Shown here: positions 1 to 64,000 of the stretch, one piece after another | Position numbering within the stretch: the stretch's first letter is position 1 | How the letters are laid out: each line of letters opens with the position of its first letter | From: a bacterium | GTDB taxonomy: Bacteria; Armatimonadota; Zipacnadia; Zipacnadales; Zipacnadaceae | DNA length: 64,000 bases | Reading direction: 5' to 3' | Assembly (NCBI GenBank): GCA_030615605.1 | Contig: JAUWYY010000006.1 | Coordinates: 11,847-75,846, forward strand | Translations under genes and position numbers: made by a program | The notes under the pieces: generated by a model | What the model was told of the DNA's origin: nothing | What the model saw: only the letters and a program-made list of their open reading frames with translations | Databases searched by the model: none

Positions 1-60
1 CAGGGCGGATTGGTGGTTAGCATAACAGGCAGCGGGTCGTCCCCTGAGACTCAGGAGCCC

Positions 61-825
61 TCAGCCAAGCGCATTGCGCAGGTCTTGGGAAAGCGCCGCC
101 GAAGCCACCGATACGAGTGCCGTGTCGGTGGTCATAGCGATTAGACTGTAGCCGAGATCAGCTAACATCGCGGTGACGTGGGGATCTGTGCTGCCCCAGC
201 AGCTAGCTATTATACCTGCCGCCCGCGCCGCCTCGGCAGTCCGGGTCAGGTGTTCGGCAAGTATCGGCTCGGTAAGTGGAGTGTCAAGTGGGAGGCCCAG
301 AGACATGCGCAGGTCCAGGGGGCCAAGGAAGATCCCGTCCACCCCTGGTGTCTGCGCGATAGCTTCGACGTTGTCGGCGGCCTCTTCAGTCTCAATCTGG
401 ACGATCAGTAGGCCATCCTCAGTGCCAGTCTTCCGCTCTTGGCCGGGTATATCAAATATGCGGTGGCTGGCAAGCGAGCGGCTGCCCTGGGGCGGGAACT
501 TGCTGCGGTCTGCCACTTGGCGGGCCTGCTCAGCGGTATTGACCATGGGCACGATGATGCCCGTGCAGTCCATGTCCAGCACTGGTCCGATTGAGCCAAT
601 GGAGTGGTCGCGGACTCGCACCAGGCTGGGTGTGCGGACCGAATCGGCTGTGCGAACCGCGTGCAGCAACGCATCATAGCTGAGCTGGCCGTGTTGGCCA
701 TCAATAAAGAACCAGTCCCAGTGGCTGTGTATCTCTTCGAGTATCTCGGGTGCAGGCAGCTTCAAGCCAACCCCCAATTGCACATCGCCGGCAATAAGTG
801 CCTCAGTATCGAGAGGCCAGGCCAT
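61..825 (-). CDS. HpcH/HpaI-family aldolase-like protein
   Basis: 254-aa complete ORF. Sequence resembles the TIM-barrel 2-keto-3-deoxy-acid aldolase / citrate lyase beta family (..GIIVPMVNTAEQARQV.., ..IVQIETEEA.., ..GVDGIFLGPLDL..), recalled from memory rather than searched. Confidence 0.5.
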   Translation of the reverse strand: MAWPLDTEALIAGDVQLGVGLKLPAPEILEEIHSHWDWFFIDGQHGQLSYDALLHAVRTADSVRTPSLVRVRDHSIGSIGPVLDMDCTGIIVPMVNTAEQARQVADRSKFPPQGSRSLASHRIFDIPGQERKTGTEDGLLIVQIETEEAADNVEAIAQTPGVDGIFLGPLDLRMSLGLPLDTPLTEPILAEHLTRTAEAARAAGIIASCWGSTDPHVTAMLADLGYSLIAMTTDTALVSVASAALSQDLRNALG

Positions 826-1188
826 TTTGTTACCTCCGTCGGTTAGATATTGGTTATCGGCAACTCATGATAGCCCACAGATGGCCATCAGTCAATGCAA
901 TGGAAATTGTTCTCCCGTCAGTGCGAGGCAATTATCGGCAGGAACTATCGCGAATCCAGCGAATATGTAGTAATGAGAGAAGTCTGGCCGACGTTGGCGG
1001 GCAGTAGCTTATCAGGCCAATCCCGCTGCCCGTCGCCAGAAGGCGATTCTGCTGGACGAGCTATGCTGCTGGGCTGCTGGATTGGGAGTCATTAGTCGCT
1101 GATTGGTCCCAGAAGCTTGAAGGTAAGTCCATGGTGCGCTGCGCGTGGCGGGTTGTCAAAATAGATCTGCAGATGCATGCCCAGACTC

Positions 1189-1217
1189 TTGACATCGCTG
1201 CGCAATACTGGTAAACT
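1189..1217 (+). promoter_or_regulatory. sigma70-like promoter candidate for the nuo operon (TTGACA - 17 nt - TAAACT)
   Basis: TTGACA at 1189-1194, 17-nt spacer, TAAACT at 1212-1217, about 175 nt upstream of the nuoA ATG. It is the only good hexamer pair in the 567-bp intergenic region. Confidence 0.3.
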
Positions 1218-1391
1218 TAACTAGGCTGCTACGCAGTAGCCCCCCAACTGCTACTTTTGGCCCCTGCAATCGGCCAGGGGCCTTAGACTGTGAGTGGTTC
1301 CTAAGCGGGATGCCTGTCTTGCTCGGTAAAGGCACGAGGGCAGTCGCACCAGGCCGAATCTATGTCGTCTACAGCAAGGTCTCGATAGGTA

Positions 1392-1766
1392 ATGGCACTT
1401 GAATACGGACCAGTTGGCCTGTTTGTCCTTGGCGGTTTTGTCTTTGCTATCGTAGCTTTGGTTATTTCATATATTATTCGCCCCGCAGATACTTACGACC
1501 GTAAGCTTATCCCCTACGAGTGTGGGATTGTCCCCTCTACCGCTGCCTGGCACCGCGTGCGTATCGGCTACTATATCATCGCGTTGCTATTTCTGATCTT
1601 CGAGGTGGAAGCCGCATTCCTGTTTCCCTGGGCTACGGTTCTACGCAAATTGTCGGGCACGCCAGGCTGGGGCCTTCTGCCGCTGGCGGAGATGGGCATA
1701 TTTCTGGGGATTCTTCTGCTGGGCTTAATCTATGCCTGGCGCAAGGGTGATCTGCAGTGGAACTGA
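1392..1766 (+). CDS. nuoA: NADH-quinone oxidoreductase subunit A
   Basis: 124-aa protein with 3 TM segments; first gene of an operon with nuoB-N homologs; overlaps nuoB by 10 nt. Confidence 0.85.
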
Positions 1767-2332
1767 GTATGCCGGACGAGCCAATTCGGCGCCTCGCCCG
1801 CAAGCATCGGGAAAGTCCGGCGGGGCAGTTGCTCATTAAGATAGTGGACAAAGTGCTGAATACGGGCCGAGCCTGTTCGGTATGGCCGTTGGGCTTTGGG
1901 TTGGCCTGCTGTGCGATTGAGATGATGGCCACCGCCGCCTCTCGCTACGACTTGGACCGCTTTGGGATGATCCTGCGCCCCTCGCCGCGCCAGGCCGACC
2001 TGATGATCGTGGCGGGCACGGTCACGATGAAGATGGCGCCGGTCCTCGAACGGCTCTACCACCAGATGCCCGAACCCAAATATGTGCTGGCGATGGGGAG
2101 CTGCGCAGTGAGCGGCGGGCGGTTCTATCGTGATGCATACAGCGTGGTCAACGGCGTTGATCGGATTCTGCCGGTGGACGTTTACATCCCGGGCTGCCCG
2201 CCGCGGCCCGAAGGCCTCATCAAAGGTCTGCTGGACATCCATGACATAATTCGCCGTGACTCTATCGCCGACGCTCCCTACATCGAAGGCCAGCGTCCGG
2301 AATATCGTCAGTACCCTCGTCTGGAAAAATGA
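1757..2332 (+). CDS. nuoB: NADH-quinone oxidoreductase subunit B (20 kDa, N2 cluster)
   Basis: CCAIEMM...GSCAVSGG...IPGCPPRP cysteine motifs typical of NuoB/NdhK. Confidence 0.9.
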
Positions 2333-2904
2333 CTGATTCTACCAACGACACCGGCCTGATCGCCGCGGCCGGTCAGGACAATTCGGATATTGCGGATAAC
2401 TTGCGCGAGCAGTTCGGCGAGCAGATTCACAATGCCGAGATTGAAGACGATACTTTGCAGGTGGAGGTAGCGGCTGAGATCATACTTGTGGTCTGCCGCC
2501 ACCTGTCCACTGAGATCGAGCGGCCTTATCCGTATCTGTCTGACGCCTTCGGCGTTGACTGCGGAGATCATCTGCAGGTGGTGTATCACCTGATCCGATC
2601 GGAAACGGCAGACGGTGCCTTTGTGCGCGTTAATCTGCCCCGTAACGAGGCCACCCTGCCTACACTTACCGCTTTGTATAACACTGCCAACTGGGCCGAG
2701 CGGGAGATTGCGGAGATGTTCGGCGTGACCTTTGCAGGCCATCCTGACCCTCGTCATTTGTTGTTGCCGGAAGGGTGGCAGGGCTATCCGCTGCGCAAAG
2801 ACTATCAGCGGCCCGACCATCCCTACCTGGCTTCTGAACCGCTGCACGAGGATCCCTCTGTTTTCCTGGCAAGCGGACCCCAGTTCGAAACGACCGAAGA
2901 ATGA
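2329..2904 (+). CDS. nuoC: NADH-quinone oxidoreductase subunit C (30 kDa)
   Basis: 191 aa; 4-nt overlap with nuoB and nuoD; position and NuoC-like sequence (..ERE.AEMFGV.F.GHPD.R.LLL..). Confidence 0.8.
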
Positions 2905-4019
2905 GCGAGACCACGCAAGCGCCGCTGACAACTGAGGAGATTGTCGTCAACCTGGGGCCTCAGCATCCCAGTACTCACGGTGTAATGCATTTTGTCGTGA
3001 CTATTGACGGCGAAACGATACGTGAGTGTGTGCCCCATATCGGCTATCTGCATAGTTCACTGGAGAAAATCGCCGAGACGCTACGCTACGAGCAGTTCAT
3101 CACCAATACCGACCGCTTTGACTACCTCAACGGGCTGGGCAACGAACTGTGCTACGTCCAGGCGGTCGAGCGGCTACTGGGTATCGAGCCGCCGCCACGG
3201 ACGGTGTTCATCCGCACGCTGATGGCCGAGCTTAAGCGCATTTCGAGCCATCTGGTGTACCTGGGCTGCTACGGCAATGATATAGGCGCGATGACCGTAT
3301 TTCTACATGCCTTCCGCGAGCGCGAACCGCTCATGGATATGTTCGAGGCCGTGACCGGCGGGCGGCTGCTGTATAATTACTTGCGCATCGGGGGCCTGCG
3401 CAACGATCTGCCCACTGGCTTCACCGACCAGCTACACCGGTTCCTGGACTACTTACCGCGCCGTCTGGAAGAGATGAACGACCTGCTCACCAGTAATCGC
3501 ATCTTCATCGCGCGCACACGGGGCATCGGCATACTCACTGCCAGGCAGGCCCTAAGCTTTGGCGTCACCGGGCCGACGTTGCGCGGCTGCGGTGTGCCGT
3601 ACGATCTACGCAAGTTGCGCCCCTATGCCGCATACGACCAGGTCGAGTTTGATGTCCCGAGCTTTCCAGAGGGCGACTGTCTGGCCCGCCATCTAGTGCG
3701 TATGGAAGAGATGAACCAGAGCATGCGGATCATCCGGCAACTTATGGAGAAGATGCCCGAGGGTGAAATTCAGGCCGACGTGCCCCGGCGCATCAAGCCC
3801 GAAGCTGGGGAGGTTTACGAGCGGGTGGAGTCGCCCCGTGGGGAGTTGGGTTGTTATCTACTCAGCGACGGAGGAGCTAAGCCCTACCGAATGCACTGGC
3901 GCGGCCCGTCATTTTATAACCTCCAGGCGCTACCCGTGATGGTGCGCGGCGGCTTACTGGCGGACTTCATCGCCACGCTCGGCAGTCTGGATCCGATAGC
4001 TCCAGATATAGATCGATAG
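2901..4019 (+). CDS. nuoD: NADH-quinone oxidoreductase subunit D (49 kDa)
   Basis: 372 aa; NuoD-like N-terminus (LNLGPQHPSTHGV) and C-terminus (HWRGPSF); operon context. Confidence 0.9.
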   Translation: MSETTQAPLTTEEIVVNLGPQHPSTHGVMHFVVTIDGETIRECVPHIGYLHSSLEKIAETLRYEQFITNTDRFDYLNGLGNELCYVQAVERLLGIEPPPRTVFIRTLMAELKRISSHLVYLGCYGNDIGAMTVFLHAFREREPLMDMFEAVTGGRLLYNYLRIGGLRNDLPTGFTDQLHRFLDYLPRRLEEMNDLLTSNRIFIARTRGIGILTARQALSFGVTGPTLRGCGVPYDLRKLRPYAAYDQVEFDVPSFPEGDCLARHLVRMEEMNQSMRIIRQLMEKMPEGEIQADVPRRIKPEAGEVYERVESPRGELGCYLLSDGGAKPYRMHWRGPSFYNLQALPVMVRGGLLADFIATLGSLDPIAPDIDR

Positions 4020-4050
4020 GACGGGTGGGACGCCTGTCGTAGCGAAGCAA

Positions 4051-5151
4051 ATGGCAAGCACACTGGTAAAGACAATTTTGGATGTGATCCACAACTGGGC
4101 AGAAGGCCTCGCCCAGCAGTGGGGTATTCCGCATCTGTTCGTGAGCATCGCGGCTTGGATAGCTGCGTTTGTCTTTGTGATCGTACTGGTCCTGCTCATG
4201 GTGCTGCTGGCGGTCTATCTGGAGCGGAAGGTCAGCGGCGCTATCCAGTCGCGGCTGGGGCCGATGCGAGTCGGGCCTATCGGCCTGTTTCAGACGCCGA
4301 TGGATGCACTGAAAATCTTAACCAAAGAAGACATCGTCCCGCGCGATGCCGACAAGATTCTGCACACCGCCGGCCCGGTTATATTCTTTGTCACCGCGGT
4401 CATTGGCTATGTCGTGATTCCCTGGGATCGGGCGGCGATTGCCGCGCAGGTAGTGGACCTGAACATCGGCGTGCTGTTTGTCATCGCCGTCTCCTCGATA
4501 GGTGTGTTAGGGATAATGGCCGGCGGCTGGGGCTCTAACAACAAGTATGCGCTGCTGGGGGCGATGCGGGCAGTGGCGCAGATGGTCAGCTACGAAGTGG
4601 CGCTGCTGCTGGCTATTGTCTGTGTGGTGATGCAGACTGGCTCGCTGTCGCTGGCGGGGATAACCGCCGACCAGGGCGGCTCGCTACTACAGTGGAATCT
4701 GCTGCGCTGGTGGATGTGGCCGGCGCTGCTGCTTTACATAATAGCCTCTATTGGCGAGTCCAAGCGCATCCCCTTTGACATCCCCGAGGCAGAGAGCGAA
4801 CTGGTCGCCGGTTATCATACTGAGTATTCGGGAATGAAATTCGGATTTTTCTTCCTGGGCGAGTATGCCCACCTGTTTATAATTGCTGTCACCGGTGCGA
4901 TTCTATTTCTGGGCGGATGGCACTCGCCACTGCCCGCGACGATGGCCGATCCTATCCCTGGTTTCATCTGGCTGATGGGCAAGGCGCTGGCTGTCATTCT
5001 TATAATGATGTGGATTCGTTGGACGCTGCCGCGCCTGCGGGTTGACCAGCTTATGAATTTCGCCTGGAAGGGCCTGGTGCCACTGGGCTTTGTTGCTATT
5101 GCGGTTACCGGGCTGGCTATCGGTCTGGGCCTCGCCGGTGGTGGTGGATAG
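4051..5151 (+). CDS. nuoH: NADH-quinone oxidoreductase subunit H
   Basis: 366-aa polytopic membrane protein with NuoH/ND1 signatures (LERKV.G..Q.R.GP...GP.G..Q..AD..K). Confidence 0.9.
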   Translation: MASTLVKTILDVIHNWAEGLAQQWGIPHLFVSIAAWIAAFVFVIVLVLLMVLLAVYLERKVSGAIQSRLGPMRVGPIGLFQTPMDALKILTKEDIVPRDADKILHTAGPVIFFVTAVIGYVVIPWDRAAIAAQVVDLNIGVLFVIAVSSIGVLGIMAGGWGSNNKYALLGAMRAVAQMVSYEVALLLAIVCVVMQTGSLSLAGITADQGGSLLQWNLLRWWMWPALLLYIIASIGESKRIPFDIPEAESELVAGYHTEYSGMKFGFFFLGEYAHLFIIAVTGAILFLGGWHSPLPATMADPIPGFIWLMGKALAVILIMMWIRWTLPRLRVDQLMNFAWKGLVPLGFVAIAVTGLAIGLGLAGGGG

Positions 5152-5154
5152 ACT

Positions 5155-5631
5155 ATGTGGGCGGCTATCTGTGACATCTGGCAGGGTGGCAAAAGCATTA
5201 TCATCGGGCATACCGTGACTTTCCGCAACTTCTGGCGGCCGAAGATCACCGACCGCTATCCGCACAGCAAGCCCGAAGAGAACTGGCAGCCAAAACCGGG
5301 CTATCGGGGCGGCTTCGCTCAACTGAAAAGTGACAAAGAAGATCGCGAGCTTCGGTGCATTGCCTGCAATCTGTGCGCGCAAGCCTGCCCCGTCGGCTGC
5401 ATTCACATTGAGGGCGAAGGCAAAGGCAAGGAGCGCCATCCGGTCGCATTCTACATAGATATGGGTCTGTGTGTCTTCTGCCATCAGTGTGTTGAGGCCT
5501 GCCCGGTGGATGCGCTGACCATGACCGAGGAGTACGAGATCTCCCGCACCAGCCGCGCCGGGCTAATCCGCGATTTGGATGAGCTAGTAGCCGCCGGCGA
5601 AGGGCGTCAGGAGGTCTCGCGGGTAGTATGA
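5155..5631 (+). CDS. nuoI: NADH-quinone oxidoreductase subunit I (2x[4Fe-4S] ferredoxin)
   Basis: Two CxxCxxCxxxCP motifs (CIACNLCAQACP, CVFCHQCVEACP). Confidence 0.9.
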   Translation: MWAAICDIWQGGKSIIIGHTVTFRNFWRPKITDRYPHSKPEENWQPKPGYRGGFAQLKSDKEDRELRCIACNLCAQACPVGCIHIEGEGKGKERHPVAFYIDMGLCVFCHQCVEACPVDALTMTEEYEISRTSRAGLIRDLDELVAAGEGRQEVSRVV

Positions 5632-6155
5632 GTTGGGCCGACTGGTTTGACCAATTTGCTTTCTTCTTGGTGGGCGGGATCACTTTGGTCTCGGCTGCCG
5701 GGGTAGTATTTGTCCCCCGGATCATCCACGCCTGCCTGTGCCTGCTGGCAGCGCTGATCAGCATCGCCGGGCTGTATGGCCTGCTGGCGGCGCACTTGCT
5801 GGTGGCGATCCAGGTGCTGGTTTACGCCGGGGGCATCGCCGTTCTCATCCTGTTCGCCGTGATGTTGCTGCATCGCGGCGGCGAAGGCGGGTTACTGGGG
5901 GGTTCGCGCAACCTGCTCATCGGTCTGCCTGCAACCGTCATCGTCTGGTTCACCGTGGCGATTGCCGTCGTCTTCAGCAAGTGGCACTATCTGCCGGAAT
6001 TCCAGCCTTCGACAGCAGGCGCGAGCAGTGACGTCCAGGCCGTCGGGGAACTGCTGCTCAGCCGCCACCTGCTGGCCTTTGAACTAATATCGGTGATCAT
6101 GCTGATGGCGCTGGTCGGCGCAATAATACTGGCCCGGGAGGACCGCCCAGAATGA
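5628..6155 (+). CDS. nuoJ: NADH-quinone oxidoreductase subunit J
   Basis: 175-aa membrane protein; 4-nt overlaps on both sides; operon position. Confidence 0.8.
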   Translation: MSWADWFDQFAFFLVGGITLVSAAGVVFVPRIIHACLCLLAALISIAGLYGLLAAHLLVAIQVLVYAGGIAVLILFAVMLLHRGGEGGLLGGSRNLLIGLPATVIVWFTVAIAVVFSKWHYLPEFQPSTAGASSDVQAVGELLLSRHLLAFELISVIMLMALVGAIILAREDRPE

Positions 6156-6478
6156 TGCTCCCGCCGATTGGCCTGCTGCATTATCTGATATTGTCGTTGT
6201 GCCTGTTTTCCTTCGGGTTGCTGGCGGTTATCACCCGCCGACATGCCATCGGTATTCTCCTGGGCATTGAACTTATGCTTAATTCAGCGAACATTAACCT
6301 GGTGGCCTGCAATCATTTCCTGAATCCCGGTGGTGCTCTGCTGGACGGGCAGGTTTTCGTGCTAATGGTTATCGCACTGGCGGCGTGTGAGGCCGCCGTC
6401 GGATTGGCTATTATCCTGCGCTTCTATCGGCAGGCTGAGGCAGCCGACGTCGCCGACGCCCAGCTCCTGAAGTGGTAG
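6152..6478 (+). CDS. nuoK: NADH-quinone oxidoreductase subunit K
   Basis: 108 aa, 3 TM, with conserved Glu residues in TM helices (IGIELMLNSANINL..; ..AACEAAVGLAI..). Confidence 0.85.
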   Translation: MMLPPIGLLHYLILSLCLFSFGLLAVITRRHAIGILLGIELMLNSANINLVACNHFLNPGGALLDGQVFVLMVIALAACEAAVGLAIILRFYRQAEAADVADAQLLKW

Positions 6479-6501
6479 CCGAGACCGAAAGATAGACGAC
6501 T

Positions 6502-8568
6502 ATGTTAGAAATTGCCTGGCTGATACCAATCTTTTCGTTCCTGGCCTGTGCCGTGCTGATCTTCTTCGGCAGCGCGCTGCAGCGCCGCTGGGGCGAGGCT
6601 GTCGGTTGGATTGGCGTCGCGGGTGTCGCTGCGGGCATCCCGCTGGCGCTGGGCAGCCTGGTGGAGCTGGCGCTGGGCGCAGCGCCGGTGCAGTATTCGG
6701 TGCTGTGGGCGCCGCTGGGCGCGCGGATAGGTGGCGCTGAAGTCAATCTGCACTTTGGGCTGGCGGTTGACGCGCTGACCGCCGTGATGCTGGTAATGGT
6801 CACGATAGTGGCCACTTGCATAATGGTCTATTCCATTGGCTACATGCACGGTGATAAACGCTATAGCCGATTTTTTGCCTATATGTCTTTGTTCACTGGC
6901 TCGATGTTGCTGCTGCTGCTGGCCGGCAACTTCCTGGTGCTGTACATCGGCTGGGAGCTGGTAGGGTTGTGTTCGTACCTGCTCATCGGTTTCTGGTTTG
7001 AGCGCCCCTCGGCTGCCGATGCTGCCAAGAAGGCCTTCATAATGACGCGGGTGGCCGACCTGGGCTTCGCTCTGGGCATCCTGATGCTGTTTTTCTACGT
7101 GCCCAGCCTGAATTTCGCCGAGGTCTTTGCGGCTGCTTCGGGCGGGCTGATACCAGCCACCGTCGTGGGATTGGCGGCGGCTCTCCTGTTCCTCGGCGCA
7201 ATGGGCAAGAGTGCCCAGTTCCCCTTCCATACATGGCTGCCCGATGCGATGGAAGGTCCTACGCCGGTTAGTGCCCTGATTCATGCCGCCACTATGGTCG
7301 CTGCCGGGGTATACATGGTCGCGCGGCTGTTGCCCCTGTTTATTATCTCGTTTGGGAGCGTGGTTCTGTGGGGTGTGCCAGCGCTGACTATCGTCGGAAT
7401 AATTGGCCTGATAACTGCGCTGCTGGCCGCCACGCTGGGCCTGGTACAGAGCGATATCAAGCGGGTACTGGCCTACTCGACGATTTCCCAGCTTGGCTAT
7501 ATGATGGCGGTGCTGGGTATGGGCGCTATCGGCTTTGCCGCGGCGATCTTCCACCTCATCGTCCATGCCTTCTTCAAAGCTCTGCTGTTCATGTGTTCGG
7601 GCAGCGTCATTCACGGCTGTGGTGGCGAGCAGAATATGAAGAAGATGGGCGGGCTGGCCCGGCGCATGCCCGTCACCTACTACACAACCTGGATCGGCGC
7701 TTTGGCGCTGGCGGGAATCTTTCCGCTGGCGGGCTTTTGGAGCAAGGACCATCTTATGGCGGCTGTGTGGAGCCGCTCATCGAGTGAGCCGGTCTACTGG
7801 ATCTTTTTCCTGGGTCTGGAGCTGGCGGCGATAATGACGGCGGCGTATATCGGGCGTCTGTGCTTCTTGACCTTCGGGGGCACCCCCCGCAGCGAGGCAG
7901 CAGAGTACGCTCATGAAAGCCCCATGGTGATGACCGTGCCGCTGGCGGTTCTGGCTGGCTTTACGGTGATACTGGGCTTATTTGGCACACAGTTTGTTGG
8001 AGTCAATCTGTTCAATAGTGTGGTTAATGTTGATATGCCTGGAAGTATGGCGGCAGCTTCGCTGCACACCAGTGCCCACGGCGAGCACGGCTTCAACTGG
8101 ATAGTGGCGGGTATTTCAATGTTGATGGCAGTGACCGGCCTGCTGGTGGCAATAGTTGTCTACCGCTGGCAGTGGGTTGACACGCGCATCTTCAAGCGCT
8201 ACCTGGCTCCGTGGTATCAAGCGGCCATCAATCGCTACTATTTCGATGACATCTACCGCTACACGGTTGTCGGCGGCACGCTGGCGCTTGCCCAGGTCTG
8301 CCGCATTGTTGACACCTACATTATTGACAGGCTGGTCAACGCTATTGGCTGGGGCACGCGGGTGGTGTGGGCTACATCTATCCGCCTGTTCGACGACTTT
8401 GTGGTGGACGGCTTTATCAACGTAATGGCCTGGGGCACCGGGCTGGTTGGCCGGGTGACTGCCCGGGCAGTACACAACGGCCAGGTGCAGGAGTATATCG
8501 CCAGCTTTGCGGTAATCGCCGCAGGACTGGCCTGTGTCGTGTATGTCGTAGTAATGCTGGGCTGGTGA
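6502..8568 (+). CDS. nuoL: NADH-quinone oxidoreductase subunit L (antiporter-like)
   Basis: 688-aa Mrp/antiporter-like membrane protein (..WELVGLCSYLLIGFW.., ..FFKALLFMCSGSVIH..). Confidence 0.9.
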   Translation: MLEIAWLIPIFSFLACAVLIFFGSALQRRWGEAVGWIGVAGVAAGIPLALGSLVELALGAAPVQYSVLWAPLGARIGGAEVNLHFGLAVDALTAVMLVMVTIVATCIMVYSIGYMHGDKRYSRFFAYMSLFTGSMLLLLLAGNFLVLYIGWELVGLCSYLLIGFWFERPSAADAAKKAFIMTRVADLGFALGILMLFFYVPSLNFAEVFAAASGGLIPATVVGLAAALLFLGAMGKSAQFPFHTWLPDAMEGPTPVSALIHAATMVAAGVYMVARLLPLFIISFGSVVLWGVPALTIVGIIGLITALLAATLGLVQSDIKRVLAYSTISQLGYMMAVLGMGAIGFAAAIFHLIVHAFFKALLFMCSGSVIHGCGGEQNMKKMGGLARRMPVTYYTTWIGALALAGIFPLAGFWSKDHLMAAVWSRSSSEPVYWIFFLGLELAAIMTAAYIGRLCFLTFGGTPRSEAAEYAHESPMVMTVPLAVLAGFTVILGLFGTQFVGVNLFNSVVNVDMPGSMAAASLHTSAHGEHGFNWIVAGISMLMAVTGLLVAIVVYRWQWVDTRIFKRYLAPWYQAAINRYYFDDIYRYTVVGGTLALAQVCRIVDTYIIDRLVNAIGWGTRVVWATSIRLFDDFVVDGFINVMAWGTGLVGRVTARAVHNGQVQEYIASFAVIAAGLACVVYVVVMLGW

Positions 8569-8693
8569 CGAGTTGCCAGCGGGCTGCGACGGGAGAGTAC
8601 CTGTTTAGGGATACAAATGCACAGGCTCCAGCAATTGACCTTATGTCACAACGAAGATAACTTTTCGCACTTGTCAAAGGATGGATACTGCTG

Positions 8694-10250
8694 ATGCCTA
8701 TACTCAGTCTTCTTATCTTTATACCGCTCATCGGAGCAGCGGTCATCCTGTTTTTGAATACTGAGCGCCATCGCAAGGCGATCTGCTGGACAGCCACGGT
8801 CGCTGCTGCGGTAGCGTTTGTGCTGTCACTGGGCGTCTGGGTCAGATTTGTGCCCGGCCAGCCCGGTATGCAGTTTACCGAGCTGGCTGACTGGATTGAC
8901 GCGCTCAATATCCACTACCACCTGGGCATTGACGGGCTGAGTCTACCGCTGATCCTGCTGACCACGCTGCTATCGCTGCTGTCGGTGATATACTCCTGGC
9001 GCATCACCGATCGTATCAAGGAATATATGATCTTCTTCCTGCTGCTGGAGACGGGGATCCTGGGAGTCTTCTGCGCACTGGACTTCTTCCTGTTTTACAT
9101 ATTCTGGGAAGTGAGCCTGGTGCCGATGTTCTTCCTCATCGGCATCTGGGGCGGCCCCCGGCGGGCATATGCCGCCATCAAGTTCTTTATTTACACGTTG
9201 ATCGGCAGCCTGGCGATTCTGCTGGGAATCCTTGCCCTGTACTTTGCCTCCACGCCGCATACCTTTGATATGATTGAGTTGGCGCGGCAGCATCCGTTCG
9301 CGGGAGGGGGGATAGCGGCTGCCCTGGTCTTCTGGGGCTTCTTTCTGGGCTTTGCCATCAAGGTGCCGTTGTTTCCCTTCCATACGTGGTTGCCGGACGC
9401 TCACGTTGAAGCGCCCACCGCCGGCAGCGTCATCCTGGCCGGGGTTCTGCTGAAAATGGGCTGCTATGGCTTCATCCGGGTAAATCTGCCTATCCTGCCG
9501 GAGGCTTCCCGGCACTTTGCCCTCTGGATAGCGGTGCTGGCCCTCATCAGCATCATCTACGGCGCGCTGTGCGCCATGGCCCAAAAAGACCTCAAACGCA
9601 TGATCGCCTACTCCAGCGTCAACCATATGGGCTACGTAATGCTGGGTATAGCGGCGGCAGTGGCGTTTGTAGCGCCAGAGGCCGTCGGCCAGGCCGTGCA
9701 GCATAGCCGTATTGTGGCTCTGAACGGCGCGGTCCTGCAGATGGTGGCCCACGGGATTATTACGGGGGCGCTGTTCTTCCTGGTGGGGGTAATCTATGAG
9801 CGGACCCATCTGCGGGATATTGATGCCTTCGGTGGCCTGGCCAAGCAGATGCCAGTCTATGCCGGGATAATGATGCTGGCTTGCTTTGCCTCGCTGGGAC
9901 TGCCGGGATTGGCAGGATTTGCTGCTGAGTTTCTGGTTTTCCTCGGCTCGTACGGTATCTATAAGCTGATTACCGGGCTGGCGTTGCTCGGTATTGCCAT
10001 AACTGCGGCATATTTCTTGATGATGATCCAGGGGGTTTTCTTGGGCGAGTTGCGCGAGCGCTGGCAGAATCTGCGCGATCTGGATGCCGGTGAGCTGGTG
10101 GCTACCATCCCGCTGGCGGTGCTGATGCTGGCGATCGGGCTGTATCCAGACCTCATTTTGGCAGTGGTTGATCCGGCCAGCACCGCCCTGGTGACCAATT
10201 TGGAGCAGTTCTATCGGTTGAGTGATGTTATTGCTTCACTGGGGGGATAA
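8694..10250 (+). CDS. nuoM: NADH-quinone oxidoreductase subunit M (antiporter-like)
   Basis: 518 aa; NuoM-like (..FYIFWEVSLVPMFFLIGIWGG.., ..HTWLPDAHVEAPTAGSVILAGVLLKMG..). Confidence 0.9.
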   Translation: MPILSLLIFIPLIGAAVILFLNTERHRKAICWTATVAAAVAFVLSLGVWVRFVPGQPGMQFTELADWIDALNIHYHLGIDGLSLPLILLTTLLSLLSVIYSWRITDRIKEYMIFFLLLETGILGVFCALDFFLFYIFWEVSLVPMFFLIGIWGGPRRAYAAIKFFIYTLIGSLAILLGILALYFASTPHTFDMIELARQHPFAGGGIAAALVFWGFFLGFAIKVPLFPFHTWLPDAHVEAPTAGSVILAGVLLKMGCYGFIRVNLPILPEASRHFALWIAVLALISIIYGALCAMAQKDLKRMIAYSSVNHMGYVMLGIAAAVAFVAPEAVGQAVQHSRIVALNGAVLQMVAHGIITGALFFLVGVIYERTHLRDIDAFGGLAKQMPVYAGIMMLACFASLGLPGLAGFAAEFLVFLGSYGIYKLITGLALLGIAITAAYFLMMIQGVFLGELRERWQNLRDLDAGELVATIPLAVLMLAIGLYPDLILAVVDPASTALVTNLEQFYRLSDVIASLGG

Positions 10251-10332
10251 GCGAAAACGATAGAGGCTTGTTCATCTATTCTCTGACAGGCGAGCTGCCT
10301 GTCCTACTGGGAACTGATGTTAGCTGATTGAT

Positions 10333-11850
10333 ATGCCTTACAATGACCTGAGCATATTTGGTCCCGAATTGAGTCTGTGCGGGCTGGCGCTAGTTGTGCT
10401 GGTCGCCGACCTGATTGTGCCACGACGGTGGCGGCTGGTGCCGGCGGGGTTGGCGGCGGTGGGTCTGGCAGTACCCGTGTATCTGGTAGCAAGCCGCTGG
10501 ATGGCGCCACAGACTTTCGAGTTTATGGGCGCCTACGTCATTGACAGCTTCGCCGATAGCCTGAAGCTGGTGCTGCTGGCGGCGGCCTTCCTGGTGATCC
10601 TGCTCTCAGTTGACTACCTGCGCCGGCTGGAGCGCGGGTTTGGCGAATATTTCGCGCTGGTGCTGTTTTCGCTGACGGGAATGATGCTGCTCACCGGCGC
10701 GTTTGACCTGATCATTATTTATCTGGCCTTCGAGATGATTAGCCTGTCCTGCTATGTGCTGACCGGCTACATGAGGCAGGATCGCAAGTCCAATGAAGCG
10801 GCGCTGAAGTATTTTCTGTATGGGGCAGCAGCTTCGGGGGTGATGCTGTACGGCATCTCGCTCATCTACGGGTTGGGTGGCTCAACTCGCCTCAGCGAGA
10901 TTGCCGCCCGCTTTATGGCCTCGGGGCCGACGGCGGCCGTCGCGGTACAGCCGGCCTTCCTGCAGAGCACGCTGGTGCAGGCGGGGATACCGGAGATCTA
11001 TGTGCTGCGACTGGCTGAGTTGATGATGCCGCTGGCGGTGGTTATGGTCATGGTGGGACTGGGCTTCAAGATCGCCATGGTCCCGTTCCACGCCTGGGCG
11101 CCGGATGCCTACGAGGGCGCTCCCACGCCGATAACTGCGTTCTTGTCAGTCGCGCCGAAGGCGGCGGGCTTCGCGTTGCTTGTGCGTCTGGTGCTGTTGT
11201 GGCAGCCACTGCTAATGGCGCACTGGCCGGCGCTGCTGGCGGCGCTGGCCACTATTACGATGTTCGGCGGCAATCTGTGGGCCATTCGTCAGACCAATAT
11301 CAAGCGGATGCTGGCCTATTCGTCAATCGCCCACGCCGGCTACCTGCTCATCGGTGTGGTGGTAGCGGCCAGCGATGCAATTGGTCAGCACGGGATCATC
11401 GTCTATTTCGCGGCTTATCTGTTTATGAATATCGGAGCATTTGCGGTGGTATTGTTGGTGGCGCGCAACCGGGGCAGCGAGGAAATTGCCGACTTCGCAG
11501 GAATGTACCGGACAGCGCCAGTATTCGCTGCGGCGATGGTCATCTTCCTGCTATCGCTGACGGGCATTCCGCCAACTGCGGGCTTTGTGGGCAAGCTGTA
11601 TATTTTCGGCGCAGCTATAAGCACCGGCAAGTGGGCGTGGCTGGCGGTAGTTGGTATCATTAACAGCGCAATCTCGCTATACTACTATATGAACATCGTC
11701 CGGGTGATGTACTTCGGGGAGCCGGGAGACGAAGCAATGACCATTCAGCCGGTGGGCATCACGATAGTAGCTGCCATCTGCCTGGTGGGCACATTCGCGA
11801 TCGGGCTGTTCCCGCAGGCGATAATTGAGCTTATTCAGCAGTATATCTAG
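10333..11850 (+). CDS. nuoN: NADH-quinone oxidoreductase subunit N (antiporter-like)
   Basis: 505 aa; NuoN-like (..FHAWAPDAYEGAPTPITAF.., ..KRMLAYSSIAHAGYLLIG..); last gene of the operon. Confidence 0.9.
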   Translation: MPYNDLSIFGPELSLCGLALVVLVADLIVPRRWRLVPAGLAAVGLAVPVYLVASRWMAPQTFEFMGAYVIDSFADSLKLVLLAAAFLVILLSVDYLRRLERGFGEYFALVLFSLTGMMLLTGAFDLIIIYLAFEMISLSCYVLTGYMRQDRKSNEAALKYFLYGAAASGVMLYGISLIYGLGGSTRLSEIAARFMASGPTAAVAVQPAFLQSTLVQAGIPEIYVLRLAELMMPLAVVMVMVGLGFKIAMVPFHAWAPDAYEGAPTPITAFLSVAPKAAGFALLVRLVLLWQPLLMAHWPALLAALATITMFGGNLWAIRQTNIKRMLAYSSIAHAGYLLIGVVVAASDAIGQHGIIVYFAAYLFMNIGAFAVVLLVARNRGSEEIADFAGMYRTAPVFAAAMVIFLLSLTGIPPTAGFVGKLYIFGAAISTGKWAWLAVVGIINSAISLYYYMNIVRVMYFGEPGDEAMTIQPVGITIVAAICLVGTFAIGLFPQAIIELIQQYI

Positions 11851-11912
11851 ACGCGGCTTGTTCCCCCACCATACGGCCGATAGCGTATGCACTGAACGGT
11901 CGGGAGCCGGAT

Positions 11913-12920
11913 ATGAGTAGCCAAACCAAAACGAAGGTTCAGAGGCCGGTATCGGCGAGCAGCCCCTGGCGAGAACTCTATGCTCCCATCGCCGAGAAAT
12001 TGGCCCGAGCTGAGCAGCTCCTCCAGCAGATAGCCGAGAGCAGTTCGCCGATTGTTGAGGAGGTAGCAAGCCACACCGTGGGCAAGCGGCTGCGCCCGGC
12101 GCTGTTGCTGCTGTGTGCTGAGGCCTGCGGGCAGATCAGCGATCAGGCGGTCAGATTGGCCGCAGTAGTGGAACTCGTGCACTCCGGCTCGCTGCTGCAC
12201 GATGATGTACTTGACGAAGCTGAGATGCGCCGGGGGACAGAGTCGGCCTGGCGCAAGTGGGGAGTCTCCCGGGCGGTGCTGGTCGGTGACTACCTGGCCG
12301 CGGCAGCCTACCGCTATCTGGCTGAGCACGACGACAACGATGACTTGAATATCCTAACCCAGGCCATCGGCAAGATGTGTGAGGCGGAGCTGCTGAGTCT
12401 GGAGCGCGGCGACGAAATTGACGAACAGGTCTATCTGCAGATTGTTGCTGGAAAGACTGCCGCCTTGTTTTCAGCCAGTTGCCGGCTGGGGGCGAAGGCG
12501 GCTGAAGCCCACGAGGAGATCCAGTCTGAGCTGGCTGCTTTCGGGCATGACCTGGGTCTGGCATTCCAGATAACCGATGACCTGCTGAATTTATACGGTG
12601 ATGCAGACGCGCTGGGCAAGTCGGTGGGGCAGGATCAGCCCCGAGGCATGCGGACGCTGGCAGTCATCCATGCCTTGGAAAATGATGACTCGGGACGGAT
12701 TGGCCGGCTGGTTGAGGAACTGTCTGAGGACACTGGCGGCAAAGAGGCCCGGGCAACTCTGGCAGCGCAGGTGGAGCAGGCCGGCGGCCGCAGCTACGCC
12801 GAGCAGTGTGCTCGCGACCACATAACTTCAGCGCAGCGCCATCTGCAAATCCTATCACCCTCCCCCAGCCGAGAAGCCCTCTTCGGCCTGACCAAGCAGA
12901 CTGTGGGCCGCATCAGCTAA
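11913..12920 (+). CDS. polyprenyl diphosphate synthase (trans-isoprenyl diphosphate synthase family)
   Basis: Both aspartate-rich motifs are present (LLHDDVLDE and FQITDDLLN). 335 aa, a typical length. Confidence 0.8.
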   Translation: MSSQTKTKVQRPVSASSPWRELYAPIAEKLARAEQLLQQIAESSSPIVEEVASHTVGKRLRPALLLLCAEACGQISDQAVRLAAVVELVHSGSLLHDDVLDEAEMRRGTESAWRKWGVSRAVLVGDYLAAAAYRYLAEHDDNDDLNILTQAIGKMCEAELLSLERGDEIDEQVYLQIVAGKTAALFSASCRLGAKAAEAHEEIQSELAAFGHDLGLAFQITDDLLNLYGDADALGKSVGQDQPRGMRTLAVIHALENDDSGRIGRLVEELSEDTGGKEARATLAAQVEQAGGRSYAEQCARDHITSAQRHLQILSPSPSREALFGLTKQTVGRIS

Positions 12921-13073
12921 CAGCGCTCTGGCTGCAAGGAATGTCCCCGCCGGTTGGCGCTCATCACAGGCAATTTGTATGTGGTGTGCTTGCCTTCAAC
13001 GGGTTTTGGTGCTAAGATGTGGGTGAGTATTGCGGCGAGATATACAGGCTCGGGGGATAGGGGAGGTCACGCT

Positions 13074-13697
13074 ATGCTATCGCGAAAAGATCAACAGAGT
13101 CGCCAGACCGTCGCTTTCTGGCTGATGGTCGTATTGATCTGCGCTATTGCTGGTGTCTTAAGCTATCAGGTTGGCAAGAACTGGGTGGGCCGGCGTCTGG
13201 CCGAAGTTGACCTGGAGGCTGGGGCTCGGCCCGAGCCACCCGGCGAAATTCCGGCCGCCGACGTGCCCTACGGTGAGCCAGAAGAACCGGCGCCGCTGCG
13301 GCCCGTCGTCGAGATTGAGGAGCGTGAGCCTACTGGAAGTGAAGGGCTGTTCACTCAGCCTGGTCAGGAGGGCGAGCAGACTGTGGAGGGGCCTCAAGAC
13401 GGCGCCGAACTTCATACGAGCGAATCCGAGGCAAGTGGGGATGGCTCCGAGCAGCCCTCGACTGCTGAGGGGGAGTGGGTAGTGACGGCTGGTTCGTTCA
13501 CTGAAGAGGCTAATGCTCGCAGACAGGCTCAGAAGCTGGAGCGGCGGGGCTACAGTCCGTTTATCACCCAGATTGAGAACCGGGGGATCATATATCACCG
13601 GGTCAATGTGAGAACCTTCAGCAAGCGAGACGACGCCGAAGAGCTGGCCCAAAAAGTGCGCGAGGATGGCTTTGTGGCCGCGCTGGTACACCGATAG
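13074..13697 (+). CDS. SPOR-domain (peptidoglycan-binding) membrane-anchored protein
   Basis: ATG at 13074 preceded by GGGAGG. N-terminal TM segment (FWLMVVLICAIAGVL), acidic Pro/Glu-rich linker, and a C-terminal SPOR-like domain (WVVTAGSF...A..QKLERRGYSPFI...GIIYHRVNV..FS.R.DAE.LAQKVR). The ORF-track start at 12954 is probably too far upstream. Confidence 0.6.
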   Translation: MLSRKDQQSRQTVAFWLMVVLICAIAGVLSYQVGKNWVGRRLAEVDLEAGARPEPPGEIPAADVPYGEPEEPAPLRPVVEIEEREPTGSEGLFTQPGQEGEQTVEGPQDGAELHTSESEASGDGSEQPSTAEGEWVVTAGSFTEEANARRQAQKLERRGYSPFITQIENRGIIYHRVNVRTFSKRDDAEELAQKVREDGFVAALVHR

Positions 13698-13740
13698 AAA
13701 GAACGAGGCTCGCTGGTGTCACGTAGCAGGGAGAAACACC

Positions 13741-15078
13741 TTGGATAGCTTGGTTGATATAGCTCAGGCGGCGGTGCAGGCGGCAACTGCCGCGGGCGCT
13801 GACTGGGCCGATGCAATTTGTGCCTCGGCGCGATCGGTTCAGGTCGAGGTGGAAAAAAGCAGTATTAAGCAGTGCGAGGCCCAACGCAGCAGCGGAGTGG
13901 GGGTGCGGGCCTACGTCAACGGCGCAGTAGGGCTGGCCAGTAGTCAGAGTCTGGAGAATAGCCAGGTACGCACGTGCGCCGGACAGGCGGTAACCCTGGC
14001 GAGAGCCGCCCATCGCGATCCGGACTTCGTAGCATTACCCCAGCCCAGCGCAGTGCAGCGAGTCCCCGAGCTGTTTGATGAGGATGTTGCCGCCCTGGAT
14101 TCAGCCCGAGTAGTGCGGTGGTGCCAGGAAGGCATTGAGGAGGCGTGTGAGGTTAATCCGAATGTAGCGCTGTCGGGTGGTGCCTCGCTGGCTGAGGGTG
14201 AGTACGGGCTGGCCAGTTCCACCGGCGTAGCCTTGAGCGATCGTGGGACCTCCATACAAGTCTTCTTTATGGCGGTGGTGCGCGACGGCGAGGACGTGGG
14301 CAGCTATTTTGAGTACGATGTAGCCCGACGGCTCGAGGATTTCGTGCCGGTCGGGGTCGCCGGTCAGGCCACAGAGCAGGCCGGCAACTTCCTGGGCGCC
14401 CGACATATGAAGACCGCGCGGCTGCCGGTGGTGATGGGGCCACTAAGCGCTGGCGATTTTCTTACAGATCCTATTGAGGCAGCGGATGCCGAGAGTATCC
14501 AGCGCGAGCGCACTTATATGGTCGGCAAGGCCGGCCAGCAGATTGGCAGTGAAGCAATCACTATTATCGAGGACCCCTTTGTGCCAGCCGGGGTCTCTTC
14601 GGAGGGCTGGGATGCCGAGGGAGTACCGAAGCAACAGCGGGCCTTGATTGACGCAGGTGTGCTGACCACCTACTTGCATAATTCATACACAGCCAACAAG
14701 GCGGGAGTGGACAACACCGCGCATGCGGCTCGTGGTGGCTATTCCCCCAGTGTCAGCATCTCGGCCAGTAACTTGCTGATTGAGCCGGGTCAACTTACCG
14801 AAGCCGAGTTGATTGCCGAAATTGACGAGGGGCTGTATATCAATGCTGCCCAGGTACAGCCTGATGCGGCCAGCGGTGATCTGTCGGTAACGGTGGATTT
14901 TGGCTTCAAGATCGAAGATGGCCAACTGGCTTATCCGGTGAAGAATACTATGATTGGCGGCCATATCCTGGAGCTGCTGGCGCAGGTTGATGCCGTCTCC
15001 AGCGATTATCGGGAAGAGCCGGGCAGCATCATCCCCAGCGTGCGGCTCAGCGCAGTGCAGATTATCGGGGCTGAATAG
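13741..15078 (+). CDS. TldD/PmbA-family metalloprotease/modulator
   Basis: PmbA/TldD-like sequence throughout, recalled from memory. The start was chosen as in-frame TTG at 13741 with GGGAGA 6 nt upstream; the ORF-track start at 13666 would overlap the SPOR gene. Start uncertain. Confidence 0.7.
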   Translation: MDSLVDIAQAAVQAATAAGADWADAICASARSVQVEVEKSSIKQCEAQRSSGVGVRAYVNGAVGLASSQSLENSQVRTCAGQAVTLARAAHRDPDFVALPQPSAVQRVPELFDEDVAALDSARVVRWCQEGIEEACEVNPNVALSGGASLAEGEYGLASSTGVALSDRGTSIQVFFMAVVRDGEDVGSYFEYDVARRLEDFVPVGVAGQATEQAGNFLGARHMKTARLPVVMGPLSAGDFLTDPIEAADAESIQRERTYMVGKAGQQIGSEAITIIEDPFVPAGVSSEGWDAEGVPKQQRALIDAGVLTTYLHNSYTANKAGVDNTAHAARGGYSPSVSISASNLLIEPGQLTEAELIAEIDEGLYINAAQVQPDAASGDLSVTVDFGFKIEDGQLAYPVKNTMIGGHILELLAQVDAVSSDYREEPGSIIPSVRLSAVQIIGAE

Positions 15079-15238
15079 CGGTAATTAGGCAGACAGTCGT
15101 GCCCCCTGCCTGCTCTGAGCTTGTGGAGGCCTCTTGCTCAATGTGGTCGGGCTCGTCTCAATACCGTAGGAGCGACATTCTTGTCGCGACACAAATGTTG
15201 CCCTTACAGAGCGCAAATCTCAGCCGTTGCCAGGTGCC

Positions 15239-16261
15239 CTATTCGTAAGATACCGGCAAGAGCAATTTCAGAGCTTCGAGGCAGCCTTCCACATTCGGAT
15301 CGAGTGGGTATCTGTCGCGCGGTTTCAGCAGGTTCAAATAGGCTGACGGTGTCTCTGCAAACGTTGCGTCTTCCTTGCCCTTACGAAAGGCTTTGTAGCA
15401 GTATCCGTTTGTAACAACCACGACCTTACAGTTGGGAAAGTACTCTGCATACTTCTTTACCTGTTTAGGCGCATAATCGAGGCCCTGCGTGAAGCTCTTG
15501 GTCTCGATGATGAGAAGACACCTATCATTCTCCTTCTCCCCAGTGTATGGCTTCGAGAAGCAAGCAATGTCGGCTCGCCCGCGATCCTTTACCGGCAGTT
15601 CGATCTTAATCTGCTGCTCCGCCCATCCAAGCGCCAAGAGCAGGGGAATGACAAGAAATGTGCGGATTTCATGCTCACGAAGGTCTTGCCGCTTGTCGAG
15701 GCCGTAGTAGTACCCAGCCAGCAGACGAATGCGATTAAACGTAGCAGTCAGCTCTTCAGCCGCTCCCGGACGCAGTCCCTGGCGGATCAGAAACTCCAGT
15801 ATCGTTTGATCACCGACGAGTCTTGTCGGTTCGGGTTCCGGATCATACTTCTCTTCTACCGCGACGCTTGAGAGTATACACTCCGCCATATTCCTTAGCT
15901 CCTGCTTATTCACTCTCATGATCGCGCCCAAGGCCAGACCCTTGGCTGGTTGTGCTGAGTGATGGTCGGGAACATGCCAGTCTACGAAGCAGTATGCCGG
16001 TAGATTCCAGCCGTCGAAGTCTTTAAGCCAGTCTTTATCACCCTCACCTCTGTGCCGGCCATTTCGCTCTACTACTTGCCCCACCGCCCAGAACTTCGTC
16101 TTGCCTTGCTTCAAAATGATCCGGTCGTCCACCCCTACCTTCCTCATCGTGCGAATTTGATTCTCCCCGCCCACGAACGCCATGCCGTAGCGAATAAAAT
16201 CCTTGTGGTAGTCGCGTCCAAAGAAGCCAGCGGCGATTTGCCAGTAGTTGTGCTGTGCCAT
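15239..16261 (-). CDS. Candidate modification-dependent (type IV-like) restriction endonuclease: C-terminal PD-(D/E)xK nuclease signature plus N-terminal domain of unknown function
   Basis: 340-aa ORF. The C-terminal region has a D...ExK arrangement (RADIACF ... LLIIETKSF) as in PD-(D/E)xK nucleases. The N-terminal ~120 aa (NYWQIAAG...KFWAVGQVV) has unknown fold. GC content sampled over this gene is about 43-57%, visibly lower than flanking genes. Confidence 0.45.
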   Translation of the reverse strand: MAQHNYWQIAAGFFGRDYHKDFIRYGMAFVGGENQIRTMRKVGVDDRIILKQGKTKFWAVGQVVERNGRHRGEGDKDWLKDFDGWNLPAYCFVDWHVPDHHSAQPAKGLALGAIMRVNKQELRNMAECILSSVAVEEKYDPEPEPTRLVGDQTILEFLIRQGLRPGAAEELTATFNRIRLLAGYYYGLDKRQDLREHEIRTFLVIPLLLALGWAEQQIKIELPVKDRGRADIACFSKPYTGEKENDRCLLIIETKSFTQGLDYAPKQVKKYAEYFPNCKVVVVTNGYCYKAFRKGKEDATFAETPSAYLNLLKPRDRYPLDPNVEGCLEALKLLLPVSYE

Positions 16262-16354
16262 TATTGAAGCCCTTCCTCCTGGTGTGTCATTGTATTCATG
16301 GTTGCACGCACCTCGACCTCCAGTTCGCCCATTATCGCGTCCAACGGTAGTATA

Positions 16355-16771
16355 TCAGGGATAGATCTCATCAATTAGCTTCTGTTGAATTTGCTCCATC
16401 TCGGCTCGGCCCGCCTCGGTTTGGTCTTCGTAGCCCATCACGTGCAGCAGCCCGTGAATGGCCAGCAGGCATAGCTCCGCCATCAGACTGTGGCCGTACT
16501 GCTGGGCCTGACGCTGGGCCGTCTGCACCGAGATTATGATCTCCCCGCTGCTGCCCTCGGTGTCCTGCTCGGCCTCGAAGGCGATGACGTCGGTCGGTTC
16601 ACAGCGTTGAAGGAGTTGGCGGTTAAGCCGGGAGATTCTCGCGTCGTCAACCAGGGCGACACTGAGGCTGTCCACGGTGGTGCCTAGCTGCCGGGCGGCG
16701 GCCTCCAGCACTTGCTTGAGCCTGTCGCGGTCAACAGAGACGGATTGGAGGCTGCGCAATTGTATCTTCAT
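16355..16771 (-). CDS. ybeY: endoribonuclease YbeY (rRNA maturation factor)
   Basis: 138 aa; H-x-x-x-H-x-x-x-x-x-H zinc motif (HGLLHVMGYEDQTE). Confidence 0.85.
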   Translation of the reverse strand: MKIQLRSLQSVSVDRDRLKQVLEAAARQLGTTVDSLSVALVDDARISRLNRQLLQRCEPTDVIAFEAEQDTEGSSGEIIISVQTAQRQAQQYGHSLMAELCLLAIHGLLHVMGYEDQTEAGRAEMEQIQQKLIDEIYP

Positions 16772-16801
16772 TGTTTGGCGGAATGTTGGCGCAGTGGCGG
16801 G

Positions 16802-18979
16802 TTAGGAATGGGTGCTTTGGGATTGGCCGTAAGCCTTGGCAACCTCTTCGGCATCGCGCTCGATCTGGTCGGGGTACTTGATGCGCTGGTGAAACATTGT
16901 GTTGAGGCTGTCAATGAGACTCTGCTTGACCTTATCAACTTCAGCGAAGGTCAACGGACACTCGTCAAGTTGGCCATCTTCAATCTTCTCGTCAACGAGT
17001 CGGTTGACCAGGGCTTGTACTTTGGTAGGGATAGGTTCGTCGAGAGTGCGGGCGGCGGCCTCGACTACGTCGGCAAGCATCACAATGGCATTCTCTTTAG
17101 TCTGGGGACGGGGCCCGGGGTAACGAAATGCTTCTTTACTGACCTCTTCGTCTTCTTCGGCCTGATCGCAAGCCTTTTCATAGAAGTATCGGATCAGGTA
17201 AGTGCCGTGGCTCTGGGGGATGGCGTTAGCGATCGGCTGGGGGATGCCTGCATCTTCCGCTAGCTGCAGGCCGTCTTTGACGTGAGCGGTTATTATCAGG
17301 GCGCTAAGGTGAGGACTGAGCTTGTCGTGGGGATTTTCGCCGCCGAACTGGTTTTCCACGAAGAAGTAGGGCCGCTTGATCTTGCCGATATCGTGATACA
17401 GGGCAGCGGTGTGAGCCAGGAGGCTGTTGGCACTGATAGCTTCAGCGGCCTGTTCGGCCAGGTTGGCGACCATAATCGAGGACTGGTAGCTAGCTGGCGC
17501 TTCCCGCCGGAGTTGGCGCAGGATTGGCTCGTTGGGGTTGGATAGCTCCATAAGTCGCAGGTCAGTAAGCAGTTGCAGAGGGCCTTCGAGGACGACAATT
17601 ACCCCGATTGAGAGCAGGGCAGCGGCTACCCCACCTACTGCCGTGACCCCGGCTATGTGCCACTGCTGGGTTAGATCGAAAGCTGCTGTGGCGATAACCA
17701 GTACCAGGGCATTGCCCACAGCCACCATCACCGCCGCTCGGGTGATGGTTCGGGTCCAACTGCCGCGGATGGTGCTGACATTGGCTGCAAACAAACCGCA
17801 TATTATTGTCGCTACCACCAGCCGAACGTCATTGGAAGGTGTAGCCAGGCCAACCAGCGGCCCGAGCAAGAGCGCGAGAAACGAGCCGAGCACCGGGCGC
17901 GTCGCCAGGGCTATCACCATACACGCTGCGGTGGCTGTGGTGAGAACTATCGCCTCAAAGTACGACGATTGCTGGCTTATACGGAATACAAGTGTTGCTA
18001 CAATTACAACCACACTGAGCAGCGCCATTTGCCGCATATCCCCGTAGACTCCGGGAGTGAAGCGAAGAGCACACGCCCACAGTATGGCAACTATCGCTGA
18101 TAGCAGGGCCAGAATTCCCAGAACTTGAGAGTAGTCAACGACGGGATTAACCAGACCGACGGCTCGGAAGATATCCATATGGTGAGAAGTTACTGTTTCC
18201 CCCTCAGTAGTTATGATCTCACCAGTTTGGATGGTGCGCTCGATCGGTTCTACTGCCTGGCGTGCCGCGGCTCGCTCTTGCTCGGTCAACTCACGATCGA
18301 AGACCAGATTCGGCTTAATAGTAAGTTGGGCGATTTCAGTAGCAGCCGCTGCCGCGGCGCTGGTCAGGTTCATTTGCTCGGCTTGTTCGGCGATTGTGCC
18401 TTGCGCATTCTTGAGGTCGCGAGTGCCTTTGCGCAGCCGCTCCTGCATCTGGCTGCTGGCCAGTTCTTGGGTTGCAGCCTTGATCTGATCAAGTGCGGCC
18501 GGCGGTTTCTCGAGAAGCGTCTGCAAGGTTGCTTCGCTCAGGTCGAGAACTATGTGTTTGCGAAGGGCAGCCATTCGGTCTGTGGCGGGCTGGTCAGTGC
18601 TCGGTTGGTGGGTCTCTTGGGCCTGGGAGAAAACTTCGTTGATTACCCGCCTGACGCCAGCCTCAGCATCGGCCACCGGTGAATACTGTTTGGTGACCTT
18701 AGCTGCGGCCTCATCGCGCAGTTTGCTGGTTGCCTCAGTGGCGGTGTAGACGGCGCTACGCGGAGCCTTGATTGTCCGATCAGCGGTGTCTGCTGCCTGC
18801 CAGTCAACCCTGGGGGGTAGAACGCGGGCCCACAAGCTGAAGAATAATAGGCCCACAGTAATGGTCGCCAGCAGTAAGCGGCGCAGGGGAAGTTCCTTCA
18901 GGCCGAAAAGCCGGGACGCCGACGACCGGTCGCTGGCCTGTCTTTTCACTTGAGGCATCTGGCTTGCTCTCCTCAGCAA
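16802..18979 (-). CDS. 7TM receptor with intracellular HD hydrolase domain (PgpH/YqfF family)
   Basis: 725 aa; N-terminal signal/TM, extracellular region, 7 TM helices, C-terminal HD-GYP-like HD domain (HTAALYHDIGKI...). Conserved position between phoH and ybeY. Confidence 0.75.
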   Translation of the reverse strand: MLRRASQMPQVKRQASDRSSASRLFGLKELPLRRLLLATITVGLLFFSLWARVLPPRVDWQAADTADRTIKAPRSAVYTATEATSKLRDEAAAKVTKQYSPVADAEAGVRRVINEVFSQAQETHQPSTDQPATDRMAALRKHIVLDLSEATLQTLLEKPPAALDQIKAATQELASSQMQERLRKGTRDLKNAQGTIAEQAEQMNLTSAAAAAATEIAQLTIKPNLVFDRELTEQERAAARQAVEPIERTIQTGEIITTEGETVTSHHMDIFRAVGLVNPVVDYSQVLGILALLSAIVAILWACALRFTPGVYGDMRQMALLSVVVIVATLVFRISQQSSYFEAIVLTTATAACMVIALATRPVLGSFLALLLGPLVGLATPSNDVRLVVATIICGLFAANVSTIRGSWTRTITRAAVMVAVGNALVLVIATAAFDLTQQWHIAGVTAVGGVAAALLSIGVIVVLEGPLQLLTDLRLMELSNPNEPILRQLRREAPASYQSSIMVANLAEQAAEAISANSLLAHTAALYHDIGKIKRPYFFVENQFGGENPHDKLSPHLSALIITAHVKDGLQLAEDAGIPQPIANAIPQSHGTYLIRYFYEKACDQAEEDEEVSKEAFRYPGPRPQTKENAIVMLADVVEAAARTLDEPIPTKVQALVNRLVDEKIEDGQLDECPLTFAEVDKVKQSLIDSLNTMFHQRIKYPDQIERDAEEVAKAYGQSQSTHS

Positions 18980-18997
18980 ACTGGGCCCTGCCAGAGG

Positions 18998-20008
<1,011 letters not shown>

Positions 20009-20056
20009 AGGATCCTCCTAACTGAGAGTCATTCGCGACGCAAGTGGCTGTCGCAT

Positions 20057-20422
20057 CTACCCCGGCGGCCACTGCATGCGTCGGCCGCCCAACAGGTGAA
20101 AATGCAGATGGTCTACTGATTGCCCGGCATCGGCGCCCACGTTGGTCACCAGCCGATAGCCGTCTTTGGCAATTCTCTGGGCCTGGGCGATCTGCGCCGC
20201 CACCATATTGCAGTGTCCCAGCAGTTCGGCCTGCTCTTCGGAGGCGTCGGCCAGGTTCTCGATATGTTGAATAGGGATGATCAGAATGTGTGTCGGAGCT
20301 TGCGGGTTCAGATCGCGGAAGGCGACCACCTGCTCGTCGCGGTAGACGATTTCACTGTCGATCTCGCCAGCGGCAATCTGGCAGAATATACAGCTCATAG
20401 CCGACACTCCTTGCTCGGTCAT
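20057..20422 (-). CDS. HIT-family (histidine triad) nucleotide hydrolase
   Basis: CIFCQI N-terminal motif and histidine triad DHLHFHLLGG. The true start may be the internal Met (MSCIFC). Confidence 0.8.
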   Translation of the reverse strand: MTEQGVSAMSCIFCQIAAGEIDSEIVYRDEQVVAFRDLNPQAPTHILIIPIQHIENLADASEEQAELLGHCNMVAAQIAQAQRIAKDGYRLVTNVGADAGQSVDHLHFHLLGGRRMQWPPG

Positions 20423-20425
20423 TGT

Positions 20426-21463
20426 TTATACCCGGACTGCTCCGAAGCGCTGGCCGCCCAACGAGAGCGCCTCGATATCTGAGAGCACCATTTCCAATCC
20501 CAGGATAGTGCAGGAGATGGGATCGGTTGCTACCCGGCAGGGCAGGTGCAGGTGAGCAGCGATAAGCCGGTCCAGGCCTTCCAGCAAGGCCGTACCGCCA
20601 CTGAGAACTATCCCGCCGCCGACCACCTGCTGTTTCTGGGCGCGAGGCAGCTCTTCGACGAGCCACTGAAGCTCCTCAAGCAGTGGCTCAAAGGCCTCAG
20701 TTAGTATTTGGGGGATTTGCTCGAGGTCCATTTCATAAGATGTCAAGTGTTGGTCATTATTGACAAGAATCACGTCATCTACATGAACGGGGCCGTTCGC
20801 CAGCGCTGCTCGCACTGACCCAGCCTCGCGCTTGAGGTGCTCGGCGGCTGGGACGCTGAGGCGGATACCCCGCTGGCGTTTTACGGTACGGATTATCGCC
20901 TCATTCAGGTCATTACCCCCGAAGCGCACCGAACGAGTGGCGGTAACCAGACCATTGTGAAAGACCCCTGCGTTGGTGGAGCCTGCGCCGATATCCACGA
21001 TCAGATAGCTGTCATCCGACTGCAGCGGCAAGTCTGCACCCAACCCCACAGCCAAAGGACGCTGCACGTCCACAATATGACCGGCTCCGGCAGCGTGGAG
21101 CGAATCATGTAATGCCCGCCTCTCAACCTGTGTGGCACTGGCCGGTGTGGCAATTACCACCATGGGCGAAAAGAGGGGACGGCGGCCCAAAGCCCGGCGG
21201 ATAAACTCGCGGAGCATCGCCACGGCAGCGTCAAAATCAGCGACCACACTGCTGTGGATGGGGCGGATAATTTCTACATCGTCCACTCCTCTTTCCCAAA
21301 GCTGGCGGGCTTCGCTCCCACAGGCTATGGGCTTGTTGTGCTGCGAGTCAAAGCCAACGAAACTGGGCTCGCGCAGCACGATCCCCTCGCCCTTGACGGC
21401 AATGTGCACCGAGCTGCTTCCCAGATCCAGCGCAAGTTGATCAGTCCAGGGCAGTATTGGCAT
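20426..21463 (-). CDS. mreB: rod-shape determining actin homolog MreB
   Basis: 345 aa starting from MPILPW. Strong MreB similarity (LALDLGSSS..GEGIVL.EPS.V; ATQVERRA; VDIGAGST; LSGGTALLEGLDRL; DPISC). The ORF-track start at 21562 gives an unlikely 33-aa N-terminal extension. Confidence 0.75.
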   Translation of the reverse strand: MPILPWTDQLALDLGSSSVHIAVKGEGIVLREPSFVGFDSQHNKPIACGSEARQLWERGVDDVEIIRPIHSSVVADFDAAVAMLREFIRRALGRRPLFSPMVVIATPASATQVERRALHDSLHAAGAGHIVDVQRPLAVGLGADLPLQSDDSYLIVDIGAGSTNAGVFHNGLVTATRSVRFGGNDLNEAIIRTVKRQRGIRLSVPAAEHLKREAGSVRAALANGPVHVDDVILVNNDQHLTSYEMDLEQIPQILTEAFEPLLEELQWLVEELPRAQKQQVVGGGIVLSGGTALLEGLDRLIAAHLHLPCRVATDPISCTILGLEMVLSDIEALSLGGQRFGAVRV

Positions 21464-21717
21464 TGCAATAGTAAGACGTAGCCCACCTATCTCGCCGCCA
21501 GCGGGAAATCCGACATACTCTGTTCCTCTGTGCGTGCCAAGATTGTAGCATACGCCTGTCAAGAACGCAAGATTCTATCAAACATACGTTCGTAGCCGCC
21601 GGACAGCCCAGCGTTTGACAATAACGTGGAATGACTGCTATAATCGGCTTGGTACAATCCCTGGCTACTGGAGCAGTCTCGCCAGTGGAGTAGGACCCCG
21701 CTTCGTAGAAGGAGACG

Positions 21718-22821
21718 ATGATGACACGTCTACAAGAAATAGAAACAAAGCTCCAGCGTGTGCGGGATTTTATGAGTGCCCGAGGATTGGACGCGATGGT
21801 CCTGACCAAAACGATTAACTTTCAATGGCTGACGGCTGGGGCGGACAACCATGTAGTTATTGACAGCGACGTAGGAGTTGCGCCCATGGTGATAACCGCC
21901 GACGGCCAGCACGTCATTACCAACAATATCGAAGCGGTGCGACTGGAGGATGAGGAGATCGGCGAGCTGCCCTTTGAGATTGACTTCATGAACTGGCATG
22001 ATGAGAATCCGGAGGCGATGCTGGCCCAAATCGTCAAGGGGCAGATCGCCAGCGACGGGGCTTGGCCTGAGGGCGCTGAAGTCATGGGCGGACCGCTGGC
22101 CCGGCTGCGCTGGAGTTTGCTGGAGCCCGAAATTGAGCGCTACCGGGAGCTGGGGCACATAGCTGCCCAGGCTCTGGGGGAAGTAGCTCGCGAGATTGAG
22201 CCAGGCATGACCGAGCACGAGATCGGCGCGAAGCTGGCGGCCAAGCTCATTGCCCAGAACGTTATCGTTTCGGTGCTATTGATCGCTGCGGACGAACGGA
22301 TATCCAAGTATCGCCATCCTATTCCCACTGACAACAAGCTGGAGAAGCAGGCTATGCTGGTGGTGGGGGCGCGTAAGTGGGGGTTGGACATATCGGCCAC
22401 GCGGCTGGTTCATTTTGGTAAGCTGCCGGCTGAGCTGGCCGACAAGCACCGGGCGGTCTGCCAGATTGACGCTGCTTTCATTAGTGAGACTCGACCAGGC
22501 GCGGCGGTGCAAGATATCTTCGCGCAGGGCGTTGCCGCCTACGAGGCCAGCGGTTACCCTAATGAATGGAAGCTGCACCATCAGGGCGGGGCTACCGGCT
22601 ATGCGCCGCGCGATTATAAAGGGACAAGGGAGTGTCCTGAGACAGTCCTGGAGAATCAGGCCTTCGCCTGGAACCCTTCGATAACTGGCACAAAATCGGA
22701 AGATACTATCATAGCAATGGCGGACCAGACCGAAGTGCTCAGCACCGACGAGCAATGGCCCATGCTGGAAGTTGAGTATGCGGGTGACAAGATGGCTCGG
22801 CCTGACATACTGGTTCGCTAA
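21718..22821 (+). CDS. M24-family peptidase-like protein (creatinase/prolidase fold)
   Basis: 367 aa; creatinase/prolidase-like N-terminal domain (RLQ..R..M...GLDAMVL) followed by an M24 pita-bread-like region. AGGAGA RBS lies before ATG. Metal ligands not verified. Confidence 0.5.
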   Translation: MMTRLQEIETKLQRVRDFMSARGLDAMVLTKTINFQWLTAGADNHVVIDSDVGVAPMVITADGQHVITNNIEAVRLEDEEIGELPFEIDFMNWHDENPEAMLAQIVKGQIASDGAWPEGAEVMGGPLARLRWSLLEPEIERYRELGHIAAQALGEVAREIEPGMTEHEIGAKLAAKLIAQNVIVSVLLIAADERISKYRHPIPTDNKLEKQAMLVVGARKWGLDISATRLVHFGKLPAELADKHRAVCQIDAAFISETRPGAAVQDIFAQGVAAYEASGYPNEWKLHHQGGATGYAPRDYKGTRECPETVLENQAFAWNPSITGTKSEDTIIAMADQTEVLSTDEQWPMLEVEYAGDKMARPDILVR

Positions 22822-22845
22822 GACCGCAGCAGAAGAGGAAGCAAA

Positions 22846-25800
22846 GTGCATTTAGAGAAGCTCCAAATGCGGGGGTTTAAGACCTTCGCGGACAAAACCG
22901 AATTGGAGTTCGGGCCAGGTATAACTGCTATTGTCGGGCCTAACGGCGTGGGCAAAAGTAACATTGCTGACGCCGTTTTGTGGGTATTGGGGGAGCAGGG
23001 AACTATACCGTTACGGGTGGAAAGCGCCGAGGGAGTTGTCTTCGCCGGGTCCGAGGATCGCCGGCCGCTGGGCATGGCGGAGGTGAGCCTGACGCTGGAC
23101 AACTCCGACAGCACTCTGGATTCGGAATACTCGGAAATTGAGATCGGCCGCCGTCTGTTTCGCACCGGTAAGAGCGAGTACTTGATCAATCGCGACAAGA
23201 TCCGGCTAAGTGATGTCCGGGATCTGCTGGTGGACAGCGGGTTGGGTACCGACTCCTACGCCCTGGTTGGCCAGGGCGAAATTGATGCCATCCTTAGCGC
23301 TCATCCGGAGGACCGCCGGGAACTGATTGAGGAGGTCGCCGGGGTTCGCAAGTACCGGATTCGCCGCTCGCGGGCCGAGCGCAAACTCGCGGATACCCAG
23401 GATAACCTCATCCGCGTCCGTGACATCATTCACGAACTGCACACCCAACGCCAGCCCCTGGAGCAGCAGGCGGAAGTGGCTCGCTGCTATAAGCAACACG
23501 CAGGCCGGCTGCATGAGTTGCAGCGCGGTTTGCTGGCAGTTGACTACAATCAGCGGCGGCAGCAGCGGGGGGCAATCCTCAATGACATCGCGGTAGTCAA
23601 GGCGGATCTGCAAGCCACGCGCAACGAGCTAAGCACCCTCGAGGCTGAATACGAAAAGAATGCTGGCCAGATTGCCAAGCTGGCCGACCGGCTGGAGGAG
23701 TTGCGCGGCCAGCAGAGGGAGGCGCAGCGCGAACTGGACAGCCAGCGCAATGCCCAGGCGGTGGCTTCGGAAAAGTTGCGGGGTATAGGCGAGCAGCGTC
23801 AGCACCTCGAAGAGCAACAGGAGCAGGCCCAGCAGCGTCGCCAGCAACTGCAAACAGAGATAGGCAAGCTGGAAAAATCGCAAGGTGGCCAGCAGAAGCA
23901 GCTTGCAGCTCAGCAGGGCAAGCTGGCTGATCTGCAAAAGGTCGTTACCGAGCAGGAAGAAGAACATCGCGCGATTCTCACCCGCAAAGAGCAGGTGCAG
24001 CAGCAGCGCAGTGATCTGTCCGGCCAGTTGGCCGAGGTGGAAAACGAAGTGGCTGCTCTGCAGGGATTACAGAGCGATCTGGACGAGCGCATCCAGCGTC
24101 TGGCTGACCAACAACAGCAGTTTGAGCGCCAGCGCAGCGAACTTCAGGATAGCATTGAACAGTTGCGCGGTCAGCAAGCGACCCGGGAAGAGCAGAAAGA
24201 GGAGCTTGGGGGGCAGCTACGAGAGGCGCGCCAGCAGCGTGCTGCGCTGACTGATACTTTGCGGGAGCACCGGCGCAAGCGGGATCGCCTGGGGGAGGCG
24301 GTGGCGGCCGACGAATCACGCCAGACGCTCCTGCAGGAGTTGCAGCGCGACCACGAGGGATATGCTGAGGGACCCCGGGCGTTGCTGGAAGCTGCTCGCA
24401 ACGGCGAGATAAGTGGTGTGGAGGGGCTGGTGGCGGATTTCTTGGATGTGCCGCGTCGTCTGGAGGTGGCGGTAGAGGCCGGGTTGGGTGATAAGCTGCA
24501 GTGGGTGTTGGTTTCCTCCGCAGACGATCTTCAGCGCTGCGTGGAGTATCTGCAAGAGAATAGCCTAGGCCGAGCGACGATCATTGCTGTGGATGTGCCG
24601 ATTCCCGGCTTTGCTGCTCAGATGACCACGGGAGTAGGGCGCACAACTCGGGGTGTACACGGCACTCTGGACTCGCTGCTCAAATATCCCCGCAAGTTAG
24701 GCCGCGTGCTGGACTATTTGCTCGGCGATGTATTGGTTGTTGATGATCTGGAGGTGGCGACTCGCTTGCGCCCGATGCTAACCGGCCCGGTGAAGATGGT
24801 GACCTTGAATGGGGAAGTGGTTGGTCCGGCCGGCCAGATATCCGCCGGAAGCCTGGCGGGAGATGTACAGCGCTCGCTTGACCGCAGACGGGAGGTTGCT
24901 GCCCTTGAAGAACACTTGCAGGGAATGCGCTCCTACCTGGCGCAGATGTGGGAGGCGGAAGAAGAGCTGGAACGCCAGAGTCAGCAACTCGGCGAGCGCG
25001 TCCAGGCCCTGGAGGGGCAGCTTGGCGAATTTGACAAGCAGGCGACGGCTGTTGAGGGCGACTTGCGACATGCCGGCGACCGCTTCCGAGCGGCTCAAAC
25101 TGCTCACCAGGAGATAACCGAGGAGATTTCGGCACTGGAGGAGCGTCGCCAGCAGGCTGACAGCAGGTGCAGTGAAGCCGAAGGCCAGCGCTTGGCGCTG
25201 ACCCACCAACTGGAAGGGAATAAGCAGGAGCTGTCGGGCCTGCCCTCCGCGGAGGCTGCCGAGCAGAGCCTGGGGAACCGGCGCGAGCAGTTGACGGCAA
25301 TCCGGGTAGGAGTGGCCGAACTGGAAGAGAAAGTGCGCTCGAGCACCGCTTTGGCCGATCAGCAACAGCAGGAACTGAGCCGGGTGGAGCGAGAGACTGT
25401 TGATTATGACAGGCAGCTTACCCAATTGGATGAAGCTGAGAAGCAGGCCCGTGAGGCTCTCCAGTCTGACGAAAGCGAAGACGCCGATCTTGAGCAGCGT
25501 GTTCAGCAGTTAGGTGAGCGGGCTGAAAGCTCTCAGCGAGACCTCGTGGCGCTGCGCAGGACCACATCAGGGGTTGAAGCTACCCGGCGTACGCTGCTGG
25601 ATTTGCGCGAAGAGCAAGGCGAACAACTGCATCGCCTGGAGCTGCGCCAGGCGCGTCAGGACTCGGAGCTAGAGCATATCGTCGAGGAGCTTGAGGAGGT
25701 TTACGAACTTACCCCCGAGCAGGCTGCCCAACAGCAGCCGGAGGACTTCGACCTGAAAGCGGCGCGTAGTGAGGCGGCGAAGCTGAAGAGGGAAATCCGC

Positions 25801-26487
25801 GAGTTGGGCTATGTGAATGTCAGTGCCATTGAGGAATGTGAGCGGCTGCAGGATCGGGAGGACTACCTCAGCTCGCAACTGGAGGACCTCCGGCAGGCCC
25901 GTGATGATTTGGAATCGGTCATAGCTGAGATTGATGAGACGGCCAAGGAGACTTTCCTGGCCAGCTTCGAGCAGGTGGAGGAGGCTTTTGATGACCTGTT
26001 CAAGTGGTTGTTCGGCGGCGGCAGCACGCGACTGGAGATCACTGACCCGGAGAATCCGCTGGACAGCGGAGTTGAGGTGATAGTCCAGCAGCCGGGGCGG
26101 CGTTTTCAGAATCTGATGGCCCTCTCCGGCGGAGAGAAGGCGATGATCGGCCTCGCGCTACTTTTTGCTATGATCCGGGTTAAGCCCACTCCCTTCTGCT
26201 TCCTGGATGAGATTGATGCGGCCCTCGATGCCGCCAACTCCCGGCGATTTGCCGAGATGCTCCAGGACTTTGCCAAAAACTCACAGTTTGTCATCATCAC
26301 CCACAACCCCGAGACTATGGAAATTGCCGACCGGCTGCACGGCGTGACTATGGAGCAGCCCGGTATATCCAGACTCATATCCGTAGAGCTAAGCGAAGCG
26401 CAGCGGGAAGCCGAACGCTGGGCTGCGACGGAGGCAACGGTGCCGGCAAGCACCGGGACTGACAAGCAATCAGCACCGGCTGGTTGA
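22846..26487 (+). CDS. smc: chromosome segregation protein SMC
   Basis: 1213 aa. N-terminal Walker A (GPNGVGKSN), long coiled coils, hinge (approx aa 520-640), C-terminal signature LSGGEKAMIGLALLFA and Walker B FCFLDEIDAALD. GTG start with GAGGAAG RBS. Confidence 0.9.
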   Translation: MHLEKLQMRGFKTFADKTELEFGPGITAIVGPNGVGKSNIADAVLWVLGEQGTIPLRVESAEGVVFAGSEDRRPLGMAEVSLTLDNSDSTLDSEYSEIEIGRRLFRTGKSEYLINRDKIRLSDVRDLLVDSGLGTDSYALVGQGEIDAILSAHPEDRRELIEEVAGVRKYRIRRSRAERKLADTQDNLIRVRDIIHELHTQRQPLEQQAEVARCYKQHAGRLHELQRGLLAVDYNQRRQQRGAILNDIAVVKADLQATRNELSTLEAEYEKNAGQIAKLADRLEELRGQQREAQRELDSQRNAQAVASEKLRGIGEQRQHLEEQQEQAQQRRQQLQTEIGKLEKSQGGQQKQLAAQQGKLADLQKVVTEQEEEHRAILTRKEQVQQQRSDLSGQLAEVENEVAALQGLQSDLDERIQRLADQQQQFERQRSELQDSIEQLRGQQATREEQKEELGGQLREARQQRAALTDTLREHRRKRDRLGEAVAADESRQTLLQELQRDHEGYAEGPRALLEAARNGEISGVEGLVADFLDVPRRLEVAVEAGLGDKLQWVLVSSADDLQRCVEYLQENSLGRATIIAVDVPIPGFAAQMTTGVGRTTRGVHGTLDSLLKYPRKLGRVLDYLLGDVLVVDDLEVATRLRPMLTGPVKMVTLNGEVVGPAGQISAGSLAGDVQRSLDRRREVAALEEHLQGMRSYLAQMWEAEEELERQSQQLGERVQALEGQLGEFDKQATAVEGDLRHAGDRFRAAQTAHQEITEEISALEERRQQADSRCSEAEGQRLALTHQLEGNKQELSGLPSAEAAEQSLGNRREQLTAIRVGVAELEEKVRSSTALADQQQQELSRVERETVDYDRQLTQLDEAEKQAREALQSDESEDADLEQRVQQLGERAESSQRDLVALRRTTSGVEATRRTLLDLREEQGEQLHRLELRQARQDSELEHIVEELEEVYELTPEQAAQQQPEDFDLKAARSEAAKLKREIRELGYVNVSAIEECERLQDREDYLSSQLEDLRQARDDLESVIAEIDETAKETFLASFEQVEEAFDDLFKWLFGGGSTRLEITDPENPLDSGVEVIVQQPGRRFQNLMALSGGEKAMIGLALLFAMIRVKPTPFCFLDEIDAALDAANSRRFAEMLQDFAKNSQFVIITHNPETMEIADRLHGVTMEQPGISRLISVELSEAQREAERWAATEATVPASTGTDKQSAPAG

Positions 26488-26498
26488 CGATTCTTCTT

Positions 26499-26566
26499 GG
26501 GAGGGGCATCCTTGCCCCGATTGGCACCTTTGGTTCAGTTGTGGTCGGGGCAAGGATGCCCCTCCC
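26499..26566. repeat. 22-bp perfect inverted repeat (hairpin, 24-nt loop) in the smc-ftsY intergenic region
   Basis: GGGAGGGGCATCCTTGCCCCGA at 26499-26520 and its exact reverse complement at 26545-26566. It starts 12 nt after the smc stop. Confidence 0.8.
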
Positions 26567-26605
26567 ACAGCGAGAGTACCCTGAGCTCAGAAAGGAAGCA
26601 AACCG

Positions 26606-27478
26606 TTGCTGAAAGGACTTTTCCGGCGTGTGGGAGCGGTATTGGCGGCCCGCGCCGTTGTTAATGACGAACTTCTGGACGAGCTGGAGGCGGCGCTCAT
26701 TCAGGCCGATGTCAGCGTCCCGGTGGCTGAGGGAATGGTCGAGCGGCTGCGGGAGGCGGCTGAATCGCACCATATTACCGAGCCGTCTGGTTTGCTGGAA
26801 CTGTTAGCCCAGCACGTCGAGGAGATGCTGGAGCCGTGCGAGGCGCCGCTTAGCACTGGTGAGCAGACGCCGACGGTTTTTCTGATGCTGGGTGTAAATG
26901 GCGTGGGCAAGACGACCTGTATCGCCAAGATCGCCCACTGGTATCAGTCCGCCGGGAACAAGGTCCTGCTGGTTGCAGCGGATACCTTCCGGGCGGCCGC
27001 GGCTGAACAGCTATCTGTATGGGCGGAGCGGGTCGGCTGCGATATCGTGCAGCAGCAGCACGGCTCAGACCCGGCGGCCGTTGTCTACGATGGGCTGGAA
27101 GCGGCGCGCGCGCGCGGACATAACTTGGTCATAATTGATACCGCCGGGCGGCTGCACACCAAGCGCAATCTGATGGAAGAACTGCGTAAGATGGATCGGG
27201 TCATTCAAGGGCAGCTCGGTCGGGCTACCGACGAGCGGCTGCTGGTCATTGACGCTACTACCGGCCAGAACGCCATCCGGCAAGCCGAGCAGTTCAATGA
27301 GGCGTTAGACATAACCGGTTTGATGATTGCCAAGCTGGATGGGACGGCCAAGGGCGGGGTGGTTCTGAGCATCAGCCAGCAGCTCGGCCTGCCCATAAAG
27401 CTCATCGGGGTAGGGGAGAGGCTGGAGGATTTGCGGCTCTTCTCCGCCCGCGACTTCGCGGGGCAGATGTTCGATTAA
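26606..27478 (+). CDS. ftsY: signal recognition particle receptor FtsY (NG domain only)
   Basis: 290 aa; G1 LMLGVNGVGKTT, DTFRAAA, G3 DTAGR, G4 KLDGTAKGG. TTG start. Confidence 0.85.
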   Translation: MLKGLFRRVGAVLAARAVVNDELLDELEAALIQADVSVPVAEGMVERLREAAESHHITEPSGLLELLAQHVEEMLEPCEAPLSTGEQTPTVFLMLGVNGVGKTTCIAKIAHWYQSAGNKVLLVAADTFRAAAAEQLSVWAERVGCDIVQQQHGSDPAAVVYDGLEAARARGHNLVIIDTAGRLHTKRNLMEELRKMDRVIQGQLGRATDERLLVIDATTGQNAIRQAEQFNEALDITGLMIAKLDGTAKGGVVLSISQQLGLPIKLIGVGERLEDLRLFSARDFAGQMFD

Positions 27479-27564
27479 GAGCAGCGCCAACAAGTGACAG
27501 GAGAAGTTGGTCATCGAAGGCCTTGCTGCCCGGTACGGTCCTCAGGTATTCGCGGGCAGTTCTG

Positions 27565-29079
27565 CTATTGTCCCTCTTGGCGCTGCAGGCGCGTCTGGAT
27601 CTCGGAGATTGCCCAGGTTGCTGCCCGTCTCTGGCTTTCTGTTTCGGCTGCGGTGGCAAACTGCCGCAAGGGCTCCAGCGCTTTTTCCCCAGCAAAGCGC
27701 CTCAGAGCATCTGCCGCGGCCGCGCCAACGAAGTTGTTTGGGTCGTGGAGGGCTTCTATGAGCGCGGGTATAGTGGACGGATCGCCGATCTGCCCCAATG
27801 AGCCGGCTGCTCGCCCGCGCATCGTGCGGTCACCATCGTTCCTCAGAATGTCAAGTAGCACAGCAACGATCTTGGCTCTGAGGTTCGCATCTTGCGTTTG
27901 CCCCAGCAAGCCCAGCCCGTCTATGGCGGAGTACCTGACCGGCCTCTCCTCCTCCTTGGCTGCTGCGATGACCGCGTCAGCGCCCTGCGTCAGCTTGCGT
28001 ACGCCAGTCTCGTACGCAGCATATTTACGTGACTTCTGCGTCACTCCGGAGCGTACTGTCTCGATCAGCAGGCTGACTTCTCGGTCGCCGGCCTGAAGGC
28101 TCTGCATAGTTTCCAGGACGATACGCTGGATTTCCCCCTGCCGGGTCGTGCGGTAGATGCTCTCAAGCTGTGGGAGAATGGATGTATCTTGTATGCGCGC
28201 GAGAGCACTAGCCGCCGGGCGCACAAGTGCCCCGTTCTCGGTCGTCAGGATTCTCAGAAGGGCTGGCACGGCGCGCGGGTCGCAGTTGGCGCTCACCTTT
28301 TCGATAGCCCGCAGCGCAACCGCCGTATCTTCGGAGCCGATCTCGCGTATCGCTCTGTCCAGATTGCGTCTGGTGGGGACTGTAGTAGTGAAGCCTATAT
28401 CGTTAGACCTTAGAGTGCCCGGCCAGATCGGTCCCTCGCCCATAGGCTCTGCACGCTTTGCGACCTTCTCGTCGGCAGTAAGTTCAAGGGCTGCCGTGAA
28501 CCTGCCGGCCTGGATGATGTCGATACGGACATCCCTGAAGTCTATCACGATGCGTCGGGCGATAGAGGGGGAACCCTGGGAAGCTCGCGCAAACTCATAT
28601 TCAATGAACCCCTCGATGCTATCCTCATACGCTTCGCCGGGGGCAAGGCGGTGCAGCTGTGGCTCCAATCCCGCAGGTCCGTATATAGCCGTCATCCGCT
28701 TGTTCATTTTGACACCGCGCTCATTGGTGATTGTGAGAGTGAGGGCTTTGTAGACTGCCGGAAAGTAAAGCCAGATCTCTCGGTCCGAGGCATTCTCAAC
28801 CCGTACACTCAGCCGAAAATGGTCTCCCACGCGGAAATCGTCTGCGTTCGCCGAAATACCGCAGCGCAGCTTCCCATCAGTTGTTGTTCGCGGCGAAACG
28901 GAGGCAGTGGGAGCTGATGCAGATGATTCGTCACTGGCAATCCGGCCGCATGAGGTCAGAGTGGACAGCGCCACCAGCGCCCCCAACCACAAACCAAGAG
29001 CAGAGCAGGAAAGCGGCCAGAAGCGCGCCATGAGGACTGATACCCGGTGCAATTCCCTGAAGCCGTTTGTCGAGGTCAT
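27565..29079 (-). CDS. lipoprotein with C-terminal PBS-lyase/HEAT-like repeats
   Basis: Likely start at MTSTNG (29079) or MARFW (29031). Lipobox LTSC follows a hydrophobic signal. The C-terminal third has HEAT_2-like repeats (..PSTIPALIEALHDPNNFVGAAAADALRRFAGEKALEPL..). The N-terminal domain is unknown. Confidence 0.55.
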   Translation of the reverse strand: MTSTNGFRELHRVSVLMARFWPLSCSALGLWLGALVALSTLTSCGRIASDESSASAPTASVSPRTTTDGKLRCGISANADDFRVGDHFRLSVRVENASDREIWLYFPAVYKALTLTITNERGVKMNKRMTAIYGPAGLEPQLHRLAPGEAYEDSIEGFIEYEFARASQGSPSIARRIVIDFRDVRIDIIQAGRFTAALELTADEKVAKRAEPMGEGPIWPGTLRSNDIGFTTTVPTRRNLDRAIREIGSEDTAVALRAIEKVSANCDPRAVPALLRILTTENGALVRPAASALARIQDTSILPQLESIYRTTRQGEIQRIVLETMQSLQAGDREVSLLIETVRSGVTQKSRKYAAYETGVRKLTQGADAVIAAAKEEERPVRYSAIDGLGLLGQTQDANLRAKIVAVLLDILRNDGDRTMRGRAAGSLGQIGDPSTIPALIEALHDPNNFVGAAAADALRRFAGEKALEPLRQFATAAETESQRRAATWAISEIQTRLQRQEGQ

Positions 29080-29311
29080 CGGAATACCCCCTCGCCGACA
29101 TTTCTCATATGCTTTCTTGCTGTATCTAGCATTCTCTGTTTGCTGGACTAATTCCTCCTGCGGCGGATCGTTTAGCCGACACAACCTGAGCTTGCAGCGA
29201 GTTTGCCCCACATCAGAATCTCTCTCTCTTAAGCTATTCCAATTCTCGCGACGTTGCACCGTTCTACGCCTAGTATTGACAACTGAAGCACGCAACTTGT
29301 TCCGTCTGATA

Positions 29312-31054
29312 TCACGCCTGCGGGGCTTGTTCTATCTGTATGCCCTGGAGATGCACATTCGCGGAGGCTTCGGCGCTGGAGATGCGGATGGTGTGCCAGC
29401 CGGGGACCTGGGTTGAGATGGTGAGATGGTCCGGGCTGATCAGCGTTTTCCCCTCCAGAGTAATTTGCAGGGTGACGCTTGCGCTCGACGGGTCAGCCCG
29501 GCAGCTTACCTGCCACATTCCGGCAGGCAGATAGACAGGCACGGCTACGCTATCTCCGGCAGCCAGCGAGATTTCTTCGCGGCGCACCGGCCCTTCCCGA
29601 GGTGATGCGGAGAGCGTGCTTTGCTCCAGATCTAAGGCGCCGGCGTTTATCTCCAGCGGCTGCTGGCCCAGATAGTCCGCGACGATCTGCTGGTAAGCAG
29701 CGAGAAAGTCAGCCGGCTGGGGATTCTCTCCGGGAGTGTTGTCGAAGACCTGGGCCAGGAGTTGAGGTCCGTGCGCCGCCAATACCCACAGGCAAGAGCC
29801 AGTGAAGTAGTCCATAGCCTGCGCAGACTTGGCCGCCAGCAGTGGCGAGTTGGGCTTTTCGCGCAGCCACAGATCCAGGGCTGAGCGGCACTGGTCATCC
29901 AGGAAGTTGACCATCTTGGTGCCATCGCCGCCGATCACTGCCTCCAGGGCTTTGACAGTTTTCTCGGTTGGCCAGGGTTCGTCGGTGACGAGCTCGGCCT
30001 CTGCGGCCAGCCATTGCAAAAACAGCCCCTCACCCAAGCGGCCGTTGCCCAGCTTCTCAGGTTCATTAAACTCGCTTACTGCCGGAAGCAGGTAGTGCCC
30101 CAGCTCGTGAGCGACCTCGCGCGCCCACTCGGCGGCGGTGCGGGGCTGGCCGATGTCGTAGAAATAGATGTTGTCGCGGTACAGTTCCGCACCGGCCGGG
30201 CCCATCTCGCAAAGATAGACATGCACCAGGCCCTCTTCATCCCCTATCGGCGGCCGGTTCAAGTAAGCTGTGGCATAGCTGGAGAAGCGCAGCAGGAGGT
30301 GCGTGATGGTCTGGGCCAGCTTGGAGTAGTCGTTGTCTGATTGGCTGATGGTGCGCGAGGGATACTGCACCACGAAGCGCAGGTCCAGCCGCTGGGAGTT
30401 GGGGCGCTTGACCAGCCCGTAGCAGACGCGGTTGACGGTGGCATATATCGGTGAGTCGCTGCCGGTGCTGGGGATCCGCACCTTCACAGCGGGATCGGTG
30501 CGGCCCATCTCCTCAGGGAATACCAGCGAGGTCGTGTAAGCAAAGTCATGTCGGGCTACGGCCCCAGGCTGGTCCTGGTTTGGCAGCCTGGTTTGACAGG
30601 TATCCACCACTGTGGAGATGGGGCTGAATTTGAGGTAATCGAGCTGGAGCCAGCGGGGAAAGTGAGCCTCGTAGAAGAGATGATGTATATGAAGTTGCGC
30701 AAAGCTGTGATTTGGCGCCAGCTCCAAGGCATGTCCGTAGCTATCAACAGCTTGCTCAACCTCGCCACCTAGCTCGTGAAGATGCCCGAGAGTGGCATAC
30801 GTCTCCGCATAGGTCGGGTCGGCCTTCAATGCCGCCTGGAGCGTGGTGCGGGCCTCTTCATAGTTCACTTGCTCGATCAGTTGCCGGGCCTCTTCGACCA
30901 GAGTCACTGCCTCTGTGTGGTCGCTGAAGGCTGAGGTGGGCAATAGCCCCAATAGGGCCACCCCCAGCATAATCGCCGCCCAGCGCCAGGCTGTGGGGAT
31001 GTGGTGGGATGTTGTATGCTTGTGATTGCCTGAGGAGCTATTCATTAGTGGCAC
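29312..31054 (-). CDS. secreted TPR-repeat protein with HExxH zinc-metallopeptidase motif
   Basis: 580 aa; N-terminal hydrophobic signal (WRWAAIMLGVALLGLLPTSAFS), TPR-like region, and HELGHY (HExxH) at about aa 300 followed by an acidic region. 10-nt overlap with the upstream gene. Confidence 0.55.
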   Translation of the reverse strand: MPLMNSSSGNHKHTTSHHIPTAWRWAAIMLGVALLGLLPTSAFSDHTEAVTLVEEARQLIEQVNYEEARTTLQAALKADPTYAETYATLGHLHELGGEVEQAVDSYGHALELAPNHSFAQLHIHHLFYEAHFPRWLQLDYLKFSPISTVVDTCQTRLPNQDQPGAVARHDFAYTTSLVFPEEMGRTDPAVKVRIPSTGSDSPIYATVNRVCYGLVKRPNSQRLDLRFVVQYPSRTISQSDNDYSKLAQTITHLLLRFSSYATAYLNRPPIGDEEGLVHVYLCEMGPAGAELYRDNIYFYDIGQPRTAAEWAREVAHELGHYLLPAVSEFNEPEKLGNGRLGEGLFLQWLAAEAELVTDEPWPTEKTVKALEAVIGGDGTKMVNFLDDQCRSALDLWLREKPNSPLLAAKSAQAMDYFTGSCLWVLAAHGPQLLAQVFDNTPGENPQPADFLAAYQQIVADYLGQQPLEINAGALDLEQSTLSASPREGPVRREEISLAAGDSVAVPVYLPAGMWQVSCRADPSSASVTLQITLEGKTLISPDHLTISTQVPGWHTIRISSAEASANVHLQGIQIEQAPQA

Positions 31055-32004
31055 TCAATCAAGTCGCGCAGTTGGTCGGCCAGTTCGTAGTTTGCTGCAT
31101 CGAGCAGAGCATGGACTACGAAGATCTTGTTAGTTGCTTCGCAGTGCCAGGCGTGGCCCAGCAGCTTGTACGGGGCTTGTCGGCCGATTAGGTGAAGTGC
31201 GAACCGCTTGAGGCCCTGCAGGGGTGGCATACGGGTGCCGGCGAAGATTACCGCCTCGTGGCCGCGAAATTGGGTCTCGTCCGATGTCGGTTTGTAGCTC
31301 TTTAGCTCCTTACCCAATTCTCGCTGAAGCCACTGGTCCAGCGTTTGGTCCCGCAGGAGGGTGTCGGCCATCCCCCAGCGACCCACTTCTATGGTTTCGG
31401 TGTCCCGTGTGAAGGAGAACTTCAGCAGAGCCGAGTACAGTTGCTGCCCGGTGAGCGTGAAGTCCTCAGGTATCTGGCAGACAAAGTCGTAGGCAGCCCA
31501 GGTTGTCCAGCCGTCGGTGGGGTGGTCAGTTATACTGCGGATTACGCGTTGCGCAGTATCGAGCAAACCATCCTCCTGGGGCCGCCCCAGGACCTGGGCG
31601 ATGACAGTCTGGTCGCATTGCTTGCACACCCAAACTGCACCATACGCCTGCTGCTGCTGGGCATGCCAGGCGAAGGTAGCAAGGCTGTCTTTTTTCATCT
31701 GGCGCTTGCTGACGACGCGGATATCGCGGTCAACCGAAAACTGGTCGTCGTCGGCTTTATGAGCCTTTTTGACCGTCTGCAAGTATTTGTCAACGGTCTT
31801 TTCCAAATCCACGAAGCCTGGTGATGCCATCCACTTGATCTCGAGCCTGGCCATATCGCGATCATCAATACGCAGATACCCTTCTTTTTCGTCGGCTGAT
31901 ATTGAAGCAAGCGCCCAATCCTGGGGGACCCGTGCTGTAATTCCCGCCCAACCGATCAGGCGTTGATTCTGGTCTTTATCGCTCATTGTCTCTCCGGTAT
32001 TCAA
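31045..32004 (-). CDS. hypothetical cytoplasmic protein (319 aa), co-oriented and tightly linked to ftsW/rodA
   Basis: Complete ORF with no recognisable motif. 10-bp gap to upstream ftsW/rodA and 10-nt overlap with the downstream metalloprotease gene. Confidence 0.45.
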   Translation of the reverse strand: MNTGETMSDKDQNQRLIGWAGITARVPQDWALASISADEKEGYLRIDDRDMARLEIKWMASPGFVDLEKTVDKYLQTVKKAHKADDDQFSVDRDIRVVSKRQMKKDSLATFAWHAQQQQAYGAVWVCKQCDQTVIAQVLGRPQEDGLLDTAQRVIRSITDHPTDGWTTWAAYDFVCQIPEDFTLTGQQLYSALLKFSFTRDTETIEVGRWGMADTLLRDQTLDQWLQRELGKELKSYKPTSDETQFRGHEAVIFAGTRMPPLQGLKRFALHLIGRQAPYKLLGHAWHCEATNKIFVVHALLDAANYELADQLRDLIECH

Positions 32005-32013
32005 GATTTGTGG

Positions 32014-33132
32014 TTAGAAGGCTATCTTTCGCTTGCGAATATGGATATTCTGGAGAATGCCGACAGCCAAGCAATTGACAATCATACTGCTGCCGCCGTA
32101 GCTGACAAATGGCAGGGTCATGCCTTTGACTGGTGCCAGCCCCAGCGTCATACCCACGTTGGCAGTAATGTGGATAAGAAACATGGCGGCGATGCCTCCG
32201 GCCACCAGCCGTCCGAACTTGTCTTTAGCCTGCCAGCATATGGTCAGGCTGCGCCACAGCAACACAGCCAGGAGTCCCAGCAGGGCAAGACAGCCGGCGA
32301 AGCCCCATTCTTCGCCCACGACCGTGAAAACAAAGTCTTTTTCCTGATGGGGAATGAACTCCAATCGGCTTTGGGTGCCCTGGAAGAGGCCCTTGCCCAG
32401 CAGATGTCCGGAGCCGATGGCGATCAGTGATTGGCGAATCTGCCAGCCGGCCCCCTGGGGGTCTTCATCGGGATGCAAAAAGGCGGTCAGCCGTTCTTTG
32501 TGATAGGGACGAATCACCCCCGTGCTCCAGGCGATGGTAAAGAGCATAACGAAGGCAAACGCGAGGGCGCCAAGTTGTGTGAGCCTGGCGCCGGCCAGAA
32601 ACACAACAAAGAACCAGATGAAGACCAGCACCACCGGGGTGCCCAGATCCGGCTGTCGGAATATCAGCGCAGCTGGCACTATGACATAGGCTAACGACCG
32701 TACCAGCGTATGGAATGTCGCCAGTTGCTCGGAGGTGCAGGTGGCCAGATATGCACCCAACATCACGATTATGGCCAGTTTGCTCAACTCACCCGGCTGG
32801 ATGGTAATTGGGCCTATCGCCAGCCAGCGGGCACTACCGTGGGCAGTCTGACCGACGGCCAGAACTAGTAGCAGCAAGCCCACGGCCAGCCCGTAGAAGA
32901 CTAGACTGAGGCTAGCTATGCGGCTGTAGTCCACCATTGCGATCAGCCCCATCACCACCAGGCCCAGGCCAATCCAGATCAACTGGAGCGTCACCGTACT
33001 GGCCGGCGGCTCGTCTGCCATGGCCAGTTGCGCCTGGGTGCAACTGTATATCATCAGGGCACCGTAGGCACATAGCAGCAGCACTGCTACCAACAGGATA
33101 AAATCAGTTCGCGCCAGCAATCGCGTCTGCAT
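32014..33132 (-). CDS. SEDS-family peptidoglycan glycosyltransferase (FtsW/RodA/SpoVE)
   Basis: 372 aa, about 10 TM segments, conserved SEDS motifs (..PDLGT.., ..GGSS.. near the C-terminus). Confidence 0.85.
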   Translation of the reverse strand: MQTRLLARTDFILLVAVLLLCAYGALMIYSCTQAQLAMADEPPASTVTLQLIWIGLGLVVMGLIAMVDYSRIASLSLVFYGLAVGLLLLVLAVGQTAHGSARWLAIGPITIQPGELSKLAIIVMLGAYLATCTSEQLATFHTLVRSLAYVIVPAALIFRQPDLGTPVVLVFIWFFVVFLAGARLTQLGALAFAFVMLFTIAWSTGVIRPYHKERLTAFLHPDEDPQGAGWQIRQSLIAIGSGHLLGKGLFQGTQSRLEFIPHQEKDFVFTVVGEEWGFAGCLALLGLLAVLLWRSLTICWQAKDKFGRLVAGGIAAMFLIHITANVGMTLGLAPVKGMTLPFVSYGGSSMIVNCLAVGILQNIHIRKRKIAF

Positions 33133-33231
33133 GGTTACTCACTGCAGTTTAGTATAGCAGAAACTGACGGGGACGCGAAGGTTTGTCAATCTTGGCAGAG
33201 CGGGTATACTTACTGATGAGATTGTGATTCT

Positions 33232-33759
33232 GTGAAAGTGGCGGTCGTTTTGGTGGTGAGAACTTCGCTTCTCTTCGCAACCAACTGGGGCTGGTGGGGG
33301 GTGGAGGCCAGTTCGCGCGGAATTGTCCAGGTTGTGCTGCCGCAGCGCAACCCCCATCAGGTCCGCAAGCAGTTGGGCAGTCTGGAAAGCGCGGCCAGTC
33401 GCCTGGCCGAGAAGGCAGCCCGGCAGATCCAGGAATATCTGTATGGCCGGCGCCGGCACTTCACTGTGGCAGTTGATTGGGAACTTATGTCGAGCTTTGC
33501 GCGTGAAATACTTGAGGCCTGTGCTCAAATCCCCTACGGAGAGACGGTCAGCTACTCCGAGCTGGCCCGCCGGGCTGGTAAGAAAGGAGCCGCACGGGCA
33601 GCAGGCCAGGCGTTGGCGGCGAATCCAGTGCCGATATTGGTGCCATGCCACCGGGTAGTCGGCGCCGACGGCAGCCTCGGCGGCTTCTCGGGAGGATTGG
33701 CGATGAAGCGTCGGCTGCTGGAACTCGAAGGCAGGTGGCCTCTGGCAGACTCTGGTTGA
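33232..33759 (+). CDS. ogt: methylated-DNA--protein-cysteine methyltransferase
   Basis: Active-site motif PCHRVV plus the C-terminal helix-turn-helix; GTG start assumed. Confidence 0.75.
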   Translation: MKVAVVLVVRTSLLFATNWGWWGVEASSRGIVQVVLPQRNPHQVRKQLGSLESAASRLAEKAARQIQEYLYGRRRHFTVAVDWELMSSFAREILEACAQIPYGETVSYSELARRAGKKGAARAAGQALAANPVPILVPCHRVVGADGSLGGFSGGLAMKRRLLELEGRWPLADSG

Positions 33760-33972
33760 GCCAGTTGACTTCTGCGGCGGGTTGTTGTACAATTACGCAA
33801 AATAGTTGCAGCATGTTCGTAGCTTCCGAAAGATTGACCGGCCTGGTGTTAAGGCATAGGGCTAGACCTGGCCAGCCGGGAGTGGCCGGAGACCCATCAT
33901 TGGCACAGTGATTATGCAGTACACAATGCAGCATAACTTGAGCGACCCGCCCCATCTCCAGGAGGGAGAGTA

Positions 33973-36900
33973 ATGCTAATACGGCACCGCTCTTTTGCTA
34001 TCCTCGTCACAGTTCTGATTCTCGCTGCGAGTTTCACTATCGCTGGTACTCCGTCGGCCCATGCTGCCTCGATTAGCTTTGGGTACGGTGGTGATGGCGT
34101 CTGGCCGCAGACGGCCACGGCCAACTCCCAGCGTTGGTTCCGGGTTCACCTTCACTGGAATGCCACGCCCAACGATCAGGGCTTCCCCGCTGAGATAATT
34201 GACGGTTTGTATCTCTACGGCCCCTCCTACAGTTGGCGCCCAGCCGCACCCAGCGGTGTGTCGTTTGCGAGCGAATTGTACTCGGGCAGGGGCATATTTG
34301 ACGCAGGGACGCGATACGCGGTTCCGGGCGAGATTCGGTTAACCGTCGTAGCCTCACCTACGAAAGTGTATTACGTCCCTGCCCCGGGTACCTCGTACTC
34401 TCCCGGGGAGATGGCCGGCTGGCTGCTGACAATTACCAGCGGGCTGGGCATCGGTAATACGTATAATATCGTGGGCAATGACGCTGATGGCGGTGGCACC
34501 TATCTTACTCTGTCCGGGGGTACCCCTCTGGATCCCGAGGTATGCGCGGACCTGGAGGTTACAAGCAACCCCACCACTACCAGAGTCTACTACGATCCGG
34601 TTGTCATAGCCAGCTATTATCCCGATGACACACTGGGAGGGTTAATATTAAGGTTTACCGAGGGCGAAGCGGCCGGCCAAGAATTTGATATCGTTGGTAA
34701 CGGCTCCAATCCCTTCGGATACTACATAGACGTAAGCGAGGATACGGAATTTCCCGCCGAGCTGATGCAGGAGGGCGACGTTGATAGTATTGATTCCACG
34801 ACTCAGTTCTCTTACAGCGGCGTCGATTTTGGTGAAGCGGCGCTGATTGGCTATACGCTCGTCGTTACCAGTGGGACAGCTCTGGGCGAGGAGCGGATGA
34901 TCTCCTATAATACGGACACCTACATTCAGACCACCACAACTCTGCCTACTGGGTTCGCTGCTGCCGACACCTTCGCCATTAAGGACATAATGAACGTCTG
35001 TGATACCGCCGAGGTGGAGAACTTGCTGGCTGGCAACGACCAGCGCGTCCATTTCGGCGTGGTCCGGAACGTTAAAGAAGCTTCCACCGGCAACAATCCC
35101 AAGGTCGTTTTCACCGTCGGCCCGTTCTCCAACTACCACGATGACTACCTGGTGGGCTGGATACCGACCACGCTCCCTGTCCCGGCACTTACCAATTTTA
35201 TGTTCGTTCTGAATTACAGCACGCGGAAAACCGAGGGCGGAGTCACATTCTATGAGGCTGAGGAACCCATAGAGTTCGAGGGCACGCACGTTACCGTGCC
35301 GGTGGCGCGCCGCTTCCCCATTCAGCCCGTAGAGGAACTTTCGGAGTGTGGCGAGCTGCAGGCGTGGTATTCCGGTGTGGGGACCGGAGTTGACCCCTTG
35401 GTGACTGCCCGGTCGGCAGCGGGCGGCCCGACCGACCCGGATAACGGCTCCGGCAGCGATGAGTACGCCTTCCGCATCAGGTATTTCAGCGGGCTCATTG
35501 GTCCTGGGGGTCAGTTCTGGCCGGAACTGCGCAGTCATTGGTGGCGGTATACTACGCCCTTCCAGGAATTCGGCGACGAGGGCGTTCGCGGTGGCTGCCG
35601 TTACGCCCGCTTCGACCGGTTTGGCGACGGCGTAATGACGAGTTGGGGAAACAATACTGCGGCGTGGCAGCATAATCAGAAGCGTGAGTTTCCCGATTGG
35701 CTGCCCCTTGGTTACGAGGATCGCCAGGTGTTCAGTCCTCACGACGACCCGTATTTCGATATGACGGGCGACTATATCGACTTGGCGGGCCACGACCCGA
35801 CGGCTCTTCTGGTAGTCGATGGCGACTACGACCGACCCCATTTTATGGTTCCGGAGAGCGGGAGCACCCTGCGGGACGGCATTGTCTACAAGTACACCGT
35901 ACGCCCTACCAACTACCTGCAATTGTTCCACAACATCTTCACGCTGCAGTTTGATACACCCCACTACGATGCCTGGGACACTGCCTATATGAACCTGACC
36001 GGCGAGCCGACGAGTAACGCCTATGTCAGTATGCGCCCGGGCGGGCATACCTACGAGTTCCTGACCTGCCGCGACTGGGAGCCACCGGTCTGGGGGGTGG
36101 GTGGGGCCGGTGAATATGACGTGGGTAACTTCGCCCACGCCGGCCCGTGCTCGCTGGCCCTGCGGGGGCAGCCGGGGTACAACATAGAGGCAGTCCACGT
36201 GGTCAACGATTATTGGGACGCTGCTTGGTACCCCTCTATTAATCTTGCCGTCAATCTGGAGACGGTTGAGATGTGGTATGAAGATGCTGAGCCGGGCGGA
36301 TACGGCTACCCCTACGACAGCCAGGATCCCACTCAGTACCCGAAGATTGATCCAGTGCTGACAGCCCATCCTTACTTCGAGGACGGTCTGCTCAGTGCGG
36401 CCGAGCGGGGCTTCATCTGGCCCAATTACTACTTGGAAGACCTCGGGCCCCACTCACCCGGGTCATTGCCTAACCCCTTCAACTATAACCCGACGACTGA
36501 GCCGTGGGGACCGTTGGCAGGCCCCACATACCCGACGCCTGTGTATGGCGGGTATAATCCGGGCAATCCCCTTGACCCGACGGCGAAGGCCATCTCACCG
36601 TTCCGCTTCACCAACGAGGACACGATCTGGCCCAACTACGTCAATATCCACGAGGAGCTCCATCCGACCATGCCCTTCCGGGGCGGCAAGTGGATGACCG
36701 ATACGACCTTCGTCTTCCGGATCAACTACTGGCAGTCCGACAACCTGGAGCCGACCTCCATGCAGCTATGGCTCCGTAAAACCGACGAAGACGGCACCCC
36801 TATAGGCGACTGGACCAGGAAGGCGATGACTAAGGTCTACCCCGCCGACATCACCTATACCGATGGCGTTCTGTATTACTATGAGTGGGACGCCGCCGAC

Positions 36901-39900
36901 CTGCCGAGCGGAGGCGGGATCGGCGACTACCAGTATTCCTTCCGGGCCAGCGACGGCACGCACATCGCGATCTATCCGAACCGGCCCGCCAATGACCCGG
37001 GTTACATCGGCGTGCCGCCGGGCGACAACGATTATTACTGGTTCCGGGTCAACACGCCACCCGAATTGAGTGATGAGTCGATCACGGAGTTGGTAGCAAC
37101 GGCGGCCGAGCCGCCGCAAGGCGACTTCCGCTGGGATGTTACCTACACCGACGACGACGGTGAGGTGCGCAATGCCGGCCGCCTGGGCGACCGACCATTC
37201 AAGAGCATCCTGTGGATAGACCTGTTCGGCGATGTTGAAGGCCAGGCCGAAGTGGTCTCGGTGGCCGTCAATGTCATCACTTACGAAGTGGACGGCGGCG
37301 GCGGTGACCCGTATGCGGCTGGCTCGCTCGTGGGTCTGCAGGTGTTAATGGAGAGCGGCACGGCAGAGGGAGAGCACTTTGATATCACTGCCAACACCGT
37401 CTCCGGGAGTCAGGGGACGATAACCTGTACCGGTCTGAGCGGCGTCGCGGCGACCGACGAGTTCGATATAGTGGACTGGTTCCTCGCCAAAATGGATGAA
37501 ACGGATCCGGCGGACACCAACCACCGTGACGGGAAGGAGTACGATATTGACACCGTCCGGCTGGGCTTCCAGTTGACTCCCGGTGCCCACCTGTACTACT
37601 ACGAGTTCTGGGATAACTGGGTCTACTGGATAGACTGGCAGCAGTATTTCATGACCTCGGATCCCGATCCGATTGACCAGAAAGTCGAAGGCGAGATAGT
37701 CCGGCTGCCCGCGACGGGATACCTTGAGACCCCCTACACGCCACCGGCACCACCGGCCTATTCCATATCGGGCACGGTGTACGACACCGACGGGACAACG
37801 CCGCTGGAGGGTGCTACGCTCAAGTGTTATGATGGCGCGTTCGTAGACCCTGATGACCTGGTTGACGAGCAGACTACTGGCGTCAGCGGCACCTATGAAT
37901 TCGAGGACCTCCCTGACGACGATTATCGCGTCATACCGAGCTACGACTCAGAGTTCTTCGATCCTACTGATGAAGATGTGACGGTGTCGGGGGCTGACGA
38001 AACCGGTGTGGACTTCCAACTGGTAGCGACCTCCTCAATATCGGGCACTGTTTACGATATCGGAGGCAGCGACCCGCTGGAGGGGGCCACTCTCAAGTGT
38101 TATCGTACTCCCTACGCGGATCCCGCGGATCTGGTTGACGAGCAGGATAGCGTCGCGGATGGCACCTACGAATTCGAAGGTCTAGTCGACGACGACTACC
38201 GCGTGATCCCGAGCTACGGTGGCTATGACTTCGACCCCACTCAGACAGATGTGACGGTGTCGGGGGCTGACGAGACCGGCGTGGACTTCGAGTTGCAACC
38301 CGGTGACTGGAGCATCTCCGGAACCATTCTCGATACCGGCAGTGACCCCGTCGAGGGTGTCACCGTTAGCACAACGGGTGCCTCGGATGAAACTGATTCA
38401 TCCGGCGACTACTTGATAGGCAATCTGCCCAATGACGACTATACCCTGACGGCGACCGCGTCGGTCGGGCAGTACTACACCTTCGCGCCGGATGGCTGGA
38501 GCCAGCCGGTTACCATCTCTGGTGCTGACCGGACGAATATCGACTTCGAAGCCACCGAACAGACCTTCAGCGTGAGCGGGACGGTCCTTGACTACGAGGA
38601 CAATCCCGTAAGTGGCATTGTGGTCACCGATGGGACGAACTCAGACACGACTATTGGCGATGGGACCTACACGATCACGGGCGTATCAGCGGGCCTGGTT
38701 ACGATCACGGCCCAGCCGGGCGGGGGCTTTGTATTCGTGCCCCAGAATCAAGATGTCACGGTGCCGGCGCCGGGACCCAGTGATGTAACGGATGTTGACT
38801 TCACTGGTTATGCGGGAGTCGGGCACAGCTACTCGGCCGGTCTGCACCTTGTCGGGGTGCCGCTCTATCCCATTGAGGGCTATGCCGAGGATGTCTTCCT
38901 GACCTCCGACATCTGGTGGTGGCATCCCAGCGGTACGGTCTACATAGGCACTGGCCACCCCAATGCCGCCTCGCTGCTGCAGGTGCAGCCCGCTATGGGC
39001 TTCTTCGTCAACTACGGCAGCGCCACCGACATCAACGTAGCGGGTACTACGGTACCCACTGGCGTGCCGTTCGTGAAGAATCTGGGGCCAGCCTGGAATA
39101 TGATCGCCAATCCGTTTGACGGCTATGAATTACCCATAGCCAACATACAGCCTGACACCGGCCAGCAGATTCTGCCGTTCGCTTACATCTACGATTCATC
39201 GAGCGGCTCTTACCTGGTGATCACTGATCAGCCGGGCATTGGCGTAGCCCGCAACTACATAGACGAATGGGAGGGCGCATGGCTGTATGCCTGTAGCAGC
39301 ACTGGCTTCACTGTCGAGATGACTGCCGGGCCGGCAGTTGCCGCAGCCGCTGCTGAAGATGCGGTAAGCCCGCAGGCGCTTGAAACCGGCCAATCGGGCT
39401 GGGTAGTGCCGGTGCTGGCCCATGTAGGCAATCGCAGTGACCTGATGGGCGCGATTGGCATCAGCAGCATTGAGCCCTACAGTCTGCCCAATCCGCCGGC
39501 AGCGCGGAACAGCGTAGATCTCTACTTTATGGGCGCCGATGGCAGCCAGTTGGCGCAGTCAGTTCTTACGCCGACCGGCGATACAGCTAGCTGGGAGTTT
39601 GTAATTGCTACCGACATCCCGGATAGTGAGGTAGAGGTAGCTCTGCCCGACCTCAGCCAGCTTCCCAATGATCTGATTGTGACTCTGACCGATCTTGACG
39701 CTGATCGCTCGGTATACGCCCGCACGATGCCGAGTTACAGCTTCCGCAGCGGCGAGGATGGCGGTGTCCGTCACTTCCGCATTGAGGTCGCGCCGCAGCA
39801 GGCTGGTGGATTGGCGATTACCACTGCGACAGCGCAGCCCGGTGGCGCCGGTGCGGTGATAACCTATGGAGTCAGCCAGGCCTGTAATGTCACCGTGGAA

Positions 39901-40101
39901 GTTATGAATATCTCCGGGCAGGTCATCAAGACATTGGCCATTGATGAAATAGCCGGCGCGGGTACTCATACGTTGTCGTGGAACCTGCGCAGCAACAGTG
40001 GTACAGTGGTGCCCCGCGGGATGTACCTGGTCAGGATAGAGGCTGCGGCTGAGAACGGGCAGCGCACCAGCAGGCTGTGTCAACTGAACGTAAATAGATG
40101 A
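33973..40101 (+). CDS. giant secreted surface protein (2042 aa) with carboxypeptidase-regulatory-like repeats and FlgD-Ig/T9SS-like C-terminal domain
   Basis: ATG with GGAGGG RBS. Cleavable signal peptide (..ASFTIAGTPSAHAAS). At least 4 CarboxypepD_reg-like beta-sandwich repeats (S(I)SGTVYD..G..LEGATLK..) in aa ~1265-1560. C-terminal ~75 aa match the FlgD-Ig-like / por-secretion-type sorting domain pattern (VTVEVMNISGQVIKTL...GTHTLSWNL...G..VPRGMYLVRIEA). Confidence 0.8.
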   Translation: MLIRHRSFAILVTVLILAASFTIAGTPSAHAASISFGYGGDGVWPQTATANSQRWFRVHLHWNATPNDQGFPAEIIDGLYLYGPSYSWRPAAPSGVSFASELYSGRGIFDAGTRYAVPGEIRLTVVASPTKVYYVPAPGTSYSPGEMAGWLLTITSGLGIGNTYNIVGNDADGGGTYLTLSGGTPLDPEVCADLEVTSNPTTTRVYYDPVVIASYYPDDTLGGLILRFTEGEAAGQEFDIVGNGSNPFGYYIDVSEDTEFPAELMQEGDVDSIDSTTQFSYSGVDFGEAALIGYTLVVTSGTALGEERMISYNTDTYIQTTTTLPTGFAAADTFAIKDIMNVCDTAEVENLLAGNDQRVHFGVVRNVKEASTGNNPKVVFTVGPFSNYHDDYLVGWIPTTLPVPALTNFMFVLNYSTRKTEGGVTFYEAEEPIEFEGTHVTVPVARRFPIQPVEELSECGELQAWYSGVGTGVDPLVTARSAAGGPTDPDNGSGSDEYAFRIRYFSGLIGPGGQFWPELRSHWWRYTTPFQEFGDEGVRGGCRYARFDRFGDGVMTSWGNNTAAWQHNQKREFPDWLPLGYEDRQVFSPHDDPYFDMTGDYIDLAGHDPTALLVVDGDYDRPHFMVPESGSTLRDGIVYKYTVRPTNYLQLFHNIFTLQFDTPHYDAWDTAYMNLTGEPTSNAYVSMRPGGHTYEFLTCRDWEPPVWGVGGAGEYDVGNFAHAGPCSLALRGQPGYNIEAVHVVNDYWDAAWYPSINLAVNLETVEMWYEDAEPGGYGYPYDSQDPTQYPKIDPVLTAHPYFEDGLLSAAERGFIWPNYYLEDLGPHSPGSLPNPFNYNPTTEPWGPLAGPTYPTPVYGGYNPGNPLDPTAKAISPFRFTNEDTIWPNYVNIHEELHPTMPFRGGKWMTDTTFVFRINYWQSDNLEPTSMQLWLRKTDEDGTPIGDWTRKAMTKVYPADITYTDGVLYYYEWDAADLPSGGGIGDYQYSFRASDGTHIAIYPNRPANDPGYIGVPPGDNDYYWFRVNTPPELSDESITELVATAAEPPQGDFRWDVTYTDDDGEVRNAGRLGDRPFKSILWIDLFGDVEGQAEVVSVAVNVITYEVDGGGGDPYAAGSLVGLQVLMESGTAEGEHFDITANTVSGSQGTITCTGLSGVAATDEFDIVDWFLAKMDETDPADTNHRDGKEYDIDTVRLGFQLTPGAHLYYYEFWDNWVYWIDWQQYFMTSDPDPIDQKVEGEIVRLPATGYLETPYTPPAPPAYSISGTVYDTDGTTPLEGATLKCYDGAFVDPDDLVDEQTTGVSGTYEFEDLPDDDYRVIPSYDSEFFDPTDEDVTVSGADETGVDFQLVATSSISGTVYDIGGSDPLEGATLKCYRTPYADPADLVDEQDSVADGTYEFEGLVDDDYRVIPSYGGYDFDPTQTDVTVSGADETGVDFELQPGDWSISGTILDTGSDPVEGVTVSTTGASDETDSSGDYLIGNLPNDDYTLTATASVGQYYTFAPDGWSQPVTISGADRTNIDFEATEQTFSVSGTVLDYEDNPVSGIVVTDGTNSDTTIGDGTYTITGVSAGLVTITAQPGGGFVFVPQNQDVTVPAPGPSDVTDVDFTGYAGVGHSYSAGLHLVGVPLYPIEGYAEDVFLTSDIWWWHPSGTVYIGTGHPNAASLLQVQPAMGFFVNYGSATDINVAGTTVPTGVPFVKNLGPAWNMIANPFDGYELPIANIQPDTGQQILPFAYIYDSSSGSYLVITDQPGIGVARNYIDEWEGAWLYACSSTGFTVEMTAGPAVAAAAAEDAVSPQALETGQSGWVVPVLAHVGNRSDLMGAIGISSIEPYSLPNPPAARNSVDLYFMGADGSQLAQSVLTPTGDTASWEFVIATDIPDSEVEVALPDLSQLPNDLIVTLTDLDADRSVYARTMPSYSFRSGEDGGVRHFRIEVAPQQAGGLAITTATAQPGGAGAVITYGVSQACNVTVEVMNISGQVIKTLAIDEIAGAGTHTLSWNLRSNSGTVVPRGMYLVRIEAAAENGQRTSRLCQLNVNR
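37759..38304 (+). repeat. 2 x ~273-bp imperfect tandem DNA repeat inside the giant gene (about 85% identity)
   Basis: Unit 1 at 37759-38031 and unit 2 at 38032-38304 encode two adjacent ~91-aa carboxypeptidase-regulatory-like domains with near-identical blocks (ATLKCY, YRVIPSY, DVTVSGADETGVDF). Confidence 0.8.
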
Positions 40102-40151
40102 TCACGCTATGACTGCCGAGTCATATTTGATCCAAGAGGGAGTATCGGTCA

Positions 40152-40532
40152 ATGCATAACAACAAACAATGGACCATTGTGGTTGTCATCGCAGCAGTTG
40201 CCCTGACTGGTTGGTTGATTGCCGGCTGTGGTGGAGGTGGGGGTGGGCCGGCGACCGGGGTAAGCGGTAGCACTGTGATAGTAGATAACGATCCGCCCGA
40301 GCCCGCTGGCGGGGTAACCGTTACTGTTGGTGGGCAGCAATCGGTTTCTAATGATGACGGCAACTTTACTGTCACCGGTGTGCCGGCGGGAACCTGGGAG
40401 GTTGTCGTAACCTCGGCTTTTTGGGTTCCAGTGGTCGAGCCGCCCGAGGTGGTGGTCGTGGCAGGTCAGATTACGACTCTGGGTGCTCCAATACTTATGA
40501 GCAGCTTTGGTCCTCCCCCGCCCCCCTTGTAG
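40152..40532 (+). CDS. small lipoprotein with Gly-rich linker and carboxypeptidase-regulatory-like domain
   Basis: 126 aa; AGAGGGA RBS; lipobox LIAGC followed by G8 linker; the domain (VTVGGQQSVSNDDGNFTVTGVPAGTWEVVVT) resembles the repeats of the adjacent giant protein; poly-Pro C-terminus. Confidence 0.55.
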   Translation: MHNNKQWTIVVVIAAVALTGWLIAGCGGGGGGPATGVSGSTVIVDNDPPEPAGGVTVTVGGQQSVSNDDGNFTVTGVPAGTWEVVVTSAFWVPVVEPPEVVVVAGQITTLGAPILMSSFGPPPPPL

Positions 40533-40579
40533 GCTGATGTAGCCGGAGACAGTGGCAGCATCTGTCCAGAATGAACAAC

Positions 40580-40614
40580 CACGCGCCGCCTGCCGACTGG
40601 GCGGCGCTTGCGTG
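40580..40614 (+). terminator. GC-rich hairpin downstream of the small lipoprotein gene (terminator candidate without U-tract)
   Basis: CACGCGCCGCC-tgccgactg-GGCGGCGCttGCGTG; 13-bp stem with a 2-nt bulge. Confidence 0.3.
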
Positions 40615-40708
40615 TGATATGAGCGAAGATGGCACTGTTCACAGGCCCGGCGACCCAGCAGAGTCGGTTTTCTGGGCAGGGAGAATAGCCAGATTATCTG
40701 GGGCAGCG

Positions 40709-40738
40709 TTGCAGGCAACAGCAAATCTGTGCTAAACT
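40709..40738 (+). promoter_or_regulatory. promoter candidate for the gmk-coaBC-metK-priA-def-fmt block (TTGCAG - 18 nt - TAAACT)
   Basis: Same -10 hexamer (TAAACT) as the nuo promoter candidate; 63 nt upstream of the gmk ATG. Confidence 0.25.
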
Positions 40739-40801
40739 ATTGTGGAAGGTGAGCAGGGCGTAGCGGGAGGTTTCTACAAGATTACCACAAGTGCTTCTGA
40801 T

Positions 40802-41458
40802 ATGGGTGATTCTGGCCGCGGTATCCTGTTGGTGGTGTCGGGGCCGTCCGGAGTAGGCAAGGGGACGGTCATTAGTGGCTTGATGGAGCGACATCCCGAC
40901 GTTGAGTTATCGGTTTCCTGCACGACCCGACAGCCACGCGCGGGCGAGAGCGGCGAGAAGGATTATCAGTTCGTCAGTGACAGCGAATTCGAACAGATGC
41001 GCCGGTCGGGGCAACTGCTGGAGTGGGCGCAGGTCCACGGTCAGCACTATTATGGCACGCCGCGTGAGCCGGCAGAGCAAGCCCTGGCCATGGGTCGAAC
41101 ACTGGTACTGGAGATTGATTATCAGGGGGCTAAGTCGATCCGCGAGCAGCTCGGCGACCAGGCGGTGCTGGTCTTTGTCGCACCGCCCTCCTGGCAGGCG
41201 CTCATCGAGCGGCTGCGCAAGCGCCATACTGAATCACCGCAGGCCATTGTAGAGCGCCTGGCCAGTGCCCGTGAGGAAATTGAAAATATGGGGATGTACG
41301 ACTATGTGGTGGTGAACGACGAGGTGGCGGAGGCAGTCCAGCAGCTATCTGGCATCCTGCTGGCGGAACAGCAGACTACAGAGCGATTCGACTGGCGGCG
41401 GCTGCGCGGTGAGCTGCTCGCTCAAGCCGATGAGTGGGAGGGTGATCGCGGCACGTAG
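40802..41458 (+). CDS. gmk: guanylate kinase
   Basis: P-loop SGPSGVGKGT and STTRQPRAGE..G.DY.FVS motifs; start at internal ATG 40802 (the ORF-track start at 40742 adds 20 unlikely residues). Confidence 0.85.
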   Translation: MGDSGRGILLVVSGPSGVGKGTVISGLMERHPDVELSVSCTTRQPRAGESGEKDYQFVSDSEFEQMRRSGQLLEWAQVHGQHYYGTPREPAEQALAMGRTLVLEIDYQGAKSIREQLGDQAVLVFVAPPSWQALIERLRKRHTESPQAIVERLASAREEIENMGMYDYVVVNDEVAEAVQQLSGILLAEQQTTERFDWRRLRGELLAQADEWEGDRGT

Positions 41459-41473
41459 TGCTGCGAAGGAATT

Positions 41474-42724
41474 ATGAGTGAGGAACTGACCGGAGAATTT
41501 GACACGGCGTTGCAGGGACGGCGTATTGTCATCACCGTCACCGGAGGCATTGCCGCTTACAAGGCCTGCGAGCTTGTCAGCAGGCTGACGGGGGCTGGTG
41601 CCGAGGTGCGAGTGGTAATGACGGAAAATGCTCGCCGGTTTGTGGGCGAGGCTAGTTTTCGGGCGCTCAGCGGTCATCCTGTTTGCGGCGATATGTTCGA
41701 AGAGCCGGCCAGCGACGAGATAGCCCACATTTCTCTGGCGGAGTTCGCCGAGATCGTGGTGGTGGTGCCGGCCACAGCCAATATTCTGGGTAAGGTGGCG
41801 GGGGGCATATGCGACGATTTTGCGAGCACCGTCATCTGCGCGACGCGGGGGCCGGTGGTAATGGCGCCGGCGATGAACTGGGCAATGTGGCAGAACCCGA
41901 TCGTCCAGGGCAACTGCCAGAAGCTCCAGGAGCTGGGCTATCGCATAGTTGCCCCGGAGGTGGGTCGCCTGGCCTGCGGAGAAGAAGGCCCGGGACGCCT
42001 GGCCAGTCTAGGGACGATCCTGGCGGAAATCGCCGTGGCCCTGGATGAATCGCGCCGTGACTCGTCTCTGGCTGGTAAGCAGGTATTGATTACGGCCGGG
42101 CCGACGCGGGAGTATCTTGACCCGGTGCGCTTCATCAGTAATCCCTCTACCGGGAAGATGGGCCTGGCCCTGGCGCGAGTAGCTCTTGCGCGGGGCGCGC
42201 AGGTAACAGTAGTCAGTGGTCCCACTGAGTTAGAGCCTCCAGGACAGGCAGAGATGGTGGGCGTCGAAAGCGCCGCCGATATGCATCAGGCAGTGATGAG
42301 CCGCCTGGACGAGGTGGCCGTCTTCATTGGTGTTGCTGCGGTGGCGAATTTCGCGCCGCGCAGCCGTGCCGAGCAGAAGATAGCCAGTAGCGAGGAGGGT
42401 CTGGCGGTTGAACTGGCTCCGACGGCTCACATACTGGCGGATGTTGCTGCCAGTCCCCAGCGTCCCCAGATAGTGGTCGGCTTTGCGGCAGAAACCGAGA
42501 ACGTCATAGAAAGCGCACAACGCAAGCTGGTTGATAGGAACTTAGACCTGGTTGTGGCCAACGATCTGACTGTTCCGGGAGCCGGGTTTGGGACAGCGAC
42601 CAACGAAGTGACAATAGTGCGAGCCGATGGCACGATGCGCCAGGTAGCCAAATCGGCCAAGGAGCAGGTTGCCCAGGTAATTATTGACGAAATTGAGCAA
42701 CTGCTCGATCTTGACGAGCAGTAA
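41474..42724 (+). CDS. coaBC: bifunctional phosphopantothenoylcysteine decarboxylase / phosphopantothenate-cysteine ligase
   Basis: 416 aa; N-terminal flavoprotein domain (ITVTGGIAAYK, PAMNWAMW) and C-terminal CoaB domain (ITAGPTREYLDPVRFISNPSTGKMG). Confidence 0.85.
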   Translation: MSEELTGEFDTALQGRRIVITVTGGIAAYKACELVSRLTGAGAEVRVVMTENARRFVGEASFRALSGHPVCGDMFEEPASDEIAHISLAEFAEIVVVVPATANILGKVAGGICDDFASTVICATRGPVVMAPAMNWAMWQNPIVQGNCQKLQELGYRIVAPEVGRLACGEEGPGRLASLGTILAEIAVALDESRRDSSLAGKQVLITAGPTREYLDPVRFISNPSTGKMGLALARVALARGAQVTVVSGPTELEPPGQAEMVGVESAADMHQAVMSRLDEVAVFIGVAAVANFAPRSRAEQKIASSEEGLAVELAPTAHILADVAASPQRPQIVVGFAAETENVIESAQRKLVDRNLDLVVANDLTVPGAGFGTATNEVTIVRADGTMRQVAKSAKEQVAQVIIDEIEQLLDLDEQ

Positions 42725-42743
42725 CTGAAGGGAGACAAAGCAA

Positions 42744-43898
42744 TTGACTCGCAAGAGCTTCACCTTTACCTCAGAGTCAGTCACGGAGGGACATCCCGAT
42801 AAGATTTGCGACCAGATTTCCGATGCAGTATTGGACTACCTTCTGAATGAGGACCGGAATTCACGGGTGGCAGTAGAAACGTTGGTAACCACGGGGACCT
42901 GTTTGGTCACCGGTGAGATAACCACGATGGGGTATTGCCCAGTGGAGCAAGTGGTGCGCGAGACCGTGCGCGAGATCGGCTACACGCGGGCCAAGCACGG
43001 CTTTGACTACGAGACTATCGGAGTGCTGACGGCTATTCATGAACAGTCGCCGGAAATTGCTCAGGGCGTAGATATTGGGGGAGCCGGGGACCAGGGCATG
43101 ATGATCGGCTATGCTAGCAATGAGACGCCCGAATATATGCCGATGCCGATTATGCTGGCGCACAAGCTGTGCCACCGCTTAGCCAAGGTGCGCAAGACTG
43201 ACCAGCTTGACTATCTACGGCCCGATGGCAAAAGCCAGGTGACGGTTCGTTATGAAGATGACAAGCCGGTCGAGGTTGTCAAGATTCTGCTCGCTGCGCA
43301 GCATCGGCCCGATGTAGGCCAGGAGCAGCTTCGCGGCGACTTGATTGAGGCGGTGGTTCTTCCAGTCATTCCTGACGAGTTGCGCGCCGACGGTCTGGCT
43401 GACAATGTTTTTGTGAATCGCACCGGCAGTTTCAGCACGGGAGGGCCGCAGGCCGATAGTGGGCTGACCGGGCGCAAGATCATCGTTGACACCTACGGCG
43501 GTTGGGCCCGTCATGGCGGGGGTGCTTTCAGCGGCAAGGACCCCACCAAGGTGGACCGCAGCGCTGCCTATATGATGCGCTACCTGGCTAAGAATATCGT
43601 GGCTGCCGGTCTGGCTGACCGCTGCGAGGTGCATATTGCCTATGCCATCGGGGAAGTGGAGCCGTTCTCGTTCGATACATTCTGCTTTGGTACCCATAAG
43701 ATACCCGAAGAGCAGGTCACGGAGCTGGTGGCAGATAATTTTGACCTAAGCCCTAAGGGAATCATTGAACATCTCGACCTGCAACGGCCCATCTATAAAG
43801 CAACTGCCGCTTATGGCCATTTCGGTCGCGACGAGCCTGACTTCACATGGGAGCGGCTGGATGCAGTAGACCTGCTGCGGGAGAAGGCGGGACTCTGA
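42744..43898 (+). CDS. metK: S-adenosylmethionine synthetase
   Basis: Signatures GHPDK, GAGDQG, and the C-terminal hexapeptide GGGAFSGKD; TTG start with GGAGA RBS. Confidence 0.9.
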
Positions 43899-43924
43899 AC
43901 AGCCCGAGCCAACAACAAGGCAAC

Positions 43925-46411
43925 TTGCTTGGCTCCGACGAGACCTATGCTCAGGTTCTTATTGACCGTGCCGCCCGCGCCGTCGATCGCCCTTTCACAT
44001 ATACAATCCCATCCCGACTGGCCGAGCGCGTTGCCATCGGCAGCCGCGTGCTGGTGCCGTTCGGCCCGCAGAAGCTGGTCGCCGATGTGGTCGGGTTCAC
44101 CGACCGGGCACCTCCGGTGAAGTTGAAAAGCATCATCAAGCTGCTTGACGAACAGCCTTTGTTTGGTGCGGAGCAGCTTGATTTGGCCCGTTGGGTGGCC
44201 CAGCGCTATTGTTGTTCGTTGCGCGAGGCGCTGCGACTGGTTACGCCGCCAGGAGTCTCGCGGTCGCGGTTTACCACCATCGCGATAACTGATGAGGGTC
44301 GACAGATCCAGCCTGAACAGTTATCGCGGGCACCGCGTCAGTCGCAGATTTTAGATCTGCTTCAGGCGATAGGTGGAGAAGATAGTCTTGATAATCTGGT
44401 TCAGCAGGCTCAACAGACCGCCGGCGGTAAGCTGTCTCGTGCGGCGGTCCTGTCGGCGGTGCGCAGCCTCGAAGAGAAGGGCTTGGTGGAAAAAAGACGC
44501 GGGCTAAGGCGTCCCACCGCCAGCCGTCGCACTCAGCAAGTCGCCCGACTGTGCAATGACGATATAGATTGGGCGCAGGTGATCGAGGAACTATCGGCGA
44601 TAGCCCCGCGCCAGGCAGAGGTTGTCCGCGCCCTCATAGAATCGGACAGGCCGATACCGGTTGCTGAGCTGTCGCGTAGTACAGTGGCGGCGCTAGCTGA
44701 CAAGGGGCTGGTGCGAGTAAGCGAGCAGCGAGTGCAACGGATTCCGGATGAGCCGGGCCTGGGTAATGTTGACGCCGAGGCCTTGCGGCCCACGCAGGCT
44801 CAGCATGAGATTCTCCAGCGCGTCTGTGATGTGATGCAGGCACGCCGCTATGAGGCGCTGCTGGTGCATGGGGTGACCGCTAGCGGTAAGACCGAGGTCT
44901 ATCTGCAGGCTATCGAGGCGGCGCGGGCCGAGGGGCGCAGTGCCATCGTACTGGTGCCGGAGATCGCGCTTACTCCGCAGATGGTAGGGCGGTTTCGGGC
45001 TCGTTTCGGAGACAGTTTGGCCCTGCTGCACAGCGCGCTGAGTGCGGGCGAGCGCTACGATGAGTGGGATCGAGTGCAGCGCGGTGAGGCTGATATCGTT
45101 ATCGGTGCTCGTTCGGCAATCTTCGCTCCTTGCCAGGATCTGGGCATAGTTGTGGTTGACGAAGAGCAAGAACACGCCTACAAGCAGGAGAGTACACCCC
45201 GTTATCTGGCTACGGCAGTCGCCGCCGAGCGGGCGCGGCGCAGCAACGCGGTGCTACTGATGGGGTCGGCCACACCATCGGTGGAAGCGTATTTCCGCGC
45301 CTGCCATGAGGACGGGCTTTCCCTCATGACCCTGCCGGAGAGAATTGACAGTCGGCCGCTTCCCCCGGTGGAGATTATTGACCTGCGCACCGAGACCCTG
45401 ATGGGCAAGGGAGGCAGCTTCAGCCAGATGATGCTGGAGGCCATCGCCGACCGGCTGGAGCGTGGCGAGCAGACTATCCTGTTTTTGAATCGCCGGGGTT
45501 TTTCGACGTTTGTGATGTGTCGTGAGTGTGGCCATGTGCTGCGCTGCCCTGATTGTGCAGTATCGCTGACCTATCATCACGGCAGCCGCAGGATGCGCTG
45601 CCATCACTGCGACTACAGCCTGCCGGTGCCCGACTTGTGTCCAAACTGCGAGGGCTACGAGATCGGATTTCATGGCCTGGGTACCGAACGGGTTGCTGAC
45701 CAGGTACAGCGGGAATTCGAGGGGGCGAACGTGGCGCGGATGGATCGGGACACCGTAAGTCGCAAGGGTGCTCACGGGGATATCCTGCGTTCGTTTGCCC
45801 GGGGGGAGGCTGACATTCTGGTGGGTACGCAGATGATTGCCAAGGGGCTCGATTTAGCGAATGTGACGCTGGTGGGTGTGTTGAACGCCGATGTCGGGCT
45901 GCACACCCCCGACTTCCGCGCGGCCGAGCGGACATTCCAGTTGCTCACCCAGGTAGCGGGACGGGCGGGACGAGCGGAAAAGCCCGGCGAGGTGCTGGTG
46001 CAGACCTACAATCCCGATCACTATGCCATCGTCACGGCCCAAAAGCACGACTATGTGGCGTTCTATGAACGCGAGATCAGAGCTCGTCGTCATAACCTGT
46101 ATCCGCCCTTTGTGGAGTTGGCCAACCTTATTTTCCAGGATGAAGACGAAGATAATGCGGTGAGCACCGCGCGCAGGGCGGCGGTTTGCCTGCAGGATAT
46201 GGGGGTTTTCTTCAAGAAAGGCGATGTCCAGTTTCTGGGGCCGGCGCCCGCGCCTTTGCACAAACTGCGGGGCCGATACCGCTATCAGATGCTACTGAAG
46301 GCGGCCGATATGGAGCGATTGAATCAGACAGTTAGGGATCTGATGGAGGCTCTGGCTGATACTGGCTCCACGCAGGTAATATGCGATGTTGAACCGATGG
46401 ATATGATGTGA
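43925..46411 (+). CDS. priA: primosomal protein N' (replication restart helicase PriA)
   Basis: Helicase motifs (GVTASGKTE, DEEQE), two Cys4 zinc motifs (CRECGHVLRCPDC...CHHCDY...CPNC). Start placed at in-frame TTG 43925 after the metK stop. The ORF-track start 43847 overlaps metK. Start uncertain. Confidence 0.8.
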   Translation: MLGSDETYAQVLIDRAARAVDRPFTYTIPSRLAERVAIGSRVLVPFGPQKLVADVVGFTDRAPPVKLKSIIKLLDEQPLFGAEQLDLARWVAQRYCCSLREALRLVTPPGVSRSRFTTIAITDEGRQIQPEQLSRAPRQSQILDLLQAIGGEDSLDNLVQQAQQTAGGKLSRAAVLSAVRSLEEKGLVEKRRGLRRPTASRRTQQVARLCNDDIDWAQVIEELSAIAPRQAEVVRALIESDRPIPVAELSRSTVAALADKGLVRVSEQRVQRIPDEPGLGNVDAEALRPTQAQHEILQRVCDVMQARRYEALLVHGVTASGKTEVYLQAIEAARAEGRSAIVLVPEIALTPQMVGRFRARFGDSLALLHSALSAGERYDEWDRVQRGEADIVIGARSAIFAPCQDLGIVVVDEEQEHAYKQESTPRYLATAVAAERARRSNAVLLMGSATPSVEAYFRACHEDGLSLMTLPERIDSRPLPPVEIIDLRTETLMGKGGSFSQMMLEAIADRLERGEQTILFLNRRGFSTFVMCRECGHVLRCPDCAVSLTYHHGSRRMRCHHCDYSLPVPDLCPNCEGYEIGFHGLGTERVADQVQREFEGANVARMDRDTVSRKGAHGDILRSFARGEADILVGTQMIAKGLDLANVTLVGVLNADVGLHTPDFRAAERTFQLLTQVAGRAGRAEKPGEVLVQTYNPDHYAIVTAQKHDYVAFYEREIRARRHNLYPPFVELANLIFQDEDEDNAVSTARRAAVCLQDMGVFFKKGDVQFLGPAPAPLHKLRGRYRYQMLLKAADMERLNQTVRDLMEALADTGSTQVICDVEPMDMM

Positions 46412-46433
46412 AGCAGTTTGTGCTGGGAAGTGA

Positions 46434-47027
46434 TTGACTGTGGCTACACCACTAATTCGGATATATGGGGACCCGGTTCTACGCACGAAGGCGAAGCAGA
46501 TTCGGCAGTTAGACGAGGCGGTCCTCAATCTGGTGGAGAAGATGGTCGCGGCAATGTGTGAAAATGAAGGTGTCGGACTGGCTGCGCCCCAGCTTGGTTC
46601 GCTGTCGCGAGTGATTGTGGTGCGGCCTGACGCCGAAGATGACACCGAGATCTTACGATTGATAAATCCTCGCATCATCGCCGCCGGCGGCAGCCAGGAG
46701 GGTATGGAGGGCTGCTTGAGCTTGCCCAGCTTGCGGGGCGAGGTCGAGCGATCCGCGCAGGTCGCAGTGGAGGCAATGACTCCCGCGGGGAAGAATATAA
46801 CGGTCGAGGCAACGGGACTGCTGGCCCGAGTCCTCGAGCACGAGATTGACCACCTTAGCAGTGTTCTGTTTGTGGACAAAGCTGCTGCCAACACGCTGTG
46901 TTGGCTGATTCCTGATTCTGATGCCGAAGAGGGTTACCGGCTGGAGGAAACCACTATTGAAGATGCCGAGCAGCGCTTCGCCCGGCTGCGGGCCAAGCGG
47001 CAGGCCAAGGGAGGAGCCCAGCAGTGA
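46434..47027 (+). CDS. def: peptide deformylase
   Basis: Motifs GVGLAAPQLG, EGCLSLP, HEIDHL; TTG start; 4-nt overlap with fmt. Confidence 0.85.
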   Translation: MTVATPLIRIYGDPVLRTKAKQIRQLDEAVLNLVEKMVAAMCENEGVGLAAPQLGSLSRVIVVRPDAEDDTEILRLINPRIIAAGGSQEGMEGCLSLPSLRGEVERSAQVAVEAMTPAGKNITVEATGLLARVLEHEIDHLSSVLFVDKAAANTLCWLIPDSDAEEGYRLEETTIEDAEQRFARLRAKRQAKGGAQQ

Positions 47028-47971
47028 GGGTAGTTTTTTGGGGGACACCCAGACTGGCAGCGCAGTATCTGTCGCCTCTGGCTGACCGTCAGGAACTGGT
47101 CGGGGTAGTGACCCAGCCAGATCGGCCTAAAGGGCGAAGTCGCGCGCCAAGTGCGCCGTCGGTTAAGCAGGAGGCTGTCAGATTGGGCTGCCCGGTACTG
47201 CAGCCCGAGGATCTGCTGGAATACGATTTTGGGGAGCAGTTGCGGGAGCTGGCGGGCGACGTTTTCGTGGTGGTAGCATATGGACGCATCCTGCCGCCCA
47301 GTATCATCGAGATGCCTGGCCAGGCAGCAGTGAATGTTCATTACTCGCTGCTGCCGGAGTTGCGAGGGGCTGCGCCAGTGCACCACGCACTGATGCAGGG
47401 CTTGACAGAGACGGGTGTTACGGTGCAATATATCACTGAAGAGCTTGATGGTGGCGACATCGTCCTGCAGCAGAGCATCACTATCGAGCCTGGTGACAAT
47501 ACAGCTACACTGACTCAGCGTCTCACCGAGGTTGGCATTTGCCTGTTGCTGGAGGCACTGGATCTAATTGCTTGCGGCCAGATCACAGCGCGACCCCAGG
47601 ACCACACGGCGGCCACTTATGCGCCCTTACTGACCAAGGAGGATGGGATTATTGACTGGTGTCGGCCGGCTCGGGATATTGTCAATCAGATCCGGGCCTG
47701 CTATCCGTGGCCGGGCAGTGTCTGCTCGCTGGGTGATCGGAGGATTAAGATAACCAATGCCAGACCCGTTGTCCAGGCAGATATTAAAGAAGGAGATTGT
47801 GGGCAGATTACCGAAATTAGGCCTGAAGATGGCTTCGTGGTGCAAGCCAAGCCGGGCGGGGTGTTGGTTACACGGTTACAGCCAGCCGGGCGGCAGGAGA
47901 TGTCGGCTGCTGACTTTCTGCGGGGAGCGCGGCTGGACAAAGGCACACGGTTTGAGTCTGTTCATGTTTGA
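47024..47971 (+). CDS. fmt: methionyl-tRNA formyltransferase
   Basis: Formyltransferase core (VNVHYSLLPELRGAAP) and C-terminal Fmt domain; follows def. Confidence 0.85.
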   Translation: MRVVFWGTPRLAAQYLSPLADRQELVGVVTQPDRPKGRSRAPSAPSVKQEAVRLGCPVLQPEDLLEYDFGEQLRELAGDVFVVVAYGRILPPSIIEMPGQAAVNVHYSLLPELRGAAPVHHALMQGLTETGVTVQYITEELDGGDIVLQQSITIEPGDNTATLTQRLTEVGICLLLEALDLIACGQITARPQDHTAATYAPLLTKEDGIIDWCRPARDIVNQIRACYPWPGSVCSLGDRRIKITNARPVVQADIKEGDCGQITEIRPEDGFVVQAKPGGVLVTRLQPAGRQEMSAADFLRGARLDKGTRFESVHV

Positions 47972-48030
47972 GTCAACAACCCACGGCAAGCTCTGATAAA
48001 ATAGCAGATCGTTGTAATGGGGAGCTCCTT

Positions 48031-48378
48031 ATGACTCAAATGTTACAGGAAGCCGATGAGTTGCGCCGCAACGGAAAGTATGAACAGGCCCGCGAGTTGT
48101 ACCAGCAAATCGTGGCCAACCAGCCTGATGAGCCGATGGGATGGTGGGGGCTGGCGCATGTGCTGATGAACCAGGGGGATTTTGAACTGGCTGGGAAGCA
48201 TTTTCGGCGGGCTGCCAAGCTGGCGCCCAACCAGCAGCGCATAATCTACGATTGGGGAATGCTGCATACTATGCTGGGCGAATTCGATGCAGCCCGCCCG
48301 TTGTTTGAGAAGACTGTGGAGATCGATCCCAGTAGCAAGGAAGGGACAGAGGCGCAGAAGCAACTGAGCTACTACTGA
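48031..48378 (+). CDS. small TPR-repeat protein
   Basis: ATG at 48031 with GGGAG RBS; about 3 TPR units (W-LA-Y, A....P pattern). The ORF-track start at 47968 overlaps fmt. Confidence 0.45.
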   Translation: MTQMLQEADELRRNGKYEQARELYQQIVANQPDEPMGWWGLAHVLMNQGDFELAGKHFRRAAKLAPNQQRIIYDWGMLHTMLGEFDAARPLFEKTVEIDPSSKEGTEAQKQLSYY

Positions 48379-48408
48379 CCAGTAACAGGCTTTGGAGTAC
48401 ACCCATAT

Positions 48409-50250
48409 ATGTCTGATTATGTCACGGTGACCTTCGAGCCGGCAGGAGCAAAGGCGAAAGTTCCTGCCGGCACTAATCTATATGAAGCTGCCCAACAGGC
48501 GGGAGTTAAGATAAGCGGCTCCTGTGGCGGCCAGGGGACTTGTGGGAAGTGCCAGGTTCACGTTACTGGAGGTATGGTCAGTGAGCCTGCCCTGCAAGAG
48601 GTGGAGCTGTTGGGCGCCCCGCTTATCGAGCGGGGCACCCGCCTGGCCTGCCAGACCCAGTTGCTCGGTAACGCCGTCGTTCGCTTGCCCAGCGCGCAGG
48701 GGGCTGTTGTCCGCAAGGCTCTGCCGGCTGAATCGGTGCGTTCGGTGCCACTTGCCCCCAACGTCCGGCGTTACGACCTTAAGATCCCTGCCGCCAGGCT
48801 CGATGATCAACGCAGCGATTTTCAGAGGTTGGCCGAGGCAATAACTGAGCAGCCCGCCAACCTGACGGCCACGGTGCAATGTCTGCGTAGTTTAGCCACT
48901 GCGTTGCGAGCTGAGGATCAAGATGTCGCGATAACTGCGGTCGGCAGCCAGGTTGTGGACGTAAGACCGGCATTGGAGCGAGCGCCCTGCCTGGGCGTTG
49001 CTGTGGACATTGGTACCTCCACGCTGGCAGTATATCTGGTGGATCTAGAGACAGGGGAGCATCTCGTCACGGCCGCCGGGCAGAATCCTCAGACACAGTT
49101 CGGCGCCGATGTTATCTCACGCATCCAGTATGCCAATAGCCACCCCGACGGCCTGACTGTGCTACGGGATGATGTGCTGACCGCTATCAATCAGTTGATT
49201 CGCCAGGCCGTGGAAGAGGCGGGCGCTGCCCTGGCTGATGTCTATGAGGCAACGATAGTTGGCAACACCTGTATGCATCATATCTTTCTGGGCCTGGAGC
49301 CGCGATACTTAGCGGAAAGCCCCTACGTGCCTGTGACCACTGAAGCGGTCAGCACGTCTGCAGATCGGCTTGGTCTGCAGATGAACCCGCGAGGCAACGT
49401 TTTTTGCCTACCGTGCATAGCCGGGTTTGTGGGAGCTGACACTGTTGGTGTGATCGTTGCCAGTGAGCTGACGCGGCGGGACCGTCCCACCCTAGCGGTA
49501 GATATTGGGACTAATGGTGAAATAGCACTATGGTCTGGTGAGCGGCTGCTGACTACCTCGTGCGCAGCGGGTCCGGCCTTTGAAGGCGCTCAAATTCACC
49601 ACGGGATGAGAGCTGCTCCGGGCGCAATAGATGAAGTGTTTGTGAACGGCGATGACCTGGCAGTACATACAATTGATGACCAGCCCGCCCGGGGCATTTG
49701 CGGGTCGGGGCTTTTTGATGCTACGGCGGTGCTATTGGAACTGGGACTGATAGATACAAAGGGACATATGGTGGATGGCGGAAGCTGTGGGACTTTGTCC
49801 GACACCGTGGCGGGGCGTGTAGCGGGCGAAGCAAACGAACGGCGTGTAGTCCTGGCCGATGCCGAGCAAAGCGCGAACAATCCAATAGTGCTGACCCAGA
49901 GGGACGTCCGCGAGATACAACTGGCCAAGAGCGCGATTCGGGCATCAACAGAGATGTTGCTTGAGATAGTCGGCTTGAAGCCGGACGACCTGGACGAGGT
50001 GCTCATTGCTGGGGCCTTCGGCAACTTCATCAATCCTGCCAGCGCTCTACGGATGGGGTTGCTTCCTGAGGTACCAGAGGGTAGAATAGTGGGGATTGGC
50101 AATGCGGCCGGGGCTGGAGCAATCCTGACGCTGGTCTCACGGCATGAGCGTGACTATGCCAGGCAGGTGGCCGAGACGGCCGAGCACATTGAGTTGTTTC
50201 GCAGTTCCGACTTTCAGGACCGATTTGCCGAGTATATGATATTTCCATAA
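48409..50250 (+). CDS. RACo-like protein: N-terminal [2Fe-2S] ferredoxin domain + C-terminal ASKHA ATPase domain (COG3894/DUF4445-type reductive activator of corrinoid proteins)
   Basis: N-terminal plant-type ferredoxin (CGGQGTCGKC ... LAC). The remainder resembles acetate/sugar-kinase-fold corrinoid activation proteins (VAVDIGTSTLAVYLVDL; VDIGTNGEIAL). 613 aa, typical of RACo. Confidence 0.65.
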   Translation: MSDYVTVTFEPAGAKAKVPAGTNLYEAAQQAGVKISGSCGGQGTCGKCQVHVTGGMVSEPALQEVELLGAPLIERGTRLACQTQLLGNAVVRLPSAQGAVVRKALPAESVRSVPLAPNVRRYDLKIPAARLDDQRSDFQRLAEAITEQPANLTATVQCLRSLATALRAEDQDVAITAVGSQVVDVRPALERAPCLGVAVDIGTSTLAVYLVDLETGEHLVTAAGQNPQTQFGADVISRIQYANSHPDGLTVLRDDVLTAINQLIRQAVEEAGAALADVYEATIVGNTCMHHIFLGLEPRYLAESPYVPVTTEAVSTSADRLGLQMNPRGNVFCLPCIAGFVGADTVGVIVASELTRRDRPTLAVDIGTNGEIALWSGERLLTTSCAAGPAFEGAQIHHGMRAAPGAIDEVFVNGDDLAVHTIDDQPARGICGSGLFDATAVLLELGLIDTKGHMVDGGSCGTLSDTVAGRVAGEANERRVVLADAEQSANNPIVLTQRDVREIQLAKSAIRASTEMLLEIVGLKPDDLDEVLIAGAFGNFINPASALRMGLLPEVPEGRIVGIGNAAGAGAILTLVSRHERDYARQVAETAEHIELFRSSDFQDRFAEYMIFP

Positions 50251-50346
50251 GACGAGAAGGTATTACCCAGGCAGGCAACGAACCTGCTGGCTGTTGAGCA
50301 GCAGGCAATTTCCAAGACACGTCTACTCGTAATAGGAGGATGACCG

Positions 50347-50985
50347 ATGGCAGATCTACAAGTCCTAGCAGAAGCAGTAATCAATGGGGATCGTGACGAA
50401 GTTGCGCGCATTGTTCAGGAGGCGGTTGCCGAAGGAGTCGGTCCCGGCTCCATCGTCAACGAGGGTCTTGTTGTGGGGATGGATGAGGTGGGCCGCAGGT
50501 TCAAAGCCAATGAGTTCTATGTCCCAGAGGTGTTGATTGCCGCCCGAGCGATGCACGCGGGTATGGACATTGTCAATCCGTTGCTGGCTGAAAGCGGCAT
50601 CGAGCCGCGCGGTCGGGTGCTGATTGGCACGGTCCAGGGCGACCTGCACGACATTGGCAAGAACCTCGTTGCGATGATGCTGGAAGGTGGAGGCTACGAG
50701 GTTATTGATATGGAGGTGGACGTCCCGGCTGACCAGTTCGTGGCGGCAGTTAACGAACATTCGCCGAATGTCCTAGCCATGTCGGCGCTGTTGACCACAA
50801 CGATGCCGGCGATGAAGGATACAATTGAGGCGTTGGATGCTGCCGGCGTCCGCCAGCAGATCAAGATTATGATCGGCGGGGCGCCGGTTACTCAGGATTA
50901 TGCCGATGAGATCGGCGCTGATGGGTATGCCCCGGATGCGGCCTCGGCTGTTGATTTGGCCGCGGATCTTATGAGTGCGGGCTAG
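50347..50985 (+). CDS. cobalamin-binding corrinoid protein (B12-binding cap + Rossmann domain)
   Basis: DLHDIGKNLV (DxHxxG) ... MSALLTT (SxL) ... IMIGGAP (GG) B12-binding signature preceded by a helical B12-binding_2 cap; AGGAGGA RBS. Confidence 0.75.
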   Translation: MADLQVLAEAVINGDRDEVARIVQEAVAEGVGPGSIVNEGLVVGMDEVGRRFKANEFYVPEVLIAARAMHAGMDIVNPLLAESGIEPRGRVLIGTVQGDLHDIGKNLVAMMLEGGGYEVIDMEVDVPADQFVAAVNEHSPNVLAMSALLTTTMPAMKDTIEALDAAGVRQQIKIMIGGAPVTQDYADEIGADGYAPDAASAVDLAADLMSAG

Positions 50986-51078
50986 GCAATTCCGCAGGCG
51001 ATCCGCGATGGAACCACTACTGGGGGTGGCAGTGCCCGATATTCTCCGCTAGGGCGGTGGTCATATCCGTGTGACGAG

Positions 51079-51104
51079 CCGCAGCTACGGTTATGTAGCT
51101 GCGG
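51079..51104 (+). terminator. hairpin CCGCAGCTAC-ggttat-GTAGCTGCGG downstream of the corrinoid gene
   Basis: Perfect 10-bp stem with 6-nt loop about 95 nt after the stop; no U-tract. Confidence 0.3.
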
Positions 51105-51176
51105 CGTCGGCTAATAGTGCTGATGAATGCTGAAACGATGAACGGTGGCAATAAAACAGACAAAGGACGATCTGTT

Positions 51177-51602
51177 ATGTGGATTGCACTGGCAGTGCTG
51201 CTGATCGCGATAATGCTAGGGGCGGCTGGTCAGATCTGCCTGAAATTTGGCCTGGGCAAGCTGAATTCCCAGGCGGTATTCGTGGTTATCACGGCGATGT
51301 TCCGCGACTGGTATGTGTTGGCTGGCTTTATTGCTTACGGCGTCAGCTCCCTGCTGTACCTGTTCGTGCTGTCCCGGCTGGATGTAAGCTATGCCTACCC
51401 CTTTGTTGCGATAAACTACGTCTTTGTCACCTTCCTGGCGTGGCTTATTCTGAAGGAAGCGGTGCCGGCACTGCGACTGGTTGGCTTGGCCATAATCTGT
51501 ACGGGAGTTCTGGTATTGGCTGTCAGCTATAGAGGTCCCCAACCAGGCTTAGGGGATAACCCCGGCACTGCTGCCATCGAAAGGCCAGTCAATCAGGGAT
51601 AG
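51177..51602 (+). CDS. small 4-TM DMT/SMR-like membrane protein (ArnE/ArnF- or GtrA-like flippase candidate)
   Basis: 141 aa from ATG 51177; 4 predicted TM helices; EamA/SMR-like motifs (LGAAGQICLKFGL; AYPFVAINYVFVTFLAWLILKE). Confidence 0.5.
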   Translation: MWIALAVLLIAIMLGAAGQICLKFGLGKLNSQAVFVVITAMFRDWYVLAGFIAYGVSSLLYLFVLSRLDVSYAYPFVAINYVFVTFLAWLILKEAVPALRLVGLAIICTGVLVLAVSYRGPQPGLGDNPGTAAIERPVNQG

Positions 51603-51669
51603 CCGGGCCTGTCGGCACTTGCTTGGTTCACCAGCGCACCGGCACTTCGTCACTGCCGGAGGAGTATAA

Positions 51670-53811
51670 GTGGCCCAACGCAGCAACGGTAAATATCTGC
51701 CTCTGGTAGCAGTTGCCATCCTGGCCGCGGTTACTGCTGGTTTTTGGGCCCCGTGCCTGTTCTTCGGTAGAGTTCCCGCCACCGTCCAGCATCAGAGCTG
51801 GATGGAGCCGTGGCGCGGAGCCGACGCGCCAGCACTGCCAGCCCGGCAGTGGGATCCGCTGCTGTGGGATAGTGTAGCGCAGTTCTATCCGTGGCGAGTG
51901 TTGTTGCGGCGAGGATTGTGCAGCGGCGAGCTGCCGCTGTGGTCTCCCTATCAGTACTGCGGATACCCCCTGGTGGGCAACGGGCAATCGGGAATATTCT
52001 ATCCTCCCAATTGGCTGCTGCTCATTTTGCCGGCAGCAAAGTTTCTGGGAGTTAGTCTGGCCCTGCATTTTTTCATCGTCAGCCTGCTGACCTTCTACTT
52101 CTGTCGCCTGCTGAGGCTGTCAGTCATCCCCGCGCTCTTTGCCGCCCTGGCCTTCTCATATGGCGGGTTTATGATAGCGTGGGCGTTGCTGCCGACATTG
52201 GTGGCCAGTGCGATATGGTTGCCGGGCGCGCTTGCTGGCATTGAACTGACTCAGCGCGGGCGACGGTGCAGGGGTATAGTGCTGCTGGCAGCAAGCCTGG
52301 GTCTGACTCTGCTGGCTGGACATATGCAGATTGCAGCCTATGTGTGGATGAGCGCCGGGGTATATGGCCTGGGCCGGATGCTGTACAATCTGTGGCACAA
52401 GCAATCAGCAGTCTGGTGGCCGATAGCTGCCGGTGCCGGACTGGGACTGATGGTGGGGATGGTGCAGATTCTGCCCACGGTTGAGCTGGGAGTGAATTCG
52501 CCCCGCGGCAGCCAGGTTCCCACCCAACAGGGCTGGCAGTTTCAGCAGCACCGCTCCCTGCGGCCTTTCGAGCTTCTCACCTTCGTTTCACCGGATGCGC
52601 TGGGCACACCGGCCAGCCGGTCGTCCGCCGACCAGTACTGGGGCACCAAATTCGGCATTGTCTACAGTGAGCACTGTGGATTTGCCGGCGTGGTGACGCT
52701 GCTTTTGGCCCTTGTAGCGGTCATCTATCGGCGCGACCGGATTAGCTGGGCCTTCGCTGCCGCTGCGGTTGTGGTGCTATCAGTGATTATGGGCGGGCCG
52801 TTGATGCACCTGCTTTACTTCTGGGTGCCCAAGATCGGGCTGATGGGCAGTTTCACGCGGCTGTTGTTCGTCTATATCTTTCTGGTGGCGGTGTTAGCAG
52901 CGGTGGGCCTGGATCATGTGATGGGCAGAATATCGCTCAATTCGCAGCTTCGCGGCGGCGTTTGTTATCTTCTCGGCGTAGCGTTCATTGCGGTGCTGCT
53001 GTTTGAGATTCTACCCTGGGGGCGACGCTTTATACCGATGCAGCCGGCTACTGATTTGTATCGGCCGACAGAGCTGACCCGTCAGATTCAAAAGTGGTGC
53101 GATCCGACTGAAGGGCGGGTGCTCGCGATCACGCCTCGTCGTGCCTGGAGCCTGCTGCATACGCCCAACGCTGTGCTGCCGCCCAATTCTGCTACTGTCT
53201 ATGGTTACTTAAGCCCCCAGGGCTACGATTCGCTGTCAATAGATGACTACTACGAGTTTGCCGCGAAGCTGGAACATGAGCCACCGGCGCCGGTGGAGAA
53301 CGGCAATATGATGTTGCTGGAGAACTACAATTCTCCATTGTTGGCAAGAACAGGGGTGAAATGGGTCGTGGCGATGGCGCCATTGCAGGTTCCTGAGCTA
53401 GCGATGATCTGGCACGGCGAAGGTACCTATCTGTATCGAGTCAAGGGCCCAAATCGGTTCCATGTGTTTGGCAGGGAAGGTAACCCGGTTGAACCTATTG
53501 CTGCGCGTACGGGTCTTAATTATGTGAAGTTGCGGCTGCCGCCCTCCTCCGCTGCCCGTGTGGTAGTAGCTCGCGACACGTGGTATCCGGGTTGGCACTA
53601 CTTTGTGGATGGGCGCCCGGCAGTTGCCCGCCAACATCTGGGAGTCTTCCGCCGACTGGAGCTTGCCGGCGGTGCTCAGTCCGTGCTTATGGTATACTAT
53701 CCGGCCACTGTACTGTGGGGACTGTTTGTGACGCTGGTCACGACTGGGGCGCTGGCAGCGGTGGCGAGCGGGTGTTGGATGACAGCGCGGATGAGTTGTT
53801 CACGGAGCTGA
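51670..53811 (+). CDS. YfhO-family polytopic membrane protein (GT-C-like glycosyltransferase candidate)
   Basis: 713 aa, >10 TM, N-terminal YfhO-like signature (WDSVAQFYPWRVLL...LPLWSPY..GYPL...QSGIFYPPNWL), large C-terminal extracytoplasmic domain. GTG start with GGAGGA RBS. Confidence 0.6.
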   Translation: MAQRSNGKYLPLVAVAILAAVTAGFWAPCLFFGRVPATVQHQSWMEPWRGADAPALPARQWDPLLWDSVAQFYPWRVLLRRGLCSGELPLWSPYQYCGYPLVGNGQSGIFYPPNWLLLILPAAKFLGVSLALHFFIVSLLTFYFCRLLRLSVIPALFAALAFSYGGFMIAWALLPTLVASAIWLPGALAGIELTQRGRRCRGIVLLAASLGLTLLAGHMQIAAYVWMSAGVYGLGRMLYNLWHKQSAVWWPIAAGAGLGLMVGMVQILPTVELGVNSPRGSQVPTQQGWQFQQHRSLRPFELLTFVSPDALGTPASRSSADQYWGTKFGIVYSEHCGFAGVVTLLLALVAVIYRRDRISWAFAAAAVVVLSVIMGGPLMHLLYFWVPKIGLMGSFTRLLFVYIFLVAVLAAVGLDHVMGRISLNSQLRGGVCYLLGVAFIAVLLFEILPWGRRFIPMQPATDLYRPTELTRQIQKWCDPTEGRVLAITPRRAWSLLHTPNAVLPPNSATVYGYLSPQGYDSLSIDDYYEFAAKLEHEPPAPVENGNMMLLENYNSPLLARTGVKWVVAMAPLQVPELAMIWHGEGTYLYRVKGPNRFHVFGREGNPVEPIAARTGLNYVKLRLPPSSAARVVVARDTWYPGWHYFVDGRPAVARQHLGVFRRLELAGGAQSVLMVYYPATVLWGLFVTLVTTGALAAVASGCWMTARMSCSRS

Positions 53812-53818
53812 AGAGCGG

Positions 53819-55561
53819 TTGGACGAGACTATGCAGGCAGAAAAGCCAGGTAAAGTCAGCCGCAATGAGTGGTTGCTGGTACTGGGCATAGCCGCCGGCG
53901 TTATGATTCTGACGGTACTGCCATATGCCAGGGCCGTTCAGATGGCCGGCGCGGGCGAGTATTTTTGCGGTTTTCTGTGGGGGGTGGACGAGGGTAATGT
54001 CTACCTGGCCTGGCTGCGACAGGCCGCCGCAGGCCGGTGGTTGCTGGCAAATCAGTACACCATAGCCCCTCAGAACCCACACTTCTTCAATATCTTTCTA
54101 ATCCTGCTGGGTAGGTTCTCCGCCCTCACTGGCCTGGCGCCGATCGTGGTATTTCACCTGGCTCGCTTCCTGGGTGGGATGTTTCTGTTATGGGCATTTT
54201 ACCTGCTGGCGGCAGAGATAACCGCGAGCCGTAGAATCCGCCTGGCCGCGCTATTGATAGCAGCGCTATCGTCGGGTCTGGGGTGGATTGTCTATCTGCA
54301 GGCTAAAATGTCGGACCTGCCCCTGGGCGCATGGGACGGCCTTCGACCGATGGATGTAGCCTACGGCTGGCAGGCCCAGCCCGAGGCGGTGACCTTTCTG
54401 TCACTGCTGCTCAATCCGCTGTTTGTCACCTCAATGGGGCTGCTGTGTCTGGTATTCCGCTACGGGCTGCGGGCTGCGCGCGCCCTGGGGCTGCGCAATG
54501 CGGTCGTCAGTGGGATATTGCTGTTGATTCTGGGCAATGTTCACACCTATGATGTACTCATTGTCTATTTGGCCTTGTTTGCCTGGTTTATGTTGGTCGC
54601 TGTCCAGGGCGCAATCACATGGCGGATGGCGGCCAGCCGGTATGCGGTGATCGCCCTGTTGGGTCTGCCCGGGCCGCTGTGGGCCTACTATACGATGCAT
54701 CTCGATCCGGCCTACTCACAGAAGGCGGCCACTGTGACCCGATCGGCAACGCCCTGGGATTATGCCATAGGCTACGGCCTTGTTTTTCTGCTGGCGCTGG
54801 TCGGGACAGTTGTGATTATTCGCTTGCGTAGGACAGCCGCTGGTGAGGCGGGGGAAAAGTTCAACAGGGAGCTGCTCTTTCCGATAGTCTGGGCCGTTTT
54901 GGGCTTTGGGCTACTGTACTTGCCAGTGTCGTTTCAGCGCAAGCTCATCGAAGGGCTGCATCTGCCGCTGTGCCTTCTGGCAGCCGTTGCGCTGGTTGAG
55001 CTGCACCGGTGGCTGGCCGGCCGGGTCTCATTTACTCTGGTATTGGTTGTGTTTCTGCTAGTGACTGTGCCATCGAATGTGCTGTTCTTGGCGGATTGTT
55101 TTGATCACTTGGCTGTCAATAACGTGGACCTGCTGCGCTACCTGATGCCTCCGGCCTATCTATCGAAGGCTGAGAAGACAGCGTTGAACTGGCTGGAGGC
55201 TAATGCCCCGGACGGTGCAGTAGTGCTATCTTCTTCGCTGACGGGGAGTCACATTCCCGCACATACTCCGTGTCGGGTGGTGGCTGGGCACTGGGCCGAG
55301 ACGCTCAAATTCGGGGAGATGCTGCAATTGGTCGGCCATTTCTACTGGCCGGGCCGGGAGCCGTCGGTGCGCCGCCAGATCCTGCGCAGAACTGGCGCAG
55401 ATTTCGTCTACTACGGCCCCCAGGAACAGCTTCTTCAGCAGGGCATGGCGGCTGGAGGACAGTTTGCGCTGGAGGCACAGTGGGACCCCAGTGTTGGTCT
55501 GCGCGAGCTTGAAATCGCGTTTGTTGGTGATGGCTTGCGAATATACCGAGTAGACGACTGA
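53819..55561 (+). CDS. second polytopic membrane protein, GT-C/YfhO-like glycosyltransferase candidate
   Basis: 580 aa, about 12 TM, periplasmic C-terminal domain; starts 8 nt after the previous gene (TTG 53819 or ATG 53831). Confidence 0.45.
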   Translation: MDETMQAEKPGKVSRNEWLLVLGIAAGVMILTVLPYARAVQMAGAGEYFCGFLWGVDEGNVYLAWLRQAAAGRWLLANQYTIAPQNPHFFNIFLILLGRFSALTGLAPIVVFHLARFLGGMFLLWAFYLLAAEITASRRIRLAALLIAALSSGLGWIVYLQAKMSDLPLGAWDGLRPMDVAYGWQAQPEAVTFLSLLLNPLFVTSMGLLCLVFRYGLRAARALGLRNAVVSGILLLILGNVHTYDVLIVYLALFAWFMLVAVQGAITWRMAASRYAVIALLGLPGPLWAYYTMHLDPAYSQKAATVTRSATPWDYAIGYGLVFLLALVGTVVIIRLRRTAAGEAGEKFNRELLFPIVWAVLGFGLLYLPVSFQRKLIEGLHLPLCLLAAVALVELHRWLAGRVSFTLVLVVFLLVTVPSNVLFLADCFDHLAVNNVDLLRYLMPPAYLSKAEKTALNWLEANAPDGAVVLSSSLTGSHIPAHTPCRVVAGHWAETLKFGEMLQLVGHFYWPGREPSVRRQILRRTGADFVYYGPQEQLLQQGMAAGGQFALEAQWDPSVGLRELEIAFVGDGLRIYRVDD

Positions 55562-55637
55562 CGGTAGAGCAGGCATCTGCGATTGCGGGCCATCGAACTT
55601 CCCAGGCTCTGAGGTGTCTATATAGGTGGAGGCTCAG

Positions 55638-56777
55638 ATGAGACGATTTTGTAATCACAAAACGCTGCTTGGCGCTACACTGCTGCTGACACTGGTCGCA
55701 GTACCGGCGGCTGCTCGTGAGTGGAGCGAGGAGTACGAAAAGAAGGTGGGCGATAGGGCGGTTGAAGCTGTCCTGGAAGAGTATGAGGTATACGAAGACG
55801 AGGAAGCCAAGCAGCACATTGAGCAGATAGCCGCGCGGCTGACGCCCCACACTCAACGTCCGGAGCTTAAGTACACGGTCTACTTGCTGGACAGTGAAGA
55901 AGCCAACGCCTTCACCGTGCCGGGAGGGCATGTCTTTGTCACCAAGGCGCTCCTCGAGGACATCGAATCTGAGGCGCAGCTTGCTGGCATCATAGCTCAC
56001 GAGATGGCCCACAATTGCACATACGACTCGCTTGACCAGCTCAAGCGCGCCCAGGATATGTCTTTGGCCACGGCGGCGGCCGTTCTGGTGGCTGTGCTCA
56101 CTGGGCGGGGTGATGAAGCTACTTACGGGGCGTTGGTCATGGGAGAGCTGGTCACCCGAGGGGTGCTGTCCACGTATTCGATTGAGATTGAGAGCCGGGC
56201 CGATCGCAATAGTGCTCACTATCTGATAGAGGCTGGTTACAATCCGGTCGGGCTGTTAACGTTTATGGAAGAGTTGGCTCGCGAAGAACGCCAGAGTCGT
56301 AATCCCAATCTGGGCATCTTTCAGACTCACCCGCTGTCCAGGAAGCGGATCGCCGATCTGATTGATCTGTTGAACGAGGCTGGTGTGGACATTAACCGGC
56401 GCGCCGTTACCAAGTGGGACCCGCCGGTTGTGGAAGCTGGCCAGGTCAATGACAGGCCGGTACAGATATTGAAGCTGTGGGGTCAGCGGCTGTTGGCGTT
56501 CGATTATGGGCCGGACCCGACAGACGTGGAGTCGCGGGGACAACATATAGTCGAGGTATTGACGCGGCTCTTGCGCGAGGGCGTGGACGCTTACGAATTT
56601 GGGCTGACCCGCGATGACGAGGGGCACACTGCCGTAGTTGCGCGCGGGGAGATAGTGCTCACCGTCTACCGGGAAGATGCTGATTTGGTGGGCAAATCAA
56701 TCGGGGATGCCGCCATTGAAGTAACCCAGAACATCAGGCGGGCATTGTTCAAGGAGCGAATTGACCGGCTCTACTAA
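55638..56777 (+). CDS. M48-family zinc metalloprotease (BepA/YcaL-like), secreted
   Basis: Signal peptide (MRRFCNHKTLLGATLLLTLVAVPAAA), HEMAHN (HExxH) motif, and downstream E in ...ESRAD... Confidence 0.7.
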   Translation: MRRFCNHKTLLGATLLLTLVAVPAAAREWSEEYEKKVGDRAVEAVLEEYEVYEDEEAKQHIEQIAARLTPHTQRPELKYTVYLLDSEEANAFTVPGGHVFVTKALLEDIESEAQLAGIIAHEMAHNCTYDSLDQLKRAQDMSLATAAAVLVAVLTGRGDEATYGALVMGELVTRGVLSTYSIEIESRADRNSAHYLIEAGYNPVGLLTFMEELAREERQSRNPNLGIFQTHPLSRKRIADLIDLLNEAGVDINRRAVTKWDPPVVEAGQVNDRPVQILKLWGQRLLAFDYGPDPTDVESRGQHIVEVLTRLLREGVDAYEFGLTRDDEGHTAVVARGEIVLTVYREDADLVGKSIGDAAIEVTQNIRRALFKERIDRLY

Positions 56778-56812
56778 GCGCGACTTGGGCAGGAGATAGG
56801 CTCTTCCCATCT

Positions 56813-57634
56813 TCATTCGTTCTGGTCCCGGCGGCGGGGGACAATGCCACTGACGTCTCTGGCCTTCATCCACTCTTCCTCCACTGAGATTACTACCTCC
56901 GGCGCGCGGAATTCCTCACCCTTCTTTGTAGTAACCCGGACGTTTCCGGTGAGAGTGATAATATCGGTCAGCTCTTCGTAGACGGCCGCCTCCGCCCAGA
57001 CCGTCTTGTCCTCCTGAACGGCCTTTACCGGCCCGCTCAGCGTCATCTTCTTGACGTCGTCATTGTACTCGTACACTATCTTCGGACAGGTGATGGTGGT
57101 CTTTTTGCGGCGGTACTCCTCGAACTTGCTGGGCTTTTCTTCTTCGTCCCCAGAGCTTTCAGCTTCCTCCACCTTTTTTTGCGCCACTACTGTTATGTTT
57201 CCGGTGACGGTGGCGACCTCCGTGTCGAAGTTGGCTGTCGCTATATCTCCGGTGATCGTCGCCTCCGGGTCTACGATGCACAAATGACCGGTGGCCCGGG
57301 CAGTATCATTGACTTCATCATACCAGGCTTCGTCGCAATACATCTTGACATCCTGGTGACTGAAGACGACACTGCCCGATAGATAATACATCTCCTTGTC
57401 TGCCTCGTACTGCAACAGGTCGGCGTGTTCAATCTTGACAATATCGTCGGCCTCAGGCTTTGTTACGGTGTCTTTGCTCTCGGGGGACGGAGTCTGAAGT
57501 TCTGGAGGTGTGGGCGGCGCCGGGGTCTCCTCATTATCTGCGTTCTGGGCGGCCATTGGCAAAGATAGCACCGCCAGCACGCACAGAAACAGCAGCACAG
57601 CGCTGAGTGCAGTAGCCGGTCTCAAGTATCTCAT
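56813..57634 (-). CDS. LptA/OstA-like periplasmic protein
   Basis: Signal peptide, Pro/Glu-rich linker, then repeated beta-jellyroll OstA-like segments (..TGNVRVT.., ..LSGPVKAVQEDKTVWAEAAVYEE..). Confidence 0.55.
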   Translation of the reverse strand: MRYLRPATALSAVLLFLCVLAVLSLPMAAQNADNEETPAPPTPPELQTPSPESKDTVTKPEADDIVKIEHADLLQYEADKEMYYLSGSVVFSHQDVKMYCDEAWYDEVNDTARATGHLCIVDPEATITGDIATANFDTEVATVTGNITVVAQKKVEEAESSGDEEEKPSKFEEYRRKKTTITCPKIVYEYNDDVKKMTLSGPVKAVQEDKTVWAEAAVYEELTDIITLTGNVRVTTKKGEEFRAPEVVISVEEEWMKARDVSGIVPRRRDQNE

Positions 57635-58326
57635 TGTTGGCGCAGCTCCTTGAGCTTTTCTTTGGCTTCTTCGGCGTGGAAGATCATCTGGATCTTCTCC
57701 AGCCGGAAGTTGCCGGTAGCGACATTGTATTCCAGATTCCCGCCCACTACGGTGTTATCCCCCGCGTACATTGTGACCTGTCCGGGACATTTGACCAGAT
57801 CCTGGGCCACAAAATAATCCAGGCCGCTGGTCATAATAATGGCCTGTTTGTTCTTCACCTCCACGGCATCGGGGCATGAAAGCAATTGTTGCTCCTGATT
57901 CCAACTCAGCTTGTCCGTGGTGATGATTGCCGCTCGGTAGGAGACCACCCGTACATTCCCGCTTACCTCAAAGTCACGGTGACCAGTGTGGCCGGTGATC
58001 GTGTCGGCGGTCAGGCGCACCAGCGGCTCTCCGGCCTTGCCGTAGATGATGGCCTCTTCCAGACCCTTGGCTTCAATCATTTGACCGCCCGCGGCGATAT
58101 AAAGTTCCCGAAGCTGGGCCTGCCAGGCCAATTGGCCCTTCTCCATATGCTTGAGCACCGGCCGCTGGACGGTTATTCCGGGTTGCTGCTGGGTCTGCGC
58201 AGGTGCCGATTCTTGAGATGGGCGGGGCCAAGTAAGTGCCACTACCGCTCCCAGCACAGCGCATCCCACAATGATAACTGCGCCGATCAGCTTCCGGTTG
58301 GGTTGGCGCCGAGCTTCCTCATCCAT
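57631..58326 (-). CDS. LptC-like membrane-anchored protein
   Basis: 231 aa; N-terminal TM anchor (LIGAVIIVGCAVLGAVVALTW) followed by a LptC/OstA-type beta-jellyroll region; 4-nt overlap with the LptA-like gene. Confidence 0.45.
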   Translation of the reverse strand: MDEEARRQPNRKLIGAVIIVGCAVLGAVVALTWPRPSQESAPAQTQQQPGITVQRPVLKHMEKGQLAWQAQLRELYIAAGGQMIEAKGLEEAIIYGKAGEPLVRLTADTITGHTGHRDFEVSGNVRVVSYRAAIITTDKLSWNQEQQLLSCPDAVEVKNKQAIIMTSGLDYFVAQDLVKCPGQVTMYAGDNTVVGGNLEYNVATGNFRLEKIQMIFHAEEAKEKLKELRQQ

Positions 58327-58455
58327 TGTGCTGGTGGTATTCTACCACAAGCCGAGATTACTGAGAAGTATCAGTGGCCATCTGCTCTGGCGAGCTACGG
58401 CGCAGCAAGCTCAATGCAGCGCCATCCTGTGCCTTGTGCGCCAGGGCGCAGGTAG

Positions 58456-61400
58456 CTACTCCTCGATCTGGAGGATGTCGTCGCTGTCCAACTCCTGGTC
58501 GCTACCCTCTAGCCAGGTGGCGAACAATACCTGGGCCTCCCGTTTGGTCAGTGCCCGATCGGCCAGGGCATCGCGCAGTTGGCCAAAGTCGCGGGGGATG
58601 AGTGTTTTGCCGGCCAGCACGCGGTTGATGTGGCCGATGACGTCATCAGTAAGCAGCGACAGGATCTGCCGCGGGCTGGGCTGGTCGGAGAGGCCGACGA
58701 TGGCCTGCAGTTTGCTGGCTACCTCGGTTCTGGGTGGCAGCGCCTGTGCGTAGATGTTGAGCTTCTCGCGCAGGCTGGGGCCACTTAGTGCGGAGAAGTA
58801 CTGATCCAGGCCCTCCTGAGTAGCTTCTTGAAGCTGCTGGACCGGTGGCAGTTGCAGTTCCTGCCCGAGCCGCAGGCGGCACTGTGGGCATATCGGCTGC
58901 TGGCCCAAGTCCTCACCCAGGTTGGGATTATGGCAGCAGCGGGCTATCAAATTCTCTATGATCTCGCCAATCTGGGCGGCATCATACTCGACTTGTATAT
59001 CCAGGCCCTGGAGCTGAGACAGAGCGCGGAAGTCCGGACTGGCGCGGAATCGGCGGTAGTGCTCAAAGGCGGGATTGCGGTGGGCCTGGCTGTGCCAGTT
59101 AAGATAATGACGCTTGTATCGGGTCAGAAAGATCTGCACAGCGCGGTGAAAGGCGAGCTGGTTGCGGATTATCTCCTCGCCGCTTTCCACAGCTTCCAGC
59201 AGCTCGTCTCGCCGGTGGGGAAGTTGCCCGGTATCGGGCAACTGCAGCAGCGAGCTGGTGACATACTGCTTAACCTTGATCAACTCCGGACCGAGCCGCT
59301 GGAGGAATTCCTCCAAACCGTCAACACGCCGCAGCAGCTTGCGCAACAGCATACTCTCATCATCATTGTCCAGGTGCGGCTCCAGCCCGGCGACGAATTC
59401 GCTGATGCCCTCGGAGCTGGCCTTGTTGGGATCGATCATTTCGTAGAATTCGGTAGCTGCATCCAGGTCGCGGGCGGCTTTCTCCCACTGCGGGGCTGAC
59501 TGATCCAGTGCCGCAATCAGTTGGTCGAGCTGCTGGCTGATTTGGCTCAAGCGACTCAGTTGCTGCTGTCGGCCAGCGACCAGCTCTTGCCATATCTGGT
59601 GTTGAGTGCGGAGACTGGGGCCAGAGATACCTCTGTCAAGCACCGCCCGGACCACCTTGCTTAGCGCTTGCCAACTGCTCAGCGGCAGCAGAGCGGGTCG
59701 GGCCAGGTAGCGCACGTGGGCGGCAAAGGGTAGTTCAATTTGCTCAAAGCGCAGCGCCCGCTGGTCGGTATCGAGCGCGACCACATATCCCAGTCGCACC
59801 AGCACCGCTGCGGTTAGCTCAAACAGGTGGGGCGGCAGCCCCAGTGGCGACTTGAGCAAGTGCTGGGCCAGGTCGGCACAGGACAGTGGGCGGCCCTGCT
59901 CGTGCTGGGGGGTTTGATCGCGCTGGCGGATGCGCCTCATAATCTCGTCAGCCACTGGACTGTCTGAGACATCAATCCGTAGGTTATCTCCTTCAGCCTC
60001 CACCAATTCAAGCGGGGCAAGGAAGGCTTCGGCCAGCTCGCGGATACTGGAGCCGGGGGGCGCAGTGACTTCTCCGGGCGCGATCAGTCCAGCGATCACG
60101 CGGCTAATCTGGTCTTCACTGGTCAGAACGCGCCGTGGCGCAACGGATGCAAAATCCGGAAACAAGGCGGCGAAACTGGGTGCGCTAACCTGTGCCAGGC
60201 TTGCGAGCCAATCGCCGGCAGTAGCAGGTAGCTGGTCGGCGGGTATAGTATCGCTGCTGAGCGTTGATATCTCTCCATTATAGTAGGCTTCGACGACGAT
60301 CTGGCGCAGTTGGCTCTCCAGCGTCATATACTCCTCGAGCAGGCGTCCGCGCCACGCTCCCTGCAGTTCGACCTCGGGGGGCGGCTGTTGGAGGAGCTGG
60401 TGGCAGGCCGCACATTCTTTGGCAACATCCACCTCCTCAGCAGTCAACGGCCGCGGCAGCCACGCCACCAGTCCACTATGCCAGCGGGCTTTGTCGGCGA
60501 CCTCCTGCAAGTGCGTCCATGCCTGGCGTTGCTCGGCGACTCGCACTAGCTGCCCAATGAAGAGCTGGCAGTCTTCGGGCGTAGCAGGATCGGCCAATTC
60601 CGCCGCGCACGCCCGTAGTTGGGACAGCGTGAGGTTAGAGAGGTTGGCGATCTGGGCGGCCACGCAGCGGAGAGTATTTTCCCAGATGACCTCATAGGGC
60701 TGTTTGCGTGTCAGCTCGGACAGCGGTAAAGCAGGACTGTCAGAGGCGGCTACTATGCGCTGCCACAGGCGCGAGTCGTCACTTGCGAAGGTGCCTTTTA
60801 CAGCGTTCAGCCGCTGGCGCACCAGATTAGTGAGGTTAGTGTGAGCGTCAATCAGGTAGACGGATGATTCGGGTTCCGGTCCGCGGCGAACGTCCACATA
60901 ATTGCTGGAGAGGTGAAGAGCTTCGAGCAGTTGCCGGGCCCGCTCCGCTGGCAAGCGCGCCGCGCCATTCTCGTCCACGCCCAAACATTCGGCAATGGTA
61001 GCTGCCGCCGAGGGTACGTTGCCCAGGCGCAACACTACCATTGCGCGGATTACCTGCAAGGCCACTTGAGGATCTTCGGGCACCAGTTGGTCAATATTGC
61101 GCTGGTAGAAGTCGAGCACTTCGTTGAAATACGGGCTTACCTGCGGATGTGAACCGGTGGCGGTGTGGATGTAATCCACGAGTTCGGCTGGGCCGATGAG
61201 CTCAAAGTCGGCCCGATCCTCGAAAGCCCGCAATCCACCGGCCCGGGCCGGGGCAGCCGCGAATTGCAGCAGGCCGTCGGCGGCTCTCCCGTAGCGTTCG
61301 ATGATAACCTGGATGCATTGATGAGCCAGGGGATGGAGCGGATACGTCTGTTCGAGCTGCTCAGCGCCAAAGCTGGCCTTGCCAAAGGCTGTTTGATACG

Positions 61401-62670
61401 CGTCGGCTATGCGCTTGATAGCGCTTGACAGTTGCTTGGTATCTGTTTGCTGTAACATCCGCTGTCGAGCGACGCGGGTCATCTGCTGGGTGGACAGTTC
61501 AAGACTGTTTTGATACAAGCTACGCAGGCTGCTCACCAGGTACGGCTCAAGCCCGGTGATGTGCTCCCAGCCGTCTTCGATGGCCAGGATAATGTGCAGT
61601 GGCTCTATATTGCTGCGCTGGGATAGAAACTCCAGGAAGCTGCAGTCACTGTGAGCGGCCTTGCTATCCACGCTGGCAAAGAATTCAGACAGATCGTCAA
61701 TGAGCCATATCGCGCCGCCGAGCCGTTGTTCACTGAGGATTTGCAGCACGCGGGAGAGCCGTTCGCTGCGAGATTGACGGAAATCCAGCGGATAGCCGAC
61801 CTGCTGAGCAACTTGCTGAGCGGCAGCTATTGCCTCGGCTGGTTCGCGGCGGCGCAACTGCTGCCAAGTGGTATAGCCACCGACGTGCTGCCGGGCCCGT
61901 TCGTTGAGCTGTTCGCCGTATCTGGGCACGACGTGTTGCTCAATCAGTGCCATTGCATATGACTGCTGGGAGAGTGGTACGGTGATGTCGTACTTGGGGC
62001 GGGCGAGCTCCCGGGCAGTGCAATCGAAGATAATGTCCTCCAGATGCTCCTGATCTGCGCGGTGTTCAGATAGAGGCACCGGGACGATTAGTCTCGGCGG
62101 GGTTTGCTGCAGTGCCTGGTGAATTGCCGGCAGGTGGGGATGACTGTCCCGGAAGGTTTGCCGGGCGGCGGGGTATTCCAGTAGCAGGGCAATCGCTGCC
62201 AGCAGGTGTGACTTGCCACTGCGGGCCGGACCCTGCACGATTATACTTGAACCCTCATCGGCACCGGCGACAATTGACTCAACAATTGTCTGTAGAGCTT
62301 GCCCCGCTTCGTCGTCCTCGGTTGCGACGTAACTGTCCAGCAAGTCGCCAAGCTGGCTTGCCGCTGGCAGGGAAAGCTCCCCTGGCTGCTGGGCCAGCTC
62401 CTCGCGTAAGGAGTCCAGGTTGCCCAGTGATACCGGCGTGGTCTGCTCAGGACAGTGGATTAGCTCTCCAATGGTTGGTAACAAAGATGTCTCACCCGAC
62501 AGGCAGGCTGGTCGGATCTGGTCAAATGCCTCTAAGAAAGTTGTCCGCACCCGCTGAGGATAAGACCATATTCGTGGCGCGATGGGATATCCCTTCTTGC
62601 TTGCTCGAATTTGTGCATAATTTTCTTCCGATTGGTCGGATAAGAGAGTCGGCCCCAACAGTAGTCGCAA
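58456..62670 (-). CDS. large (1404 aa) P-loop NTPase of unknown function (BrxC/COG1483-like or STAND-like candidate)
   Basis: Uninterrupted 4.2-kb ORF with probable TTG start. Walker A VQGPARSGKSHLL (about aa 145-157; nt ~62200-62240) and putative Walker B AIWLIDDLSEF (about aa 320). About 1000 aa of mostly alpha-helical sequence follow, and a Cys/His cluster CCH-x16-CPQC lies near the C-terminus. Confidence 0.65.
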   Translation of the reverse strand: MRLLLGPTLLSDQSEENYAQIRASKKGYPIAPRIWSYPQRVRTTFLEAFDQIRPACLSGETSLLPTIGELIHCPEQTTPVSLGNLDSLREELAQQPGELSLPAASQLGDLLDSYVATEDDEAGQALQTIVESIVAGADEGSSIIVQGPARSGKSHLLAAIALLLEYPAARQTFRDSHPHLPAIHQALQQTPPRLIVPVPLSEHRADQEHLEDIIFDCTARELARPKYDITVPLSQQSYAMALIEQHVVPRYGEQLNERARQHVGGYTTWQQLRRREPAEAIAAAQQVAQQVGYPLDFRQSRSERLSRVLQILSEQRLGGAIWLIDDLSEFFASVDSKAAHSDCSFLEFLSQRSNIEPLHIILAIEDGWEHITGLEPYLVSSLRSLYQNSLELSTQQMTRVARQRMLQQTDTKQLSSAIKRIADAYQTAFGKASFGAEQLEQTYPLHPLAHQCIQVIIERYGRAADGLLQFAAAPARAGGLRAFEDRADFELIGPAELVDYIHTATGSHPQVSPYFNEVLDFYQRNIDQLVPEDPQVALQVIRAMVVLRLGNVPSAAATIAECLGVDENGAARLPAERARQLLEALHLSSNYVDVRRGPEPESSVYLIDAHTNLTNLVRQRLNAVKGTFASDDSRLWQRIVAASDSPALPLSELTRKQPYEVIWENTLRCVAAQIANLSNLTLSQLRACAAELADPATPEDCQLFIGQLVRVAEQRQAWTHLQEVADKARWHSGLVAWLPRPLTAEEVDVAKECAACHQLLQQPPPEVELQGAWRGRLLEEYMTLESQLRQIVVEAYYNGEISTLSSDTIPADQLPATAGDWLASLAQVSAPSFAALFPDFASVAPRRVLTSEDQISRVIAGLIAPGEVTAPPGSSIRELAEAFLAPLELVEAEGDNLRIDVSDSPVADEIMRRIRQRDQTPQHEQGRPLSCADLAQHLLKSPLGLPPHLFELTAAVLVRLGYVVALDTDQRALRFEQIELPFAAHVRYLARPALLPLSSWQALSKVVRAVLDRGISGPSLRTQHQIWQELVAGRQQQLSRLSQISQQLDQLIAALDQSAPQWEKAARDLDAATEFYEMIDPNKASSEGISEFVAGLEPHLDNDDESMLLRKLLRRVDGLEEFLQRLGPELIKVKQYVTSSLLQLPDTGQLPHRRDELLEAVESGEEIIRNQLAFHRAVQIFLTRYKRHYLNWHSQAHRNPAFEHYRRFRASPDFRALSQLQGLDIQVEYDAAQIGEIIENLIARCCHNPNLGEDLGQQPICPQCRLRLGQELQLPPVQQLQEATQEGLDQYFSALSGPSLREKLNIYAQALPPRTEVASKLQAIVGLSDQPSPRQILSLLTDDVIGHINRVLAGKTLIPRDFGQLRDALADRALTKREAQVLFATWLEGSDQELDSDDILQIEE

Positions 62671-62819
62671 ATCGGAGAAGGGATAATGTGCGGTTCGACG
62701 AAATTAGACTAGAGTTCGTTGGGGCGTCGTGTTTGTGGTTGCCGGGAGCCAGTGTACACGTTCAATGTCGCCACAGGCGACGTCAGGGTCCGACGCCGGG
62801 CCCGAGGAGGAAGTTACTG

Positions 62820-63470
62820 ATGAATCGAACGCTAGGTTTTCTGATAATGGCGGTTGCCCTGATCTATCTCCTGGTATCGGTTACTGATTTTCTTCCCAAA
62901 TACACCGCTGTACCTGAGCTGGTTGATAACCAGGAAAGACTGGGGCTGAGTACGACTACCACCAACTTGCGCTTCCATATCAGTATGGAGATTGTGGTGG
63001 ACGTCATAGTCGTAGGATTGATAGGGATTCTGGGCTGGTGGTTGACCACCACGGAAACCCAGCAATACGCCTACTGGACTATCTTCATTGTGGTGCTGAT
63101 CGGTTTGATTGTACTCTGGAGTACGCCCCTGTTACCCTTCAAGGTCGCGCGGATATCACCGCAGGGGGCATTCTACTACGCGCAGGTTGAGGTGGAACTG
63201 GCTGCGGATACCACTGAGCAAGGCTGGGTCATCATTCCGACAAAGCAGAACCAGCGCGTGGCAGTAACCGAGACTTATCAAGACGAGCGATCTATTGGCA
63301 AGAAAGAGATAGTCCTGGAATTCACTGATAATAACACGCTCAACCAGTACCTGGGTACGGCTGGGCCGGTGACCGTGCTAGGACGGATGAAGGGCACGCG
63401 CAATCTGGCTTACGACAACTTTATCTACACGGTACCTGGTTTCCAAGTCCTGAAGGTGCGGGGAGGCTGA
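62820..63470 (+). CDS. hypothetical 3-TM membrane protein with C-terminal soluble domain (216 aa)
   Basis: ATG 62820 with GAGGAGG RBS; TM helices at aa ~6-22, 56-76, 84-104. The ORF-track start at 62112 is an artefactual extension overlapping the opposite-strand NTPase gene. Confidence 0.5.
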   Translation: MNRTLGFLIMAVALIYLLVSVTDFLPKYTAVPELVDNQERLGLSTTTTNLRFHISMEIVVDVIVVGLIGILGWWLTTTETQQYAYWTIFIVVLIGLIVLWSTPLLPFKVARISPQGAFYYAQVEVELAADTTEQGWVIIPTKQNQRVAVTETYQDERSIGKKEIVLEFTDNNTLNQYLGTAGPVTVLGRMKGTRNLAYDNFIYTVPGFQVLKVRGG

Positions 63471-63616
63471 ACGGGGCGGATTCTCCGGCAGCAGGATAAT
63501 GCCGGATCCTGGCCGGGGCAGGCCACCTTGATGCGCAATATTGACCTTCCTGGAGAATCTTCGTTTTCCTAGTTGCTTTTTTCCAATTGAGCTGCTAACA
63601 CAGGAGGATTGACGCT

Positions 63617-64000
63617 TTGAAAGGCACGATTATCAAGCAAATCCTGGCCGACCATCTGGTCGCAGGCCAACTTGAGCCCGGCCAGGATGTTGCGATTGTC
63701 ATAGACCAGACCCTGACCCAGGATGTCGCCGGTACGATGGCCTATCTGCAGTTTGAGGAGCTAGGCCTAGAGAGGGTGCATACTGAGCTGGCGGTCAGCT
63801 ATGTAGATCACAATACTCTGCAGACCGGTTTTGAGAATGCTGACGACCACCGCTTCCTGCAGACCGTGGCTACGAAGCGGGGAGTCTATTTCTCGCGGCC
63901 GGGCAATGGCATCTGCCATCAGGTGCATCTGGAGCGCTTCGGCATGCCCGGCAAGACTCTCCTGGGCTCGGACAGTCACACGCCCACCGCTGGCGGCCTG
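63617..64000 (+). CDS. aconitase-family hydratase large subunit (3-isopropylmalate dehydratase LeuC / homoaconitase-like), 5' partial at the window end
   Basis: TTG start with AGGAGGA RBS; N-terminal aconitase motifs (DQTLTQDVAG..., GNGICHQVHLE, GSDSHTPTAGGL). Runs off the window. Confidence 0.7.
   Translation, partial: MKGTIIKQILADHLVAGQLEPGQDVAIVIDQTLTQDVAGTMAYLQFEELGLERVHTELAVSYVDHNTLQTGFENADDHRFLQTVATKRGVYFSRPGNGICHQVHLERFGMPGKTLLGSDSHTPTAGGL

Follow-up and report, generated by a model that had tools for sequence, protein, structure and literature searches.

In the 64-kb stretch of DNA analysed here (the window), which derives from an Armatimonadota (Ca. Zipacnadia/WS1) bacterium, a single gene encodes a giant protein that we favour, on balance, as a lineage-specific, non-enzymatic surface or envelope protein with a head-stalk-anchor architecture, displayed after Sec export. 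The protein comprises an orphan head of ~1230 aa, a stalk of four units and a C-terminal module of ~430 aa that ends in a FlgD-Ig-like sandwich. Zipacnadia are little-known sediment bacteria, known from metagenomes alone, and Armatimonadota are a lineage of the Bacillati (Terrabacteria). The construction and surface decoration of the cell envelope in Armatimonadota are, to our knowledge, almost uncharted; the giant with its small lipoprotein partner provides a concrete conserved pair in this phylum.

All features are given in window coordinates and lie on the + strand. The giant gene is an uninterrupted open reading frame (ORF) of 2042 aa (33973-40101, stop codon included), preceded by a strong Shine-Dalgarno sequence read from the sequence (AGGAGGG, 33960-33966, 6 nt 5′ of the ATG) and by a candidate sigma-70-like promoter (TTGACT-17-TACAAT, 33765..33793), which is located ~180 nt 5′ of the ATG and was recognized by a 10/12 consensus match alone. 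The translation begins with a predicted Sec signal peptide (aa 1-31, 33973..34065), MLIRHRSFAILVTVLILAASFTIAGTPSAHA followed by AS, which displays R4/R6 in the n-region, a hydrophobic core and an AHA motif at the predicted cleavage site between AHA and AS, as read by eye without a dedicated predictor; the N-terminus is conserved in the orthologues. An earlier reading of the same DNA, made from the sequence only, had proposed a secreted giant with a classical signal peptide, and the ORF and its translation bear this out. The mature chain has a mass of 218 kDa and a pI of 4.05, with few Cys residues and a high content of G, T, D, V and A, and its C-terminal tail is the sole basic part (pI 8.8).

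The head opens with a conserved domain (aa 32-112, 34066..34308) carrying an ATANSQRWFRV motif, which is evident from invariant columns and short N-terminal hits and has no Pfam match. It is followed by three tandem copies of a beta-barrel domain, r1 (aa 113-188), r2 (aa 189-262) and r3 (aa 263-342), which together occupy 34309..34998, and a fourth copy, r4 (aa 1084-1175, 37222..37497), is located in a loop of the second of two Ig-like sandwiches. The repeats within the protein were located by a masked sliding-segment BLAST, and an HMM was built from 20 barrel copies of other proteins, with the window sequence and the N-terminal tandem copies excluded. In the window protein, this HMM recovered four domains and no more, at 17.7, 27.6, 19.4 and 69.6 bits, the top score among 50 shuffles being 3.5 bits, and pairwise BLAST connected r1 with r2 (E=3e-8) and r3 with r4 (E=1e-4). 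As judged from these comparisons, the four copies are genuinely homologous to one another. The sequence-only reading had described at least four repeats of ~35 aa in the N-terminal third, and the four motif occurrences that it quoted map to aa 149, 222, 293 and 1119. Four homologous copies are recovered by the independent HMM, but the unit is 75-90 aa long, with a period of ~73 aa in the tandem array, and only r1-r3 lie in the N-terminal third, the fourth being inserted in an Ig-like domain. In the family, r4 is found in every member, whereas the number of N-terminal barrels varies from 0 to 4, the tandem copies being missing from P0013, P0014, L006, L009, L011 and L013-L016; r1-r3 are an accessory cassette.

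The barrel was modelled from a single-domain alignment, and the AlphaFold model of r4 (pLDDT 87.5, pTM 0.79) forms a closed barrel of six strands. This rules out the repeat as an already-described beta-helix or PKD variant, which had been named as an alternative identity. Searched against a viral structure library, the modelled barrel matches phage tail-fibre/tailspike-type barrels (TM 0.65-0.71, rmsd ~2 Å, 19-23% identity), and the N-terminal barrel of the F1/V1-ATPase alpha/beta subunits is matched at TM 0.50-0.57; therefore, the fold is not new. By sequence, no Pfam or PDB match was found for the domain, the top profile E value being 0.13 (PDB), and the lowest Pfam E value, 0.0097, came from one member and is not significant. 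The earlier claim of an unassigned, novel repeat thus stands for the sequence but not for the fold, and the barrel is a candidate for a new domain family, defined as a new sequence family. Its six-stranded closed fold is common to the phage and ATPase barrels, from which it differs in having no significant sequence kinship with them, in its tandem array and in its insertion into an Ig-like sandwich. The modelled barrel resembles receptor-binding proteins of the phage tail-fibre type, a likeness that would support the head-stalk-anchor reading.

A core of ~900 aa (aa 356-1260) is common to all family members. Its N-terminal half (aa 356-904, 35038..36684) has a high beta content and abundant aromatic residues, Pro and Gly, and is followed by sandwich A (aa 905-1005, FVFRINYWQSDN...GDYQYSFRASDG, 36685..36987; AlphaFold pLDDT 60-83) and by sandwich B (aa 1022-1250, 37036..37722; pLDDT 58-90), which is split by r4 and is assigned from its strand layout. 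The top-conserved motifs of the family, YYYEFWDNW and YWIDWQQ, are located in sandwich B, and sandwich A is the stretch of the giant most widely found outside the family; in P0026, the stretch matching it is called GEVED (PF20009). An AlphaFold model of the 905-aa core, calculated from 12 sequences, has a mean pLDDT of 50.7 and falls below 50 over most of aa 356-904. Foldseek matches of this model in the PDB, to Fabs and arrestin, are generic tandem-Ig matches with an rmsd of 14-25 Å and are uninformative; further matches, to a multi-modular xanthanase and to the T5 phage distal tail protein pb9, were likewise rejected. By eye, aa ~465-705 contain sandwich-type motifs (Y.F.V.Y ... G.H.Y.F..D) such as those seen in the modelled Ig-like domains.

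As an alternative to a binding head, a surface-displayed enzyme, for example a degrader of polysaccharide or protein, would have its catalytic domain in aa 356-904, the most conserved part of the protein, which at a pLDDT below 50 could hide an unrecognized catalytic fold. Invariant D, S and H are present among the conserved core columns, and the literature portrays Armatimonadota, these classes included, as organisms that break down complex carbon and possess extracellular CAZymes (PMC10290634; PMC11535203). An enzyme nevertheless appears improbable: searches of Pfam, NCBIfam and PDB sequences with aa 1-1260, either as a single sequence or as a profile, yielded nothing at E<=1-10, most of the invariant columns consist of G, P and the aromatic residues W, Y and F, and the motifs of aa ~465-705, read by eye, are of the sandwich type. 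A 27-residue match of the core profile to an anaerobic sulfatase-maturating enzyme in the PDB (E=0.33) was attributed to chance. The lack of an enzyme-family match and the character of the invariant residues would both be in keeping with a non-enzymatic head, and the orphan 900-aa core is itself a candidate for a new domain family.

The stalk consists of four CarboxypepD_reg (transthyretin-like) units (aa 1261-1610, 37753..38802), which are matched by PF13620 in four stretches at 107.5 bits (gathering score 32.3), in agreement with the tandem CarboxypepD_reg-like central region proposed from the sequence; SpaA- and SdrD_B-type matches are also present in these units. The first two units represent a tandem duplication of 273 nt (DNA repeat 37754-38299; 72% identity in self-BLAST). 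In fibrillar adhesins, Ig-like or transthyretin-like domains are repeated to form a stalk, which is combined with a binding region at the distal end and an anchor to the cell (PMC8877628), and the giant is similar to these adhesins in its head-stalk-anchor layout, its stalk of the CarboxypepD_reg/SpaA/SdrD_B type and its acidic extracellular character. In contrast to these proteins, whose tips are variable and whose genes are patchy accessory genes, the giant has a conserved 900-aa orphan core as its head and is encoded by a syntenic orthologue conserved class-wide, and no known adhesive domain was found in aa 1-1260 with Pfam and NCBIfam. The stalk of a fibrillar adhesin is thus present in the giant, and its cell anchor is presumed. 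If the giant is in the end an ordinary adhesin, better annotation would be all that is gained.

The C-terminal module begins with aa 1611-1950 (38803..39822), which yielded no match in Pfam, NCBIfam or the PDB and is conserved in all giants and in a second, otherwise unrelated giant of 2136 aa (L011:5507-11914), whose own head has no Pfam match. The C-terminal ~650 aa are common to the two proteins at 34-38% identity and, since they also end an unrelated giant, constitute a shared cassette of stalk and presumed anchor. This reusable cassette is a testable candidate for surface display or anchoring outside Bacteroidota. The module ends in a FlgD-Ig-like tail with an invariant terminal Arg (aa 1951-2042, 39823..40101 including the stop codon; PF13860 32.9-35.9 bits), in which FlgD_ig scores 32.9 bits over aa 1957-2025 of the window protein (gathering score 27) and is matched by all 10 tails of the family (best E=5.6e-10). 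Both PF13620 and PF13860, which the sequence-only reading had singled out for a domain search, therefore score above their gathering thresholds.

That reading had also called the tail T9SS-like, and a genuine T9SS type-A cargo, with a C-terminal domain (CTD) recognized by the T9SS for export and surface attachment, would share several features with the giant. Like the type-A cargo of Bacteroidota (gingipains and the Tannerella proteins TfsA/TfsB), the giant has a Sec signal, a large multi-domain passenger and an Ig-like sandwich of ~90 aa at the extreme C-terminus, here closing on an invariant basic residue. The borderline match to TIGR04183 (cutoff 23) has a score of 23.9 bits when the whole protein is searched and of 27.3 bits for its C-terminal 440 aa. 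Nine of the 10 tails in the family are matched by this model at E<=1, and PorU and PorZ were weakly matched through their C-terminal domains. However, Pfam Por_Secre_tail (PF18962) scores 12.3 bits against a cutoff of 27, and FlgD is the better match: the tail reaches FlgD (7eh9) in the PDB at E=1.7e-8 and PorU at E=0.1, and a related fragment carries the NCBI name “FlgD immunoglobulin-like domain containing protein.” The FlgD-Ig part of the earlier claim is thus retained, whereas its T9SS-like part depends on one borderline TIGR04183 match.

The setting of the tail also bears on the T9SS reading. No T9SS component was detected among the 20 larger ORFs scanned in the 64-kb window, the strings gldK, gldN, porV, sprA and “type IX” are absent from 13 supplementary files of PMC10290634, and the T9SS has been described as limited to Bacteroidetes (PMC11611037), whereas the host belongs to Armatimonadota. 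Nothing was found in the literature on PF13860 with T9SS or on C-terminal secretion through FlgD Ig-like domains. In the window and 16 related loci (~340 kb), an HMM of the tail identified only the giants and the one unrelated neighbouring giant L011:5507-11914, which in this small sample is few tail-bearing proteins for a general sorting signal; most of the homologues retrieved with a profile of the tail were fragments of 66-160 aa, which are uninformative on cargo diversity. In addition, the tail of the giant is part of a larger conserved module of ~430 aa, and its conserved partner is a 126-aa lipoprotein, where type-A cargo has PorV, PorU or A-LPS. The T9SS reading of the tail is accordingly weak, and we regard the giant as an improbable T9SS cargo. 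For annotation, a borderline TIGR04183 match in a phylum without a known T9SS should not be taken as evidence for a T9SS.

The lipoprotein gene (40152-40532) is located 50 nt downstream of the giant gene, and no terminator-like site was found in this gap; therefore, the two genes are probably co-transcribed. It encodes a signal peptide ending in LIAG followed by C, a Gly-rich linker, a CarboxypepD_reg-like sandwich and a PPPPP tail, which confirms the 126-aa lipoprotein with a Gly linker and a related domain that had been read from the sequence, although the Pfam score for CarboxypepD_reg (28.4 bits) is below the cutoff of 32.3. The lipobox context, GWLIAG before CGGGGGG, fits the pattern [LVI][ASTVI][GAS]C by eye, without a dedicated predictor, and the Gly-Cys of the lipobox and the first three linker Gly residues are invariant in eight of eight lipoprotein sequences. 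An NCBIfam match to “lipo-invert” (18.7 bits against a cutoff of 37) was ascribed to the membrane helix and the Gly stretch. An HMM of the lipoprotein family matches the stalk units of the giants at E values of 1e-6 to 1e-16. Besides the window, the lipoprotein directly follows the orthologous giant on the 3′ side in 12 of the 13 related loci whose sequence extends past the giant gene, the one locus without it being L015, and the giants at these lipoprotein-bearing loci have diverged to ~36-40% identity. The pairing proposed earlier is thus borne out by gene order, the lipoprotein is strongly supported as the cognate partner of the giant, and it probably anchors it.

A giant surface protein with a small dedicated gene immediately downstream is also characteristic of Flavobacterium type-B CTD proteins, which have a cognate PorP/SprF-like gene in this position. 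PorP-like anchoring has been described for type-B CTDs, which are sometimes labelled as FlgD_ig superfamily (PMC11611037), a superfamily to which the tail of the giant also belongs. The Zipacnadia pair differs in its phylum and in its partner, where a lipoprotein carrying a single transthyretin-like sandwich takes the place of an outer-membrane beta-barrel; no homology between this lipoprotein and PorP or SprF was found.

Under the favoured head-stalk-anchor reading, the giant would first be exported by Sec, after which its C-terminal module would serve as a surface-attachment or sorting cassette. The lipid-anchored lipoprotein would be the membrane receptor or anchor of this module, probably through a sandwich-to-sandwich contact, while the stalk would hold the head off the cell. 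The head may act by binding rather than catalysis, with a substrate, neighbouring cells or, in self-assembly into a layer, the protein itself as its target. Armatimonadota probably have an outer membrane, which the giant would cross by a route other than the canonical T9SS of Bacteroidetes; flagellar L and P rings have been reported for Zipacnadia (PMC10290634). A bolder and rather doubtful proposal is that the ~430-aa module, the FlgD-Ig-like tail and the lipoprotein form a previously undescribed, T9SS-independent sorting and anchoring system for Armatimonadota giants. If such anchoring is real, the FlgD_ig-type C-terminal tails that annotation pipelines report for a phylum outside Bacteroidota would be the signature of a distinct anchoring pathway.

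The giant family is represented by 46 matches among 1.84 billion representative proteins and is confined to Armatimonadota (Ca. Zipacnadia/WS1) MAGs, with 15 loci; a word-indexed homologue search returned four clusters with aa 1-1250 and three with a profile of 11 core sequences. Such a distribution bears on a further alternative, in which the giant is the protomer of an S-layer or sheath, a self-assembled lattice on the outer membrane with the lipoprotein as its lattice anchor, a logic comparable to that of Tannerella TfsA/TfsB. Fifteen species-level genomes of the class carry the giant, with one orthologue per locus, and its head sequence is kept over class-level divergence, unlike that of fast-evolving adhesins; the low pI, scarcity of Cys, residue composition and strong ribosome-binding site of the giant point in the same direction. 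Conversely, no SLH or other S-layer anchoring or lattice family was detected at E<=1 in Pfam and NCBIfam, and the orthologues range from 2000 to 3400 aa with a strongly varying domain count, a variability uncommon among lattice protomers. An S-layer protomer is hence possible but doubtful, and the head-stalk-anchor protein is retained as the favoured reading. The giant locus has a native GC content and is flanked by housekeeping genes, with ftsW/rodA on its 5′ side and gmk, coaBC, metK and priA on its 3′ side; this housekeeping synteny is kept in at least two genomes, and synteny is maintained in the genome carrying a 75%-identical orthologue.

An uninterrupted ORF (33973–40101, + strand) encodes the 2042-aa giant protein, and the ORF of the 126-aa lipoprotein (40152–40532, + strand) begins 50 nt behind it. 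The giant gene is preceded by a strong Shine-Dalgarno sequence (AGGAGGG, 33960–33966) and by a candidate promoter-like site of the consensus type (33765–33793); no terminator-like site was seen in the 50-nt gap, and the two genes therefore probably form a single transcription unit. The GC content across the giant gene (0.58–0.60) is in line with that of the remainder of the window. As the sequence-only reading had proposed, the protein starts with a classical signal peptide; it is of the textbook Sec type, and cleavage is predicted after residue 31 (AHA↓AS). The mature product (218 kDa) is acidic (pI 4.05), and only its tail is basic (pI 8.8), with an invariant Arg at the end. The CarboxypepD_reg and C-terminal FlgD-Ig domains claimed in the same reading were recovered with Pfam as four CarboxypepD_reg units at aa ~1261–1610 (107.5 bits) and FlgD_ig at aa 1957–2025 (32.9 bits; gathering score, 27), while aa 1–1260 and 1611–1950 gave no Pfam match at E ≤ 1. 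CarboxypepD_reg units 1 and 2 (72% amino-acid identity) correspond to a 273-nt tandem duplication (37754–38299; 71–87% DNA identity), which is older than the split from a 75%-identical orthologue, since it is also present there.

The four motif instances noted earlier (aa 149, 222, 293 and 1119) do mark four repeat copies, but their supposed length of ~35 aa did not hold: masked sliding-segment BLAST gave a unit of ~73 aa (aa 130–198 versus 203–272, E = 3e-8; aa 283–338 versus 1111–1168, E = 1e-4). To avoid circularity, an HMM was made only from copies in proteins other than the window protein, 20 in all; in the window protein it detected exactly four copies, at aa 120–180 (17.7 bits), 193–244 (27.6 bits), 269–337 (19.4 bits) and 1088–1168 (69.6 bits), against a top score of 3.5 bits in 50 shuffled controls; an iterated HMM found 1–6 copies per family protein. 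The three N-terminal copies behave as an indel cassette, being entirely absent in many orthologues and numbering four in some. Copy 4 was modelled with AlphaFold from a 35-row alignment as a six-stranded closed β-barrel (pLDDT 87.5, pTM 0.79), placed in a larger model between the halves of an Ig-like sandwich (aa 1022–1083 and 1188–1245). Among PDB structures, copy 4 comes closest in fold to the N-terminal barrels of F1/V1-ATPase α/β subunits (TM 0.50–0.57, E 0.01–0.05), and better matches were obtained in a viral structure library (TM 0.65–0.71, rmsd ~2 Å, 19–23% identity, E down to 4e-4), comprising tail-fibre, tail, peptidase S74 and pectate-lyase-type phage proteins. No sequence relative of the repeat was found in Pfam or PDB, in agreement with its earlier description as unassigned; together with the matches to known folds, this indicates that the domain represents a new sequence family whose predicted fold is old.

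A word-indexed search of 5.8 billion proteins yielded four clusters related to the giant, and exhaustive HMMER against 1.84 billion representatives yielded only 46 proteins at E ≤ 0.001, including ~12 full-length relatives. When one genome was scanned for each species, 15 family loci were located, and every one lies in a metagenome-assembled genome (MAG) that bears the label Candidatus Zipacnadia, Armatimonadota/Armatimonadia or candidate division WS1; the class Zipacnadia, within Armatimonadota, was described from sediments of the Guaymas Basin and the Bohai Sea (PMC10290634). In one Zipacnadia MAG, the orthologous gene (L012:4019–11122) is divided among three ORFs that overlap (803, 1324 and 325 aa), reflecting either a pseudogene or assembly frameshifts. 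Family proteins measure 2000–3400 aa at 35–85% identity and share a ~900-aa core (aa 356–1260 in the window protein). Gly, Pro, Trp, Tyr and Phe account for most of the invariant columns of this core, and its profile has no match in PDB; the head is an orphan family. Modelling of the core gave Ig-like sandwiches in its second half (aa 905–1250; pLDDT 60–90) and no usable fold in its first half (aa 356–904; pLDDT < 50). By eye, aa ~465–705 carry the signature of the modelled sandwiches (DNGSGS..Y.F.V.Y ... VVDG....M ... G.VY.Y ... GGH.YEF..D) with long insertions, and we therefore think that the core may consist mostly of decorated sandwiches; that aa 356–904 instead conceal an enzyme seems quite improbable. 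Ig-like sandwich A of the giant (aa 905–1005) recurs in proteins of ~2600–2750 aa with cytochrome c7 and right-handed β-helix domains (P0026, aa 991–1076; P0030, aa 1668–1754), and the overlapping stretch of P0026 is assigned to GEVED (PF20009) by Pfam.

The C-terminal ~650 aa, composed of the CarboxypepD_reg units, an unassigned stretch of 340 aa and the FlgD_ig tail, are shared at 34–38% identity with a second giant of 2136 aa encoded next to the first (L011:5507–11914, + strand). The 1450-aa head of this protein has no Pfam match and does not align with that of the giant, and, as judged by eye from the N-terminal sequences, a homologue directly follows the giant in another locus (ORF start, L015:16077); by its sequence, the second giant appears to be another orphan family. 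Because proteins with unrelated heads end alike, the stalk and C-terminal module constitute a portable cassette, as expected for an attachment or sorting device.

That this device is a sorting domain which makes the giant a T9SS-type cargo, as a tail described earlier as T9SS-like would imply, is in our view very unlikely. The Sec signal, the position of the FlgD_ig-type domain at the extreme C-terminus and a borderline NCBIfam match to the T9SS type-A sorting domain (TIGR04183, 23.9 to 27.3 bits; 23.9 bits versus a cutoff of 23) are in its favor. However, Pfam Por_Secre_tail scores only 12.3 bits versus 27, the best solved relative of the tail is FlgD (E = 1.7e-8; PorU C-terminal domain, E = 0.1), and a related fragment is named FlgD immunoglobulin-like domain protein by NCBI. 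The 20 larger window ORFs scanned, among them SMC, FtsW/RodA, Gmk, CoaBC, MetK, PriA, PmbA/TldD, RACo, TPR or HEAT proteins and three Proton_antipo_M proteins (NADH:quinone oxidoreductase/Mrp-antiporter membrane subunits), include no T9SS component, and T9SS is limited to Bacteroidetes according to a review (PMC11611037). The study of Zipacnadia genomes reports flagella that have L and P rings as well as type II secretion, though no T9SS, and the strings gldK, gldN, porV, sprA and "type IX" were not found in its 13 supplementary files (PMC10290634). The architecture would work like that of T9SS-anchored surface proteins or a fibrillar adhesin, yet beyond the borderline HMM score no defining feature of T9SS membership was seen in the window.

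In the lipoprotein, a signal peptide with the lipobox LIAG↓C is followed by a Gly-rich linker and then by a CarboxypepD_reg-like domain that scores below threshold; the C-terminus is Pro-rich. Lipoprotein aa 3–73 (40152–40370) also give a weak match, below threshold, to NCBIfam NF058595 (18.7 bits versus 37; "lipo-invert putative C-terminal anchoring domain"), for which the membrane helix and the Gly-rich stretch are probably responsible. The suggestion that the lipoprotein is a paired partner is borne out at the gene level: a lipoprotein HMM placed it directly 3′ of the giant gene in 12 related loci (named loci: L002, L003, L004, L005, L006, L007, L009, L011, L012, L013 and L016; L003 and L001 are the same stretch of contig JAUVXR010000009.1), in the same order as in the window. 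Among related loci that keep downstream DNA, it is absent only in L015. The Gly-Cys of the lipobox does not vary, nor do the linker's first three Gly, and the pairing persists where the giants are only ~36–40% identical, which argues for joint selection on the pair. Type-B CTD proteins and their cognate PorP/SprF genes are similarly paired, although the partner here is a different kind of protein. In six related loci, the lipoprotein gene is followed by a gene for a ~400-aa secreted PQQ_2/BamB-like β-propeller (L005:20557, L007:13886, L009:17480, L011:22519, L013:17926 and L016:9007; Pfam PQQ_2, E = 1e-45 in L011); in the window, gmk occupies this position and the β-propeller gene is missing from it.

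We consider it somewhat probable that the giant is exported by Sec and held at the surface through its C-terminal attachment or sorting cassette, for which the lipid-anchored small protein would serve as membrane receptor by contacting the tail; the four transthyretin-like units would form a stalk, and the orphan head, with its sandwiches and tail-fibre-like barrels, would act by binding rather than catalysis. A T9SS-independent anchoring system formed by the C-terminal module and the lipoprotein is a speculative and rather unlikely proposal. Class-wide orthology, conserved synteny and the highly conserved head lean toward a structural role in the envelope, for example as S-layer or sheath, over a fast-evolving adhesin, but as a separate reading such a role is rather unlikely.

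Elsewhere in the window, a 1404-aa ORF (58456–62670, − strand) matches only DUF6079 in Pfam (E = 9.5e-14), and two adjacent ORFs (51670–53811, + strand, 713 aa; 53819–55561, + strand, 580 aa) have no Pfam match at E ≤ 1e-5. The ORFs flanking ftsW/rodA (31045–32004, − strand, 318 aa; 33139–33792, − strand, 216 aa) also lack a Pfam match, and in the related genome of L001 a 325-aa gene occupies the position equivalent to that of the 318-aa ORF. The three Proton_antipo_M ORFs and a RACo-type corrinoid activation protein lie at 6502–11850 and 48409–50250; the Wood-Ljungdahl pathway has been reported in Zipacnadia MAGs (PMC10290634).

Follow-up and report, generated by a model that had tools for sequence, protein, structure and literature searches.

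A corrinoid protein (CoP) and an adjoining RACo-type activator, encoded within a 64,000-nucleotide stretch of DNA (here termed the window) from an Armatimonadota bacterium of the class Ca. Zipacnadia, probably act together as the common core of a cobalamin-dependent methyl-transfer system with three components, the methyltransferases of which would be encoded elsewhere in the genome. The likely partners, judged from the gene content of related contigs and genomes, are dispersed methyltransferases of the MttB superfamily. The pair adds to a known type of dispersed corrinoid system, and its arrangement is less surprising than the preliminary description of this DNA implied because dispersed genes are known from Phaeobacter and Ruegeria, in which mtgC, ramA, mtgB, mtgD, and mtgE are present at separate loci (PMC12478193, PMC5764234), and because a non-operonic gene layout has been described for Armatimonadetes genomes (PMC4959169). 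The finding is modest rather than strange, with a carrier and an activator at this locus and methyltransferases presumably elsewhere, as in some known systems.

Properties of the activator and the corrinoid protein

The 613-aa protein had been described as a RACo-type fusion of ferredoxin and ASKHA domains, and both the coordinates and the length were found to be exact (Table 1). Pfam searches detected four domains: a [2Fe-2S] ferredoxin domain (Fer2; aa 9 to 84; E value, 1.2e-11; 44.8 bits), a linker (RACo_linker, PF17650; aa 110 to 189; 4.2e-14; 52.6 bits), a middle domain (Raco_middle, PF17651; aa 195 to 356; 1e-59; 201.2 bits), and an ASKHA ATPase domain (RACo_C_ter, PF14574; aa 361 to 613; 4.7e-76; 255.7 bits), with the last three scoring above their own cutoffs. 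The alignment to the RACo crystal structure 3ZYY spanned the whole activator (residues 4 to 610; 350 bits). The ASKHA nucleotide-binding motifs were present as DIGTST (aa 200 to 205), DIGTNGE (aa 365 to 371), and GICGSG (aa 429 to 434), and the cysteine cluster of the ferredoxin domain consisted of CGGQGTCGKC and the cysteine of LAC at aa 81. No Fer4 domain was detected in the activator by Pfam; a plant-type [2Fe-2S] domain is found at the N terminus instead, whereas RamA has a C-terminal 2x[4Fe-4S] region. The best NCBIfam match was to AcsV (NF040756), at 416.5 bits and under the equivalog cutoff of 800, while the RamA model (TIGR04270) gave 156.8 bits, under its cutoff of 500, and matched over profile positions 2 to 410 of 534 only. 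Judged by these profile and structure alignments, the protein is a full-length, true member of the RACo family (COG3894 type) and not of some other kinase-fold family.

The CoP combines a helical cap (aa 6 to 76; B12-binding_2, PF02607; 4.9e-23; 81.5 bits) with a Rossmann B12-binding domain (aa 89 to 202; B12-binding, PF02310; 3.1e-30; 104.9 bits). The canonical motif series DxHxxG...SxL...GG that had been noted for this protein was recovered intact as DLHDIG, SALLTT, and GGAP, and profile searches detected an intact B12-binding fold. The DLHDIG motif is predicted to supply the histidine lower ligand to cobalt (base-off/His-on). Among NCBIfam models, the highest scores were obtained with methylamine- and quaternary-amine-type carriers (MtgC_2, 231.6 bits; TIGR02370, 209.8 bits; MtbC, 192 bits), with MtaC giving 149 bits and MetH 134 bits; a comparison with PDB entries gave 226 bits for 1Y80, 169 bits for MttC, and ∼107 bits for MetH. 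The match to CarH was weak (37 bits). Although the CoP aligned end to end with the MtgC model NF047996, it scored under every NCBIfam equivalog cutoff, marginally so for TIGR02370 (curated cutoff, 215.3 bits) but by a wide margin for the best-matching MtgC models, NF047996 and NF047995 (231.6 and 201.6 bits against cutoffs of 370 and 310, respectively). Identity of the CoP across distant lineages was 73 to 77%, in comparison to 48 to 67% for PriA, Def, Fmt, and RACo, and was about the same as that of MetK. This high level of conservation fits a carrier that is obliged to dock with several partners.

Table 1. Features of the RACo-CoP locus (positions in the window)
Feature	Position	Strand	Basis
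TPR protein, 136 aa	47968-48378	+	Pfam TPR_2, TPR_14, TPR_16
Predicted RACo-type reductive activator (ATP-dependent) for corrinoid proteins, 613 aa	48409-50250	+	Pfam PF00111, PF17650, PF17651, PF14574
[2Fe-2S] ferredoxin domain of activator, putative electron entry point	48433-48660	+	Pfam Fer2; aligned with N-terminal domain of 3ZYY
RACo-CoP spacer, 96 nt	50251-50346	+	Sequence, terminator scan, fold
Predicted stand-alone corrinoid (cobalamin-binding) methyl-carrier protein, 212 aa	50347-50985	+	Pfam PF02607, PF02310
DxHxxG motif DLHDIG, aa 99-104	50641-50658	+	Translation regex; aligned in 1Y80 and MttC
SALLTT, aa 146-151	50782-50799	+	Translation regex; aligned in 1Y80 and MttC
GGAP, aa 177-180	50875-50886	+	Translation regex; aligned in 1Y80 and MttC
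Perfect 10-bp hairpin CCGCAGCTAC-N6-GTAGCTGCGG 3' of CoP gene	51079-51104	+	Unique in window

Genomic context of the pair

The two genes are located in the block gmk-coaBC-metK-priA-def-fmt-TPR-RACo-CoP-EamA-YfhO-like, the order of which was retained in several distant Armatimonadota-type contigs and in one metagenome-assembled genome (MAG) labelled WS1, and which is a fixed housekeeping block. A horizontal-transfer island was ruled out by the uniform GC content across the region (∼0.58) and the vertically conserved synteny. Every Armatimonadota-type locus seen had RACo and CoP genes adjacent to each other with a spacer of 79 to 100 nt, and the TPR gene was in the same position in every such locus examined. 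Within the window, the def and fmt genes overlap by 4 nt, the TPR gene overlaps the fmt stop codon by 4 nt and ends 30 nt ahead of the RACo gene, and the CoP gene follows RACo in the order originally described but at a measured distance of 96 nt rather than 97 nt. A GGAGG Shine-Dalgarno sequence is present at positions 50335 to 50339, 7 nt before the ATG of the CoP gene. The tight spacing from def to CoP, together with this Shine-Dalgarno sequence, suggests that the pair may be constitutively cotranscribed with def, fmt, and the TPR gene. In a consensus scan, neither the RACo-CoP spacer nor the region immediately 3' of the CoP gene contained an intrinsic terminator. The TPR protein may be an adaptor that is associated with the pair, and the fixed fmt-TPR-RACo-CoP position provides an easy marker for spotting this module in Armatimonadota MAGs.

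The flanks were as previously described, with the TPR gene upstream and the hairpin downstream, the latter being followed by an EamA/ArnE-like gene and then by genes for YfhO-like membrane proteins. The hairpin has no T tract, and a match was obtained in 0 of 100 shuffles. Its stem was invariant in four loci (L001, L002, L003, and L005) with variation in the loop and flanks, and it was absent from more distant loci. Possible roles for this hairpin are as an mRNA 3'-end or stability element or as a palindromic operator.

Search for partner methyltransferases

The substrate-specific and acceptor methyltransferases of a three-component system, looked for beside the carrier, were not encoded in the 64-kb window. 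The absence of an adjacent methyltransferase, as first described, was thus found to extend to the whole window: a Pfam scan of the large nonoverlapping open reading frames (ORFs) detected no methyltransferase family and no acs gene, and a six-frame ORF scan with MttB, pterin-binding, URO-D, MtrH, MetH-activation, CobW, and FTHFS references detected none of these. A check for cobalamin riboswitches was negative, with no Rfam match in the window at the gathering threshold. The statement that such pairs normally adjoin methyltransferases was upheld by a survey of 75 loci with RACo relatives outside the Armatimonadota, 45 of which had an MttB, pterin-binding, URO-D, or MtrH gene; a corrinoid match without a recognised methyltransferase was observed in only one (L066). 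A small corrinoid protein was the neighbour of the RACo relative in 47 of 80 loci from other phyla.

A link to the MttB superfamily was apparent in relatives of this locus. In two loci (L085 and L086; CoP, 75% identical), a 484-aa MttB gene is located between priA and def, inside the same codirectional block and ∼2 kb upstream of RACo. This insertion was confined to one lineage, with other relatives, including the WS1-labelled MAG, being without it. The L085-type MttB is very divergent (208 bits against a TIGR02369 cutoff of 525), and its orthologues, which were largely labelled Armatimonadota, were found as single genes or tandem copies or adjoining either fhs or URO-D and CobW genes. Neither a corrinoid protein nor an activator was present within 10 kb of these orthologues in the Armatimonadota-type contigs examined, and hence these MttB proteins require a carrier that is encoded elsewhere. 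A metagenome scan with the Armatimonadota MttB recovered four loci (including one repeat, contig Ga0272441_10004842 [L088]), none of which had a second methyltransferase, a corrinoid protein, or an activator.

Per-genome KEGG counts were taken from the accessible part of Supplementary Table 8 of Carlton et al. (2023; PMC10290634), which spans Zipacnadia and Hebobacteria MAGs; the KOs for BHMT, mmuM, mtaC, and mtbC lie outside this part. Most of these MAGs have mttB (K14083), with 1 to 11 copies being listed in 43 of 47 MAG columns. The closest MAGs, which are incomplete, have 0 to 6 copies, with 2 in Meg19_1012_Bin_454 (L001) and 6 in Meg22_1012_Bin_125 (L002). The metF gene is listed for most MAGs in the same part of this table, and folD and fhs are present in most MAGs of Table 7 (PMC10290634); this combination would provide a route for oxidation of methyl-tetrahydrofolate (methyl-THF).

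Among 66 CoPs from RACo loci, the closest relative outside the Armatimonadota was that of L023 (53% identity), whose gene immediately precedes MttB genes along with a TRAP transporter, RACo, and a pterin-binding gene. A neighbor-joining tree weakly placed the CoP next to MttB-adjacent carriers (bootstrap values of 38/100 for a sister relationship with the L023 protein and 4/100 for one clade of MttB-associated carriers). The preliminary description had left both the substrate and the partner enzymes unassigned. The insertion in L085 and L086, the MttB loci without corrinoid genes, and the per-MAG KEGG counts narrow the candidate partners to the dispersed MttB superfamily.

In the proposed mechanism, the 212-aa carrier, which may be the sole carrier in the genome, would hold cobalamin in the His-on state and cycle between Co(I) and methyl-Co(III). 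Accidental oxidation of Co(I) would generate inactive Co(II) on the carrier. The [2Fe-2S] domain of the activator would then accept an electron, and ATP hydrolysis by the ASKHA domain is predicted to supply the energy for returning Co(II) to Co(I), an uphill step. Loading would most likely be performed by non-pyrrolysine MttB-superfamily proteins with methylated amines as substrates, and unloading most likely by a pterin-binding or URO-D-type enzyme, so that the methyl group would be passed to tetrahydrofolate. The AcsE-like genes of the closest MAGs are accompanied by acsC and acsD (PMC10290634) and may therefore belong to the corrinoid iron-sulfur protein (CoFeSP) rather than to this carrier.

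If the pair does act as such a hub, a single carrier and a single activator would serve a set of divergent MttB enzymes in the demethylation of methylated amines by Zipacnadia and related Armatimonadota. Zipacnadia have been described from hypoxic and anoxic sediments (PMC10290634), and this activity would represent an additional bacterial sink for sediment methylamine-type compounds that otherwise feed methanogens. Corrinoid, methionine, B12, betaine, and mttB all go unmentioned in the main text of the class-defining paper (PMC10290634).

Alternative functions for the pair

A gap that has not been addressed in these genomes is the presence of ahcY and metK without metH or metE, and a split methionine synthase, as in marine roseobacters, may fill it. 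The pair could be the cobalamin module and reactivation system of such an enzyme, either exclusively or beside a demethylation role, although we regard this as rather doubtful. Under this reading, methyl-THF would supply the methyl group, which a pterin-binding (PF00809) methyltransferase would place on the carrier; methionine would form when a distinct homocysteine-binding methyltransferase removed it from the carrier, and RACo would do the work of the SAM-dependent reactivation domain found in classical MetH. In the part of Table 8 used here (PMC10290634), metH (K00548) is 0 in all 47 MAG columns and metE (K00549) is 0 in 46 of 47, but these zeros depend on KO thresholds and on MAGs that are incomplete, and the organisms could instead be auxotrophic for methionine. 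As ahcY is listed for most of these MAGs, as is metF, and MetK is encoded in the window, homocysteine would be made without an annotated return to methionine. The CoP matches MetK in its degree of conservation, its gene keeps a constant position in a housekeeping block that includes metK, def, and fmt, and its orthologues were labelled methyl-THF--homocysteine methyltransferase by JGI pipelines. The gmk-coaBC-priA-def-fmt order is, however, an ancient conserved one, as is known from Bacillota gene order, and hence nearness to metK, def, and fmt may have no functional meaning. A precedent is found in the three-part MetH of Phaeobacter with its ferredoxin/DUF4445 RamA-like activator (PMC5764234), but no homocysteine-binding (PF02574) or core-MetE gene was present in any locus examined here, and the similarity of the CoP to MetH B12 modules was much lower than that to methylamine-type carriers. 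It is also conceivable, but unlikely, that the single conserved CoP and RACo are an Armatimonadota housekeeping methyl hub that replaces MetH, with methyl groups being obtained from methyl-THF or from divergent MttB demethylases, possibly fed by glycan-associated methylated amines, and passed to an unrecognised homocysteine methyltransferase. Methionine regeneration without MetH or MetE would then be performed by a split system that is reactivated with ATP and coupled to catabolic demethylation. The Fervidibacter and Fimbriimonas genome papers contain nothing on B12 or methionine synthase.

It is improbable that the activator serves, as it does in Carboxydothermus, the Wood-Ljungdahl CoFeSP (AcsC/AcsD), with the small CoP being an unrelated neighbour or secondary client. 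AcsV was the best NCBIfam match and the CoFeSP activator 3ZYY the best structural match, and acsC, acsD, and acsE are listed for the closest MAGs, Bin_454 and Bin_125 (Carlton et al., 2023, Table 7; PMC10290634). The AcsV score was, however, about half of the cutoff (416 versus 800 bits), and the window has no acs gene. Furthermore, the adjacency of RACo and CoP was retained in all Armatimonadota-type loci seen, including that of Bin_272, for which no acsC or acsD is listed, and those of distant lineages, and the small corrinoid proteins found beside RACo relatives in other phyla also argue against this reading. The least probable reading, to which we attach very little weight, is that the CoP is a B12 sensor, storage protein, or chaperone (CarH-like or light sensing) rather than a methyl carrier and that the activator has some other redox role. 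Stand-alone B12 proteins with a cap and a Rossmann domain do include photoreceptors, and a CarH match was detected, but the CoP has no DNA-binding or output domain, its far stronger matches were to methyltransferase-cognate carriers, and an adjoining dedicated Co(II)-to-Co(I) activator is only sensible for Co(I) chemistry.

Comparison with known systems

The structure closest to the CoP is 1Y80, a predicted cobalamin binding protein of Moorella thermoacetica (residues 5 to 209, with all B12 motifs kept). As 1Y80 is a structural-genomics entry without an assigned partner, it confirms the fold but adds no information on function. The activator resembles RACo of Carboxydothermus hydrogenoformans (PDB 3ZYY and 4C1N) and AcsV in its four-domain architecture, N-terminal [2Fe-2S] domain, and ASKHA motifs, but scores below the AcsV equivalog cutoff. 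The Carboxydothermus protein acts on CoFeSP, a two-subunit protein of the acetyl-CoA pathway, whereas the adjacent, putative client here is a small single-chain B12 protein.

A further comparison was made with the MtgB/MtgC/MtgA-type quaternary-amine demethylases of Desulfitobacterium hafniense and Methanolobus vulcani and the MtpB, MtcB, and MtyB systems of Eubacterium limosum, with their RamA/RACo activator. The likeness extends to the cap and Rossmann architecture, the His-on motif, the MtgC models as the best NCBIfam matches of the CoP, a link to non-pyrrolysine MttB-superfamily genes (here in relatives), and an ATP-dependent reductive activator (here predicted). The present pair differs in that the CoP scores under the MtgC cutoffs, the MttB proteins linked to it belong to a very divergent subfamily, and the carrier gene is outside any methyltransferase cluster and forms part of a housekeeping block.

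The split MetH and MtgBCDE systems of roseobacters, represented by Phaeobacter inhibens (PGA1_c13350 and the RamA-like PGA1_c15200) and Ruegeria pomeroyi (MtgC, SPO2160; RamA, SPO2041), share with the present pair a stand-alone CoP, an activator with ferredoxin and DUF4445 (RACo-type) domains, methyltransferases at separate loci (here probable), and a host without classical MetH (here from the MAG tables of the class). The phylum differs, no DUF1638 gene was seen here, and no homocysteine-binding partner was present in the loci examined. The activator and carrier genes are unlinked in roseobacters but adjacent here. The roseobacter carrier acts as a hub for both MttB-family demethylation and methionine synthesis (PMC5764234, PMC12478193).

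Sequence features of the activator and carrier

Four Pfam domains were detected in the activator (Fer2 at aa 9 to 84, RACo_linker, Raco_middle and RACo_C_ter; E-values of 1e-11 to 5e-76), and the crystal structure of Carboxydothermus RACo (3ZYY) aligned with residues 4 to 610 at 350 bits. A plant-type [2Fe-2S] ferredoxin cysteine cluster and the ASKHA nucleotide-binding motifs DIGTST, DIGTNGE and GICGSG were also found, which agreed with the preliminary description of a [2Fe-2S]-ferredoxin plus ASKHA protein of the RACo type. The neighboring protein, described previously as a canonical B12-binding protein, was confirmed as such by an intact B12-binding_2 cap, an intact B12-binding Rossmann domain and the His-on signature DLHDIG...SALLTT...GGAP. 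Among solved structures, Moorella cobalamin-binding protein 1Y80 was the closest (226 bits), followed by MttC, MtmC and MtaC and then by MetH B12 modules. NCBIfam scores of 231.6 (MtgC), 209.8 (Pyl-system) and 192 (MtbC) bits were obtained for the carrier, with a far lower score of 134 for MetH. The equivalog cutoffs of AcsV, RamA and MtgC were not reached, and hence the two genes are not filed under those names. All components fall in families that are already known, namely, RACo/COG3894, the MttB superfamily and carriers of the TIGR02370 type. In a neighbor-joining tree, the Armatimonadota carrier clade (bootstrap, 100/100) adjoined carriers that neighbor MttB, with values of 38/100 for this sister relation and 4/100 for a single MttB-associated group; due to this poor support, the tree carries no weight in the argument.

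Features located in the 64-kb window
Feature	Position	Strand	Remarks
Complex I operon	1392-11850		nuoA-B-C-D-H-I-J-K-L-M-N
2,042-aa protein	33973-40101	+	Repeated CarboxypepD_reg, SpaA-like and FlgD_ig domains
Small TPR protein	47968-48378		Overlaps fmt stop codon; ends 30 nt 5' of RACo
RACo-type activator, 613 aa	48409-50250	+	From ORF listing
Corrinoid protein, 212 aa	50347-50985	+	From ORF listing
Perfect 10-bp hairpin	51079-51104		CCGCAGCTAC-N6-GTAGCTGCGG; between corrinoid and EamA-like genes
1,404-aa protein	58456-62670	-	DUF6079 match; weak BrxC/PglY-like C-terminal region (PADLOC, 37 bits)

Genomic context and conservation of the pair

The absence of an adjacent methyltransferase, as claimed previously, was found to extend to the whole window. 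A Pfam scan of the large nonoverlapping ORFs and a comparison of every six-frame ORF (70 aa or longer) to reference sequences for MttB, pterin-binding, URO-D, MtrH, MetH-activation-like, CobW and FTHFS proteins detected no methyltransferase in the 64 kb, the sole matches being the two genes of the pair. No Rfam family reached the gathering threshold in the window, and hence no cobalamin riboswitch is present in it. The remaining genes are housekeeping genes, including an 11-subunit nuo operon, ispB-like, tldD, ybeY, phoH, mreB, smc, ftsY, rodA, gmk, coaBC, metK, priA, def, fmt, an M48 peptidase gene and lptA/C-like genes. The nuo operon has no nuoE, nuoF or nuoG between nuoD and nuoH, and this missing NADH-oxidising module suggests that the complex uses another electron donor, such as ferredoxin. 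Of two other large proteins, the 2,042-aa protein is probably a giant cell-surface protein and the 1,404-aa protein, judged by its domain matches, may be a phage defense ATPase.

The described flanks, a TPR gene upstream and a hairpin followed by EamA/ArnE-like and YfhO-like membrane proteins downstream, were all present. Activator and carrier are adjacent as described, with a spacer of 96 nt instead of the reported 97 nt and a GGAGG ribosome-binding site 7 nt upstream of the ATG. As the def/fmt and fmt/TPR overlaps are 4 nt each and the TPR gene lies 30 nt from the RACo gene, the pair is probably cotranscribed with housekeeping genes. The position of the TPR gene was constant in all Armatimonadota-type loci examined (protein identity, 42 to 90%), and hence its product could belong to the module as a third partner, e.g., a docking adaptor. 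The hairpin occurs once in the window; its stem was identical across four Zipacnadia loci, with a variable loop and surrounding spacer, and it was not found in more distant Armatimonadota loci. Lacking a T-tract, the hairpin is not a classic terminator; it could act at the RNA 3' end, in RNA stability or as a palindromic operator.

The genomes nearest to the window were MAGs of the Armatimonadota class Candidatus Zipacnadia, in which the order gmk-coaBC-metK-priA-def-fmt-TPR-RACo-carrier-EamA-YfhO-like was repeated. The same order was detected in distant Armatimonadota-type contigs and one WS1-labelled MAG (L081, L082, L084 and L085). Identity over that distance was 73 to 77% for the carrier and 71 to 79% for MetK, with 48 to 67% for PriA, Def, Fmt and RACo. 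The pair forms a module that is inherited vertically under strong constraint; a recently acquired island was ruled out by the even GC content across the region and the conserved synteny. In L081, which comes from a distant MAG of Armatimonadota, a gene for a B12-binding radical SAM protein (13462-14832 of that locus) lies in a membrane protein/glycosyltransferase cluster just 3' of the pair; this gene is absent from the window.

Comparison with other RACo and MttB loci

Eighty loci with RACo relatives were collected from public genomes, their neighbors were clustered and cluster representatives were annotated with Pfam. A corrinoid protein was a neighbor in 47 of the 80 loci; the other neighbors were pterin-binding (33/80), URO-D/MtaA-like (25/80), CobW (19/80), MtrH (7/80) and MttB (3/80) proteins. 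This survey agreed with the earlier statement that methyltransferases normally lie beside such pairs, and the arrangement in the window does differ from this usual layout. Outside Armatimonadota, a single sampled locus (L066) had a corrinoid match yet no recognizable methyltransferase. A distinct orphan-RACo context was seen in about 20 relatives from MAGs of Dehalococcoidales and other Chloroflexota (L020-L030, L035, L038, L046, L048, L054, L057 and L061), for which neither a corrinoid protein nor a methyltransferase was present within 10 kb and many of which adjoin acyl-CoA dehydrogenase and other conserved unknown genes.

The preliminary description had left the partners unassigned. The lack of an adjacent partner stood, and the candidates were narrowed to dispersed MttB-family enzymes by several observations, among them the NCBIfam ranking of the carrier given above. 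In two loci with a 75% identical carrier (L085 and L086), priA and def are separated by a codirectional gene for a 484-aa MttB protein, within the same block; its product belongs to a divergent nonpyrrolysine subfamily (208 bits versus a trimethylamine methyltransferase cutoff of 525), and most of its homologues were labelled Armatimonadota. In their contigs, these homologues were solo or in tandem among genes for sulfatases, heparinases, glycoside hydrolases and amidohydrolases (L087-L090), adjoined formate-THF ligase (L091 and L092) or adjoined CobW, a PocR/AraC regulator and a methyltransferase of the URO-D family (L097 and L098); heparinase II/III, GH123 and creatininase were among the neighbors across L087-L090, L097 and L098. 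No corrinoid protein or activator was detected within 10 kb of these homologues, and since these enzymes cannot work without a corrinoid protein, a carrier encoded elsewhere is required. In the excerpt of Supplementary Table 8 (one sheet, with a header valid for all rows) of the paper defining Zipacnadia and Hebobacteria (PMC10290634), 43 of the 47 MAG columns examined listed K14083 mttB, at 1 to 11 copies, with 2 copies in Bin_454 (L001) and 6 in Bin_125 (L002), both Zipacnadia MAGs. Among the carriers sampled outside Armatimonadota, the closest (L023; 53% identity) lies directly ahead of two MttB genes separated by a TRAP transporter gene, with RACo and a pterin-binding gene after them. Overall, the partners are probably dispersed MttB-family methyltransferases encoded elsewhere.

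Proposed function and alternative roles

We infer that the carrier would hold cobalamin base-off/His-on and that an MttB-type enzyme would move a methyl group from a methylated amine to its Co(I). A second methyltransferase, either pterin-binding (AcsE/MtgA-like, K15023) or of the URO-D type, would transfer the methyl group to tetrahydrofolate, and MetF, FolD and Fhs would oxidise it afterwards. RACo would repair occasional Co(II) by coupling ATP hydrolysis to electron transfer from the [2Fe-2S] cluster. In such a hub, carrier and activator would sit in a constitutive block and the substrate-specific enzymes would be scattered and separately regulated; a need to dock with several methyltransferases as well as RACo would fit the unusually high conservation of the carrier. 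The MttB gene neighborhoods point tentatively to methylated amines freed in glycan or osmolyte breakdown as substrates. In the parts of the PMC10290634 tables examined, K15023 was listed in the closest MAGs, metF in most mttB-bearing MAGs (Supplementary Table 8) and folD and fhs in most MAGs (Table 7); the main text does not mention the mttB, metF, folD or fhs entries.

The pair could instead, or in addition, serve as the B12 module in a methionine synthase of the split type. The same excerpt of Supplementary Table 8 listed no metH in 47 of 47 and no metE in 46 of 47 columns examined, with ahcY in most MAGs; the window encodes MetK, and roseobacter genetics indicated that a stand-alone carrier and a ferredoxin/DUF4445 activator make methionine (PMC5764234 and PMC12478193). 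However, no homocysteine-binding partner was seen in the loci examined, the MAGs behind these zeros are incomplete and the similarity of the carrier to MetH modules is low. Methionine synthesis is possible as an additional role but rather improbable. The methionine cycle gap of Zipacnadia and Hebobacteria (ahcY, no metH and nearly no metE) is unmentioned in the main text of PMC10290634. That RACo chiefly serves CoFeSP was suggested by acsC and acsD in the closest MAGs and by AcsV as the best NCBIfam match of the activator; this explanation is weakened by an AcsV score below the cutoff and by the small carrier that RACo invariably adjoins, in all lineages. A noncatalytic B12 role for the carrier is unlikely.

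Relation to known systems

Armatimonadota were not mentioned in any of the 15 best-ranked papers of the searched library that dealt with MttB, glycine betaine or corrinoid proteins. The lineage of the pair is uncharacterised, and three modest features stand out: the fixed housekeeping location, MetK-like conservation and an unexplained methionine synthase gap. In cultured Armatimonadetes, e.g., Chthonomonas and Fimbriimonas, functionally related genes are characteristically scattered (PMC4959169). A dispersed organization like that proposed here is documented in roseobacters, and in Ruegeria one carrier serves both methionine synthesis and MtgB (PMC5764234 and PMC12478193).

Follow-up and report, generated by a model that had tools for sequence, protein, structure and literature searches.

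The minus-strand gene at 58456..62484 of the window (the whole 64-kb stretch of DNA analyzed here) encodes a protein of the BrxC/PglY (DUF6079) family, within which it belongs to a small and non-canonical branch. We consider it probable, with some reserve, that this is a stand-alone BrxC-like protein with replaced hydrolysis residues, kept without BREX as a DNA-bound scaffold or sensor. Since it is passed on vertically in an uncultured bacterial class, has no BREX partner and has its catalytic residues replaced, it looks like a defense protein kept for another role, probably a DNA-binding one.

The single 4.2-kb reading frame reported by a first-pass annotation of this DNA was confirmed as an uninterrupted minus-strand ORF at 58456..62670, which has 1404 aa when counted from its first TTG. 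Because the homologs (about 60) are all 1303-1347 aa long and P0001, a database protein with 100% identity, has 1342 aa, we place the start at TTG 62484, where a GGGTGAG Shine-Dalgarno-like motif is found 6 nt upstream. The length of 1404 aa given earlier is therefore that of the intact ORF and not that of the protein. The gene consists of 1342 codons plus the stop codon (58456..62484), as delimited by the ORF, homolog lengths and start motif and identified by Pfam, PADLOC and fold matches. With the corrected start, the divergent intergenic region (62485..62819, no strand assigned) is 335 bp long instead of about 150 bp, whereas the 129-bp gap to the LptC-like gene stood as described. An Rfam scan of the window, including these 335 bp, gave no match, and a scan for promoters and terminators near it yielded signal counts no higher than those of shuffled sequence, and hence no verdict on co-transcription with lptC. 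A decaying pseudogene was ruled out by the intact ORF, the constant length in 48 genomes and a dN/dS of about 0.15.

The family assignment relies on profile as well as fold comparisons. Pfam PF19557 (DUF6079, 'BrxC-PglY_N') matched with a score of 50.3 bits (cut-off 23; E 9.5e-14), over profile positions 723-1129 of 1238 only, and the PADLOC BrxC profile matched with an E value of 1.7e-10. Several homologs carry the NCBI name 'DUF6079 family protein'. Full-length phmmer searches matched DUF6079 proteins up to E 1e-59 with 93% coverage, and only 354 of 1.84 billion representatives were reached at E <= 1e-3. These 354 clusters are mostly solitary and PglZ-fused DUF6079 proteins. A single-protein sequence search of the PDB found nothing, and a family-profile search of PDB sequences placed BrxC (9zll/9zn5) on top with Walker A and Walker B aligned. 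Foldseek analysis of the N-terminal half of the AF2 model gave Acinetobacter BrxC 9zll_D as the best match (E 2.7e-12, TM 0.47/0.57, about 610-616 columns), extending to 9zdx (E about 3e-12 for 9zll/9zdx) and covering residues 1-551 of BrxC. Cdc6/ORC came next (E 1e-5), and DnaA was also matched. The BrxC/PglY guess of the first-pass annotation was thus right at family level. Its STAND, NACHT and KAP alternatives fell far behind BrxC and Cdc6/ORC, with Apaf-1 and CED-4 folds matching only at E values of about 5e-3 to 1e-2. STAND, KAP, DUF499 and SspC identities were rejected on profile and fold scores: nSTAND_NTPase5 reached 13 bits (cut-off 34) and Avs2 an E value of 0.039 across 38 residues, and both DUF499 PF04465 (14.4 bits, cut-off 23) and NF042962 (9.9, cut-off 1200) stayed far below threshold, with weak DUF499/SspC-type matches at aa 391-551 of the 1404-aa ORF.

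Domain boundaries were read from AF2 models (pLDDT 91.5 and 89.9) and are numbered as in P0001; all segments lie on the minus strand. The AAA+ core (aa 59-345; 61450..62310; AF2, Foldseek) belongs to the ORC/Cdc6 clade, ranks among the best conserved parts of the protein and carries a large, highly conserved insert (aa ~131-240) between Walker A and Walker B. It is followed by the AAA+ lid and a first winged helix (aa 346-548; 60841..61449), recognized from AF2 secondary structure and the Foldseek match to BrxC, and by an alpha+beta domain of approximate limits (aa 549-760; 60205..60840), placed by AF2 and by the domain order in PMC12839542. A second winged helix (aa 843-932; 59689..59958), with a three-helix-plus-hairpin pattern in the AF2 model, is the most conserved part of the C-terminal half (conservation 0.56-0.67) and gave faint matches to Fur/Zur and ZBP1 winged helices. 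The AF2 models end with a long helical/coiled-coil region bearing an apex subdomain (aa 933-1292; 58609..59688) and a small C-terminal domain (aa 1293-1342; 58459..58608). The latter takes the position of the BrxC dimerization domain (residues 1147-1226; PMC13326643) and may be its counterpart. Secondary structure of the C-terminal half fits the BrxC domain order as described in PMC12839542 (alpha+beta domain, one or more winged helices, and a coiled coil of 250-500 aa with an apex subdomain), this comparison being one with the description. Of the 'about 1000 aa' of helical sequence that had been proposed to follow the ATPase, the long coiled coil is indeed present, but so are the lid, the two winged helices, the alpha+beta domain and the C-terminal domain.

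None of PglZ, PglX, BrxB and BrxL was found in the 64-kb window. A PglZ HMM that detected seven control loci gave no match within 10 kb of the gene, the distance by which we define 'solitary', either in the window or in 55 species-level genomes of the clade, which together with the window bears out the earlier statement that the usual BREX partners are missing. A metagenome scan run with the outgroup alignment took generic Walker motifs as patterns and gave heterogeneous BrxC-like fragments, which were used only to confirm that the PglZ and BrxA HMMs detect their targets. The window's 46 other ORFs matched 36 PADLOC families; the 25 of these that were listed included no BREX family, and neither a PglX/BrxX methyltransferase nor a PAPS reductase was seen among those 25 families, in Pfam scans of the larger ORFs or in the annotated neighborhoods. 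Pfam annotation of seven neighborhoods contained no PglZ and mostly housekeeping genes, and general annotation recognized no BrxB-like gene. The strong PADLOC matches were to SMC: those to 'mad3', LmuB, AriA, GajA and JetC in the window all came from a housekeeping SMC gene (22846..26487) and were discounted as signs of defense. Of the 55 related species loci, 11 have a brxA-like gene directly upstream of the ATPase gene, as does one outgroup locus (L063); the window lacks it. The Pfam BrxA profile matched 9 of 10 brxA-like members (best E 4.4e-6), and a brxA-like profile found no BrxA among PDB sequences, so that the assignment comes from Pfam.

The gene was found at 55 loci from 55 different MAGs, one copy each, all of them from the Armatimonadota class Zipacnadia/WS1; this count covers gene-carrying genomes. 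Its pairwise identity correlates with that of the linked LptA, LptC and membrane protein (r = 0.91, 0.99 and 0.96, respectively), and its mean identity of 0.50 compares with 0.52 for LptA and 0.47 for LptC. Because divergence tracks that of lptA and lptC and dN/dS is 0.13-0.17 overall (0.09 in the AAA+ region), the gene is vertically inherited and under purifying selection. Recent horizontal acquisition was ruled out by synteny, rate congruence and the uniform GC content of the window.

These results bear on the possibility that the protein still functions against phages, either within a BREX-like or a novel system whose effector and modification partners (PglZ, PglX, a nuclease) are encoded elsewhere in the genome, or as a single-gene sensor. 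The family is known from defense only (PMC12839542), sister sub-branches are fused to PglZ, and a few relatives have defense-type neighbors, namely GmrSD_N+HNH and a TIR-like gene (L003), HicB (L004), a type II RM pair (L068) and Sir2 (L067). However, PglZ is missing from the surroundings of the gene in all 55 genomes although the controls were detected, the window otherwise holds housekeeping genes only, and the gene is single-copy with the synteny and divergence of core genes. Moreover, its putative DNA-binding regions are the most conserved ones at an overall dN/dS of 0.15, whereas the alpha+beta and winged-helix modules of canonical BrxC evolve fast (PMC12839542), and catalytic residues needed by BrxC (PMC13326643) are gone. 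We therefore regard a working defense role as unlikely. The 'solitary defense NTPase' of the first-pass annotation is weakened by the refuting condition set there, since neither conserved partners nor an association with defense islands was found.

The ATPase site, compared between 48 clade and 106 outgroup sequences, keeps nearly all positions that are conserved in the outgroup, apart from the replacements described below. Both Walker motifs noticed earlier (GPARSGKS and WLIDDL) are present and conserved across the family. In Walker A (aa 85-92; 62209..62232, minus strand), G85 is found in 47/48 clade members, and G90, K91 and S/T92 in 48/48. In Walker B (IWLIDD, aa 259-264; 61693..61710, minus strand), D263 is invariant (48/48), whereas D264 replaces the catalytic Glu in 45 of the 48, the outgroup having Glu in 106/106 and BrxC E269. 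The sequence R-S-L (aa 321-323; 61516..61524, minus strand) stands in place of the outgroup (K/R)-D-R, according to column counts and an HMM alignment to 9zll. Position 323, Arg in all 106 outgroup sequences and distributed as L22/S9/A4 in the clade (n = 48), would be equivalent to the Arg finger R330 of BrxC, as judged from the HMM alignment at about 14% identity. Position 403 (61276..61278, minus strand) is Asp in 44 of 48 clade members and Arg in 106/106 outgroup sequences; its lid position and its spacing relative to BrxC R430 (PMC13326643) make it probably sensor 2. Position 303 is a candidate sensor 1, assigned by position only, and position 285 changed from Gln (105/106 in the outgroup) to Glu (41/48).

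The changes at D264, E285, 323 and D403 co-vary. The basal members L048 and L049 retain E/Q/R/R and L043 is intermediate; the living members form a stepwise series from the full E/Q/R/R set through the E-to-D change only to full replacement. The 'DD' Walker B of the window is one of these coordinated catalytic-residue replacements that mark the clade, a point that had been overlooked. In Acinetobacter BrxC the catalytic residues are K78, E269, K326/R330 and R430, and function requires Walker B and the Arg fingers (PMC13326643). From that set the clade keeps the Walker A Lys, and the equivalents of the Glu and the Arg finger and the Arg of position 403 are replaced. This suggests that ATP hydrolysis has been lost in the clade, although an Asp at the second Walker B position supports catalysis in some P-loop NTPases.

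A different reading of the same residues is that the site is not dead, D264, E285 and D403 forming an alternative catalytic or ligand center (for another nucleotide, a metal or cis-only hydrolysis) in a still active enzyme. The P-loop residues are retained here. As the replacement residues are conserved and dN/dS is lowest in the AAA+ region, they could be taken as a selected new configuration rather than decay. However, adding three acidic side chains and removing two Args around the gamma-phosphate site would, from AAA+ mechanism, oppose triphosphate hydrolysis, and positions 303, 322 and 323 have turned variable in the clade and were not fixed, so that we hold an active site of this kind to be quite unlikely.

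A further conserved element is a putative metal site composed of His1131, Cys1184 and Cys1199-x-x-Cys1202 (58879..59094, minus strand). The four residues are present in 48/48 clade members, and the outgroup has the His in 106/106 and each Cys in 105/106, one sequence ending before the Cys motif. From the 'CCH...CPQC' cluster reported earlier, C1184, C1199 and C1202 are conserved, whereas the first Cys of 'CC' is so in only 3/48 and the His of 'CCH' is not. A zinc ribbon, which has four conserved ligands in two CxxC-type knuckles on beta-hairpins, does not fit: there is one conserved CxxC only, the candidates C1184 and H1131 lie 15 and 68 residues upstream, and in the AF2 model the motif occupies loops between helices of the coiled-coil region, with no beta-hairpin. 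The motif may bind a metal, probably zinc; defined here for one DUF6079 branch, it may be a metal-stabilized equivalent of the coiled-coil apex subdomain of BrxC.

If the protein is a stand-alone BrxC-like scaffold or sensor, a nucleotide or related ligand would still be bound, with no canonical AAA+ hydrolysis cycle. Conservation persists at the P-loop Lys, at the Walker B Asp and in the regions that putatively contact DNA, and the substitutes in the clade are mostly acidic or neutral, some of them conserved themselves. Dimerization would occur through the C-terminal coiled coil and terminal domain, as in BrxC, and DNA binding is suggested by the fold and by BrxC biochemistry (PMC13326643). 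The dimer could then stay on the DNA as a scaffold or sensor, static or switching only slowly, with a target that would be conserved and probably belong to the host; it would not be the motor or organizer of a BREX methylation and exclusion complex. It may descend from a two-gene module of brxA-like and brxC-like genes, the window lineage having lost the brxA-like gene from the locus. More tentatively, this BREX-derived, ORC/Cdc6-like DNA-binding protein may possibly have become, by domestication, a core factor of the chromosome throughout the class Zipacnadia, its ATPase site turned into a non-hydrolyzing ligand or structural pocket and its role being not immunity but a host one, for example nucleoid organization, control of replication or segregation, or the constitutive marking of a conserved DNA feature. 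If true, this would be a documented case of a defense ATPase exapted to housekeeping.

BrxC is the universal and least understood organizer of BREX immunity, and to our knowledge its known relatives all reside within multi-gene defense loci and evolve fast. The Zipacnadia protein shares with BrxC/PglY the length class and a P-loop of 'GSGKSH-L' style, and BrxC is its best PDB sequence and structure match. Its modeled domains appear to follow the BrxC order as well: an AAA+ module of ORC/Cdc6 type that has its insert after strand 2, then a winged helix, the alpha+beta domain, another winged helix, the coiled coil with apex and the C-terminal domain. It differs in that its gene is vertical and slow-evolving, without adjacent PglZ, PglX, BrxB or BrxL, and in that other residues stand in place of the catalytic Glu, the Arg finger and the probable sensor-2 Arg. 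A possible further difference is the invariant His-Cys3 of its coiled-coil apex. DUF6079-PglZ fusions (1650-1850 aa; for example P0067-P0074, one labeled Thermaerobacter sp.) belong to the same branch, align at full length with 22-25% identity and have the His...Cys...CxC/CxxC motif in common with it, but end in a PglZ domain and have retained R323, R403 and the canonical DE of Walker B. The nearest relatives are solitary 'WH...CxxC' DUF6079 proteins (P0059, P0062-P0065, P0097-P0125; L048, L049, L063, L065 and L067) of the same architecture and length, with no PglZ or PglX nearby and, in L063, the same brxA-like gene upstream. Unlike the clade they keep E264, Q285, R323 and R403, and are for that reason presumably active ATPases. 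DUF499 ATPases of BREX-related (BR) systems and SspC have a homologous N-terminal AAA+ module, but another C-terminal architecture and obligate methyltransferase and helicase partners (PMC12839542). The iSTAND BrxB has an NTPase fold with eroded Walker A and B (PMC12839542), whereas our protein keeps Walker A. BrxB iSTAND and the non-catalytic ORC subunits, inactive P-loop NTPase paralogs that serve as scaffolds, belong to different families; what they have in common with it is a nucleotide-binding fold under selection after loss of the hydrolysis motifs.

In Zipacnadia the same architecture has been kept alone across the history of the class under strong purifying selection, and only the hydrolysis residues were replaced. 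The clade thus offers a natural separation-of-function series for nucleotide binding versus hydrolysis by BrxC, and a candidate example of a defense protein moving into a host role. For annotation, it cautions that a DUF6079 or BrxC match alone is not evidence of BREX.

Downstream of the gene, the window contains an LptC-like gene (57631..58326) and an LptA/OstA-like gene (56813..57634), a minus-strand block (56813..58326) shown for context. The former scored 49.6 bits with NCBIfam TIGR04409 (cut-off 38) and the latter passed Pfam LptD_N and OstA_2. Divergent from the ATPase gene is that of a 216-aa protein (62820..63470, plus strand) from a lineage-restricted unnamed family, whose three hydrophobic segments, noted earlier, were confirmed. 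An envelope-associated ATPase that acts with these three proteins, for example by energizing or regulating LPS transport, appears highly improbable: lptC-lptA follows immediately (79-341 bp) in the window's own subclade, with no terminator-like site seen in the 129-bp gap, outgroup relatives lie beside TamB and Omp85 (L065) or a SurA-like gene (L063), and 17 of the 35 species loci whose upstream flank reaches 4 kb or more encode a homolog of the membrane protein divergently upstream, but the adjacency is limited to that subclade, 12 of 35 well-flanked loci have neither the lpt genes nor the membrane gene close by, the ATPase has no hydrophobic segment, a fold of DNA-replication-initiator type with winged helices and no match to ABC_tran (PDB entries of ABC ATPases align with the P-loop only, at E >= 0.035), its hydrolysis residues are missing, and LPS export is known to be powered by the ABC ATPase LptB.

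The adjacency of lptC and lptA is instead decaying synteny. In other genomes lptC-lptA is found upstream at a distance of 1.3-3.3 kb, and the one annotated example (L004) has a convergent tRNA-synthetase gene between the pair and the ATPase gene; in the remaining genomes it is not in the flank examined; co-orientation with the ATPase gene was observed in all 15 species loci where the pair is within 4 kb. Likewise, the three-segment membrane protein is a syntenic neighbor and not an operon partner, two Gfo/Idh/MocA genes often lying between its divergent gene and the ATPase gene.

We identified a single minus-strand ORF at the focal locus, extending from 62670 to 58456 and encoding 1404 amino acids when counted from its first TTG, the length given in the first-pass annotation. 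However, about 60 full-length database homologues comprise 1303-1347 amino acids, and the 100%-identical entry P0001 has 1342. The TTG at 62484 matches the P0001 start, has a GGGTGAG motif placed 6 nt upstream and gives an N-terminus that aligns with the family consensus. The gene was therefore taken as 58456..62484 (minus strand, 1342 amino acids), and residues are numbered according to P0001. The earlier value of 129 bp was found again for the gap to the LptC-like gene, whereas the divergent region, previously put at about 150 bp, spans 335 bp to the membrane gene ATG at 62820 after start correction. A GTG-started ORF of 452 amino acids (window 62112-63470, plus strand), which shares the membrane-gene frame but extends back across the intergenic region and overlaps the 5' end of the ATPase gene in antisense, was discarded, as homologues of 216-218 amino acids place the real start at ATG 62820. 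The resulting 216-amino acid protein (62820-63470) has three hydrophobic segments, and the BrxC-like protein none; the former is a three-TM protein whose family is unnamed, lineage-restricted and marked by a beta-rich C-terminal domain. The LptC-like protein passed NCBIfam TIGR04409, and the LptA-like protein passed Pfam LptD_N and OstA_2. In one MAG (L046:4551-8547, 85% identity), the homologue is represented by an ORF of at most 1151 amino acids with an unrelated N-terminus, which is probably due to a frameshift or an assembly error.

Profile and fold searches placed the protein in the BrxC/PglY family, one of the two assignments initially considered. The Pfam family DUF6079 (PF19557, now titled BrxC-PglY_N) was matched with 50.3 bits against a cut-off of 23, in the C-terminal third only, and the PADLOC BrxC/PglY model with an E value of 1.7e-10; in phmmer searches, DUF6079 proteins were matched across 93% of the length (E 1e-59). 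When a profile of 16 family members was compared with PDB sequences, the best match was the N-terminal region of Acinetobacter BrxC, a structure solved recently (9zll, 9zn5), with Walker A and Walker B lined up. AF2 models of both halves were confident (pLDDT 91.5 and 89.9), and Foldseek matched the N-terminal half to BrxC (9zll/9zdx, E ~3e-12, ~610 columns) and then to Cdc6/ORC/DnaA. The other assignment, a STAND NTPase, did not hold, since profile matches to DUF499, SspC, STAND and GajA models were all sub-threshold and restricted to the P-loop or lid, and STAND proteins ranked far below BrxC and Cdc6/ORC/DnaA in the fold search. For the C-terminal half, no solved structure matched significantly, and the only similarities, to winged helices and coiled coils, were faint. 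Its predicted order (alpha+beta domain, winged helix, long helices, small subdomain, returning helices and terminal domain) fits the BrxC architecture reported by Rakesh & Krishnan (PMC12839542) and Kaiser et al. (PMC13326643).

We compared 48 aligned clade members from Zipacnadia/WS1 with 106 outgroup DUF6079 proteins carrying the Walker B 'DE'. Of the ~57 positions whose conservation among outgroup proteins reached 90% or more, nearly all were conserved in the clade too, the main exceptions lying in the AAA+ module. The Walker B catalytic Glu at position 264 (E269 in BrxC), present in 106/106 outgroup proteins, is Asp in 45/48 clade members; Gln285 (105/106) is replaced by Glu in 41/48, and Arg403 of the lid, probably sensor 2 (106/106), by Asp in 44/48. 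Position 303, possibly sensor 1 because it lies at the end of strand 4, is Gln in 100/106 outgroup proteins and variable in the clade, as is the Asp-Arg pair at 322-323 (103 and 106 of 106; position 323 is L in 22 clade members, S in nine and A in four), whose Arg323 corresponds in the alignment to R330, the Arg finger of BrxC. Ser400 (101/106) is Gly or Ala in the clade, the P-loop Gly88 (106/106) is relaxed (G33, R12, S3), and Val17 in the N-terminal helices is variable, while the clade retains the other P-loop Gly, Lys and Ser/Thr residues, His93 and Asp263 of Walker B. These replacements co-vary along the tree: L048 and L049, which diverge most from the rest, retain E/Q/R/S/R, P0095 and P0226 show the E-to-D change alone, L043 and P0094 combine D264 and H285 with both Args, and the remaining 44 have D264, no Arg at 323, D403 and, at 285, Glu (41) or Asp (3).

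Values of dN/dS against the three closest orthologues were 0.13-0.17, and the AAA+ region had the lowest, 0.09; conservation peaked in the insert that separates Walker A from Walker B (aa 131-240) and in the second winged helix (aa 851-880). Taken with the conserved replacements, this sequence pattern argues for a new, selected and more acidic pocket as opposed to a decayed one. Judging from the sequence and from the BrxC residues E269, K326/R330 and R430, whose roles are given in PMC13326643, ATP hydrolysis by the AAA+ inter-subunit mechanism has very probably been lost. The intact P-loop would then bind nucleotide or another ligand without canonical turnover. By analogy with BrxC residues 1147-1226, the protein may dimerize through its C-terminal region (the coiled coil, an apex that would be stabilised by metal, and the terminal domain), and DNA would be bound by the conserved insert together with both winged helices and the alpha+beta domain. 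These putative DNA-contacting regions are conserved here, in contrast to the fast-evolving equivalents reported for canonical BrxC in PMC12839542, which suggests a conserved, probably host, target. It is also possible that the conserved D/E/D pocket gives the protein an altered enzymatic chemistry, a reading that overlaps with ligand binding without turnover.

If the protein were still a functional part of a defence system whose partners are encoded elsewhere in the genome, its gene would likewise stand alone within the 10-kb flanks that our partner search covered, but this reading is disfavoured by the sequence conservation, the lost catalytic residues and the gene context. The absence of the usual BREX partners noted at first was borne out: none of the 46 other ORFs of the window was a BrxC, PglZ or PglX match among the 25 listed of 36 matched PADLOC families, and a PglZ HMM built from fusion proteins, positive in seven control loci, found no match in the window or in the 10-kb flanks of clade loci. 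PADLOC matches to 'mad3' (E 1.8e-68), LmuB, AriA, GajA and JetC were rejected, as all came from the housekeeping SMC gene (window 22846-26487, plus strand), which is likely to trigger false defence calls when genomes are annotated automatically. Neighbourhood annotation likewise found neither PglZ nor PglX beside solitary outgroup relatives, whose neighbours were mostly housekeeping genes (SurA-like, TamB with Omp85, RecJ, flagellar genes and ABC transporters) and occasionally of defence type, including a toxin-antitoxin-rich region, a type II RM pair (N6_N4 methylase and EcoO109I-family endonuclease) directly downstream of one distant DUF6079 relative (L068:4708-6486) and a Sir2-family gene 42 bp upstream of another (L067:9152-9889). 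Within the clade, one of the few defence-type neighbourhoods was that of a 48%-identity homologue, with a type IV restriction-like GmrSD_N+HNH gene directly downstream (L003:14038-15372) and a CAP12-PCTIR TIR-like gene 5 kb upstream (L003:3553-4731).

Directly upstream of the BrxC-like gene, 11/55 species loci carry a co-oriented ORF of ~295 amino acids at a gap of 22-345 bp (L034:8614-9534, L060:9066-9953, L043:579-1634 and eight other loci). Pfam BrxA (PF08849) was matched by 9/10 members (best E 4.4e-6), at least one copy, that of L034 with 25.8 bits, scoring above gathering, and no other Pfam family recurred among them. The corresponding HMM matched the gene upstream of an outgroup DUF6079 gene (L063:8459-9322, E 1e-34) and, more weakly, ORFs that precede BrxC-like genes on unrelated metagenome contigs; it matched nothing in the window. 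The presence of this gene in 11 clade loci and L063 therefore suggests an ancestral brxA-like and brxC-like pair without PglZ or methyltransferase; the window lineage keeps only the brxC-like gene at the locus.

We annotated the contexts of seven homologues and clustered ORFs across all loci. In the set of 35 species loci whose upstream flank covers 4 kb or more, a divergent homologue of the 216-amino acid membrane protein lay 0.2-3.8 kb upstream in 17, often with two intervening Gfo/Idh/MocA genes; co-oriented LptC-LptA genes lay 1.5-3.3 kb upstream in six, with a convergent tRNA-synthetase gene between them and the BrxC-like gene in the one annotated example (L004), and 12 had neither. LptC-LptA were directly downstream only in the subclade of the window (seven species loci and the window). 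This linkage is decaying synteny and carries no operon signature. An Lpt- or envelope-linked ATPase, which had been considered as a new kind of envelope ATPase, is thus disfavoured by variable linkage, by a cytoplasmic DNA-binding-type fold and by the lost hydrolysis residues. Outer-membrane-biogenesis neighbours do recur (lptC/lptA; TamB of 2293 amino acids with ECF sigma and Omp85/BamA in L065:1-9402; a SurA-like chaperone gene in L063:13913-15775), in a sample too small to tell association from chance.

Scanning a single genome for each GTDB species, we found the gene as a single copy at 55 loci from 55 different MAGs, labelled Ca. Zipacnadia, candidate division WS1, Armatimonadia or Armatimonadota, or unlabelled; Zipacnadia corresponds to GTDB class UBA5377 of Armatimonadota (PMC10290634). 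Pairwise identities of the BrxC-like protein correlated with those of its physically linked neighbours (r = 0.91 for LptA, 0.99 for LptC and 0.96 for the membrane protein), mean identity being 0.50 for BrxC-like, 0.52 for LptA and 0.47 for LptC, and GC content was uniform along the window. Together with the dN/dS values, these data show that the gene is vertically inherited under purifying selection in the genomes that carry it; a pseudogene and a recent transfer were both rejected. As the DUF6079 family is already known, this is no new kind of system. What is new is the combination of stand-alone status, class-wide vertical inheritance and an ATPase site remodelled step by step under selection, with intermediates still extant, a combination that is not described in the available text of two recent BrxC/BREX papers (PMC12839542, PMC13326643).

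A second small membrane protein (123-138 amino acids), absent in the window, follows the homologue of the 216-amino acid protein in several genomes, including L002:7113-7484, L006:5638-6054 and L007:5935-6339. Two adjacent large plus-strand ORFs of the window (51670-53811 and 53819-55561; 713 and 580 amino acids) gave no Pfam match at E <= 1e-5, and in the roughly corresponding region of L002, ORFs of 697 and 577 amino acids, also without Pfam matches, flank a B12-binding radical SAM gene. A 2042-amino acid protein (window 33973-40101, plus strand), probably a giant protein of the cell surface, combines CarboxypepD_reg repeats with a SpaA-like domain and, at the C-terminus, an FlgD Ig-like domain; the CarboxypepD_reg and FlgD_ig domains recur in proteins encoded near the homologue in L004.

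An exhaustive phmmer search with aa 143-1342 retrieved only 354 proteins at E <= 1e-3 among 1.84 billion representatives. Among the best 150 of these 354, 115 of them full-length, two types were distinguished: solitary proteins of 1210-1460 amino acids with a 'WH ... C ... CxxC' signature, and proteins with 'EH ... C ... CxC', many of them 1650-1850 amino acids long, the length of DUF6079-PglZ fusions. The suspected C-terminal Cys/His cluster is real, since essentially all of these full-length proteins share His1131, Cys1184, Cys1199 and Cys1202; the conserved ligands are this His and three Cys across 70 residues and not the 'CCH...CPQC' first proposed. By its distribution among aligned sequences, the motif is ancestral to the branch and no speciality of the window gene, and it may bind metal. 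The DUF6079-PglZ fusions of 1650-1850 amino acids form a sister group (L066:10001-15175, P0067-P0074 and many of P0127-P0235). The L066 fusion gene has a TPR protein gene just upstream, and its 10-kb flanks contain no methyltransferase gene; fusions of this type may thus function independently of classical BREX as well.
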